Assembly (NCBI GenBank): GCA_021798795.1
Contig: JAJZBR010000003.1
Coordinates: forward strand, 1-55,627
Origin: Pseudomonadota bacterium
Lineage (GTDB): Bacteria; Pseudomonadota; Gammaproteobacteria; JAKAQQ01
Length of the DNA: 55,627 nucleotides
Direction of reading: 5' to 3'
Shown: in pieces, positions 1 through 55,627 of the stretch
Position numbering within the stretch: the first letter of the stretch is position 1
Layout: every line of letters begins with the position of its first letter
The notes under the pieces: model-generated
What the model was told of the DNA's origin: nothing
Database searches by the model: none
The model's input: the letters and a program-made list of their open reading frames with translations, nothing else
Position numbers and translations under genes: made by a program

Positions 1-79
1 GATGTTGAGCGCGCTGGAGTGCGCCTATGCACAGCGACACCCTCAGGGAGTCATCCACCATTCCGATCAGGGCTCCCAG
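1..79 (+). mobile_element. IS3-family transposase fragment (rve core), interrupted
   Basis: Translation ...RHPQGVIHHSDQGSQ is the IS3-family DDE second-Asp motif (HSDxGSQ); similarity stops right after the Gln codon at 77-79. Confidence 0.8.
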
Positions 80-296
80 GGTGATTTCCAGCGGTCGTTG
101 CAACATCATACGAGAGGAGGTGTTGCATGGGACGACCAAAGGGTTGGGTTACAGAACGGACAGGACGGGCGCCAATACGGTCGCCGGGTCGGCCGGGCGT
201 CAATCAGAGGGATGCCAAGCAAGCGTTTTGGGTGCGCATTGCGGCGGGTGCGTCAAGTGAGGATGCCGCCTTGGCGAGCGGAGTGTCGCAGCCGGT
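80..296 (+). mobile_element. IS30-family element left end plus truncated transposase N-terminus
   Basis: Terminal-like sequence GGTGATTTCCAGCGGTCGTTGCAACA, GGAGG RBS, then ATG 127 MGRPKGWVTERTGRAPIRSPGRP...FWVRIAAGASSEDAALASGVSQPV, typical of the HTH start of this IS30 subgroup. Confidence 0.7.
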
Positions 297-389
297 TATC
301 TCTCGCCGGTTAACTTTGAACGGAGGTACGCCCCTCGGGAACCATCGAAACTCACACATCCATGTGTCCACTAAAACGGGTGAAGTCCA
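294..389 (+). mobile_element. IS3-family transposase C-terminus and right inverted repeat
   Basis: One frame reads GYLSPVNFERRY (IS3 C-terminal GYxSPxxFE motif), followed by GTGTCCACTAAAACGGGTGAAGTCCA ending in CA (364-389), a typical IS3 end. Confidence 0.75.
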
Positions 390-572
390 CGCGCAAGCGC
401 ACCTCGATGCCACGGGCTGCGTGCGCCACTACAAATCGCTCGCGCAGGTCGTGTGGGCGTTCCGGTCGATGAAGGCGGTCGATCTCAAGGTCCACCCGAA
501 CCGCCATCGCCTGGCCGATCGGGTCCGGGCGCATAGCTCACTCTACATGTTCGCCTACCATGTCGCGTGGCT
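390..572 (+). pseudogene. IS1634-family transposase C-terminal fragment
   Basis: YKSLAQVVWAFRSMKAVDLKVHPNRHRLADRVRAH..YMFAYHVAW resembles the IS1634 YKxLxxVExAFRxxKxxDLxxRP-H-RVRAH motif, with the catalytic Glu lost. Confidence 0.7.
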
Positions 573-742
573 GCATCGCGAATGGGTGCGGATGCTCCCT
601 GAAAAATGGTGGGCTGTCCGGTGGAGTCCAGATCCAGCCAGCACACTTGATCATGGATCATGCATCCGGTCTTCGTGTGGCTGCACGCACTTCGGTCTGA
701 ACCGCACTGATCAAGGGCCGGATGTGGCGGCTGGGTGTGTGT

Positions 743-1357
743 TCAGTGCAGGCCTTCGAGATAGCTTGCGACGGCCTTCATTTGCGCAGGCGTGAGGTGA
801 CTCGCGACATAGTTCATCATCCCGTGCGGGCTGTTTTTCCTGCGCCCATGAGCGAAATCCTGAAGCTGACGATAGAGATAGGCCGACCATTGCCCGGCCA
901 GCCGCGGATATCGGGCCGGTTCATTTCCCATGCCAGCGGGCCCATGGCAGGCCATGCAGGCGGGCACGCCCTGATGGGGCAGCCCGCCCCGGAAGATGCG
1001 CTGTCCCAAAGCGACGAGCTTGGGATTGGCGAATCCCGGTGCGATGGTCTGGCGCGAAAAGTAGTGGGCGACCGAACGAATCTCGGCTGGCGTGAGTGGC
1101 GCAGCCATGGCCTGCATGATCGCACTGACCCGCTTGCCGGATTGGAAGTCATGCAGTTCCTTTTCGATGTAGCCCACGCCCTGAGCCGCGAGTTTCGGGA
1201 ATGCGGAAGTGGCGCTGTTGCCTTGTGGGCCGTGACAGGCGGAACAAACATGCGCAGCGAGCGTGGCACCCGTTTGGGGGGCGGCCCGGGAGGTGCCCAC
1301 ACAGGTCCCAAACAGGCCTCCAAGCACAGCTGCGATCACGAATCCGGTGCGTTTCAT
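743..1357 (-). CDS. Diheme cytochrome c4 (c553-type), exported
   Basis: Signal peptide, two CxxCH motifs (CSACH, CMACH), PKLAAQ/PRLAGQ motifs and distal Met ligands. Confidence 0.93.
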   Translation of the reverse strand: MKRTGFVIAAVLGGLFGTCVGTSRAAPQTGATLAAHVCSACHGPQGNSATSAFPKLAAQGVGYIEKELHDFQSGKRVSAIMQAMAAPLTPAEIRSVAHYFSRQTIAPGFANPKLVALGQRIFRGGLPHQGVPACMACHGPAGMGNEPARYPRLAGQWSAYLYRQLQDFAHGRRKNSPHGMMNYVASHLTPAQMKAVASYLEGLH

Positions 1358-1525
1358 GGGTGAGGATGCTCCTCCATACGGGTCGACTCGCTCAATCGGG
1401 CTTTAATTGTAACCCACGACAATCACGGCAGTCTATCTTGCAAGGATCCTTGGGGTCGCCCGCGAGATCTCCTGCGATCCACGGGTCATGGGGGGCCGAT
1501 CCATCGAGGGCGCCACAGTATGGGC

Positions 1526-1563
1526 AAAAAAAGCCCCGGCGTGTTAGGGGGATGCGCCGGGGC
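1526..1563 (-). terminator. Intrinsic terminator
   Basis: GCCCCGGCG-loop-CGCCGGGGC followed by TTTTTTT on the minus strand. Confidence 0.85.
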
Positions 1564-1646
1564 CAAGACGCGCTGGCCGATTGGGGAAATCGACCAACGG
1601 TTTCCGCTCAGGGAGGAGAGCGGAAAAACGCTGAACGTGCGTCACT
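1526..1646 (-). ncRNA. Putative ~120-nt small RNA with three C-rich-loop hairpins (sX13/ErsA-like position downstream of polA)
   Basis: Stems at 1601-1626, 1571-1599 and 1533-1563 with minus-strand loops UCCUCCCU, UCCCC and CAUCCCCCUAACA; G-U wobbles work only on the minus strand; ends in a U7 tract; promoter upstream. Confidence 0.72.
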
Positions 1647-1651
1647 ATGAA

Positions 1652-1679
1652 TTGGACAGGAGCCATACCGAAAAGTTCC
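1652..1679 (-). promoter_or_regulatory. sigmaE (RpoE/AlgU)-type promoter
   Basis: GGAACTT-N15-GTCCAA (= GAACTT-N16-TCCAA) on the minus strand. Confidence 0.7.
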
Positions 1680-1752
1680 ATGGGCCGCCTCGGGGCCCAA
1701 ACGCACCCTTCAGCTGATGGGGCAGGGGGTCTCGATTTGCCTGACCGATGGG

Positions 1753-4470
1753 TCAATGCGCCTCATCCCAGTTCGAGCCCACCCCGATTTCCACGGTGAG
1801 TGGAAGGGCGAGTTCAACCGCTCCGGTCATCTGGTCCCGGACGCCGGAGGTGACCGCTGCAACTTCCTCCTCGGGAACCTCCAGCACGAGCTCGTCGTGT
1901 ACCTGCATCAGAAGTGTGGCACGGAACCCGCCCTGCCGGAGCCAGTTCTCGGTCCGGATCATGGCGATCTTGATGATATCGGCAGCCGTGCCCTGCATGG
2001 GTGCATTGATGGCCGCCCGTTCGGCCGCTTGGCGCAGTACGTGTTGACGGCTCTTCAGGTTGGGCAGGTAGAGCCTGCGACCGAGGATCGTTTCGACAAA
2101 GCCGAGCTTGCGCGCTTCGTCCCGGAGATGATCCAGGTAGTCGCGAACCCGGGGGTAACGGTTGAAGTAACGGTCGATATAGCCTTGGGCCAACTCGCGC
2201 GAAAACCCGAGTTCGCGACCGAGGCCATAGGCAGACATCCCGTAGATCAGGCCGAAGTTGATGGTCTTGGCGAGCCGGCGCTGATTATCGTCGACCAACT
2301 GGGTTGGGATCCCGAACAGTTCCGCCGCCGTGGCCCGGTGGACATCGATTCCGTTCGCAAAAGCGGATCGGAGTCCGGGGTCCTCCGAGAAATGCGCCAG
2401 GATCCGAAGTTCGATCTGCGAATAATCGAGCGACAGGATGAGCGATCCCGGAGAGGCGATGAAGGCCTGACGGATCCGCTGTCCCTCGTGCGTCCGGATG
2501 GGAATGTTCTGGAGATTGGGATCCGAAGAGGACAATCGTCCGGTTGCAGTCGTCGCCTGGTGGTAGCTCGTATGCACACGACCGGTTGCCGGATGGATCG
2601 CCTCGGGCAGCCTTTCCGTGTAGGTCGATCGGAGTTTGGCGAGCCTGCGGTACTCGAGGATGAGACGAGGCAGTTCATGGTTCTGTGCCAGGTCTTCGAG
2701 GACCGCTTCCGCGGTCGAGCGCTGTCCGCCCGGGGTCTTGCCTTGGCTCGGGATGCCGAGTTCCTCGAACAGAATCGCCTGAAGCTGTTTAGGGGAATCG
2801 AGGTTGAAGGGTTTCCCGGCCAGGCCAAAAGCCTGATTCTGTAACGAGTGGAGCGTCGATGCGAGCTCAACCGACTGCTGCTGCAGAAGGCCCGGGTCGA
2901 TCCGGACCCCGGTGCGTTCCATGCGCATCAGGACGCCGCTCAACGGGATCTCGATCGATTCGACGATGTGCAAAAGAGCGGGAGTCGGAGCAAGCTCCTG
3001 CCAGAGCCGTTCATGCGCCCGCCAGGTGACCCAGGCATCTTCGCCCGCATATTCGCTCGCGGGCTTGAGCTGCACGGCGTCGAAGGAGCGTTGTCCCCGC
3101 CCCTTTCCGGTCACGGATTCATAGGTGATCTTCTCGATGCCGAGAACACGCCGGGCGACCGAGTCGAGATCGTGACGGCCGGCCGTGCTGTTCAACACGT
3201 AACTCTCGAGCATGGTGTCGTAGCGGACGCCTTGAACGAGGATGCCCTCGTTGAGCAGGATATGTCGGTCATATTTACTGTGGTGACCGACCTTCGGGAG
3301 GCTTGGATCTTCCAAAAGCGGTTTCAGGGCAGCGAGCACCTCGGCCACCGGAAGCTGTGCGGGATCCCCGTCTGCGGGGAGATGACGGAGCGGGATATAG
3401 CAGGCGTCATCGGGTCCGGTCGCGATCGACAGGCCGACGAGCTTGGCGTCGAGATAGTTGAGGGAGGTCGTTTCCGTGTCGATCGCAATGAGCTTAATCC
3501 CGCGTATCCGTTCGATCCAACGCTCGAGATCCCCCCGGTCGGTGATCATCGCCGTGTGCCCCCGCCCGGGTCCGCCCGGACCGTCCGTTGCCGCGCTGCC
3601 GGCCTGCTCGCCTGGAGAGGAGCGAGACGTGCGGTCGTGGAGTTCCAGAACCGAGAGCCTTTGGCGTAACGTCTCATGATCCGGCGGCGACATCCGGAGT
3701 TCCCCGGGGCGATCCGGAATGGCGAGTGCACAATCGAGTGTCACGAGGCGCCTCGCAAGTGCGAGCGAAGTCTCCGCTTCGCGCAGGGCGTGACCGGTTT
3801 GCCCGCTGAATGTCTCGCGCAGGTTCCAGATGGCGTCAAGCGAGCCGTAACGCTCGAGCCAGCGGGCCGCCGTCTTGGGCCCGACGCCCGGCACACCCGG
3901 AATATTGTCTGAACTGTCGCCGACCAGGGTCAGATAGTCCACGATCTGTTCGGGCCAGACCCCGTAACGCGCTTTGACCCCCGCCCGATTCGAATGGACC
4001 GAAGTCACCGGATGGACGAGTTCGATGTGATCGGATACCAGCTGGGCGAGATCCTTGTCAGCGCTGAAGAGGAGCACGTGGAATCCCTCAGCCGCCGCAC
4101 GGCAGGCGAGCGTTCCGAGAATGTCGTCGGCCTCGATACCGGGAATGCGGATCAGGGGGTATCCCTTTGCCCGGAGGAGGTCGTGGAGCGGTTCGATCTG
4201 GCTGGCAAGGGATTCAGGCATCGGCGGGCGTTGCGCTTTGTAGCCGGAGAATAGCTCGTGACGGAAGGTCCGACCGGGGGCATCGAAGACGATCGCGAGA
4301 TGGTCGGGCCGGTGTTTCTGCTCGAGCGCACCCAGCATCGACAGAACTCCCTTGATGGCGCCGGTCGGAAAGCCCCCAGTGGTGGTGAGGGGGGGCATGG
4401 CATGGAATGCGCGGTAGAGGTAGGCGGATCCGTCCAGCAGGAGGAAGGGCGGTCGCTCGGACTCAGGCAT
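1753..4470 (-). CDS. polA: DNA polymerase I
   Basis: 5'-3' exonuclease (LLDGS, EADD, GDSSDNIPG), 3'-5' exonuclease (IDTETT, YAGED), polymerase motifs DYSQIELR, KTINFGLIYG, QVHDEL. Confidence 0.99.
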   Translation of the reverse strand: MPESERPPFLLLDGSAYLYRAFHAMPPLTTTGGFPTGAIKGVLSMLGALEQKHRPDHLAIVFDAPGRTFRHELFSGYKAQRPPMPESLASQIEPLHDLLRAKGYPLIRIPGIEADDILGTLACRAAAEGFHVLLFSADKDLAQLVSDHIELVHPVTSVHSNRAGVKARYGVWPEQIVDYLTLVGDSSDNIPGVPGVGPKTAARWLERYGSLDAIWNLRETFSGQTGHALREAETSLALARRLVTLDCALAIPDRPGELRMSPPDHETLRQRLSVLELHDRTSRSSPGEQAGSAATDGPGGPGRGHTAMITDRGDLERWIERIRGIKLIAIDTETTSLNYLDAKLVGLSIATGPDDACYIPLRHLPADGDPAQLPVAEVLAALKPLLEDPSLPKVGHHSKYDRHILLNEGILVQGVRYDTMLESYVLNSTAGRHDLDSVARRVLGIEKITYESVTGKGRGQRSFDAVQLKPASEYAGEDAWVTWRAHERLWQELAPTPALLHIVESIEIPLSGVLMRMERTGVRIDPGLLQQQSVELASTLHSLQNQAFGLAGKPFNLDSPKQLQAILFEELGIPSQGKTPGGQRSTAEAVLEDLAQNHELPRLILEYRRLAKLRSTYTERLPEAIHPATGRVHTSYHQATTATGRLSSSDPNLQNIPIRTHEGQRIRQAFIASPGSLILSLDYSQIELRILAHFSEDPGLRSAFANGIDVHRATAAELFGIPTQLVDDNQRRLAKTINFGLIYGMSAYGLGRELGFSRELAQGYIDRYFNRYPRVRDYLDHLRDEARKLGFVETILGRRLYLPNLKSRQHVLRQAAERAAINAPMQGTAADIIKIAMIRTENWLRQGGFRATLLMQVHDELVLEVPEEEVAAVTSGVRDQMTGAVELALPLTVEIGVGSNWDEAH

Positions 4471-4645
4471 GGGGCGGACCGGATCCCGTTCCGATCTGGG
4501 CCCGGACCGCCTGGGTTCGCGTGAGGGGAGACGGCGGATGGGGGTGTGGTTTCGGTGGTGGGAGGTAGAGCGGTCCCTTTTGACCGCAGCACGATAGCAG
4601 TCCTGCGAACGTCACGAAAAGCATCGTCGCAAGCAACCGCTTCAT
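4463..4645 (-). CDS. lptM: Small lipoprotein, LptM/YifL family
   Basis: Lipoprotein signal followed by the CGQKGPLYLP signature; stop overlaps the polA start. Confidence 0.8.
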   Translation of the reverse strand: MKRLLATMLFVTFAGLLSCCGQKGPLYLPPPKPHPHPPSPLTRTQAVRAQIGTGSGPPHA

Positions 4646-4664
4646 GGATGCATAGACCCCCTTC

Positions 4665-7253
4665 GTGAATCGTGGCAGTATACCATTGCTGAGATCCGTA
4701 CCCGGCTTCCTGGCCGAAGGTTTTGCGCCCGCCATGTCCATTTTCAAGTGGATCCTGTCGCTGTCGATATTTGATGATTTCCCGGATCCGGTCTTTTGTA
4801 AAAGCGTCTCGGGGCGCTACCTCTACAGCAATCGGTCGCATCGGGAGTTTTTCGGCATCGAGGACGTCCGCCCACCCTTCCATCCCCTCTTTGGCGTCCA
4901 GGCGCTGGAAGCCTGCCGGCGTTCCGACCGGGAAGCGTTCGACCGGGGCGAACCGATTGTCAATATCGAGTTTTTGGCAAGGCATGCCTCCGGTACCGAA
5001 AGCCCCCTTGAGGTTCACAAAATACCCATTCGGGGAACCGATCGGCAGTGGCTCGGATTGATCGGGGTGATTCGGGAATGGCACGCTACGCCGCGCGCAT
5101 CGAGCGCCCCCATGCGGATGGTCGCGGGTGCGGGTTTCGGTGCCAATCTCAAACCGGTTGGGACCGTGCTGGATGCGGAAGACACCGCAGGGCGCTGGGC
5201 TCTCGTGGGACAAAGTCTCAACCGTGCGATCTACATCCTCAATGGACGGGAACATTCGATCCTCGCCTGCAATGATGCGGCCGCGTCCCTGGCTGGCTAT
5301 CCGGCTCAAGTCCTGATCGGCAGATGCTTCGAGACGTTGTTTGCGGATCTTGACATGGGGCAGCGAGCGGATTCCGTCTGGCGCAGTCGCGCCCGACACC
5401 GGACCGCTCGTGGAGAAGAGCGTCCGGTTTGGGTCGAGTTCAAGAAAATCGAGCGCTCGGCTGGGTTTTGGGGGTTTGCGGTGGTCGACGATCTCAACCG
5501 AGAGAACCGCCTTGAATCCCACTGGCGGGAGCAGCGGCTTCACGACTGGCGTACAGGGTTACCCGCGCGGACGCTCTGGGCTGAGCGGATGCAGATTCGA
5601 CTCGGGGTCGCCCGCTCACCAGGCAGTTTCGCAGCCCTGATTCTGGTCGAGGTGGAAGATCCCCAAGCGGCGCTCGATCCCTATGGATACGAACTTTGGG
5701 ATCGCCTCCTGCAATCCGCCGCGGCACGCATCCAGACCCTTGTGGCACCCCAGGATCTGGTCGGTGTTGTCCGGGAGCGGGTGTTCGGGATTTATCTGGA
5801 GTCCCTGGCCACGCGCGACGATCTCGCCGCCTTCGGGACACGCCTTCTCGAAGCGTTGCATCTGCCGCATGTGATCGATGGTCTTTCAATCAACGGCTTG
5901 ACGGCGCACCTTGGGATCGCGGTGCCAGCATCTACCGATCAGGTGTCCGATGCGCTCGTGAATCAGGCTGATCTTGCCTTGCGGGAAGCGCGAAAAACCG
6001 GACAGGCTGCGGCGTATTTTGCAGACGAAATGGGGTTCGAGCGCGAGGCCGGGTATCGGATCCGGGAACAGTTTGGCCAGGCGCTCAGGGCCTGCAAACC
6101 CTTTCTCGTCTACCAGCCGATTATCGACATGGCCCAGGGATCCCTGTTCGGATTCGAGGGATTGATCCGCTGGAGAGAGGATGAACATCATCAGCGGAAC
6201 GCGGAGGAGTTCATCGGATGCGTCGAATCCGATCCGGCGCTCGCGCGGGAACTTGGTCAGTTCGTGCTGCTCGCCGCAGCGGATCATATCGAGCGGTGGT
6301 CTGCGCTCGGTTTCGAGGGTGCTCTCTCGATCAATATCGGTGCCCGTCACTTTCTTTCCGAACACTTCTTGAACGATGTCGGAGAGGCGTTGGAGCGCAT
6401 CACACATGATCGGGACCGTCTCATCATTGAGATTACGGAAACCGGCCCGTTCACGGATCTCGATCGTGCCCGGGTCGTCACCGAAACACTCCAGTCCTGG
6501 GGCGTGCGCGTACTGCTCGATGATTTCGGAACCGGCAACGCTTCCATGGTGCATCTGCACGAGCTTCCCGTGAACGGCATCAAGATCGAAAAGCGTTTCG
6601 TGCAGGACCTCCTTCGGGATGACAAGGCGCTCTGGATCGTGAGTTCGCTATTGCTCCATGCCCAGAGCCAGGGTCTCATCGTGATCGCGGAAGGCGTGGA
6701 AAATGACAGCGTGGGGACCCTGCTTCTCGAGTTGGGGTGTCACCTGGCGCAGGGTTATTACATCGCGCGCCCGCTCATGGCCTGGGATATTCCGAACTGG
6801 CTCGCCAAATGGACTCCGCCGATCCGCTGGCGCCGCCGCAGCATGCGTCCCTGGCCGCTCACCAACCTGGAAGGCATGGCTGCCGGATTCTCCCACCTCC
6901 GTTGGGTCGAGGAGATCCGTCATGCGCTGGCTGTTGAGGGAGACGATGTCCGGGAACTTGAAGGCCGCCTCCTCACGATGTGTGATACGACATCCGGCGA
7001 GCACTGCCGGCTCGGTTCCTGGCTCAGACATTCGGCTCCGATCGAAACGCGGAGCGAGACGTCCCTGCTGCCCCGGATTGCCGAACTGCACGCGGGCATT
7101 CATGCACAGGGGTTGCGCGCTGTCTCCGAACTCAAGACGGGCGATCGCAAACGGGCATTGCGCCACGTGGATGAACAGATGGCCGAGCCCACTCATGCAC
7201 TCCTCAGCCTGCTCGTTTCCGCGCTGGCCGAACAGGATCGCTTAAAGGCCTGA
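4665..7253 (+). CDS. PAS-PAS-GGDEF(degenerate)-EAL-CZB c-di-GMP phosphodiesterase-like protein (start may be 4734)
   Basis: PAS (FPDPVFCK, KIPIR..G), HDWRTGLP, GGDEF position reads VRERV, EAL domain (YQPI, EGLIRW, DDFGTG, AEGVE, QGY), C-terminal HxxW/CxLGxW/HxxxH. Confidence 0.9.
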   Translation: MNRGSIPLLRSVPGFLAEGFAPAMSIFKWILSLSIFDDFPDPVFCKSVSGRYLYSNRSHREFFGIEDVRPPFHPLFGVQALEACRRSDREAFDRGEPIVNIEFLARHASGTESPLEVHKIPIRGTDRQWLGLIGVIREWHATPRASSAPMRMVAGAGFGANLKPVGTVLDAEDTAGRWALVGQSLNRAIYILNGREHSILACNDAAASLAGYPAQVLIGRCFETLFADLDMGQRADSVWRSRARHRTARGEERPVWVEFKKIERSAGFWGFAVVDDLNRENRLESHWREQRLHDWRTGLPARTLWAERMQIRLGVARSPGSFAALILVEVEDPQAALDPYGYELWDRLLQSAAARIQTLVAPQDLVGVVRERVFGIYLESLATRDDLAAFGTRLLEALHLPHVIDGLSINGLTAHLGIAVPASTDQVSDALVNQADLALREARKTGQAAAYFADEMGFEREAGYRIREQFGQALRACKPFLVYQPIIDMAQGSLFGFEGLIRWREDEHHQRNAEEFIGCVESDPALARELGQFVLLAAADHIERWSALGFEGALSINIGARHFLSEHFLNDVGEALERITHDRDRLIIEITETGPFTDLDRARVVTETLQSWGVRVLLDDFGTGNASMVHLHELPVNGIKIEKRFVQDLLRDDKALWIVSSLLLHAQSQGLIVIAEGVENDSVGTLLLELGCHLAQGYYIARPLMAWDIPNWLAKWTPPIRWRRRSMRPWPLTNLEGMAAGFSHLRWVEEIRHALAVEGDDVRELEGRLLTMCDTTSGEHCRLGSWLRHSAPIETRSETSLLPRIAELHAGIHAQGLRAVSELKTGDRKRALRHVDEQMAEPTHALLSLLVSALAEQDRLKA
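4677..4685 (-). promoter_or_regulatory. Extended -10 element for lptM-polA
   Basis: TGGTATACT (TGn-TATACT) about 30 nt upstream of the lptM ATG. Confidence 0.45.
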
Positions 7254-7961
7254 CCTGGATCCCTCCGGGGTAATCGTGCAAAGCAGCCTCGTGTGACCGA
7301 CGAGTTCCGCGACACACCGGTCTCCCGGCTCAAGTGCGCCCACACCAGCGGGTGTGCCCGTAAAGAGCAGGTCTCCCGCTTCGAGTGTTTCGTAGCGCGA
7401 GAGCTCCGCAACCAGCCGGTCGAGCGGCCAGATCATCTGTGACGAACGGGCCTCTTGCCGCACGATGCCATTGACCGTGAGTCTCAGGTGCCAGGGCGAA
7501 TCGGAATCGCTCGAGTGGCTGGCCACAAGGAGTGGCGAACAGGGTGCCGATCCCGCAAAGCTTTTGGCGAGCTCCCACGGCTGGCCTTTTTTCTTGAGTT
7601 CATTCTGGATATCTCGCCGGGTGAGATCGAGACCGACGGCATAACCGAAGATATGATCCCAAACCGCATCGGGGGGGATGTTCCGCCCACCGCTTTTCAG
7701 GGCGATGACGAGTTCGACTTCGTGGTGCAGTGCGCGCGTTTCCGGTGGGTAGGGAACCGGAGCATCGTCGGTCACGAGCGCATGGGGCGGTTTCATGAAG
7801 AAACAGGGTGGATCGACTGGATTGGATCCCATTTCGCGGGCGTGATCGGCGTAGTTCCGGCCGACACAATAGATGGCACGCACGGGGTAACGATTTCTGG
7901 AGCCCAGGATGGGGAGCGAACGGATGGTGGCGGGAGGATGACAGTAAGAGGGATGGGGCAT
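7242..7961 (-). CDS. Fumarylacetoacetate hydrolase family protein (YcgM-like)
   Basis: CVGRNYADH, FFMKP, HHEVEL, DLTRRD, GDLLFTGTPAGVG. Confidence 0.95.
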   Translation of the reverse strand: MPHPSYCHPPATIRSLPILGSRNRYPVRAIYCVGRNYADHAREMGSNPVDPPCFFMKPPHALVTDDAPVPYPPETRALHHEVELVIALKSGGRNIPPDAVWDHIFGYAVGLDLTRRDIQNELKKKGQPWELAKSFAGSAPCSPLLVASHSSDSDSPWHLRLTVNGIVRQEARSSQMIWPLDRLVAELSRYETLEAGDLLFTGTPAGVGALEPGDRCVAELVGHTRLLCTITPEGSRSGL

Positions 7962-8007
7962 GGGCTGAGGCTCGGTTGGGGCCTACCCTCGATGGGTGGC
8001 CGTTGGG

Positions 8008-8694
8008 TTAAGGCAGCGGATTGAGATCAGTGTACTCAAAGCGTCCCAGCCGTCGTACGCGTTCACCGCGAACGAAGGGGATCGGTTCCTGGAACAGGGG
8101 GCCTGCGTACACAAAGGTGTGAAACTCGCCCCGTTCGCCTGCCGGGTCGACGTGCGCGGGGAGTGCCGAGAGCAAGTCGTGGTCGAACTCGCGACCCGAG
8201 AACTCCGGTGCGAGCTGCTCGATGTCCACGCACACAATGACCGCACGGAAACCCTGGTCAATAAATTGCGCGGCCAGGCTCCGGGTATCCTGTCCCCAAA
8301 GCGGGAACACCCCGTGCATTCCCACGCGTTCGAGCTGCTGCTCGCGATAGGCGCGGATGTCCTCCAGGAACAAATCGCCAAAGGCCACCCGTTCGATTCC
8401 CTGTGCCCGGTAGCGGGTGAGCTGTTCGAGCATCCGGTCCTCGTATTCCGCATGGCTGCTTGCGGCCGAGAGGTAGATCTTGTCCAATGGCAGCCCGAGT
8501 GCCTCGGCCTGACGGTCGAGGAGGGTCTCACGCACCCCGTGCATCGCGATGCGCTGATATTCGCGGGTGAGTGTGGTCAGAAGACGCGTGACTTTGAGGT
8601 TCTGCTGCATGCGCAAGGCAGCAAGAGCGCAGACCGAATCCTTCCCCCCCGAAAAAGACAGGACCAGCGGTTCCCGAGAACGGTCCGGGTTCAC
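8008..8694 (-). CDS. PP-loop ATPase, Dph6/MJ0570 (diphthine-ammonia ligase)-like
   Basis: SFSGGKDS, MHGVR, AFGDLFL, DPAGERGEFHTFV; GTG start 2 nt after the uvrD stop. Confidence 0.9.
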   Translation of the reverse strand: MNPDRSREPLVLSFSGGKDSVCALAALRMQQNLKVTRLLTTLTREYQRIAMHGVRETLLDRQAEALGLPLDKIYLSAASSHAEYEDRMLEQLTRYRAQGIERVAFGDLFLEDIRAYREQQLERVGMHGVFPLWGQDTRSLAAQFIDQGFRAVIVCVDIEQLAPEFSGREFDHDLLSALPAHVDPAGERGEFHTFVYAGPLFQEPIPFVRGERVRRLGRFEYTDLNPLP

Positions 8695-8696
8695 GA

Positions 8697-10874
8697 TCAG
8701 GATTCGAGTGCTTCGAGGCGGGCGTGTTCCCAGATCAGCCATTTGGCTCCGCTTCCCTCGAAGCGGACATGGATCCGGCACTGCGGCCCGTCTCCTTCGT
8801 GGCTGAGAACGGTGCCTTCGCCGAACTTCGGGTGGCGCACCCTTTGACCGATCGCAGCGGGGTAGGACGGATCTCGGGTCCGGTAGCCCGCCCGCGGGTG
8901 CGGAAGCCGGGTCACCATCCGGGGCTCAGCGGTTTCAAGATGATCGGCTGGAATTTCAAGCAGGAAACGCGAAGGCAGGGTATCGAAGTAATGGCCGCGC
9001 AAACGCCTGCGACGGGCGCGGATGAGATAGAGCTGCCGTTGTGCGCGCGTCAGGCCCACATAGAAAAGCCGGCGCTCTTCTTCGAGTCCGCCCGTGGTCT
9101 CAGTGGCCCGGATATGCGGCAGAAGCCCTTCTTCGAGTCCGGCGATGAACACCGTATGGAACTCGAGCCCTTTGGCTGCGTGCAGGCTCATGAGCTGGAT
9201 CTGACCGGGGCGGTCGGTGCGCGATTCAGGTTCCATGGCCAGCGTGATTTGCCCGAGAAAAGCCTGGAGAGGCGCAAACTCGATGGAGGCCGGTTCCGCT
9301 TCCGGGTCGGGTTCGAATCCTGCGGCAGCATTGACCAGCTCGGCCAGGCTTTCGATACGGGTCTCCGCCCGCAGAGGATCGTCGGTCTGGTAGTACTCGG
9401 GGAGCCGGCTCAGCGCGATCACCCGCTCGACCTGCCCTGCGAGATCCAGTCCCCGGATCGCCTCACGCATGTCGGTTAAAAGTGTCAGGAATCCGGAGAG
9501 CGCACGGGTGCTGCGTTCGGCCGGCGCCGCGGTTGACCGGGCGAGAGCCTGAGCCGATGCGATGAGAGAAAGCCCGTCCTGGCGCGCCTGCGCACGAACC
9601 CGTTCGAGGGTTTTCTCCCCGAGCCCACGTGTCGGGATGTTGAAGACTCGTTCGAATGCGGAGTCGTTTTCCGGATCGGCCATGAGACGCAGGTATCCGA
9701 GTGCATCCTTGATTTCACCACGCTCGAAGAAGCGGACTCCTCCGTATATCCGGTAAGCAATGCTGTTCCGGACCAGCGTTTCCTCGAACACTCGCGACTG
9801 GGCATTGGACCGGTAAAGGATCGCGATCGTCTCGGCCGGCTGACCGCCCGAGAGGATCGACTCGATGGCGCTGACTGTGTAAGCCGCCTCTTCCAGTTCA
9901 TCGTCCGCAGTGAACAGAACCGGTCGGCGACCGGTTTCGGATGCCGTCCAGAGGGTTTTGCCCAGTCGGGAGGGATTGTGGGCAATGAGCGCATTGGCGA
10001 CGGTCAGAATGGCACCGCTCGAGCGGTAGTTTTGCTCCAGGCGGATCACCCGCGTCCCCTCGAAATCCTTTGCAAACCGGAGCACATGTTCGACGCGTCC
10101 TCCGCGCCAGCCGTAGATCGCCTGGTCATCGTCCCCCACCACAAACGGGCCGCCTTGGGCACCGGTCAGGGTGCGGAACCAGAGATACTGGAGCGTGTTC
10201 GTATCCTGAAACTCATCGACGAGGATTTCCCTGAATCGCGATCGATAGCTTTCGAGTAGTGCAGGATGAGCCTGCCAGAGATCCTGACAGCGGAACAGGA
10301 GCTCCGCAAAATCCGCGGCGCCGAGACTCTGGAGTTTGCTTTCGTAGACCCGATAGAGATCATGCAGGACCCGGTCCCGTTGGCCATCACCATCCGGTAC
10401 ACTGCCCGCGCGCAAGCCGGCATCCTTGTTCTGGTTGATGTACCACTGGGCCAAGGCGGGAGGGAAGTCCCGTTCGTTGACTTGCATCTCCCGGATGAGC
10501 TGTCGGATGAGACGGCGCTGGTCGTCTTCGTCGAGAATCGTGAAGCTGGAGCGAAGTCCCGCTTCCCGGGTATGGCGCGAGAGGATCCGGTAGGCCATGC
10601 TGTGAAAGGTGCCGAGCCACATCGACTGGGCCTTCGGCCCCACGAGTCCGAGGACACGGGAACGCATTTCGCGGGCAGCCTTGTTGGTGAAGGTGACGGC
10701 CAGGACCGATTGCGGTGACGTGTCCGCAGTTTCGATACGCCAGGCGATACGATGGACCAAGACACGGGTTTTCCCGCTCCCGGCACCGGCCAGAACGAGA
10801 GCGGGGCCGAAAGGCAGGGTTACGGCCTCGCGCTGCTCTGGGTTCAGGGTGTCGAGGAGTCGGTTCGTGTCCAC
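8697..10874 (-). CDS. uvrD: DNA helicase II
   Basis: LNPEQREAV, LAGAGSGKT, VDEFQDTN, VGDDDQAIY, LEQNYRS, HAAKGLEF, EERRLFYV, C-terminal Tudor HPKFGEG. Confidence 0.96.
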   Translation of the reverse strand: MDTNRLLDTLNPEQREAVTLPFGPALVLAGAGSGKTRVLVHRIAWRIETADTSPQSVLAVTFTNKAAREMRSRVLGLVGPKAQSMWLGTFHSMAYRILSRHTREAGLRSSFTILDEDDQRRLIRQLIREMQVNERDFPPALAQWYINQNKDAGLRAGSVPDGDGQRDRVLHDLYRVYESKLQSLGAADFAELLFRCQDLWQAHPALLESYRSRFREILVDEFQDTNTLQYLWFRTLTGAQGGPFVVGDDDQAIYGWRGGRVEHVLRFAKDFEGTRVIRLEQNYRSSGAILTVANALIAHNPSRLGKTLWTASETGRRPVLFTADDELEEAAYTVSAIESILSGGQPAETIAILYRSNAQSRVFEETLVRNSIAYRIYGGVRFFERGEIKDALGYLRLMADPENDSAFERVFNIPTRGLGEKTLERVRAQARQDGLSLIASAQALARSTAAPAERSTRALSGFLTLLTDMREAIRGLDLAGQVERVIALSRLPEYYQTDDPLRAETRIESLAELVNAAAGFEPDPEAEPASIEFAPLQAFLGQITLAMEPESRTDRPGQIQLMSLHAAKGLEFHTVFIAGLEEGLLPHIRATETTGGLEEERRLFYVGLTRAQRQLYLIRARRRRLRGHYFDTLPSRFLLEIPADHLETAEPRMVTRLPHPRAGYRTRDPSYPAAIGQRVRHPKFGEGTVLSHEGDGPQCRIHVRFEGSGAKWLIWEHARLEALES

Positions 10875-11007
10875 AGCGGTTATTGTACTCAGGATACGGG
10901 GAGACCCAGACGATGGATCGGCGGTTGCGGAGGTGTATGCTGGCATCCCTAGGTTTTAGAGCGTCCCGGAGATCGCCCGCAATGGTTTCTTCAGAAGTGA
11001 GGCCCCG

Positions 11008-11946
11008 GTGAGCGGGTCGGTGACGCCTGATCGGTCCCGCCGCGTTGCGGTCGCCGTTTCGGTACTGAACTACAATTCGGCTGATGCGACGCGGCACTGC
11101 GTCGCCTCGATTCTGAACGCAACCGACCCGAATCTCGATTTTCGGGTGGTGGTCGTGGACAATGGATCCGCTCCGGCAGAGAATCTCGCCACCCATGCAT
11201 GGGGTGATCCGAGGGTGGCATTCCATCCGAGCCGGATCAATCTCGGGTTTGCTGGCGGTCACCAGTTCGCAATCCAGTTTATCCGGGCCCGGTACTACTT
11301 TTTTTTCAACAACGATGGGTATTTGTGCAACGATGCCATCCGGGCCCTCCATGATTTCATGGAAGCCCATCCGGAATGCGCTCTCGCGACCGGGCAGTGT
11401 TTTGACGCAAACGGGCAGGCGCGCGCTTCATTCAACTACGAACCCTCTCTCGCCCGCGCCGTGTTCGGCCCAGGACTCCTGCGCTGGATCCACCCCGAGG
11501 GTTATCCCCACCGCCACGTGGTCTACTCCCGCCCGATCGAGGTACCGATGGTGACCGGAAGCGCCCTGTTCGTGCGCGCGGAACCCTTCGAGGAACTGGG
11601 TGGGCTCGACACCCGTTATTTTCTCTATTGCGAAGAGGAGGACCTGGCGCGCTCCCTCAAGCTTCGGGGTGGGCGTATCTATTTTGTACCCGACGCCCAT
11701 TTCTGCCACGTCGGGGGAGGCAGCTCGCTCCAAAGCCCGGCACTTCGGCGCGAGTTTTATCTGTCATTCCACTATTACCTGCGCAAGCATCACAACCGTA
11801 TTTATGTGATCGCGTTCAGATTCGTCCTGCTCGGAAAACTGCTGGTCCGGGTCTTGCGCGGTCGGGATCCATGGAATCTATTCTGGTTTGTCGCACGCGG
11901 GGCTCCCGAAAGGGAAAGCCTCCGGTTCCGCCAGCGTTTCTATTGA
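11008..11946 (+). CDS. Glycosyltransferase family 2
   Basis: VLNYN, VVVDNGS, NLGFAGG, FNND, GSALFVR, FLYCEEEDL. Confidence 0.93.
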   Translation: MSGSVTPDRSRRVAVAVSVLNYNSADATRHCVASILNATDPNLDFRVVVVDNGSAPAENLATHAWGDPRVAFHPSRINLGFAGGHQFAIQFIRARYYFFFNNDGYLCNDAIRALHDFMEAHPECALATGQCFDANGQARASFNYEPSLARAVFGPGLLRWIHPEGYPHRHVVYSRPIEVPMVTGSALFVRAEPFEELGGLDTRYFLYCEEEDLARSLKLRGGRIYFVPDAHFCHVGGGSSLQSPALRREFYLSFHYYLRKHHNRIYVIAFRFVLLGKLLVRVLRGRDPWNLFWFVARGAPERESLRFRQRFY

Positions 11947-11949
11947 CCC

Positions 11950-11983
11950 GGGCGGATAGCTGCAATCCGGCAGCTATCCGCCC
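11950..11983. terminator. Perfect 14-bp hairpin between convergent genes
   Basis: GGGCGGATAGCTGC-AATCCG-GCAGCTATCCGCCC; no U tract. Confidence 0.6.
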
Positions 11984-11994
11984 GTCCCACCCGC

Positions 11995-12411
11995 TCAGGC
12001 GGAGATGGGGATCTGGCGCACGCGGTGGTTGCCGCGCTTCGGCAAATCGAGGGTCAGCACGCCGTTTTTGAGTTCGGCCTTGATTTTTTCCGAATCGATC
12101 TCCTGGCCCAGCCTGAACTCGCGCTCGTAATGCGAACCGCGTAGTTCCGCATCCACCGAGAGCATCGGTTCGGGAAGATCAGCAGAAATGGTGCCCTCGA
12201 TTGACAGGCGTTCGTGTGCGCACTCCACCTGGAGCGTTTCAGGCGTCACGCCCGGCATATCAGCCACGAGTACGAAAGAGTCATCGGTCTCCCGGATATC
12301 CACAGGGGGTACCAAGATCTGTTCTCGCCGAACCGGGTGGGCGTCCTTGTGTGACTCCTTCCCGGATCGGGCGGGTTCCTGGGTATGCGGGTTGAGTTTG
12401 AGATTCGTCAT
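11995..12411 (-). CDS. Hsp20/alpha-crystallin small heat shock protein
   Basis: PPVDIRET, ADMPGV, YEREFRL, AELKNGVLTLDLPK. Confidence 0.95.
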   Translation of the reverse strand: MTNLKLNPHTQEPARSGKESHKDAHPVRREQILVPPVDIRETDDSFVLVADMPGVTPETLQVECAHERLSIEGTISADLPEPMLSVDAELRGSHYEREFRLGQEIDSEKIKAELKNGVLTLDLPKRGNHRVRQIPISA

Positions 12412-12438
12412 GGGGTTTCTCCTATCTCATTGGGTGAA

Positions 12439-12903
12439 TCAAGCCGCGCGCACTTCGATCCGTTTCGGTTGCAAAGCGGCTTTTTTGGGCAGGGTGATGG
12501 TCACGATTCCGTTCTTGACGGATGCTTCAATCGACTCCGAGTCGGCGGAGTCGGGCAGGCTCAGGGTCTTCACGAACTCGCCCGAAAAGCGTTCCTGCCG
12601 GTAGAGGGTCGACTCCCGTGCGTCCCGGTCCGCCAGGGTTTCGCGTTTGCCCTGAATGGTCAGGAGACGGTCCTCGATCCGGATCTCGAGATCCTTTTGT
12701 TCCATTCCGGGCGCAAACACGTAGATTTTGAACTCCTGGTCGGTTTCGCCCACATTGATCAGAGGAAAGCGGCTGCCGGCATGCGCACGCAGGTCGCGGG
12801 CGAGCGTTCCCGACGCCCGGCTTTCCAAGTTCGAACGAAGCCAGTTGAGTTCATTGAAGAAAGAGAAATCCGCATTCCACGGATCAACGAGATCAAACCA
12901 CAT
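12439..12903 (-). CDS. Hsp20/alpha-crystallin small heat shock protein
   Basis: FPLINV, APGM, RQERFSGEF, ASVKNGIVTITLPK. Confidence 0.95.
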   Translation of the reverse strand: MWFDLVDPWNADFSFFNELNWLRSNLESRASGTLARDLRAHAGSRFPLINVGETDQEFKIYVFAPGMEQKDLEIRIEDRLLTIQGKRETLADRDARESTLYRQERFSGEFVKTLSLPDSADSESIEASVKNGIVTITLPKKAALQPKRIEVRAA

Positions 12904-12971
12904 GGCCAGTACCTCCGCAATGTTTCAGTTCACGAAGGCGGCCCTGCTTGGGGCCGCCGGTTACTGTTTAC

Positions 12972-12998
12972 ATGGGGGTACGGGGATCCGGATTCAAG
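12972..12998 (-). promoter_or_regulatory. sigma32 (RpoH) promoter of the hsp20 pair
   Basis: CTTGAA-N15-CCCCAT, close to consensus, upstream of heat-shock genes; the -35 overlaps the upstream stop codon. Confidence 0.85.
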
Positions 12999-14370
12999 AG
13001 GAGCGGGAGTGGCGCCGCCGCCTGAGGCTGGCGAGCAGTGTGGCCAGGGCCAGCCCGGCCACTCCGATCGGGCCCAGGGCGCTCGAGCCACTCGTGTTGT
13101 TGCCTTCCAAAGCCACGAGCAGACTCACGGTAGCCGTGTTGGAGATGGGGGAAGGTCCACCTGCAGCCGCAACACAACGAAAGGCAAAAGCATCCTCGCC
13201 AGAGAAGTTGGCATTCGGGATATAGGTAAAAATTCCGCTCGTTGCGGAGAGGCTGACGCTGCCGTCTCTTGGCGGTACGACGATCTCGAAGTGGCGGGCG
13301 CGACCCAGAACATCGCTGCATCCAAGGTTGTCCACGGAGGGGGTGTTCTGGATGTTCTGTGGCACGGCCGTGCCAATGGCGATCAGGTCCCCCTGCCCCA
13401 CGAACGACCCGGTTGAGGTCGGGTCGGAAAACGGCCCCAGTGTCTGGACGATGCTTTGTGTGGCGGTATTGATTTCAAGGACGGCGTTCGCGCTCGGTTC
13501 GACGGCATAGAGGTAGGCTCCATCCGGCGAGAGCGCCAGGCCTTGGGGCACACCGCCGATAGCGAGCGTTGCCGTGACCGTGTCGGTCGCCGTATCGACC
13601 AGGGAGATGGTTTCGCTGCCCGCATTGGCCACATAGAGCGTGGTTCCGTCGGGCGAAAGCGCGAGTGCTACGGGTGTCTGACCCACGGCGATCGTATTTT
13701 TCACCGTCCGGGTGGAGCGGTCGATCACGGAAACCGTGTTGCTGCCGGCATTGGCCACATAAACCGTAAATCCCCGTGGCGAGATTGCGACCGCATCGGG
13801 GCTCTGGCCGACCGGAATCGTGGTCAGGGTGGCGGCGAGCGGTGTCGAGACCACCGAGACGGAGTTGCTCTGGCGATTGGCAACAAAGATGAGGGAAGTG
13901 TCCGGGGTGATGGCCAATGCGTCGGGGTCCGCGCCCACCGCGATCGTCTGGAACGCAGAGGCTCCGCTGACACTGATTTCCGTAAGGTCGCCGTCCCCCG
14001 CGTTGGCGACATAGGCGGCGATTCCGCCCGGTGTGATCGCAATGGCATCCGGCTGGTTGCCGACTGCGACCGTTGCGGTGAGCTGATTCTTGCTGTTCAG
14101 GAAGCTCACGGAGTTGCTCGCCGTATTGGCGACGAGAATCGGACTCCCGAGTGGCGTGACCGCGATCGCGGTGGGGTCAGCCTGAACCGGAATGTTCGCC
14201 ACCTCTGTATAGCTGTCGCCGGTGTCGAGGATCGCGACACTCGAGGTGCCCTTCTGGGCAATGTAGAGGTCGGGTATGGCGTGGGCGACCGCCGGGATCA
14301 GACAAATGGCAAATGCCAAGGGCGATGCCCACCGGTACCTACTGGGCAGGTTGGATGGCATGGTGATCAC
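12994..14370 (-). CDS. Secreted YVTN/YncE beta-propeller protein with an Ig/cadherin-like domain and C-terminal membrane anchor
   Basis: Signal peptide (AHA), about seven YVANxxSNTVSVID..IxVGxxP repeats, PRDGSV..FTYIPNANFSGEDAF, tail SGSSALG-TM-RRRR. Confidence 0.88.
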   Translation of the reverse strand: MITMPSNLPSRYRWASPLAFAICLIPAVAHAIPDLYIAQKGTSSVAILDTGDSYTEVANIPVQADPTAIAVTPLGSPILVANTASNSVSFLNSKNQLTATVAVGNQPDAIAITPGGIAAYVANAGDGDLTEISVSGASAFQTIAVGADPDALAITPDTSLIFVANRQSNSVSVVSTPLAATLTTIPVGQSPDAVAISPRGFTVYVANAGSNTVSVIDRSTRTVKNTIAVGQTPVALALSPDGTTLYVANAGSETISLVDTATDTVTATLAIGGVPQGLALSPDGAYLYAVEPSANAVLEINTATQSIVQTLGPFSDPTSTGSFVGQGDLIAIGTAVPQNIQNTPSVDNLGCSDVLGRARHFEIVVPPRDGSVSLSATSGIFTYIPNANFSGEDAFAFRCVAAAGGPSPISNTATVSLLVALEGNNTSGSSALGPIGVAGLALATLLASLRRRRHSRSS

Positions 14371-14453
14371 GAATCAGAAACTGGCCTTTCAGTCTATGCG
14401 CGATCGGAGCCGGGATCAAGTCCGCATCCTGAAGGCCCCCATCATGAGTCAGG

Positions 14454-14702
14454 TCATGAGTCAGGGTCGCCTGCAGGTGGGGGAGGCTCGCGTCTCGTGC
14501 GCGGCCGTGTCGTTTGGGTCATCCGCGTCTCGAACGCCCGCTCGGCCTCGAGCCAGTCGCAGAGTTCCCCACCGGGTGCGAAGCCACGCCGCTCGGACAG
14601 GAAATAGGCCGCCTCGGCAATCCAGTGTGCGCGCTCTGGTACGGCTTTGGCACGGAGTCGTTTGCGCGTTTTTGCGGCAGGTTGGGGTGATCGATTCGGC
14701 AT
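14454..14702 (-). CDS. DUF2934 domain small protein
   Basis: IAEAAYFLSERRGF.PG.E..DWLEAE signature; AGGAAGG RBS. Confidence 0.85.
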   Translation of the reverse strand: MPNRSPQPAAKTRKRLRAKAVPERAHWIAEAAYFLSERRGFAPGGELCDWLEAERAFETRMTQTTRPRTRREPPPPAGDPDS

Positions 14703-14778
14703 GAATCCTTCCTCGTTTCAAGCGCATCCACATTTATTCTAGATCCGCAGGCGATGCCATGCCAATGGATAGTCCCGA

Positions 14779-14819
14779 GCTCTTGTCGACTTTCAAGAAA
14801 TATAAAAGTTGACAAGAGC
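14779..14819. promoter_or_regulatory. BirA operator overlapping the -35 of the bio promoter
   Basis: GCTCTTGTCGACTTT...AAAGTTGACAAGAGC inverted repeat (1 mismatch) matching TGTnAAC-Nx-GTTnACA; contains TTGACA at 14809; TAGACT at 14834. Confidence 0.85.
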
Positions 14820-14872
14820 GGGGGGGGGAGGGCTAGACTCTAAATCCTTCGCTCTTAGCTCGGAGTTTGCGC

Positions 14873-15865
14873 ATGAAAGAAGCCCCTTCTCCGTCATCTT
14901 GGACACTTGATGCGGTACTCGGACTCTTTGCCTCACCCTTCAACGATCTCCTCTACCGGGCGCAGAACATCCATCGCGCGCACTTCGATCCAAACGAGAT
15001 CCAGCTCAGCACACTGCTCAGCGTGAAGACAGGTGGCTGCCCCGAAGATTGCCATTACTGTCCGCAGAGCCTCCGTTATGACTCGGATGTGGAATCCGAG
15101 CCCCTTCTGTCCCTGGATCAGGTGATGGCCCGAGCGCTCCAGGCCAAGGCAGCGGGCGCCACCCGGTTCTGCATGGGGGCGGCCTATCGGGGACCCAAGG
15201 AGCGCGATCTCATCAGGATTCTCGAATACATCCGGGCCGTCAAGGCACTCGGCCTCGAGACCTGCGCCACCCTCGGGCTCCTGGATGCGGATCAGGCACG
15301 ACGTCTCGCGGAGGCGGGACTCGACTACTACAACCACAACCTTGACACATCGGAAGCGTATTACCCGGAGATCATCACGACCCGGCGCTATGCAGATCGG
15401 CTCGAGACGCTCGAACACGTTCGTCGCGCCGGCATGCGGGTTTGCTGCGGGGGGATCGTGGGCCTCGGTGAAACCATCCGGGATCGTGCAGAGCTTTTGC
15501 TCGAGTTGTCGCGCCTGGACCCCCCGCCCGAGAGTGTGCCGATCAACGAACTGGTTCCGGTTCCAGGCACCCCCCTCGCACAGGCTCCCAAGACGGATCC
15601 CATCGATTTTGTCCGGGTGATCGCAGTGGCCCGGATTCTCATGCCGACTGCCCACGTGCGTCTGTCGGCGGGGCGCAGTGCCATGAGTCGCGAACTCCAG
15701 GCCCTGTGTTTCCTTGCGGGGGCCAACTCGATCTTCTACGGAGAAAAACTTCTCACCACGCCCAATAACGACGCGGACGAGGATCGGGCGTTGTTTGAAG
15801 CATTGGGCCTGCGCGCCGAAGATCCGCTCCCGAGGGAGTCTGCAACGAGTGTTCATGTCGCCTGA
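14873..15865 (+). CDS. bioB: Biotin synthase
   Basis: [11 protein letters not shown] radical-SAM motif, [22 protein letters not shown]. Confidence 0.98.
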
Positions 15866-17021
15866 ATCGGTCGGAGACACTGATTGCGCAGCGGATCTCA
15901 TCCGCATCCGGCGCATCCGGGAAGCCCCCTCCGGAGGCATCCGGCACCCGGATGCGGGGCGGGATGGCCTCGCCTTCGATTCGAACGATTATCTTGGGCT
16001 CGCAACCTATCGACCCGTACAGGAAGCTTGGTCTCGGGGCGCGCGGATTTGGGGAGTGGGGAGCGGGGGGTCCCATCTGCTCTCCGGGCATACCCGGGCG
16101 CATGAGAGGCTTGAAGAGGCTCTCGCGGCCTGGACCGGGCGCGAGCGGGCCCTGCTCTTTTCGAACGGGTATATGGCCAACCTCTCCGTTCTCCAGGCAC
16201 TTTGCGGGAAAAGGCACAGGGTGGTGCAGGATCGGCTCAACCACGCATCCCTCTGGGATGGCGTTCGCCTCTCCGGTGCCCGTCTCAGGCGTTATGCGCA
16301 TGGCAAGGTCGAGGATGCCGAGCGGCTCCTGAGATCGGGAGAGGGCGCGCCGGGTTTGCTGGTTTCAGAGGGGGTATTCAGCATGGATGGGGATTGGGCG
16401 CCCCTGACCGGTCTGGCCGCCGCCGCCCGGGCAGCCCGGGTTACCTTTATGGTCGATGATGCACACGGCATCGGCATATGGGGCCCTGAAGGTCAAGGGA
16501 CCTGCGCCGCGCACGCGCTCGGTCAGGACGAGGTCCCGATTCTCATGGCTACACTCGGCAAGGCGCTTGGCACCTATGGCGCCTTTGTCGCCGGATCGGC
16601 TGCGCTGATCGAAACCCTGATCCAGCGGGCTCGACCCTACCGGTATACCACCGCACTCCCACCAGCTCTGGCCGAAGCCACGCTGATTGCACGACAGTGC
16701 GTGATTCGGGAGCCGGAACGGCGGGAGCATCTATTCGGACTGATCCATTATTTCAAAACAGGTTGCACCGAGCTCGGTCTTCCGCTCCTGCCTTCGCCCT
16801 CTCCGATCCAACCGCTCTGGCTCGGATCCGCACGGGCGGCGCTCGATGTGAGCCGGGCGCTCGCCACCCGGGGTCTTTGGGTCCCGGCGATTCGTCCGCC
16901 GACGGTTCCCCGCGGGCAGGCGCGACTCCGGATCAGCCTGTCCGCCTCCCATAGCCGCGCAAACATCGACCGGTTGCTCGAGGGTCTATCCGACGTGTGC
17001 CCGCGTTTGAACCCGCCGTGA
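15855..17021 (+). CDS. bioF: 8-amino-7-oxononanoate synthase
   Basis: SNDYLGL, NHASL.DG, FSMDGD, DDAHG, TLGKALG, IRPPTVP. Confidence 0.96.
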
Positions 17022-17773
17022 CCTCGTTACTCCTCATTCATGGCTGGGGGTTCAACCGGCGCGTCTTCGACCCTCTGCTCGAGCCTCTCGCCCGGGCGGG
17101 AATCCAGGCGAGCTTCTGGGAGCTGCCCGGACACGGCAGGCAGATTGGGGTCGAGGTCGCCCCGACTCTCGGGGCCTGGGCCGGGGCTTGTCATTCGCAC
17201 CTCCCCCGGGCGCCCCAGGTGATTCTCGGATGGTCGCTCGGCGGGCAGGTGGCAGTGGAACTCGCGCTGCGATACCCCAAGCAGGTTCAGGGTTTGATTC
17301 TGGTCAGCACGACGCCACGCTTTGTAGCCGGCGCCGATTGGGAAGACGGACATGACATCCAGGTATTCGAGCGGTTTGCCGGCGAACTCGAGGTGCAATA
17401 CGAGAAGACGCTGAGTGATTTTCTGTGGCTCCAACTCCGCAATCCAGAGACGGCACACCGGGTCGTACCCAAACTCCGGGACGCCCTCGCCAGAGGTGGG
17501 GCACCGACTCTCGCGGGGTTGCGTGCCGGACTCGAGATTCTGAAGACGAGCGATCAGCGGGAGGCACTCCGGGGGGGGCTCCCGCAGCCGACAGCCCTCC
17601 TCGCTGGAAAGCAGGATCGGCTGGTCTTGCCCGGGGCGATCAAGTGGCTGGCCGGGGCGCTCGGCATCGAGGCTGTCTGGCTCACCCGGGGCGGGCATGT
17701 TCCTTTTCTCACGGATCCAGACTGGTTCACGCAAGAGGTGAGAGGGTTCCTGAATGCGCACGCGGGTCTTTGA
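17018..17773 (+). CDS. bioH: Pimeloyl-ACP methyl ester carboxylesterase
   Basis: HGWG, GWSLGG nucleophile elbow, HVPFL; GTGA overlap with bioF. Confidence 0.92.
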   Translation: MTSLLLIHGWGFNRRVFDPLLEPLARAGIQASFWELPGHGRQIGVEVAPTLGAWAGACHSHLPRAPQVILGWSLGGQVAVELALRYPKQVQGLILVSTTPRFVAGADWEDGHDIQVFERFAGELEVQYEKTLSDFLWLQLRNPETAHRVVPKLRDALARGGAPTLAGLRAGLEILKTSDQREALRGGLPQPTALLAGKQDRLVLPGAIKWLAGALGIEAVWLTRGGHVPFLTDPDWFTQEVRGFLNAHAGL

Positions 17774-18581
17774 ACTCGACTTCGGGGCGGTCCGGAAAGG
17801 ATTCCGGATGGCCGCATCGACCTATGATGAGGCGGCCGGATTGCAGCACCGGATCGAGTCTGATCTCATCGAACGCCTGTCGCTGCTCGATCTCAGGCCC
17901 CAGTGGATTCTCGATCTCGGTTGCGGAACCGGACATGCGATCCCGTCGCTCGCCCGGCAGTACCCGCAAGCTTGCATCATCGGGATCGATGCCGCCTTTG
18001 AGATGCTGCATTGGAAGCAGGCCCACCCGGATCGTCGCTCAGAGGCGCTCTGTGCCGATGTGCGGGCTTTGCCGATCGCCCCCTCGAGCGTGGATCTCGC
18101 ATTCAGCAATCTTCTCTTGCAGTGGCTGGACGACCCCGGTCCCGCCGTCTCGGAAATTTACCGGGTTCTCGCGGACCGATCGGCTTTCCTGTTTGCAACC
18201 TTTGGACCGCGCACCTTCGCGGAACTCCGTGGGGCCTGGGCAGAGGTAGATTCAGATCCGCATGTGAGCGAGTTCATGGACGGCCCGGCCTGGGGAAATG
18301 TCCTCATGCGGGCGGGGTTTGTGGAAGTTGTCCTGGATGCTGATGTTTGGGTCGAGGAGGTTTTGGACCTCAAGACCCTGGCCGGTCACCTGAGGCAGAT
18401 CGGAGCGACCAACCGGCATGTCCATCGCGCCCGCGGGCTGCTCGGGAGAAAACGACTCACGACCCTGACCCGCGCCTATGAGCGGCTGCGCCGCCCGGGA
18501 GGAGGGTTGCCGGTCACGTATGAGATGCTCTACGGGCTCGCATGGACTCCGTTGCGGCTCACCCGGGTATCGGGTGCCTGA
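17754..18581 (+). CDS. bioC: Malonyl-ACP O-methyltransferase
   Basis: LDLGCGTG, SNLLLQW, ELRGAW..VD..HVS.F; operon context. Confidence 0.93.
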   Translation: MRTRVFELDFGAVRKGFRMAASTYDEAAGLQHRIESDLIERLSLLDLRPQWILDLGCGTGHAIPSLARQYPQACIIGIDAAFEMLHWKQAHPDRRSEALCADVRALPIAPSSVDLAFSNLLLQWLDDPGPAVSEIYRVLADRSAFLFATFGPRTFAELRGAWAEVDSDPHVSEFMDGPAWGNVLMRAGFVEVVLDADVWVEEVLDLKTLAGHLRQIGATNRHVHRARGLLGRKRLTTLTRAYERLRRPGGGLPVTYEMLYGLAWTPLRLTRVSGA

Positions 18582-19280
18582 ATGGCTGGCGCCGGCGTTT
18601 TCATAACTGGCACGGACACCTCCGTGGGTAAAACGGTGGTTAGTGCCGGATGGATCCGGCGCGGCATTACGCACGGGCTCCGGGTTGCGGCCATGAAACC
18701 GGTTGCGACGGGCGGTGTTCTGCGGGAGATGCACCAGTTGCGGAGTTCAGATGCGGAACAACTCCGGGCCGAGATCAATGTCGAGGAGACGTGGGAAGAG
18801 CTCAATCCCTATGTTTTCCCCCCGCCGGTTTCCCCCAACATTGCCGCCGAGCGGGCAGGCGTCACGATCGAGATCAACCGGATCGTGGATGGGGCGCGGG
18901 CACTCGAGCGCCGGTCGGATGTCGTGGTCGTCGAAGGAGTCGGCGGCTGGCGGGTTCCGCTCGGGGCGGACACATCGACCGTCAATCTGGTGCGCGCGCT
19001 CGGCTATCCGGTCGTTCTGGTTATTGGGCTCAGGCTCGGGTGCATCAATCATGCGCTTCTCACGAGGGAGGCCATTGACGCGGATGGGATCCCCTGCCTC
19101 GGGTGGGTCGCGAACCGGCTGGATCCCGCTCTCGAGGAGACCGAAGCGGTACTTGCGACGCTTGTGGCCCGGCTTGCTTCGCCCTGTCTCGGAGTGATCC
19201 CGCTCCTCGAAGCGTGCGACATCGGTCAGGTGGCGCGGGCGCTCCGTCTCCCCGATCTTCGGGGGAGCCCGGGCGTTTGA
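18582..19280 (+). CDS. bioD: Dethiobiotin synthetase
   Basis: TGTDTSVGKT, KPVATG, EGVGG, LGCINHA. Confidence 0.97.
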   Translation: MAGAGVFITGTDTSVGKTVVSAGWIRRGITHGLRVAAMKPVATGGVLREMHQLRSSDAEQLRAEINVEETWEELNPYVFPPPVSPNIAAERAGVTIEINRIVDGARALERRSDVVVVEGVGGWRVPLGADTSTVNLVRALGYPVVLVIGLRLGCINHALLTREAIDADGIPCLGWVANRLDPALEETEAVLATLVARLASPCLGVIPLLEACDIGQVARALRLPDLRGSPGV

Positions 19281-19315
19281 GCGCTGCTCCCGGGGAAAGC
19301 GGATTGCCGGGTGCC

Positions 19316-19355
19316 CCGGGCTAGTGCATAATTTACCGGGCTAGTACATAATTTA
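19316..19355 (+). repeat. 20-bp tandem direct repeat (2 copies) upstream of the cox operon
   Basis: CCGGGCTAGTGCATAATTTA / CCGGGCTAGTACATAATTTA, one mismatch. Confidence 0.9.
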
Positions 19356-19389
19356 CTCGTAGCTTCGCGCGCAGGTCATCGGCTCTTCA

Positions 19390-19917
19390 GTGCACACAAT
19401 CATTGTTCGTCCGAACCGCTCACTTCATCGGACCGAACTCGGACTGCTCGGGTTAGGTCTCTGTGCAGCCCTCACATTGGGGGGGGTGCTGACTTGGCTC
19501 TTCGGATTCTGGCCGATTCTTGCATTTGACGGACTGGCCCTGATCGGGCTGGTTGCGGCCGTCTGGTTCGCAAACCGGGCAGGCGGCTACCTCGAAGAGA
19601 TCCGTATCGATGACGATTGGGTGAGCGTCGTCAAGGGTGTCTGCACCCCCCAGTCCACCTTCCGGGCGCGTCGTCCCTGGACCCGCCTGATCGAGGATAC
19701 CCAGGGACCTTGGAAGCGCTACCGGCTCTGGATCGGCTCATCCGGGCGGTTCTGCGAGATTGGGACGTGTCTCGGAGAGGATGAGAGGCGGGAGCTCTTC
19801 TGGCGGCTCCGGCGTTATTTCAACTTCATGAGCACGAGCGCGCATGGCGCCGGGAGTCCGGGAAACGGCACGGCTGGAACTCCAACCGAGATTCAAGCGG
19901 GAGACATTCGTACATGA
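19390..19917 (+). CDS. DUF2244 family membrane protein
   Basis: RPNRSL, G.WPIL.F.G, two TM helices, EIG.CL.E.ER; usual position before coxB. Confidence 0.85.
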   Translation: MHTIIVRPNRSLHRTELGLLGLGLCAALTLGGVLTWLFGFWPILAFDGLALIGLVAAVWFANRAGGYLEEIRIDDDWVSVVKGVCTPQSTFRARRPWTRLIEDTQGPWKRYRLWIGSSGRFCEIGTCLGEDERRELFWRLRRYFNFMSTSAHGAGSPGNGTAGTPTEIQAGDIRT

Positions 19918-20750
19918 AAAAGAAGTGGCTGCATGCCGCCTGGTGCACCAGTCTGCTTGCGGCGATCACGATGCCCACCCTTTGGGCTGCAAACCTCTAC
20001 AACCTGCCCCATGGCGTGACTCCGGTGAGCCATGCCATCTACGGGCTCAGCATGATGGCGTTCTGGATCATGTGCGGGATCGCGGTCGTTGTATTCGGGG
20101 CGATCACCTGGTCGATCATCTTCCACAGAAGGTCCCGTCATCCGAAGCCCGCCGACTTTCACGAAAACACGGTGCTCGAGATCGTCTGGACGGTGATTCC
20201 CTTCCTTATCCTGATCGCGATGGCCATCCCGGCGGCGCGTGTCCTGATCCGGGCCGAGAATGTCCACCACTCCGAACTCACCGTCGAGGTGACCGGTTAC
20301 CAGTGGCTCTGGCGGTATACCTACCCCCGCTGGAAGATCAACATCTACAGCCGTCTCGCCGATTCGAGCCTCCGGATTGCTCCGCTCCACTCCGGCCGCA
20401 GTCCGTATAGTACCCCCCACTATCTGCATGCGGTCACGCATCCCTTGGTGTTGCCGGTCGGCGAGAAAGTGCGTCTGCTCATCACCTCGAAAGACGTCAT
20501 TCACTCCTGGTGGGTTCCGGACCTGGGTGTCCAGATGGATGCCAACCCGGGTCTCGTCAACTCGATCTGGGTCAAAATCCTGAAACCGGGCACCTATCGT
20601 GGGCAATGCAACCAGATCTGCGGCTGGGGACATGCCTACATGCCCATCGTGGTGGTCGCAAAACCGAAAGCGCAATTTTTATCGTGGGTGAAACATTGGC
20701 GCAAGCGCCATCCCCAAGCCCTATCCCCTGCCACCACCCCGGATCCGTGA
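19914..20750 (+). CDS. coxB: Cytochrome c oxidase subunit II
   Basis: LEIVWT, GYQWLW, DVIHSWW, CuA motif CNQICGWGHAYM. Confidence 0.97.
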   Translation: MKKKWLHAAWCTSLLAAITMPTLWAANLYNLPHGVTPVSHAIYGLSMMAFWIMCGIAVVVFGAITWSIIFHRRSRHPKPADFHENTVLEIVWTVIPFLILIAMAIPAARVLIRAENVHHSELTVEVTGYQWLWRYTYPRWKINIYSRLADSSLRIAPLHSGRSPYSTPHYLHAVTHPLVLPVGEKVRLLITSKDVIHSWWVPDLGVQMDANPGLVNSIWVKILKPGTYRGQCNQICGWGHAYMPIVVVAKPKAQFLSWVKHWRKRHPQALSPATTPDP

Positions 20751-20789
20751 TCTGTCACCTGCATCGGTCAACCAGCGGAGACCCCTGTC

Positions 20790-22367
20790 ATGTCTGAATC
20801 GATCGCCCTAAGCCACGACGCACACCCGGCCGGCCGGGGGCTCACGCGCTGGATCAAGACGACCAATCACAAGGATATCGGCACGCTCTATCTGCTTTTC
20901 AGCCTGATCATGTTCTTCATCGGCGGTGCGATGGCCATGGTGATCCGGGCGGAACTCTTCGAGCCCGGGCTCCAGTTTGTGAATCCGGGGTTCTACAACC
21001 AGCTGGTCACGATGCATGGGCTCATCATGGTCTTCGGAGCGGTGATGCCGGCCTTCGTGGGACTTGCCAACTGGATGATCCCACTCATGATTGGCGCCCC
21101 CGACATGGCGCTGCCCCGCCTCAATAACTGGAGCTTCTGGATTCTGCCGTTCGCATTCACGCTGCTCTTGCTCACTCTTTTTCTTCCGGGGGGCGGACCC
21201 GAGGGCGGCTGGACCCTCTATGTGCCCTACAGCTTGGAACTCGGCTATTCGTTCCCGTTCCTGATCTTCGCGATCCATCTCATGGGGATCTCATCCGTCC
21301 TCGGCGGGATCAACATCATCGTCACCATCCTGAACATGCGCGCACCGGGCATGACGCTCATGAAGATGCCGCTTTTCGTGTGGGCCTGGCTGATCACGGC
21401 CTATCTCCTGGTCGCCGTCATGCCGGTTCTCGCGGGCGGAGTCACGATGCAGCTTTTTGACCACTTTTTCGGGACGCATTTCTTTTCGGTCGCAGGCGGC
21501 GGCAGTCCTCTGCTCTGGGAAAATGTTTTCTGGTTCTTCGGGCATCCCGAGGTCTATATCATGATCCTGCCGGCTTTCGGGATCATCTCGGAGATCGTGC
21601 CGACCTTCTCCCGCAAACCCCTGTTCGGCCGGACCTCGATGATCTATGCGCTGGCCTCGATCGCGTTTCTTTCGTTCATCGTCTGGGGCCACCACATGTT
21701 CACCTCGGGGATGCCGGTCTCTGCGGATCTCTTCTTCATGTTCAGCACCATGCTGATTGCCGTCCCGACGGGAGTCAAAATCTTCAACTGGATCGCGACC
21801 ATGTGGAAGGGGGCTCTGACCTTCGAAGTGCCGATGCTTTTTGCCATCGCGTTCATCGTACTCTTCACGATCGGCGGCTTCTCGGGCGTGATGCTTGCGC
21901 TCGCACCGGCCGACTTCCAGTATCACAACAGCTATTTCGTGGTGGCCCACCTTCATTACGTCCTGGTCACCGGCGCCGTGTTCGCCATCATGGCAGCGGT
22001 CTACTATTGGCTGCCCAAATGGACGGGTCACCGGTACAGCGAGTTCTGGGGAAAGGTCCATTTCTGGGTCAGTGTGATATCGGTCAACGTGCTCTATTTC
22101 CCGATGCACTTCCTGGGCTTGGCCGGTATGCCGCGGCGTGTACCGGATTACGCCGTCCAGTTCACCGATCTCAACATGATCTCGAGCATCGGTGCTTTCG
22201 TTTTCGGGTCAGCCCAGCTCATCTTCGTGGCGATTATTTTTGCCACGATCTACGGGGGCAAGAAGGCGGAAGCCCGTGCCTGGGAAGGTGCGCACGGACT
22301 CGAGTGGACCGTGCCCTCACCTGCGCCCTACCATACCTTCAGTTCGCCCCCAGAAGTCATGGGATGA
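20790..22367 (+). CDS. coxA: Cytochrome c oxidase subunit I (A1 type)
   Basis: HKDIG, PDMALPRLNN, GHPEVY, WGHHMF, PTGVK, AHLHY, GMPRR. Confidence 0.99.
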   Translation: MSESIALSHDAHPAGRGLTRWIKTTNHKDIGTLYLLFSLIMFFIGGAMAMVIRAELFEPGLQFVNPGFYNQLVTMHGLIMVFGAVMPAFVGLANWMIPLMIGAPDMALPRLNNWSFWILPFAFTLLLLTLFLPGGGPEGGWTLYVPYSLELGYSFPFLIFAIHLMGISSVLGGINIIVTILNMRAPGMTLMKMPLFVWAWLITAYLLVAVMPVLAGGVTMQLFDHFFGTHFFSVAGGGSPLLWENVFWFFGHPEVYIMILPAFGIISEIVPTFSRKPLFGRTSMIYALASIAFLSFIVWGHHMFTSGMPVSADLFFMFSTMLIAVPTGVKIFNWIATMWKGALTFEVPMLFAIAFIVLFTIGGFSGVMLALAPADFQYHNSYFVVAHLHYVLVTGAVFAIMAAVYYWLPKWTGHRYSEFWGKVHFWVSVISVNVLYFPMHFLGLAGMPRRVPDYAVQFTDLNMISSIGAFVFGSAQLIFVAIIFATIYGGKKAEARAWEGAHGLEWTVPSPAPYHTFSSPPEVMG

Positions 22368-22368
22368 G

Positions 22369-22506
22369 ATGTTGGACGCACCCGAACCTGGCTCACCCGC
22401 CGATCGCACCCCAAGGAAGCGAGCCGTGCGCATGGCCATCTCACTCGGTGTCCTGGCCGTTCTCATCTATCTCGGGTTCTACGGGATCCGGGTCTGGTTG
22501 GGCTGA
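22369..22506 (+). CDS. Small single-TM protein of the cox operon (45 aa)
   Basis: ATG 1 nt after the coxA stop; basic stretch RKRAVR then a hydrophobic helix. Confidence 0.6.
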   Translation: MLDAPEPGSPADRTPRKRAVRMAISLGVLAVLIYLGFYGIRVWLG

Positions 22507-22575
22507 GATCGACCCCATGCGACCCGCGACCCCCGCTTTCGCCATCCCCTATCTCAGCCTGGAGACCACCCACGC

Positions 22576-23445
22576 ATGAGCGCATCCGCCGATTCCTATT
22601 ACCTGCCGCATGGAACACCCTGGTCCATACTCGGCTCCCTGGGGCTTTTCGGTTTCATGCTGGGTGCAGGCGTTTGGATCGATGGCTGGAACCTTCTCGG
22701 GCCCCTCATCATGGGGCTTGGGATCCTTCTCCTCATTCTAACCAAGCTCGGCTGGTTTGGGGCGGTCATACGCGAGAGCGAGTCGGGTGTCTATAACCAG
22801 CAGGTCGATCGAACGTTCCGCTGGGCCATGGCGTTTTTCATATTCTCTGAAGTCATGTTTTTCGGCGCATTCTTCGGAACCCTGTTCTATGCGCGGCTCT
22901 TCGTGGTCCCCTGGCTGGGGGGCGCCTCATACATGTTTTATACCCATGCGCTTCTCTACCCGCATTACCGGGCGCTCTGGCCGACCAATGGCCCGGCCCA
23001 TGTCGGGGGTGCGTTCAGCGCCATGCCGCCTTGGGGCATCCCCGCCCTCAACACCCTGATCCTGCTCTCGAGCGCGGTGACCGTGACCCTGGCCCACTGG
23101 GCACTCAAGGCCGGGCATCGTCGGAAGGTGATTGCCGGACTCGTCGCGACGATCGCCCTTGGTGTGAGCTTTCTCCTGATGCAGGCGCATGAGTACTATC
23201 ATGCCTACACGCATCTCAACCTGACGCTCCATAGCGGCATCTACGGGGCGACGTTTTTCATCCTGACGGGATTCCACGGCCTTCACGTCACAATCGGCGT
23301 GATCATGCTCTCCGTGATCCTGATCCGCGTGCTGCGCGGCCATTTCACCCCTGAGCATCATTTTGCTTTCGAGGCGGTCTCCTGGTACTGGCATTTTGTC
23401 GATATCGTCTGGCTGGGTCTTTTTATTTTCGTCTACTGGCTCTGA
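22576..23445 (+). CDS. coxC: Cytochrome c oxidase subunit III
   Basis: FIFSEVMFF, NTLILLSS, TGFHGLHV, WYWHFVD. Confidence 0.98.
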   Translation: MSASADSYYLPHGTPWSILGSLGLFGFMLGAGVWIDGWNLLGPLIMGLGILLLILTKLGWFGAVIRESESGVYNQQVDRTFRWAMAFFIFSEVMFFGAFFGTLFYARLFVVPWLGGASYMFYTHALLYPHYRALWPTNGPAHVGGAFSAMPPWGIPALNTLILLSSAVTVTLAHWALKAGHRRKVIAGLVATIALGVSFLLMQAHEYYHAYTHLNLTLHSGIYGATFFILTGFHGLHVTIGVIMLSVILIRVLRGHFTPEHHFAFEAVSWYWHFVDIVWLGLFIFVYWL

Positions 23446-23493
23446 CCCGGAGACTGCGACCAGGCTTGCAAACCGGGAGGGGATCGCGAGGGA

Positions 23494-23706
23494 TCAGGGC
23501 CGGCTGATTCCGTGTGGATGAATCCAGCCCATGAAGTACCCGAGAATGAGCAAAGCGAAGAGCAGAAGGGACAGGCCGATTCGCCAGGACAGCGCCCGGA
23601 CCGTACGGGTCCCCCTCCCGCGGTCTTGGGCGAGACTCACGAATGCCCGGGCCAGGACAACCACGATGATGACGAAGAGCGCAACGATGATCAGTTTGAA
23701 CAGCAC
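23494..23706 (-). CDS. Twin-transmembrane small protein (DUF2909-like)
   Basis: RTVRALSWRIGLS..LF...G.I.PHG motif; typical antisense position between coxC and surf1. Confidence 0.85.
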   Translation of the reverse strand: MLFKLIIVALFVIIVVVLARAFVSLAQDRGRGTRTVRALSWRIGLSLLLFALLILGYFMGWIHPHGISRP

Positions 23707-23761
23707 GTTCAGTATCCAAACCCGGAGATGGGTGAGCCGTCTCGTTACCGGTTAGTATGCC

Positions 23762-24490
23762 ATGCAGGGTGTGTCCGGGTGGCGGTTTGCACCCCAATGG
23801 TGGCCCAGTTTCGGGGCCTGGATCCTCATTGTCCTGTTCCTGTTTTTCGCAGACTGGCAGTGGCGGGCGGCCCGATCGAGTGAGGTGGCGCTTCAGGCTT
23901 CGGCGCATAGTGTCACGGTCCGGTCCACGCCCTGGCCGATCGGCAGGCAGCCGCGTCCGTTCGAGCGGGTTTCGGTCCGGGGCCATTTTCTCGTCGGCCG
24001 GGACCTTCTCCTGATCGATCTCTACCACCACAACCAGATAGGTGCCGAAGTGGTCACGGTCTTCAGGCCCCGGCGCGGCACGCCGTGGATCCCGGTCGAC
24101 CGGGGCTGGATTCCCGCCTCTTCTCTGGGGCATACCCGCCTGCCGCTGGATCCGGGGCTTCCGCCCGGGCTCGTCCGCATCAAAGGATACGCCGGAGCTT
24201 TGCCTCATCCCGGTCTCCATCTCGGAAATGGACCGATCCCACGCGGCTGGCCCAAACCGATCCTCTTTCCAACTCATGCTTTTCTTGAGAAAATATACGG
24301 TCATTCACTGACCCGCCCAGTCCTTCTGCTCGGATCCCGTGAGCCGGGTGGATTCGTCCGGGACTGGAAGCCCGTTCCACCGATCGGACCCGTGCGGCAT
24401 TTCGGTTATGCTCTGCAGTGGCTCCTCTTGGCCCTCCTCGTATTCGGGATCTGGGTCGGGCTCAACTTGCACCGGGAATCGCCTTTATGA
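23762..24490 (+). CDS. SURF1 family oxidase assembly protein
   Basis: WQW.R, VDRGWIP, RHFGYALQW. Confidence 0.9.
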   Translation: MQGVSGWRFAPQWWPSFGAWILIVLFLFFADWQWRAARSSEVALQASAHSVTVRSTPWPIGRQPRPFERVSVRGHFLVGRDLLLIDLYHHNQIGAEVVTVFRPRRGTPWIPVDRGWIPASSLGHTRLPLDPGLPPGLVRIKGYAGALPHPGLHLGNGPIPRGWPKPILFPTHAFLEKIYGHSLTRPVLLLGSREPGGFVRDWKPVPPIGPVRHFGYALQWLLLALLVFGIWVGLNLHRESPL

Positions 24491-25098
24491 ACCAACGCGC
24501 CGTTTCTACCTTCCCGAAGTGGGCCATCGTGGTTGCCATCGTCGGGGTGTTCGCGTTGCCGGTTCTGATCGCCGGACTCTGGTACATGAATGTGAACCAG
24601 TGGGGAGTCGGACGGACGATGAACTATGGACATCTCATCACGCCACCCGTCCGGCTTCGAATCGCAGCGCTGCCATTGATCGTGGGTCACGGCCATCTCA
24701 CGACCCGGTACTTCAAAGGTCGCTGGACCCTCGTCTACATCGGGGGTGCGAAATGCACGCCCGACTGTCGCGCCGCGCTCTATGCCACGAGACAGATCCG
24801 TCTTGCACTCGGTGAGGACATCCGCCGGGTTCAGCGGCTCTATGTCGTGACGGGTGTGCCCCAAAAGCTCGGGTTTCTCGAAGTCGAGGATCCGGACCTC
24901 ACCATCGTTCGGGCACAGGGTACAATCGGCAGACACTTCACCCGTCAGTTCTTCAAGGCGGCCGACGCTCATCTCGGCGCACGTATCTATCTCGTCGACC
25001 CCTTGGGCAATCTCATGATGTCCTATCCCGCGGCCGTCAATCCGCACGGTCTCATGCGGGACCTGAAGCGTCTGCTGTCCGTCTCCGAGATCAGTTGA
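24487..25098 (+). CDS. SCO/thioredoxin-like cytochrome oxidase assembly protein
   Basis: TM anchor, NYGHLI.P, CTPDC, YLVDPLGNLMM.Y, DLKRLL. Confidence 0.85.
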   Translation: MNQRAVSTFPKWAIVVAIVGVFALPVLIAGLWYMNVNQWGVGRTMNYGHLITPPVRLRIAALPLIVGHGHLTTRYFKGRWTLVYIGGAKCTPDCRAALYATRQIRLALGEDIRRVQRLYVVTGVPQKLGFLEVEDPDLTIVRAQGTIGRHFTRQFFKAADAHLGARIYLVDPLGNLMMSYPAAVNPHGLMRDLKRLLSVSEIS

Positions 25099-26123
25099 TG
25101 GGGCGGTTCTGGGATGCTTTCCGCCTCCTCACACTCATAGCGATCGTCTGGACGCTGGTTTTGATCGGCGTGGGTGCCTACGTCCGGCTGTCGAATGCGG
25201 GCCTGTCCTGTCCGGGCTGGCCGGCTTGCTATGGCCATCTCACAGTGCCCACACGAGCCCAAGTCATCCAGCGGATCGACCGGTTCCATCCGTACAACCC
25301 GCTGCGCCCCCCAAAAGCCAGAAAGGAAATGTTCCACCGCTACCTCGCTGGTGGTCTCGGTCTGGTTATCCTGGCCATGGCGGCGCTCGGCTGGTCCGAT
25401 CGACGTCGCCAGACCGGTCGGCCCCGGCGCTTGCCGCTCCTGATTTTGCTCCTCGTGCTACTCCAAGCCGCACTCGGCATGTGGACCGTGACGATGGAAC
25501 TCGAGCCGGTCATCGTGCTGGCCCATCTCGTGGGTGCCTTTCTGATATTCGACTGCCTCCTTCTCCTTTGGGCGATGGATACGAAAACCTTCCGCTGGAG
25601 GGATGAAGTGTCTTCGCACTGGGGGAGGCGGATCGGGGTAGTTGTGCTCGCTCTCATCGGTGCACAGATTCTGCTCGGGGCCTGGACCAGTACGCATTAC
25701 GCCTGGGTGGGATGCCCGGATTTCCCGACATGCTTGGGCGCGTGGTGGCCCCGGCATCTCGAGTTCGGGCGTGCATTCACCCTGTGGAACCGATTGGGAG
25801 TGGATTATCAGGGTGGAACGCTTCCGCTTCGCGCACGTGCCGCAATCTATCTTCTCCACCGGCTTGGAGCCGCCGTCGTCCTGCTCACGGTTGTAGCCTG
25901 GTGCATCGCCTTGTTTAAGGAGACCCGGCATCTCGCGCTCAGGATCTGGGCATTGATCGTGATTGGCCTGACCTTGCTCCAGATCGGCATTGGCGTGACC
26001 TTGGCCTCGATCGGCATGCCCAGCTGGCTCGCGGACAGTCATACGGTTTTTGCTGCGCTCTTGCTCGGCGCCACCTCGCTTCTCGTCTACGCACTATGGA
26101 CTCCGGCATCCGGTCGGCCGTAG
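25098..26123 (+). CDS. ctaA: Heme A synthase (COX15/CtaA)
   Basis: GLSCPGWPAC, EMFHRY, CPDFPTC, LHR, conserved His ligands. Confidence 0.92.
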   Translation: MGRFWDAFRLLTLIAIVWTLVLIGVGAYVRLSNAGLSCPGWPACYGHLTVPTRAQVIQRIDRFHPYNPLRPPKARKEMFHRYLAGGLGLVILAMAALGWSDRRRQTGRPRRLPLLILLLVLLQAALGMWTVTMELEPVIVLAHLVGAFLIFDCLLLLWAMDTKTFRWRDEVSSHWGRRIGVVVLALIGAQILLGAWTSTHYAWVGCPDFPTCLGAWWPRHLEFGRAFTLWNRLGVDYQGGTLPLRARAAIYLLHRLGAAVVLLTVVAWCIALFKETRHLALRIWALIVIGLTLLQIGIGVTLASIGMPSWLADSHTVFAALLLGATSLLVYALWTPASGRP

Positions 26124-27025
26124 ACCTGCCTGACGCGGCGACCTGGCGGGATTGGATCCAGGTCACGAAACCGCGTGTGGTTGCGCTCATCGTGTTCACC
26201 GCTTTCGTGGGCATGCTGCTTGCGGTTCCGGGGTGGCCGCCGCTTGGACTCCTCCTTGCGGCGACGCTCGGGATCGCTCTCGCAGCCGCATCGGCCGCGA
26301 GCTTCAATCACCTCCTCGACCGCAGGATCGATGCCCACATGCTGAGGACGCGCTACCGTCCGCTGCCCACGGGGCATCTCACCCCCGCTCAGGTCTCGGT
26401 AATGGGAGTGATGCTCGCTTTGGCTTCCCTGCTTGTTCTCGGGGGCATGGTCAACTGGCTGACTGTGGTTCTCACGTTCGCCTCCCTGATCGGTTACGCC
26501 GTCGTCTACACGCGTTTCCTCAAAACCGTGACTCCGCAGAACATTGTGATCGGAGGGGCGGCCGGTGCCGCACCACCGGTTCTGGGCTGGGTCGCCATGA
26601 CTGACCATGTGAGCGCAATCAGTCTCAGCCTGTTCATGGTCATCTTCGTCTGGACGCCGCCTCATTTTTGGGCACTCGCCATCGGCCGCAAGGAAGACTA
26701 TTCCCGCGCTGGCGTTCCCATGCTGCCGGTCACGCATGGGGTGCGATTCACGATTGTGCAGATCGCACTCTACAGCGTCCTCCTCCTGGTCGTGAGCTAT
26801 CTGCCGGATCTCCTGGGAGCGGGCGGGTGGCTCTTCCTGATTGGCGTGACGGTCCTCAATGCAGGGTTCGGGATTCGGGTCATCCGTCTCGTCCGCTCAG
26901 AGGCTCCCGCCCGTGTGGCCCTGGCGCTGTTTCGCTATTCCATTACCTATCTCACGCTATTCTTTTTCATCCTGCTCGTGTGCCACTACCTGCCGCCGCC
27001 TTGGGGGTGTGCGTTCCTGGCCTGA
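26096..27025 (+). CDS. cyoE: Protoheme IX farnesyltransferase (heme O synthase)
   Basis: TKPRVV, DRRIDAHMLRT..RPLP, QNIVIGGAAGA, WTPPHFWALA. Confidence 0.96.
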   Translation: MDSGIRSAVDLPDAATWRDWIQVTKPRVVALIVFTAFVGMLLAVPGWPPLGLLLAATLGIALAAASAASFNHLLDRRIDAHMLRTRYRPLPTGHLTPAQVSVMGVMLALASLLVLGGMVNWLTVVLTFASLIGYAVVYTRFLKTVTPQNIVIGGAAGAAPPVLGWVAMTDHVSAISLSLFMVIFVWTPPHFWALAIGRKEDYSRAGVPMLPVTHGVRFTIVQIALYSVLLLVVSYLPDLLGAGGWLFLIGVTVLNAGFGIRVIRLVRSEAPARVALALFRYSITYLTLFFFILLVCHYLPPPWGCAFLA

Positions 27026-27083
27026 ACGGTTGCTCTGCTCTCCTCGTGCCCCCCCCACCGCGTGCACTGGACTATCCGGTTGC

Positions 27084-27109
27084 GCGGCGGGCGGATTGCA
27101 TCCCGCCGC
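27084..27109. terminator. GC hairpin between convergent cyoE and rpoH
   Basis: GCGGCGGG-N10-CCCGCCGC. Confidence 0.45.
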
Positions 27110-27116
27110 TGCGAGC

Positions 27117-28010
27117 TTACGCGTGCACCTCCAGGTGATCGCGGAGTTGTCCAAGTGTTTTCGCCTCGATCTGACGCACACGCTCAACCGAGATGCCATA
27201 GCGCTCGGCCAGCGCTTTAAGCGGTGGCTTGCCATCCGGGTTGAGCCAGCGCTCCTTGACGATGTCCCGGCTGCGGGCATCCAGAGATCGAAGTGCGCGG
27301 GAGAGTCTTTCGTGCCGGTCGCGATCAAGATCCTGGGCTTCCAGTGATTCGAGGGGATCGGCATTGGGCGCGGTCAGATAATCTTCGGGGGCCGCCGTGT
27401 GGGATTCCTCCCCTCCCTCGGGACCGGGTCCCGCGGAAAAACTGATGTCCTGGCCTTTAAGGCGGGTCTCCATGACTTGGACGTCGCCCGGGGAGACCTT
27501 GAGATCCTGTGCGATCTGGGCCGCCTCTTCGGTGGTGAGCGAACCGGTTTGACCGAGATGCCGCCTGAGATTGAAAAAAAGCCGCCTCTGCGCCTTGGTC
27601 GTTGCAATTTTCACGAGCCGCCAGTTGCGGATGATGAACTCATGAATCTCGGAGCGGATCCAGTGCACGGCAAAGGTGATGAGACGAACACCGCGCTCGG
27701 GATCGAAGTGGCGGACCGCCTTCATGAGCCCGATATTGCCTTCCTGAACGAGATCCGCGAGCGGGAGTCCATAGTTCCGATAGCTCCGTGCGATGTAGAC
27801 GACGAATCGCAGGTGGGCCAGGATGATTTTCTGGGCAGACAGGAGATCGGCTTCCTCCCGGTAGCTCCGGAACAACGCACGCTCTTCCTCCGGTTTCAGG
27901 ATCGGGATCTGCCGGATGGCTTGAAGATAACGGTCGAGACTCTGCCGGGAATGGTCACCGGCCAGTTCGGGGATAGGCGATATCAGCGCAAGTTCTTGAT
28001 TCATAGGCAT
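27117..28010 (-). CDS. rpoH: RNA polymerase sigma-32 factor
   Basis: DLVQEGNIGLMKAV, RpoH box IATTKAQRRLFFNLR, SVERVRQIE. Confidence 0.97.
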   Translation of the reverse strand: MPMNQELALISPIPELAGDHSRQSLDRYLQAIRQIPILKPEEERALFRSYREEADLLSAQKIILAHLRFVVYIARSYRNYGLPLADLVQEGNIGLMKAVRHFDPERGVRLITFAVHWIRSEIHEFIIRNWRLVKIATTKAQRRLFFNLRRHLGQTGSLTTEEAAQIAQDLKVSPGDVQVMETRLKGQDISFSAGPGPEGGEESHTAAPEDYLTAPNADPLESLEAQDLDRDRHERLSRALRSLDARSRDIVKERWLNPDGKPPLKALAERYGISVERVRQIEAKTLGQLRDHLEVHA

Positions 28011-28034
28011 GTCACCGCATAGTGAACCTAAATT

Positions 28035-28061
28035 CTAGCACTCTTAAGATTAGAGTGCCAA
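28035..28061. promoter_or_regulatory. CIRCE element (HrcA operator)
   Basis: CTAGCACTC-N9-GAGTGCCAA versus consensus TTAGCACTC-N9-GAGTGCTAA. Confidence 0.9.
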
Positions 28062-28076
28062 TCACCGGGAAAGTTC
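28050..28076 (-). promoter_or_regulatory. sigmaE-type promoter of rpoH
   Basis: GAACTT-N16-TCTAA on the minus strand. Confidence 0.8.
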
Positions 28077-28098
28077 TCGTTACAAGACTTGGGCGGGT

Positions 28099-29253
28099 TC
28101 AAGGCCGGGGTGGATGGGCGGGCCCTGGTAGATAGACGGCGCCCAGGCGCCCATGTGAGCGGGCGCCCGTCACAGATGGCAGGTTCCCCGCTGCCTCAAG
28201 CAGGCGTTGTTGCGCAAGCCAGGCGAATGCCATCGCTTCGAGCCCGTCGGGATCGAGCCCGAGCGCATCCGTACCGATCACGGCCTTCGTTTGAAGGCGG
28301 CTTTCGAGTTCCGCCATGATCAGGGGATTCCTGGCTCCGCCCCCGCTCACGGCCACCCGTTTGCATAAGGGGGCATGATCTTGAATGGCCTGGGCAATCG
28401 TTGTCGCGGTCAGGACAACCAGGGTTCGCGCGATGTCGACCGGCCGATAGCTCTTACCCGCACGGACGCTGAGCCATTCGGGGCTGAAATACTCGGGTCC
28501 CGTACTTTTGGGAGGGGGGGCGCCAAAGTAGGGTTCGCGAAGGAAGCGCTCGAGCAGTTCCGGGATGAGGGTGCCCTGGCTGGAATAGAAGCCATCCCGG
28601 TCAAACGCGCAGCCGGTCTCTTTCCGAATCCAGGCGTCAAGCAGGGTATTGCCCGGACCCGTGTCAAACCCGATGGGGTCTTCGGCACCGGGTGGCCAGA
28701 GTGTCAGGTTGGCGATCCCTCCGATGTTGAGGAAGACGAGGTGTTCGCGCTCCTCCCTGAAGCAATGATTGAGAAAGCCCGGTACGAGGGGTGCTCCCTC
28801 TCCACCGAGAGCGATATCCATCCGACGGAAGTCCGCGACGGTCACGATCCCCGTTGCGTTTGCGATCCGGTTCGGATCACCGATTTGCAGCGTGAAGGAA
28901 TGGGAGGGCTGGCGCGGCCGATGGCGAATGGTCTGCCCGTGGCTTCCGATGGCACGGACCGATGCGGAAGCGATCCGTTCGGTCTCGAGCAGTTTACAGA
29001 TGACTGCCCCGAAGAACCCTCCCAACTCGGCATCCAGACTGCCCAAGCGCTCGATCGGGTCGGCTCCCTCGTAACGCCCCTGCATGAGATCGAGGATCCG
29101 TTTCCGGAGCGGGTCCGGGTAAGGGGTGGTCTCGAGTGCCACGAGCATGGGGCGTCTGTCTGCGAGGTCGACCAGGGCGCAATCGACCCCGTCCGCGCTC
29201 GTGCCGGACATGAGCCCAATGAAAAGTCCGTCTCGCCGCGCTTGGTTGTTCAT
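28099..29253 (-). CDS. anmK: Anhydro-N-acetylmuramic acid kinase
   Basis: IGLMSGTSADG.D, SHGQT..H, DFRR.D.A.GG.GAPLVP, NIGGIAN, FDTGPGN, EAMAFAWLA. Confidence 0.97.
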   Translation of the reverse strand: MNNQARRDGLFIGLMSGTSADGVDCALVDLADRRPMLVALETTPYPDPLRKRILDLMQGRYEGADPIERLGSLDAELGGFFGAVICKLLETERIASASVRAIGSHGQTIRHRPRQPSHSFTLQIGDPNRIANATGIVTVADFRRMDIALGGEGAPLVPGFLNHCFREEREHLVFLNIGGIANLTLWPPGAEDPIGFDTGPGNTLLDAWIRKETGCAFDRDGFYSSQGTLIPELLERFLREPYFGAPPPKSTGPEYFSPEWLSVRAGKSYRPVDIARTLVVLTATTIAQAIQDHAPLCKRVAVSGGGARNPLIMAELESRLQTKAVIGTDALGLDPDGLEAMAFAWLAQQRLLEAAGNLPSVTGARSHGRLGAVYLPGPAHPPRP

Positions 29254-29394
29254 GGCTGCCATGATACTCAAGCGCGGCCCCGTTGGGGTCGCACCCGCAT
29301 CCGGTTTAATCGGCCGCAAAGTTCCGATTTTTCTCTGGCCTAGACCCCCGGTTGAGCGCAAGCTTGGCTTCCATCGATTCCACTTTGGAAACCC

Positions 29395-30393
29395 ATGCCG
29401 AAAAGACGCTCCGACCGCTCGCATGGCACGATGGGTGGCTGGGCCCTGCTCGTCGGGTGCGTCATTCTGGGAGGTAACCGCCAGGGATTCGCGGAAAGCC
29501 GGCCCTACCATTTTGACTATCGGGCACAAGGTCCCCGGTGTCTGCCGAAGCTCGTCTTCAGCGGCAAACGGCATGTCTATCTCTGGATGCGTCGTCGCCC
29601 GGCCTGTCGGCCGATCCAGGCGATCCTGACCTTGGGTCAACGAACGACAACCGTTCCCGTCTATCGCGAGCGGCCGTACTGGGTGATTAGAGGACACGCG
29701 AGTCGCTTCACCCTCCGGCTTGCGACCGGTCGAATCGTCGTTCGGGTCCGCTCGATGCGCGATCTGGCACGCTCCAACCGGTCGGGGGCATCCTGCCCAG
29801 GAAAAACTCCCGAGGTGTTGGGGTTCCATGCAAATCCGGTCCGTCTCCCGCACGGTTGCGGCAGCGAACCCGCTTCGCGGCAGGCGCCCGGGCGCTACCG
29901 GGTTGCCCCGGGATCGGCGCGCGCACAGGTGGCCCGCTGGGCGCGGCGGGCCCATCTGCACCTTGCCTGGGCTGCGCCCGACTGGATGATCCCAGCACGA
30001 CTTGGCCTACCGGGTCCGCTTCCGACCGCTTTGCGTCTGCTCCTTTTGGCCGGCCAAAGGTCGACGGGCCTCTGTTATGCCTTTTCCGAGAAGCCGGATA
30101 CGCACGAGCTGCGGGTCTATCTCGCCTCTTCCCCGCCATCGCGACCCGATCCGCGCTGGACGATCACACCGGGGGCGCTGCATGCGCAACTCCTCGAGTG
30201 GGTGCGCCGGGCAGGCTACCAGTTGATCTGGCACGCGCCCAACGATTATCTCCTGACGGCACGGGCGACCCTACACGGAAGTTTTCTGCGCGCAATATCG
30301 ATTCTGGTCAAAACGCTGGATGCGGCCGGATCGCCCATACGGGTTACGGTATACCGCAAGAACCGGGTTCTCGTCGTGGCGGGTGGGGCATGA
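29395..30393 (+). CDS. PilL/TcpQ-like periplasmic protein with N-terminal VirB9/TrbG-like domain and two TcpQ domains
   Basis: Signal peptide; W..RAGYQLIW.A..DY.....L.GSF..AI..L.....Y..NRVL.V TcpQ pattern twice; first gene of the pilus operon. Confidence 0.72.
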   Translation: MPKRRSDRSHGTMGGWALLVGCVILGGNRQGFAESRPYHFDYRAQGPRCLPKLVFSGKRHVYLWMRRRPACRPIQAILTLGQRTTTVPVYRERPYWVIRGHASRFTLRLATGRIVVRVRSMRDLARSNRSGASCPGKTPEVLGFHANPVRLPHGCGSEPASRQAPGRYRVAPGSARAQVARWARRAHLHLAWAAPDWMIPARLGLPGPLPTALRLLLLAGQRSTGLCYAFSEKPDTHELRVYLASSPPSRPDPRWTITPGALHAQLLEWVRRAGYQLIWHAPNDYLLTARATLHGSFLRAISILVKTLDAAGSPIRVTVYRKNRVLVVAGGA

Positions 30394-31970
30394 TCCGGTC
30401 CGTGGCTGCCCGGTGCGTGAGCAGGATCCCCGTGCTTGGACTTGCGCTCTTGATCCTGACGGGGCTTCTTTCGAGTTGCGCGTTGCTCGCGGCACGAAAC
30501 CGTACCCTCGCTGGGATCGAGACCCGGGAGCATCGTCTCGCCATCGCCCAAAGCCGTCAGGGTGCGTTGCATCCGGTGATTCTTCATGACGGTTATTACT
30601 TCGGGAGCGGGCAGCCGATCCCGGCGCAGCGTGGGCCATACCTGCCGGCTGTTTTCGGCGAACCGGTGGTTTGGATCACCCATCATCTTTATCTCGAGCA
30701 GCTGGCCGAGCGTTTGTCCCGGCTCGCGGGTTTGCCGGTTCGTCTTGGAGCCATGCTCCAGGAAGCAGAGACTGCGAACGCGAATCCGGTAACCCAAAAG
30801 TCGCTTCTGCTCCAGACCGGACGCATTCTCAAGATCGACTACCACGGAACGCTCGCGGGTCTGCTCGACCAGGTAACTGCCTATTTCGGCCTCTCCTGGC
30901 GCTGGGAGCGGGGAGCCATCCGTCTGTTCCGCTACGAAAGCCGGGCCTTCCCGCTCGATGTTCTGCCCGGAGCGGTGTCAACGGCGCTCGTGCTCACGAA
31001 CCAGAGCAACCTCGGGAGCAGCGGGGGCACGACGGGTGGATCCAGCGAGACCAGCAGTCAGACGGTGACCCAGGAGCAGGAGAATCAGTTCTGGAAGACG
31101 GTGCACGCAAATGTAGTGGCGATGCTGACTCTGCATGGCCAGGTACTCGTGAACGAAGAGGCGGGAGTGATCACGGTGATCGACCGGCCGATGGTGGTGC
31201 GCCGGGTCGGGCGGTACCTGGCTTCGCTCAACCACGCCATGCAGCGGGAAGTCTCGATCGTGGTACGGGTTTACGCGCTGGATCTTACGAATAGCGAGCT
31301 CAGGGGATTTTCACTGGACGGGGTGTTCCACAACCTGGCCCAGACCTACGGGGTGACATTTTCCGGTGCGGGTCCCGCGACATCGGTTGCGGGAGCTGCG
31401 AGCTTCTCGGCCACGATTCTCAATACGGCGACCGGCGGGATCGGACAATATGCCGGGAGCGCGCTCCTGATCCAGGCGCTTCACGCCTATGGCCATGTGT
31501 CACTCATGACTCAGGGATCCGGAATTGCGCTTCAGGGCCAGCCACTGCCGATCCAGGTCACGAAGACGGTGGGCTATCTGGCCAGTGCCCAGACCACCGC
31601 ATCCACACTGGTCGGTCAATCGACGGCATTGACGCCCGGGCAGGTCACCACCGGGTTCTCGATGCTCGTTGTTCCGCGCATCCTGTCGGGCGGGATGCTC
31701 GCGATGCAGTATGCGATCGATCTTTCGACTTTGAACTCGCTCACCACGATCACATCGGGAGGTGAATCCATTCAGGTGCCGAGTGTGAGCTCGCAGCGGT
31801 TTATCCAGCGGGTACTCATGAAAAGCGGTCAGACGCTGGTACTGGCAGGTTTCGAGCAGGTGAGCGAGAGCCGGGAGGGGGATCAGGGAATCTTGTCCTG
31901 GTTTCGATCGGGGTCGCGCGAACGCAAGGTGATCTTTGTGACGCTGACCGCACGGCGGATACGGGTCTGA
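30390..31970 (+). CDS. pilN: Type IVb pilus lipoprotein secretin (PilN/BfpB family)
   Basis: Lipobox LSSC, Y.GTL.GLLD.V...FGL.W, Ser/Gly linker, LTPG.VTTGF, F.Q.V..KSGQTLVLAGFEQ. Confidence 0.9.
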   Translation: MIRSVAARCVSRIPVLGLALLILTGLLSSCALLAARNRTLAGIETREHRLAIAQSRQGALHPVILHDGYYFGSGQPIPAQRGPYLPAVFGEPVVWITHHLYLEQLAERLSRLAGLPVRLGAMLQEAETANANPVTQKSLLLQTGRILKIDYHGTLAGLLDQVTAYFGLSWRWERGAIRLFRYESRAFPLDVLPGAVSTALVLTNQSNLGSSGGTTGGSSETSSQTVTQEQENQFWKTVHANVVAMLTLHGQVLVNEEAGVITVIDRPMVVRRVGRYLASLNHAMQREVSIVVRVYALDLTNSELRGFSLDGVFHNLAQTYGVTFSGAGPATSVAGAASFSATILNTATGGIGQYAGSALLIQALHAYGHVSLMTQGSGIALQGQPLPIQVTKTVGYLASAQTTASTLVGQSTALTPGQVTTGFSMLVVPRILSGGMLAMQYAIDLSTLNSLTTITSGGESIQVPSVSSQRFIQRVLMKSGQTLVLAGFEQVSESREGDQGILSWFRSGSRERKVIFVTLTARRIRV

Positions 31971-33241
31971 TGGAGATTCTCGACATCGGGGGCAGAAACT
32001 ACGCCGTCGGGTTGTACTGGTGGCGCGCCCTCAACGAGACGGATCAGCGTTACCCAAGACGCGCGGCACGTCGGCTGGCACGGGATATCGTCCGAATGGC
32101 GGAGCCCGGCGCAACGTTTCACGACTACAATCTCATGGTCATCCATCACACCCGTGGTCTCATCGGGCTCGGTGAATCCGATCGCCCCGTACGTGCCATC
32201 GCATTGGCCGTGGCCTTGGCAGAGGCTCGCCCGGAGGGCGGGGTGATCTGGTATCTCAGGATCCGGCCCGATTGCCTGATCGTGATTGCGACATTGAACG
32301 GGCAGGTGCTCGGCGAGGGTGACTATGTAGGAGACGAGACCGGTGCCGCGAGACGCCGGGCCATGCTCATCGAACACTATGGTTCCTTGCTTGGGGAAGA
32401 GATTGCTGAAAGCGCTGTGGAGATGGCGCATGCGCTTTTGGAGAAGCTTCTGGATCCGGGATGGGCGCGTCACCTGCCAGTGACGGAGTCCATGCAGAGG
32501 CAGCCGAGGGGATTATGGAGGGCCGGTGTCGCACTGATCGCCTTCGCTCTCGCAGGTGCGGGATGGTGGATGCACGAGCGATGGGAGGCCAAGCACCTGA
32601 TCCGGGTCCGGGCAGAGATCGCTCTGGAGCGGAGCAAGATTCGTGCGCGCGGGCGCCATCCTCTGTGGCCGCAGGCGTCCCGTGCGCTCGCGCCGGATGC
32701 GGTGTTGCGTGTCTGCCGCAAATCCTGGAGAAAGCTCCCGCTCAGCGAGGAGGGATGGATGCTTGCGCGCTTTACCTGCACGGGACGGAGCGTGTCGCAA
32801 ATCTGGCGTTACCGGCCGGGTGCATCTTTTGTGCACTTGCCGGAAGATGCGCGATTTCTCAATGCGCTGGGATCCGGCGCACCGGATGAGGTCCGTGTGA
32901 GCGGCGTCATTGAACCACCTCGATTCAAACGGGCGCTGTCCCGGGAACTCGTATCCCGCACGCGGGCGGAGGGTTTGTTTTACCGGTGGGCACGTGAAGA
33001 GGGAATCCGGTCGCTGGTTTTCACCTGGGCAGCACCGGTACGGCCGGATCCGGCAGCACCGGGCGCGCGGTTCGCTTGGGCAGTGGCCACCTGGCGGATT
33101 GAGGCGCGAGGCGTGGATCCGTTTTCCCTGGGTCGGAGCCTCGAGGCCCTGCCCGGAATCGAAGTGCGGAAGGTCACGGCTGCGATCGCGAGCCGTCAAC
33201 TGGAGTGGTCCGTGGAGGGGATGATTTATGCGCAAGAGTGA
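31970..33241 (+). CDS. Type IVb pilus accessory protein PilO2-like
   Basis: YAVGLYW start, central TM, P....C...W..LP....GW....TC; position after the secretin. Confidence 0.75.
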   Translation: MEILDIGGRNYAVGLYWWRALNETDQRYPRRAARRLARDIVRMAEPGATFHDYNLMVIHHTRGLIGLGESDRPVRAIALAVALAEARPEGGVIWYLRIRPDCLIVIATLNGQVLGEGDYVGDETGAARRRAMLIEHYGSLLGEEIAESAVEMAHALLEKLLDPGWARHLPVTESMQRQPRGLWRAGVALIAFALAGAGWWMHERWEAKHLIRVRAEIALERSKIRARGRHPLWPQASRALAPDAVLRVCRKSWRKLPLSEEGWMLARFTCTGRSVSQIWRYRPGASFVHLPEDARFLNALGSGAPDEVRVSGVIEPPRFKRALSRELVSRTRAEGLFYRWAREEGIRSLVFTWAAPVRPDPAAPGARFAWAVATWRIEARGVDPFSLGRSLEALPGIEVRKVTAAIASRQLEWSVEGMIYAQE

Positions 33242-33905
33242 AACGATCGGAATCGGAATACAGTTTGTCGTATGGGTGCTCGTTGCCAGGGGATGCCTGC
33301 CCTGGGCCCACGCCGCAACCGTACCAGGCCTTGCGGAAGCGGGAGCTCCGGTTGCGTTGCCCGTGCAGGATCGTCGCGTTCCGCTTCAGCGGGAGCACGC
33401 AGAGGCGAGTCAGCTCGGACGGCTGCGCGCAGAGGAAGTTTTGCTGGAGGCCAGGCTTACCATCGCCAAACTCCGCGCAGCCATCGCAGGGACCCGTGGG
33501 CAGGTTTGCGGCGCAAGAGCAAGATCCCCAGGTTCCGGAGCCCCCCGCGAGAGCGGGGCAGTCCGCAACTTCGATCTTGCGCTTCTGCCCGAGATTCGGA
33601 GCATCAGGGGTGTCGGGCGAGAGATCCGGGCGCTCGTGCAGTATCCGGACGGGTCGCGGGAACGGATCTCGACCGGATCCATTCTCGACAATGGCGCGCG
33701 AGTGGTCCGGGTCGGAAGAGGAGGGGTTTGGGTGCAAATGCTCGGTGTGTTGCGTGCGCTGTCGTTCGCCGGGCCGGGTGATGGGATTCAGGGATCTGAG
33801 ATCCAACCCGAGCAGGCACCCCCGCCCATGCCGGTCCTGCCGGCCTCGCGCCCGGTTCGCGCACTCGATCCGGATGGAGCAGGCTCATGGCACAGCCCGC
33901 ACTGA
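33228..33905 (+). CDS. Type IVb pilus protein PilP-like
   Basis: Signal peptide, coiled coil (L.RLRAE..LLEA.L.IA.L), P.I.SI.G....A...Y.DG......G..L..G..V. Confidence 0.75.
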   Translation: MRKSETIGIGIQFVVWVLVARGCLPWAHAATVPGLAEAGAPVALPVQDRRVPLQREHAEASQLGRLRAEEVLLEARLTIAKLRAAIAGTRGQVCGARARSPGSGAPRESGAVRNFDLALLPEIRSIRGVGREIRALVQYPDGSRERISTGSILDNGARVVRVGRGGVWVQMLGVLRALSFAGPGDGIQGSEIQPEQAPPPMPVLPASRPVRALDPDGAGSWHSPH

Positions 33906-35530
33906 CGGCTCCCGCGAGGCCGGTTTCCGGTCACCCTGCTCCGGTCGACGGAAGGAATGTTCCCGAACCGTCGCCTGATGGCGCATCGACGCTTGCGGCA
34001 TTCCACGATCCTCATCTCACGGCGCGATATGTGGTTCAGGAGGAACTCAAGGACGTGATCGCGCTGTGTGCGACCGGCGACATTCTGGTGAGCGAAGGAT
34101 ATGAGGAGGATGCCAGGATCCAGAATGCACTCGCCCTGATCCGTGCCCACTGGAGCGACTACCGGAACACCCATCTCGTCCCCTACCAGGTCATCCTGGA
34201 TCTTGGGAATGAGCGGATCCGATGCCGCGAAGACAACAGCGAAGTGGTGAAGCACGCACGTCAGATCTTCATGGATGCAGCCGCTCGAGGCGTGTCGGAT
34301 ATTCATCTCGTGATGGATACCGCCGGGCGGAGAGGTACGCTCATGATGCGGTTTTACGGGGATCTGCGCGAGGTCCGGCAGATGAAACTCCATGAAACGG
34401 AGGAGTTGGCCAGCGTGATTTACGGTGTCATGGCGGAAGAAGGGGAGGGACATTACAATCCGGCGGCTCCTCAGAAGGCCCGTATCGGGAGTGCGAGCGG
34501 GCATCTGCCGGTCGAGTTGCACGGCATACGGATCCAGTCGACACCGCTGCTCGGCGGGTCGATGATGGTCCTGAGGCTCCTGCCAGTGGATGTTGGCCTG
34601 GCGGGAGACGATCTGGGTAGCCAGTTGCGGGCGTTGGGTTATCTCGACAGCCAGTGCCAGGCGATCGCAGACCTGATTGCTTTTGCCTCAGGCATTACCG
34701 TGATTTCCGGACCAACCGGATCGGGCAAATCGACCACATTGGTTGCGGTTCTCAAATCCATTCTGGAGCGCCAGGGTTACCGGAACATCCTTACGCTGGA
34801 GGATCCGCCCGAATACCGGATCGCGGGTGTACGGCAGATCCCGGTACAAAACGACGACTGGGGCGGACACATCGAAGATGTCATGCGGCTTGATCCCGAT
34901 ATTGTGATGGTGGGCGAGGTACGCAGCGAAGCGGGTGCTGCAGGAGCATTGCAGGTGGCCAATACGGGACATCTGGTCCTGACCACTGTGCACGCAAACA
35001 GCGCCTGGAAGATCCTCACGCGTCTCGATGATCTCTGTGTGCGGCAAGAGAATCGCGCCCTTTTGTTCGATCATACGGTCGTGCGCGGACTCATTGCCCA
35101 GCGTCTTGTCCAGCGGCTGTGTCCCTCCTGCGCGGTGCCTCTTGTCGAACACGAAGACAGGATTCCGGAACCGGAGTGGGTACGGCTGCGCGGAATCCTG
35201 GGCGCGCGCCGACTGGCACGCGCACGCTGGCGTGGACCGGGCTGTCCGGTCTGTAACACATCCGGCAACCCCTTGCCGGGAGTGACGGGCCGGACGGTCG
35301 TGGCCGAGGTTGTCACCACGACGCGCGAACTCATGCAGATTGCGCGGATGGAAGGGGTGGCTGCGGCCGAGCGCGCGTGGCGTGCCCAGGCGGAAACGAT
35401 CACGATCGGGCGCCATTGGCTCATGAAGTTCGCAAACGGGGAGATCGACTATGGGAGCCGGGGTGGACTGGATCTCGCGCTTGAAGAGGAGCGCCCGATC
35501 TCGTCCGAGCAGACGGGATGGTTGCCGTGA
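33887..35530 (+). CDS. pilQ: Pilus assembly ATPase (PilQ/GspE family)
   Basis: SDIH, Walker A GPTGSGKS, TLEDPPEY, DPDIVMVGEVR, His box TGHLVLTTVH, CPSC/CPVC zinc site. Confidence 0.92.
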   Translation: MAQPALTAPARPVSGHPAPVDGRNVPEPSPDGASTLAAFHDPHLTARYVVQEELKDVIALCATGDILVSEGYEEDARIQNALALIRAHWSDYRNTHLVPYQVILDLGNERIRCREDNSEVVKHARQIFMDAAARGVSDIHLVMDTAGRRGTLMMRFYGDLREVRQMKLHETEELASVIYGVMAEEGEGHYNPAAPQKARIGSASGHLPVELHGIRIQSTPLLGGSMMVLRLLPVDVGLAGDDLGSQLRALGYLDSQCQAIADLIAFASGITVISGPTGSGKSTTLVAVLKSILERQGYRNILTLEDPPEYRIAGVRQIPVQNDDWGGHIEDVMRLDPDIVMVGEVRSEAGAAGALQVANTGHLVLTTVHANSAWKILTRLDDLCVRQENRALLFDHTVVRGLIAQRLVQRLCPSCAVPLVEHEDRIPEPEWVRLRGILGARRLARARWRGPGCPVCNTSGNPLPGVTGRTVVAEVVTTTRELMQIARMEGVAAAERAWRAQAETITIGRHWLMKFANGEIDYGSRGGLDLALEEERPISSEQTGWLP

Positions 35531-36672
35531 TCCGAGTGGGAGCGGGGCAGCACCGAGGGAGCGATCGCGGCTACCGCCTGGCACTTTGGATCTGGAAATA
35601 CGGGGGAAAGGAGAAGCTGTATCGGCGGTTGGACCGGGTGCTTCGGCGGCCCTCCATCAACATTGTAGCGGTGGTGGACGAGATGGTGCGGCGCGCGCGA
35701 CAGCGTGGCCGGACGGATCTCGAGGCGATGGTTCTCGGTCAGGTGCAACAGCGCATGCGGGCGGGGTTTTCCGTCTCCGAGTCTCTTAGGGACATCGCCG
35801 ATCCGGTCGAACGCATGCTTTTGCAAGGTGGGGAGCAGGCGGTGGGCGGGGGTGAGGAAGGTCGTCGGACAGGGTTCCAGCGGGTTTTCGCCCTTCTGGT
35901 TCGGCGGCTCGATGCAAACCGGCGGATGCGCCGAGCAGTCCTCGGCGCCTGGGCACATCTCATCACCTATCTGGTCATGATCCTGGTGTCGCTCGTGGCT
36001 TTTTCCGACTACGTGATTCCGAAGCTCGAGGTGCTGTATCCGACCTCGCACTGGCATGGCGTGGCACGCTCGATGCTGGTTGCGAGCCGGATCGTCCAGT
36101 CGGATGGATTCATCGTCGGGGTGGTGACGCTCGGCGTTCTGGCCGGGATGCTTCCGTTCGTGGAACCCTACTGGACCGGGCGGTTGCGTCGCCTTCTGGA
36201 TCGAATCCCGCCGCTCAGTTTCTACCGTCTGCAGCAAGGTGGCGCTTGGCTCGCGAGTATTCCTGCGCTCACCGAAAACGGCCGGATCAAAGCCTATGAC
36301 GCGTTGGTCGAGACCGAACGATTGTCCAAGCCCTGGATGCGCGAGCGTCTCCGTGCCATCCGGGTGGGCATGGTTTCTGGAATGGGCATGGGTCGCGCGA
36401 TGCAGCTGTCGCGTTATCAGTTCCCGGATCGGGTGATCGTCGAGGAAATCTCCATGTACGAGAGTCAGGGGCTCGATATCGAAAGTGTTCTGCGCGAAGT
36501 GGCGGACGAGTGGGCGGAAACCGGGTATGAGCGGGTCGTTCAGCAGGCGGGTACGGTTCTATCCGCAGCGCGCATCGTGTTTGCGCTCGTCGTCCTCTGG
36601 TACACCTTGGGTACGGTGGCTCTCCAGATCCAGATTCCCAACTACTTTATGTCGCTCGTGCACATGGGGTAG
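35518..36672 (+). CDS. pilR: Pilus inner-membrane platform protein (PilR/GspF family)
   Basis: Three TM segments, PYWTGRLR..LDRIPP.S.YR..QG..WL, PW.RERL, FPD. Confidence 0.85.
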   Translation: MVAVIRVGAGQHRGSDRGYRLALWIWKYGGKEKLYRRLDRVLRRPSINIVAVVDEMVRRARQRGRTDLEAMVLGQVQQRMRAGFSVSESLRDIADPVERMLLQGGEQAVGGGEEGRRTGFQRVFALLVRRLDANRRMRRAVLGAWAHLITYLVMILVSLVAFSDYVIPKLEVLYPTSHWHGVARSMLVASRIVQSDGFIVGVVTLGVLAGMLPFVEPYWTGRLRRLLDRIPPLSFYRLQQGGAWLASIPALTENGRIKAYDALVETERLSKPWMRERLRAIRVGMVSGMGMGRAMQLSRYQFPDRVIVEEISMYESQGLDIESVLREVADEWAETGYERVVQQAGTVLSAARIVFALVVLWYTLGTVALQIQIPNYFMSLVHMG

Positions 36673-36734
36673 TGTGCCTGTCCCCGTCCATCGCATCTGT
36701 CATCACATGTCCCATTCAGTCAGGAGGTCCAGTC

Positions 36735-37310
36735 GTGAATCAATCGTGCATTACAAAGTCCGTACGGGTTGCCTCGAAGAGCCAATCGGGGCTCACGCTG
36801 GTCGAGACACTCATTGCCGTTGTCATCGGCATCATTATTCTGGCGGGTGCCTTCATCGTGGCCGGCCAGGTGCTGACCAACAACCGGCTGTCCAATACGG
36901 AGACAGATATCGCATCGCTCGAGAGCGGAATCAAGCAGCTCTATTCAGGACAGGGCAGCTACAACGGATTGGTGAACTCCATCGCCCAGAATGCCGGGAT
37001 CTTCCCGGAGAGCATGATTGGAACGGGAACTCCGGTGGATGCCTGGCAGGGTGCCGTCACGCTCGAGCCCGGGACCAGCGTCTCGGCCGGTTTTGGCAGC
37101 GATTTCGCCATTCAGTTCGCCGCGGTGTCGCAGAGCGCCTGCATCAAGCTCGCGACCTTCCAGTACGGTAGCTGGCCCGAGTTTTCCATCAATGGTACGG
37201 CTTTGTATGCGCCCGGCAATCCGATTGCCGCTGGATCGTCCCCAACCACGCTGGCTGCCTCGGATTGCACCGCGGGGGATTCGAATACGCTCCTTTGGGT
37301 TGTCGGCTGA
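36735..37310 (+). CDS. pilS: Major type IVb prepilin (PilS-like)
   Basis: AGGAGG RBS, long basic leader, QSG|LTLVE class III signal, D.W.G.V, V...AC..LA, C-terminal Cys pair. Confidence 0.88.
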   Translation: MNQSCITKSVRVASKSQSGLTLVETLIAVVIGIIILAGAFIVAGQVLTNNRLSNTETDIASLESGIKQLYSGQGSYNGLVNSIAQNAGIFPESMIGTGTPVDAWQGAVTLEPGTSVSAGFGSDFAIQFAAVSQSACIKLATFQYGSWPEFSINGTALYAPGNPIAAGSSPTTLAASDCTAGDSNTLLWVVG

Positions 37311-37316
37311 ACCGGG

Positions 37317-37763
37317 GTGTGGATGGCCGGCCTATCGGTTTTTATGCTCGGGCTCGTGCTCGTTTTCGGAGATTGGGCAGCTCCGAGGGCCGTGCGATTC
37401 AATCGTGCGGACACGCTTGCCGAGAACTACGTGGTCTATCGCAATGCCGTGATCAGCTATGCCGAAAGCCATCCTGGGGCGAGCGGGCAAGTGGCTCTGC
37501 CTGACCTGTCGCTTCCTCCGGGCTGGCGGCCGCTCGCCACACTGGACAACCGGATCCATAACGGCGAGGTGACCGTCTGGGGTGATCTGCCCTCTGCCTC
37601 CGAGCTCCCTGCGGAACGCCACTCTGGCTGGAGTCTCGCGGTTGGAGTAGCCGAGATCAAAGGAGGGATTGAGGTTGGTTTCTCGGAGAGCGAAGGGACC
37701 TGGTTTCCGATCCCGTTTCCGGTGCCTGTCGGTGCGCTGGTGTCCGATGTCGACGTCTACTGA
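37317..37763 (+). CDS. Type IVb pilus protein PilM-like
   Basis: N-terminal TM, YRNAV..YA..HP...G......L.LP.GW, C-terminal P..VP.GALV. Confidence 0.82.
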   Translation: MWMAGLSVFMLGLVLVFGDWAAPRAVRFNRADTLAENYVVYRNAVISYAESHPGASGQVALPDLSLPPGWRPLATLDNRIHNGEVTVWGDLPSASELPAERHSGWSLAVGVAEIKGGIEVGFSESEGTWFPIPFPVPVGALVSDVDVY

Positions 37764-51032: not shown

Positions 51033-51896
51033 ATGGCCCATTCGAGCGAGATCCTCATGTGCCCCCCCTGGCACTTCGAGGTGACCTACCGCATCAATCC
51101 CTGGATGGATCCCGGTCAGCGGACCGTGGATCGCGACCGCGCAAAGGCGCAGTGGACTCAGCTGCGTGCCATCCTCGCGCAATCATCAGAGATCGTCGAG
51201 ATTGACCCTCTTCCGGGACTCCCCGACATGGTCTTTACCGCGAACGCGGGTCTTGTGCTGGGTGGGCAGGTGGTTTTGAGCCGTTTCCGTCATGTGGAGC
51301 GACGGGGCGAGGAGGCTCCGTTCCGGGCTTTCTTCAGGAGCCGGGGCGCAACGATTGAAGCGTTGCCGGATGAGATGTTTTTCGAGGGAGCGGGCGATGC
51401 GCTTTTCGATCGGCGCCTGCCCATTCTCTGGGCAGGCTCTGGGCTTAGGAGTCTTCTGCAGGGACACGAATGGCTGAGCCTGAAGCTCGGCTGTGCCGTC
51501 GTGAGTCTCGAACTCGTGGATCCCCGGTTCTATCATCTCGATACCTGCTTTTGTCCCCTGGCCGACGGTTCCCTGCTGTATTACCCGGCTGCGTTCTCAC
51601 CTGCATCGCAGGAGGCGATCGAAACGCATGTCCTCCCACGCGAGCGGATCGCGGTCACTCTCGAGGATGCGCTCCAGTTCGCCTGTAACGCCGTCAACCA
51701 GGGCACACGGATCACCCTGCACGCGCTTTCCTCCCCGCTGCGTAAGGCACTCGAGAGCCGGGGATTCGAAGTCGTGGAGACCCCGCTCGACGAGTTCCTC
51801 AAGGCCGGCGGTTCCGCGAAGTGTCTCACGCTGCGTCTTGATGAGGCGCTTGCACCCGGTTCCCCGGGGGACCGCACCGGGTCGAGGAGCACTTGA
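51033..51896 (+). CDS. Pentein hydrolase, DDAH/arginine-dihydrolase-like
   Basis: LMCPP.HF.V.Y.INPWM, PDMVFTAN, EGAGD, FYHLDTCF, FACN, EFLKAGGSAKCL. Confidence 0.9.
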   Translation: MAHSSEILMCPPWHFEVTYRINPWMDPGQRTVDRDRAKAQWTQLRAILAQSSEIVEIDPLPGLPDMVFTANAGLVLGGQVVLSRFRHVERRGEEAPFRAFFRSRGATIEALPDEMFFEGAGDALFDRRLPILWAGSGLRSLLQGHEWLSLKLGCAVVSLELVDPRFYHLDTCFCPLADGSLLYYPAAFSPASQEAIETHVLPRERIAVTLEDALQFACNAVNQGTRITLHALSSPLRKALESRGFEVVETPLDEFLKAGGSAKCLTLRLDEALAPGSPGDRTGSRST

Positions 51897-52516
51897 CGAT
51901 CCTCCGCGTCGTTGCGGCACTCGCCATCTCGTACCTTTTGGGTTCGATCCTGGCCGGCCCAATCATGGCTCGATGGCACGGGGGGGATCTGCGCGCCTCA
52001 GGCAGCGGGAATCCCGGTGCGACCAATGCCTTGCGTCTCTTCGGGCGGCGGGTCGGCCTTGCGGTGTTCGCATTCGATTTCGCGAAGGGACTCCTGGCTG
52101 GGCTCTGGATCCCGCTCTGGCTGGCACCGGATGCAATCGGGTGGCTCCCCCCCCTGACCGTTCTCGCTGCGGTTTTGGGACACCTCTACCCTGTGTTTTC
52201 TCGCTTCCGCGGCGGAAAGGGCGTTGCCACGTTCCTGGGCGGCGTGCTCGCCCTGGCCCCCCCTCTCTTTGTTCTGGTCATCCTCGCCTGGGTTATCGGG
52301 TTCTATGCAACGGGATATGTCGTGATCGCGAGTCTCCTGGGCGCACTGACCTTTGCGGTGTCTGCATGGATCTGGCACGGAACCTGGCCCGAGGCACTGA
52401 TCGGTGGATTCGGGGCCTTCCTGTTCCTTCTCCTCCTTTGGACCCACCGCGCCAATCTCAGGCGGCTCCGCGGAGGTACCGAGCACCGGTTTCATCCCAT
52501 CCGGCGTAAAGGCTAG
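51893..52516 (+). CDS. plsY: Glycerol-3-phosphate acyltransferase
   Basis: SYLLGSI, GSGNPGATN, D..KG, GGKGVAT, HR.NL.RL. Confidence 0.96.
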   Translation: MTILRVVAALAISYLLGSILAGPIMARWHGGDLRASGSGNPGATNALRLFGRRVGLAVFAFDFAKGLLAGLWIPLWLAPDAIGWLPPLTVLAAVLGHLYPVFSRFRGGKGVATFLGGVLALAPPLFVLVILAWVIGFYATGYVVIASLLGALTFAVSAWIWHGTWPEALIGGFGAFLFLLLLWTHRANLRRLRGGTEHRFHPIRRKG

Positions 52517-52520
52517 TTCC

Positions 52521-53513
52521 GTGCCGCGTCATCCGGATGCTACCGCCGCTCTCGTCACCCGGCTCGGAGACGGGGAGTGGCATACCGGTCCGAAACTTGC
52601 GCACCTTCTCGGGGTAAGCCGGAGCGCAATCTGGAAGATGATGCAGCGGCTTGAGGGCATGGGTCTCAGGCTCGAACGGAGTCGGCTCCGTGGCTACCGC
52701 CTCCCCAAGGGATCGTCGGCATTGTCCGGGGAGCGGATCCGTTCGGGGCTCCATCTTTCCGGAATCGGGCGGGAGACGGACATCGAAGTGCTCTCGATCG
52801 TGGATTCGACCAACAACCGGCTGCTTCGTGACCCGACCGGGCCCTCGCCACGCGTCTGCCTCGCCGAATATCAGACGCACGGTCGCGGTCGGCGCGGGCG
52901 CAGCTGGACGGGCGCCTACGGGGCATCTCTCCTCGTGTCCTGGGGCGTGCGTTTCACGGTAGTGCCACCGGATCTCCAGTCATTGGGACTCGTGAGCGCG
53001 CTTGCGGCAACGCGTGCGCTCGTGCGCGAGGGATTCCCGTCCCCAGGGATCAAGTGGCCGAACGATCTCGTCTACGGACATGCCAAGCTCGGCGGGATTC
53101 TCGTCGAACTGAGCGGCGAGGCCGGGGGACCGCTTTGGTGCGTGACCGGGCTCGGGGTGAACGTCGATCAGGCTTCCTGCCCGCCGCGCACATCGAGAGG
53201 GGATGCGATCAGTCTTGAAACGGTGGCTCCCACGCTGCCCAGGGATCGCAACAAACTGGCGCAGGCCTTGATCGAGGAGTGGTTTCAGGCGCTGGATGTG
53301 TTCCATCGCCTGGGGTTCAAGCCGTTTCTCCCGTCTTTCCGCACGCTTGATGCACTTTGGAACCAACCCGTCGTGCTCCACGAGCAGGCCGGCTCGCGAA
53401 CGGGGTGGGCTCGGGGGTTTAGGGAAGACGGCGCACTCTGGTTCGAAGCGGAATCTGGTCTGCGGGAAGCGCTGGTCGCAGGCGAAGTGAGTATCCGGTG
53501 GTCTCCTCCATGA
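52521..53513 (+). CDS. birA: Bifunctional biotin ligase/repressor
   Basis: N-terminal wHTH (LGVSRSAIWK), DSTN, Q..GRGRRGR.W, KWPND, KLGGIL.E. Confidence 0.96.
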   Translation: MPRHPDATAALVTRLGDGEWHTGPKLAHLLGVSRSAIWKMMQRLEGMGLRLERSRLRGYRLPKGSSALSGERIRSGLHLSGIGRETDIEVLSIVDSTNNRLLRDPTGPSPRVCLAEYQTHGRGRRGRSWTGAYGASLLVSWGVRFTVVPPDLQSLGLVSALAATRALVREGFPSPGIKWPNDLVYGHAKLGGILVELSGEAGGPLWCVTGLGVNVDQASCPPRTSRGDAISLETVAPTLPRDRNKLAQALIEEWFQALDVFHRLGFKPFLPSFRTLDALWNQPVVLHEQAGSRTGWARGFREDGALWFEAESGLREALVAGEVSIRWSPP

Positions 53514-54259
53514 TCCTGATCGATCTCGGCAATACCCGGCTCAAGTGGCAGGCGCGCAGCTCCAAAGGAGAGATCCAGGCTCGCGGTGCAGGGTGCCACG
53601 AACACGGGATGCGGCTCACCGAACTGGCTGCCGAGCTCGGACGGGAGGTTCAGGATCGCGGACCGGTCTCGGTTGCGAGCGTGGCCGGTGATGTGCTCGA
53701 GGGTATGCTCACCCGTGTGCTGGAACGCTTGGGATTCGCGCCTGCCGGGATCATGTTCGTGAAGGCCGAGAGCGCTCGGGCCGGCGTGCGCTCCGGATAC
53801 AGGGATCCGGCCCGCCTCGGCGCCGATCGCTGGGCTGCCCTGATCGGTACCTGGGCGAAGCATCATCGGGCGAGCCTCATTCTGTCGCTCGGCACAGCGA
53901 TCACACTCGATGTTCTGGACGATGAGGGGGTGCACCGGGGGGGGCTCATCGCACCGGGGCGCGGCGTTCTTGCGCGTGCGTTGGCTTGGGACACCGCGCA
54001 GTTGCCCGAGGTGATGATTCCAGGCGTGCGATTTTTGGCGAACGATACCGAATCGGCTCTTGCAAATGGGAGCCGGTTCATGATCGATGGTTTTGTGGCG
54101 GCGTCAGATGCGTGTGCCACCCGCCTTCTGGCCACTGATCCCATCCGGATCGTCACGGGTGGGGATGCCGAATTCCTCGATCCGGATCTTCTCCAGCGCT
54201 GGCAGATGGAGCCGGATCTCGTCTTCGACGGGTTGGCCCGTCTGGCGGAGGCATCATGA
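53510..54259 (+). CDS. coaX: Type III pantothenate kinase
   Basis: IDLGNTRLKW, LGADRW, GTAITLD, GGLIAPG, TGGDA. Confidence 0.95.
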   Translation: MILIDLGNTRLKWQARSSKGEIQARGAGCHEHGMRLTELAAELGREVQDRGPVSVASVAGDVLEGMLTRVLERLGFAPAGIMFVKAESARAGVRSGYRDPARLGADRWAALIGTWAKHHRASLILSLGTAITLDVLDDEGVHRGGLIAPGRGVLARALAWDTAQLPEVMIPGVRFLANDTESALANGSRFMIDGFVAASDACATRLLATDPIRIVTGGDAEFLDPDLLQRWQMEPDLVFDGLARLAEAS

Positions 54260-55023
54260 AAACAGTTTTTTTTGCGCTCTCATCGCTCGCGCTCATTCTG
54301 TTCCTGTACTGGCAGTGGCACGTTCCCCGCCCCATCCACCCCCACCTCGTCGCCATCACGCTTTCGACTCCTGCGCTCAAACTCTGGTCGCCTCACCCAT
54401 CCCGCGCGCGACCGGCGCGCCTAGGTTCGCCTCCACCTGTTGAAAGGGCGCACGGACCCGGTGTGGCACAAGCAGCTGCTCCGCCACGCAACCCGCCCGA
54501 GGGGCCCCTCCCATCGCTATCCCGTTCGCCCCAACCACCCCAGCGAAAACCGGCGCCGCCCAGGCCGCGTGCCTGTCTTGTGTTGGCGAGTTTTGCAAGC
54601 CCGTCCGGCGCCCGTCTCTTTGCCAGACGAGAGAAACTTTCTGTGGTCGGTCTGAGGCAGATGGTCACAATCACGAAACTCTACCGCGTCTATCTTGAGG
54701 CCGCGAATCCGGGGGCGATTGCCGCAATCCGCCGGGCGCTCGTTGCCGAGCATATCCGGGGCTTTTACCTCATGCATCGGGCAGGGGATCCCAGTGGATT
54801 TTCTCTGGGCGCCTATGATGCACTGGCGGGCGCGTTCGCTCGGCGCGTCCAACTGTTGCACGCCGGATTCCATCCCCACCTCGAGATCCGTGTGCACCGA
54901 TCCACCCGGATCCGTCTATCCGTATCGACGCGACGATCGCCCTCCGGGCTGGTTCTCGCCTGGCATGGCCGCATCCTCCATACGACTGCCTGTTCCGTAA
55001 TCCCGCCACGGGGCGGATCCTGA
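54256..55023 (+). CDS. SPOR-like domain protein
   Basis: N-terminal TM, Pro-rich linker, C...F, Y.VYL, SLGAY; usual position after coaX. Confidence 0.7.
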   Translation: MKTVFFALSSLALILFLYWQWHVPRPIHPHLVAITLSTPALKLWSPHPSRARPARLGSPPPVERAHGPGVAQAAAPPRNPPEGPLPSLSRSPQPPQRKPAPPRPRACLVLASFASPSGARLFARREKLSVVGLRQMVTITKLYRVYLEAANPGAIAAIRRALVAEHIRGFYLMHRAGDPSGFSLGAYDALAGAFARRVQLLHAGFHPHLEIRVHRSTRIRLSVSTRRSPSGLVLAWHGRILHTTACSVIPPRGGS

Positions 55024-55518
55024 GGCATCGAACAGCCGAAGGCAGGTTTCGGGTACAGGCAAAAGATGCTCGGGTTCTTCGAGCTCGTCGCCCGCTGCAC
55101 CACTTTGTGGCGAAGGCGCGGTGACCGGACGAGGCTTGGTTGAGACGCCAGCGTACGGAAAAGTCGAGAGGTACCCGTACATCGTTTTGGAGTAGGGGCT
55201 GTTGACTGGAGAGCGTAAGCCGTTCTCGTGGAGACCGAACCGCTTTTCCCTGATGCTGTTTTGAGGCGGAAGAACTCGCCCAGGCAGTGCAATAAAGCAA
55301 ACGCTTGTAAAACTGGTTCGTCAGGAGAATGGGTCGGTAAAACCGGAGACTGATGCAGCGCGGCAGAAGTGAGCTTGCCGGAGCATGGTGACACCTGTCC
55401 ACCTCGACCCGGTAGACGTAGATGCGTTTTTCGGTCCACTGTTCACGAACTCATCGGCTCTTTTTGTTGCTCCACGCGTGTGGAACCGAGTGGGACTTCG
55501 GTCTCATCCATCAGTCAA

Positions 55519-55591
55519 TGCCGGGAGACGGAATCGAACCGCCGACCGTCGCATTACAAATGCGCTGCTCTACCTGCTGAGCTATCCCGGC
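55519..55591 (-). tRNA. tRNA-Thr(TGT), CCA not encoded
   Basis: GCCGGGATAGCTCAG...CGCATT-TGT-AATGCG...GGTTCGATTCC...CCCGGCA followed by TTG. Confidence 0.95.
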
Positions 55592-55627
55592 ATCCGCAAC
55601 TCGATAAGATCCGCATCCTGAGAACCC

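Follow-up and report, generated by a model that had tools for sequence, protein, structure and literature searches.

We identified a small RNA (sRNA) gene on the minus strand behind polA in a 55,627-nucleotide stretch of DNA from a Pseudomonadota bacterium (the whole of which we refer to as the window). As judged from its sequence and from comparison with relatives, this sRNA gene is real and conserved, and it is a divergent, unannotated member of an sX13/anti-hemB superfamily and not a new kind of element. We assign it to this superfamily because it gave sub-threshold matches to Rfam models and because a covariance model of our own, termed R1, also finds bona fide sX13 genes. We consider it probable that positions 1646 to 1526 of the minus strand constitute an independently transcribed, trans-acting sRNA gene, the local member of a polA-linked family of the Gammaproteobacteria (GTDB), and, as part of the same joint reading, that sX13 and anti-hemB/ncS04 are best explained as belonging to this polA-linked family too.

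The polA gene occupies positions 1753 to 4470 of the minus strand. It encodes 905 amino acids and was assigned from its open reading frame and the Pfam domains DNA_pol_A, 5_3_exonuc_N, DNA_pol_A_exo1, and 5_3_exonuc. Beyond its stop codon on the same strand, a −35-like element, GGAACTT (1673 to 1679), forms the first half of a putative promoter upstream of the sRNA and is followed 16 nucleotides later by a −10-like element, TCCAA (1652 to 1656). The promoter string given in the preliminary description of this DNA, GAACTT-N16-TCCAA, is present as described and correct to the base. Using the promoter geometry, we placed the likely 5′ end of the sRNA about 6 nucleotides past the −10 element (at about 1646). 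The position of the terminator puts the probable 3′ end at a run of seven U residues (U7), and together these give a predicted minus-strand transcript of about 120 nucleotides (1526 to 1646). The next gene downstream (743 to 1357) lies on the same strand at a distance of 170 nucleotides and encodes a di-haem, c4-like cytochrome c of 204 amino acids with the Pfam domains Cytochrom_C and Cytochrome_CBB3. We regard this gene as context and not as part of the sRNA.

All of the structural elements of the sRNA are on the minus strand. Hairpin 1 (1601 to 1626) carries the anti-SD-like loop UCCUCCCU at 1617 to 1610. Hairpin 2 (1572 to 1598) has the loop UCCCC at 1587 to 1583, which sits inside UUUCCCCAA and inside the invariant UUUCCCCA, and its stem contains two U-G pairs (1597/1573 and 1593/1577). 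The third hairpin belongs to an intrinsic terminator (1526 to 1564) that has a GC stem of 9 to 10 base pairs (1564 to 1532), a C-rich loop of 13 nucleotides, CAUCCCCCUAACA, at 1554 to 1542, and the U7 run at 1532 to 1526. A small 5′ hairpin may also precede hairpin 1, at 1628 to 1642, with a 4-bp ACGC/GCGU stem in which 1642 to 1639 pair with 1631 to 1628. We noted this hairpin by reading the sequence, and it appears partly in the minimum free energy fold. It is retained in three congeners and is missing from the shorter leader of genus g2.

Folding positions 1650 to 1520 of the minus strand with RNAfold gave exactly three hairpins at −59.7 kcal/mol (z = −6.43), and none of 200 shuffled controls was as stable. 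This fold reproduced exactly the three hairpins, their loops, and the U7 run that had been proposed from the sequence. The plus strand folded more weakly (z = −4.39), and its hairpin 2 was broken at both G-U positions. The earlier statement that the two G-U pairs of stem 2 become mismatches on the other strand was therefore confirmed, with hairpin 2 interrupted at those points. The minimum free energy fold also contained an outer stem in which the 5′ leader pairs with the spacer that follows hairpin 2; we discarded this stem, as by inspection it was not retained in the congeners. By blastn and by R1, the sRNA is single-copy in the assembly, which rules out a repeat element. Three metatranscriptome runs from the same study contained only short pieces, less than 90% identical, of the polA genes of other organisms, and nothing over positions 1526 to 1679.

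A blastn search placed the sRNA behind polA in each of the two congeners as well as in the family's other two genera. In this comparison, GGAACTT and TC..A were invariant and the C-rich loops of hairpins 1 and 2 were identical. Across eight sequences of the order, the −35 element GGAACTT was identical in all eight, and the hairpin 1 loop was the same in seven. The terminator stem was invariant within the order, and stem 2 already showed compensatory substitutions among these eight sequences. Genera g1 and g3 have a C-rich terminator loop, unlike genus g2.

We built R1 from these eight sequences, the window's own among them. The R1 match in the window (1636 to 1526, 110 bits) is thus obtained by construction. 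Of the order's 10 genomes, 9 had one R1 copy each, and the tenth, in which none was found, is 65% complete. In a sample of the class with one genome per family, 60 of 151 genomes had matches at an E value of ≤0.01. Across the phylum, the only matches outside the class were weak ones of 27 to 36 bits in six sampled genomes. Several genomes carried tandem copies, each of which was counted as its own match. The tallies for the class, for synteny, for covariation, and for the promoter include two unpublished genomes, G047 (L049) and G149 (L069); leaving these out shifts each count by no more than 2, and none of our claims depends solely on them. With a pattern scan of named genomes, we obtained 102 stretches and examined 80 of them further. 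Among the matches listed were Ectothiorhodospira, Thioalkalivibrio, Wenzhouxiangellaceae, Chromatiaceae, Competibacteraceae, “Candidatus Tenderia,” Woeseiaceae, and others, together with a handful of evident chance matches in unrelated phyla.

We then examined covariation in an R1 alignment of 111 matches from 100 sources. This alignment left out four likely chance matches (L089, L097, L122, and L130), two duplicates (L099 and L110), and L151 to L161. In 107 distinct family sequences, 28 of 29 base pairs had changes on both sides. All nine pairs of the hairpin 1 helix had changed on both sides, and so had every pair of helices 2 to 4. Because the alignment was fitted to the R1 structure, the pair counts are somewhat inflated, but the margin is large: 89.6% of the cells were paired, compared to 71.9% in shuffles, and none of 500 shuffles reached 89.6%. 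When the partners were slid against each other as a control, 32 to 55% of the cells paired. The preliminary description had made its proposal of an independent sRNA gene behind polA depend on conserved loops and stems in related genomes, and both the loops and the covarying stems proved to be conserved in the order and across the class.

The position behind polA is also shared. The sRNA followed the polA C terminus on the same strand in 27 of 37 related loci: all 7 of the loci from the window and its closest kin and 20 of the remaining 30. Of the other 10 loci, 1 had a convergent polA and 9 had no polA inside the 1.5-kb flank. In the pattern scan, polA was upstream on the same strand in 46 of the 80 listed loci (of 102 stretches). 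The gene order in other families is polA, the sRNA, engB on the opposite strand, and a cytochrome c4-like gene, and engB was confirmed at two such loci (232 to 233 bits). The window's locus is without engB, and the cytochrome c gene comes directly after the sRNA. We did not find engB anywhere in the window's genome or in five relatives.

The promoter is part of neither R1 nor the scan pattern and thus can be treated as an independent feature. Our sigmaE-like motif consisted of GAACTT (one mismatch allowed), a spacer of 15 to 17 nucleotides, and TCNNA, with at most one deviation overall. The preliminary description had proposed a sigmaE-type promoter, and the motif proved to be conserved across the family: it preceded 88 of 109 distinct copies, compared to 108 of 10,000 windows drawn at random from those loci (1.1%). 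The motif was mostly 42 to 49 nucleotides ahead of the start of the R1 model. In 74 of the 88 motif-bearing copies the spacer was 16 nucleotides long, and the −10 element was TCNNA or a close variant. On visual inspection, variants of the motif could still be made out in most of the 21 copies without a match. A narrower regular expression matched 49 of the 80 listed pattern loci (of 102 stretches) versus 25 of 15,657 control anchors. By itself in one genome, the promoter motif is not significant, since the strict form occurred 11 times in the 1.76-Mb assembly and about 5 to 6 occurrences are expected from base composition by our own estimate; its weight comes from conservation. We take GAACTT-N16-TCNNA to resemble the sigmaE/AlgU consensus of Escherichia coli and Pseudomonas. 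The unnamed polA-linked family is marked by three covarying hairpins, loops of the CCUCCCU and CCCC types, a sigmaE-like motif about 45 nucleotides upstream, and, usually, a position after polA, and the window's RNA has all of these. Of them, the promoter and the synteny are present here independently of R1.

To our reading, the lineage's own sigmaE appears to recognize this type of motif. All five relatives examined encoded an RpoE equivalog above the NCBIfam cutoff, and in all five a GAACTC-N16-TC(T/A)NA sequence was located 20 to 40 nucleotides ahead of the rpoE start, as expected of an autoregulated promoter. We did not find rpoE in the window's assembly, which is 80% complete and in which the best extracytoplasmic function (ECF) sigma factor scored 88 bits against a cutoff of 236. 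Among the sampled genomes of the class, RpoE was present in 55 of 60 sRNA-positive genomes versus 52 of 91 sRNA-negative genomes (odds ratio, 8.25; Fisher P = 2.9e-6, uncorrected for phylogeny or genome reduction). Of the five sRNA-positive genomes without RpoE, four, including G000, are only 71 to 82% complete.

At the Rfam gathering thresholds, there was no match at the locus. Below them, anti-hemB (RF02837) was a near miss, with the full model aligned to 1626 to 1526 at 45.0 bits (E value, 2.5e-9; cutoff, 49.5). Also below their cutoffs were ar14/alpha-r14 (RF02344) at 42.4 bits (E value, 1.6e-6; cutoff, 58.8) and sX13 (RF02232) at 34.6 bits (E value, 6.7e-5; cutoff, 50). ErsA (RF01719) gave 18 bits (E value, 0.49; cutoff, 50), which is noise, and Spot 42 (RF00021) gave no match up to an E value of 10 on positions 1300 to 1850, nor in the window's own genome. 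The likeness to sX13 asserted in the preliminary description is real but sub-threshold, and anti-hemB, which that description had omitted, scores higher.

The anti-hemB likeness resides in hairpin 1, whose ...CCUCCCU loop is closed by GAGCGG, and in the GC-rich terminator with its U run. In the class sample, 8 of 151 genomes passed the anti-hemB cutoff and 75 matched at an E value of ≤0.001, largely at the same places as R1; the Rfam thresholds thus miss most members. The cutoff was passed by 3 of 20 related loci. One passing copy (G084) lies after polA, behind GAACTA-N16-TCTGA. The anti-hemB model differs from the window's RNA in that it has 81 positions and its middle hairpin is short and not C-rich. 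At 65.7 bits, G157 gave the top anti-hemB match among the class genomes; this match is missed by R1, and it is accompanied by neither a sigmaE-like motif nor, within 2.5 kb, polA. A second anti-hemB match in the window's own genome, on contig C19, was weak, and we set it aside as an ordinary terminator without C-rich loops. The name anti-hemB presumably refers to a position beside hemB. No ALAD/hemB domain was present among the 35 window open reading frames scanned, and the neighbors of the sRNA are polA and the cytochrome c gene. In the excerpted account of Burkholderia cenocepacia J2315, anti-hemB is ncS04, a 105-nucleotide transcript that was confirmed by RACE and binds Hfq (PMC5688073). 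The same excerpts give ncS04 as unchanged under the stresses listed and its function as not established (PMC5688073).

Of all these relatives, sX13 is the only one with a tested mechanism. As far as the excerpts of its description go, sX13 is 115 nucleotides long, is always downstream of polA, is expressed constitutively, and was reported to be exclusive to Xanthomonadaceae (PMC3771888). Its C-rich loops act on G-rich mRNA motifs without Hfq, according to reporter fusions in the same partial text (PMC3771888). The window's RNA has the sX13 membership feature of three hairpins with C-rich (4C/5C) apical loops over about 115 nucleotides. It also shares a gene position directly after polA; here, the polA stop is at 1753 and the promoter starts at 1679. 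Two bona fide sX13 genes, which the Rfam model scores at 103 and 117 bits, were also matched by R1 (29 and 32 bits); we inspected both and found them downstream of polA. Bona fide sX13 occurred only in family f17 (G025 and G412), and the window's order, with its 10 genomes, forms a group apart. The loops of sX13 differ from those of the window's RNA in having 4C/5C motifs instead of UCCUCCCU, and the two inspected genes have GAACCA-N16-TGTTA upstream, not TCNNA. This upstream sequence looks more like an extended −10 sigma70 site, which fits the constitutive expression given in the published excerpts (PMC3771888). As far as models and sequence comparisons can place it, the window's RNA is within a continuum that joins sX13 and anti-hemB.

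ErsA appears comparable to the window's RNA in promoter type and genomic slot. In the excerpted reports, ErsA is sigma22 dependent and located in the polA-engB spacer, and it pairs through an unstructured region between two stem-loops and not through C-rich loops (PMC5819304, PMC8575079). At the window's locus, the polA side of this slot is present, and engB was not found. The ErsA-like character previously proposed for the RNA therefore holds as no more than an analogy for promoter type and locus, and it does not extend to the ErsA covariance model. That model matched none of the 151 class genomes and none of 121 genomes in the order of a “Halomonas” metagenome-assembled genome (MAG), in searches run without a Pseudomonas positive control. 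Spot 42 is transcribed from a CRP-repressed sigma70 promoter, and its seeds are U-rich and single-stranded. Its model likewise matched 0 of 151 class genomes, and the lack of any covariance model match at the window's locus sets it apart from the RNA described here. The Spot 42 gene adjoins polA, according to the excerpted sX13 paper (PMC3771888). The ar14 RNAs resemble the window's RNA in having arrays of two or three hairpins with CCUCCUCCC-type loops. They differ in belonging to another bacterial class, the Alphaproteobacteria, and in scoring under the cutoff, and the common loop motif may by itself account for the likeness to ar14.

Our model for the function of the sRNA begins with envelope stress, which would free the ECF sigma factor RpoE (sigmaE). 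RpoE would then recognize GGAACTT-N16-TCCAA and initiate transcription near 1646. From sequence and fold, the transcript is predicted to terminate at the GC-rich hairpin and U7 run, and the covariation shows a fold of three hairpins that present conserved C-rich loops. If the analogy with sX13 holds, these loops would act in trans by pairing with G-rich or SD-like sequences at start sites, lowering the translation of a set of mRNAs. Hfq may take part, and hfq is encoded in the genome. Loop 1 shares CCUCC with the 3′ end of 16S rRNA and is complementary to strong SD sequences.

We searched for targets in two ways. In a duplex-energy scan of 3,161 candidate starts (from a crude GC3-based open reading frame call), the real loops did not outperform shuffled loops, which bound equally well or better, and this leaves the ranking without meaning. 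Exact 8-mer seed matches near starts came to 3, 11, and 12 for loops 1, 2, and 3, respectively, many of them on doubtful open reading frames. The pil operon of the window had been put forward as a candidate target. We found only generic SD complementarity there, and with the duplex scan no better than shuffled loops, this proposal was not upheld. The operon is a type IVb cluster (PilN/O/Q/S/V-like), and its pilin gene, pilS, has AGGAGG 7 nucleotides ahead of a GTG at 36735. AGGAGG occurred 42 times in the window versus 33.6 ± 6.5 times in shuffles. We take this type IVb cluster to be a different pilus system from the one to which the sX13 target belongs. The target named in the excerpted sX13 paper is pilH (PMC3771888).

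We weighed several other explanations for the stretch. A reading frame of about 33 codons runs uninterrupted from a GTG at 1645 to a TAA at 1546 to 1544, and it is likewise open in two congeners, as a small protein gene would require. In genus g2, however, a 1-nucleotide deletion between hairpins 1 and 2 shifts this frame and leaves the hairpins and loops intact. Among congeners, the promoter-to-terminator lengths differ by 1 and by 3 to 4 nucleotides, which are not consistent multiples of three. The substitutions in stem 2 preserve pairing, and no SD sequence precedes the GTG at 1645. We therefore rejected a protein gene. A cis-acting leader of the cytochrome c gene would agree with the placement of that gene 170 nucleotides downstream on the same strand, but the strong terminator and a separate sigma70-like site of the cytochrome c gene (TAGACT-N18-TACAAT, 1435 to 1406) intervene, and elsewhere an opposite-strand engB separates the RNA from the cytochrome gene. 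A small protein gene or a leader is, in our estimation, extremely improbable. The hairpins could also be merely the terminator or 3′ untranslated region of polA, perhaps yielding a processed fragment, without being regulatory in themselves. A terminator scan found no clean terminator between the polA stop (1753) and the sRNA, where a hairpin at about 1698 to 1682 has no U run. Because no other terminator lies in between, the U7 terminator probably serves polA transcripts too. Termination has no need, however, of two extra hairpins with invariant C-rich loops or of a promoter motif conserved at a fixed distance. The 10 of 37 loci that have the RNA without a same-strand upstream polA (in the 1.5-kb flank), as well as the tandem copies in several genomes, also argue against this explanation, and we judge it very unlikely.

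The remaining alternatives accept an sRNA gene and concern its control or its action. The sRNA could be real and in the polA-linked family, with transcription driven by sigma70 or by another ECF sigma factor. In that case, GAACTT-N16-TCNNA would not report envelope stress in this lineage. This is the direction in which the failure to find RpoE in the assembly would point, as would a second copy of the strict motif on contig C58, which is divergent beside the gene for the 88-bit ECF sigma factor. On the other hand, the five relatives with a full RpoE have the same type of motif at the rpoE promoter, the sRNA and RpoE co-occur across families, and the motif, its 16-nucleotide spacer, and its position are conserved in the 88 motif-bearing copies. 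We thus think it unlikely that another sigma factor is responsible. It is also conceivable that the RNA acts chiefly as a sponge or decoy, its C-rich loops binding and titrating a protein or a second RNA and not pairing with ribosome binding sites. Titrating RNAs often occur in tandem copies, as this family often does; the loops are conserved far beyond the need of any single target site, and no specific mRNA target stood out in our scans. The complementarity of loop 1 to strong SD sequences speaks against titration, as does the loop-dependent posttranscriptional control of G-rich targets by sX13 that reporter fusions showed in the excerpted text (PMC3771888). We regard titration as highly improbable and continue to favor a sigmaE-controlled sRNA that pairs with start-site sequences.

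Most bacterial sRNAs are restricted to a genus or family. Relatives of this sRNA can be recognized in about 40% of the families sampled from the class, mostly with the same stress-type motif and the same genomic slot. The sX13 paper, in its excerpted text, raised the question of such RNAs at the polA of other bacteria (PMC3771888), and this locus answers it in the affirmative. In the literature searched, no paper joins ErsA with sX13 or functionally links sX13 with RpoE, and a sigmaE-type promoter across the family was not described. We consider this promoter the most interesting and most testable point of our analysis, as it suggests the testable idea that sX13-like RNAs are primarily envelope-stress regulators. 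More speculatively, all of the polA-adjacent sRNAs of Gammaproteobacteria (the family described here, sX13, anti-hemB/ncS04, ErsA, and perhaps Spot 42) might derive from one sigmaE-controlled ancestor, with later rewiring to other promoters and seeds in some lineages; we hold this to be possible but doubtful. Our comparisons support the links to sX13 and anti-hemB, and the links to ErsA and Spot 42 are conjectural. If such common ancestry were true, these RNAs would be among the oldest and most widespread trans-acting sRNAs and would represent an unrecognized arm of the envelope-stress response, one that the window's order would have retained despite the loss of the usual neighbor, engB.

The usual neighbor of the sRNA is engB (YihA/YsxC), which encodes a GTPase that is essential in model bacteria. 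Using the TIGR03598 profile and tblastn, we found no engB in window positions 1357-1526 or anywhere in the whole genome of the window's own assembly. In this genome, TIGR03598 scored highest on a Der-like ORF, at 61 bits; two confirmed EngB proteins used as tblastn queries against the genome returned no match. The gene was likewise missing from the five relatives (G002 to G006), in which only larger GTPases gave weak matches; here, the profile was run on the four genomes with at least 94% completeness and the protein query on all five. Where the contig begins (window 1-795), ORFs 2-313 and 127-795, both on the plus strand, had no Pfam match. The sequence adjoining the cytochrome gene at this end may be what is left of a rearrangement or of a mobile element.

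The sRNA is single-copy in the window's order. In several other genomes it occurs in tandem, as two or three copies spaced 150 to 300 nt apart (loci L083, L092, L125, L140, L143 [Ectothiorhodospira], L098, L139, L058, and L073). In the second Ectothiorhodospira copy, the -35 position reads GAACCA, not GAACTT. Inspecting the two bona fide sX13 genes (L186 in G025 and L192 in G412), we identified a shared stretch about 20 to 50 nt 5' of the gene, with GAACCA-N16-TGTTATAG conserved upstream of both. This stretch resembles a sigma70 site of the extended -10 type that retains a relic of the GAAC -35 element, a hint that the promoter may have been switched in Xanthomonadaceae.

The sole RpoE-like gene of the assembly (88 bits) is an ECF sigma gene in the region 36144-36880 of contig C58 (locus L075), followed downstream by a putative anti-sigma gene and then a gene of 308 aa. 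This locus also holds a strict GGAACTT-N16-TCCAA motif, which faces away from the ECF sigma gene, toward a 407-aa gene that was read off the end of L075. Since true rpoE was present in all five relatives, the rpoE of this genome probably lies within the missing 20% of the assembly.

Elsewhere in the window, a gene for an 862-aa PAS-GGDEF-EAL protein (4665-7253, plus strand) is divergent from polA. Two plus-strand clusters follow. The Pfam domains of the first (14867-19280; BATS/radical SAM, aminotransferase, alpha/beta hydrolase, methyltransferase, and AAA_26) would fit biotin synthesis genes, and the second (19914-27025) holds the genes for a cytochrome c oxidase of the aa3 type and for its assembly (COX2, COX1, COX3, SURF1, CtaA, and UbiA-type). 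A sigma-70-family gene of 297 aa lies on the minus strand at 27117-28010. The type IVb pilus cluster (29856-39024, plus strand) comprises a secretin, a PilO-like protein, a T2SSE ATPase, a PilS/bundlin-type prepilin, and a PilV-like protein that carries a Shufflon_N domain. The prepilin gene (36735-37310, plus strand) starts with GTG and has AGGAGG upstream.
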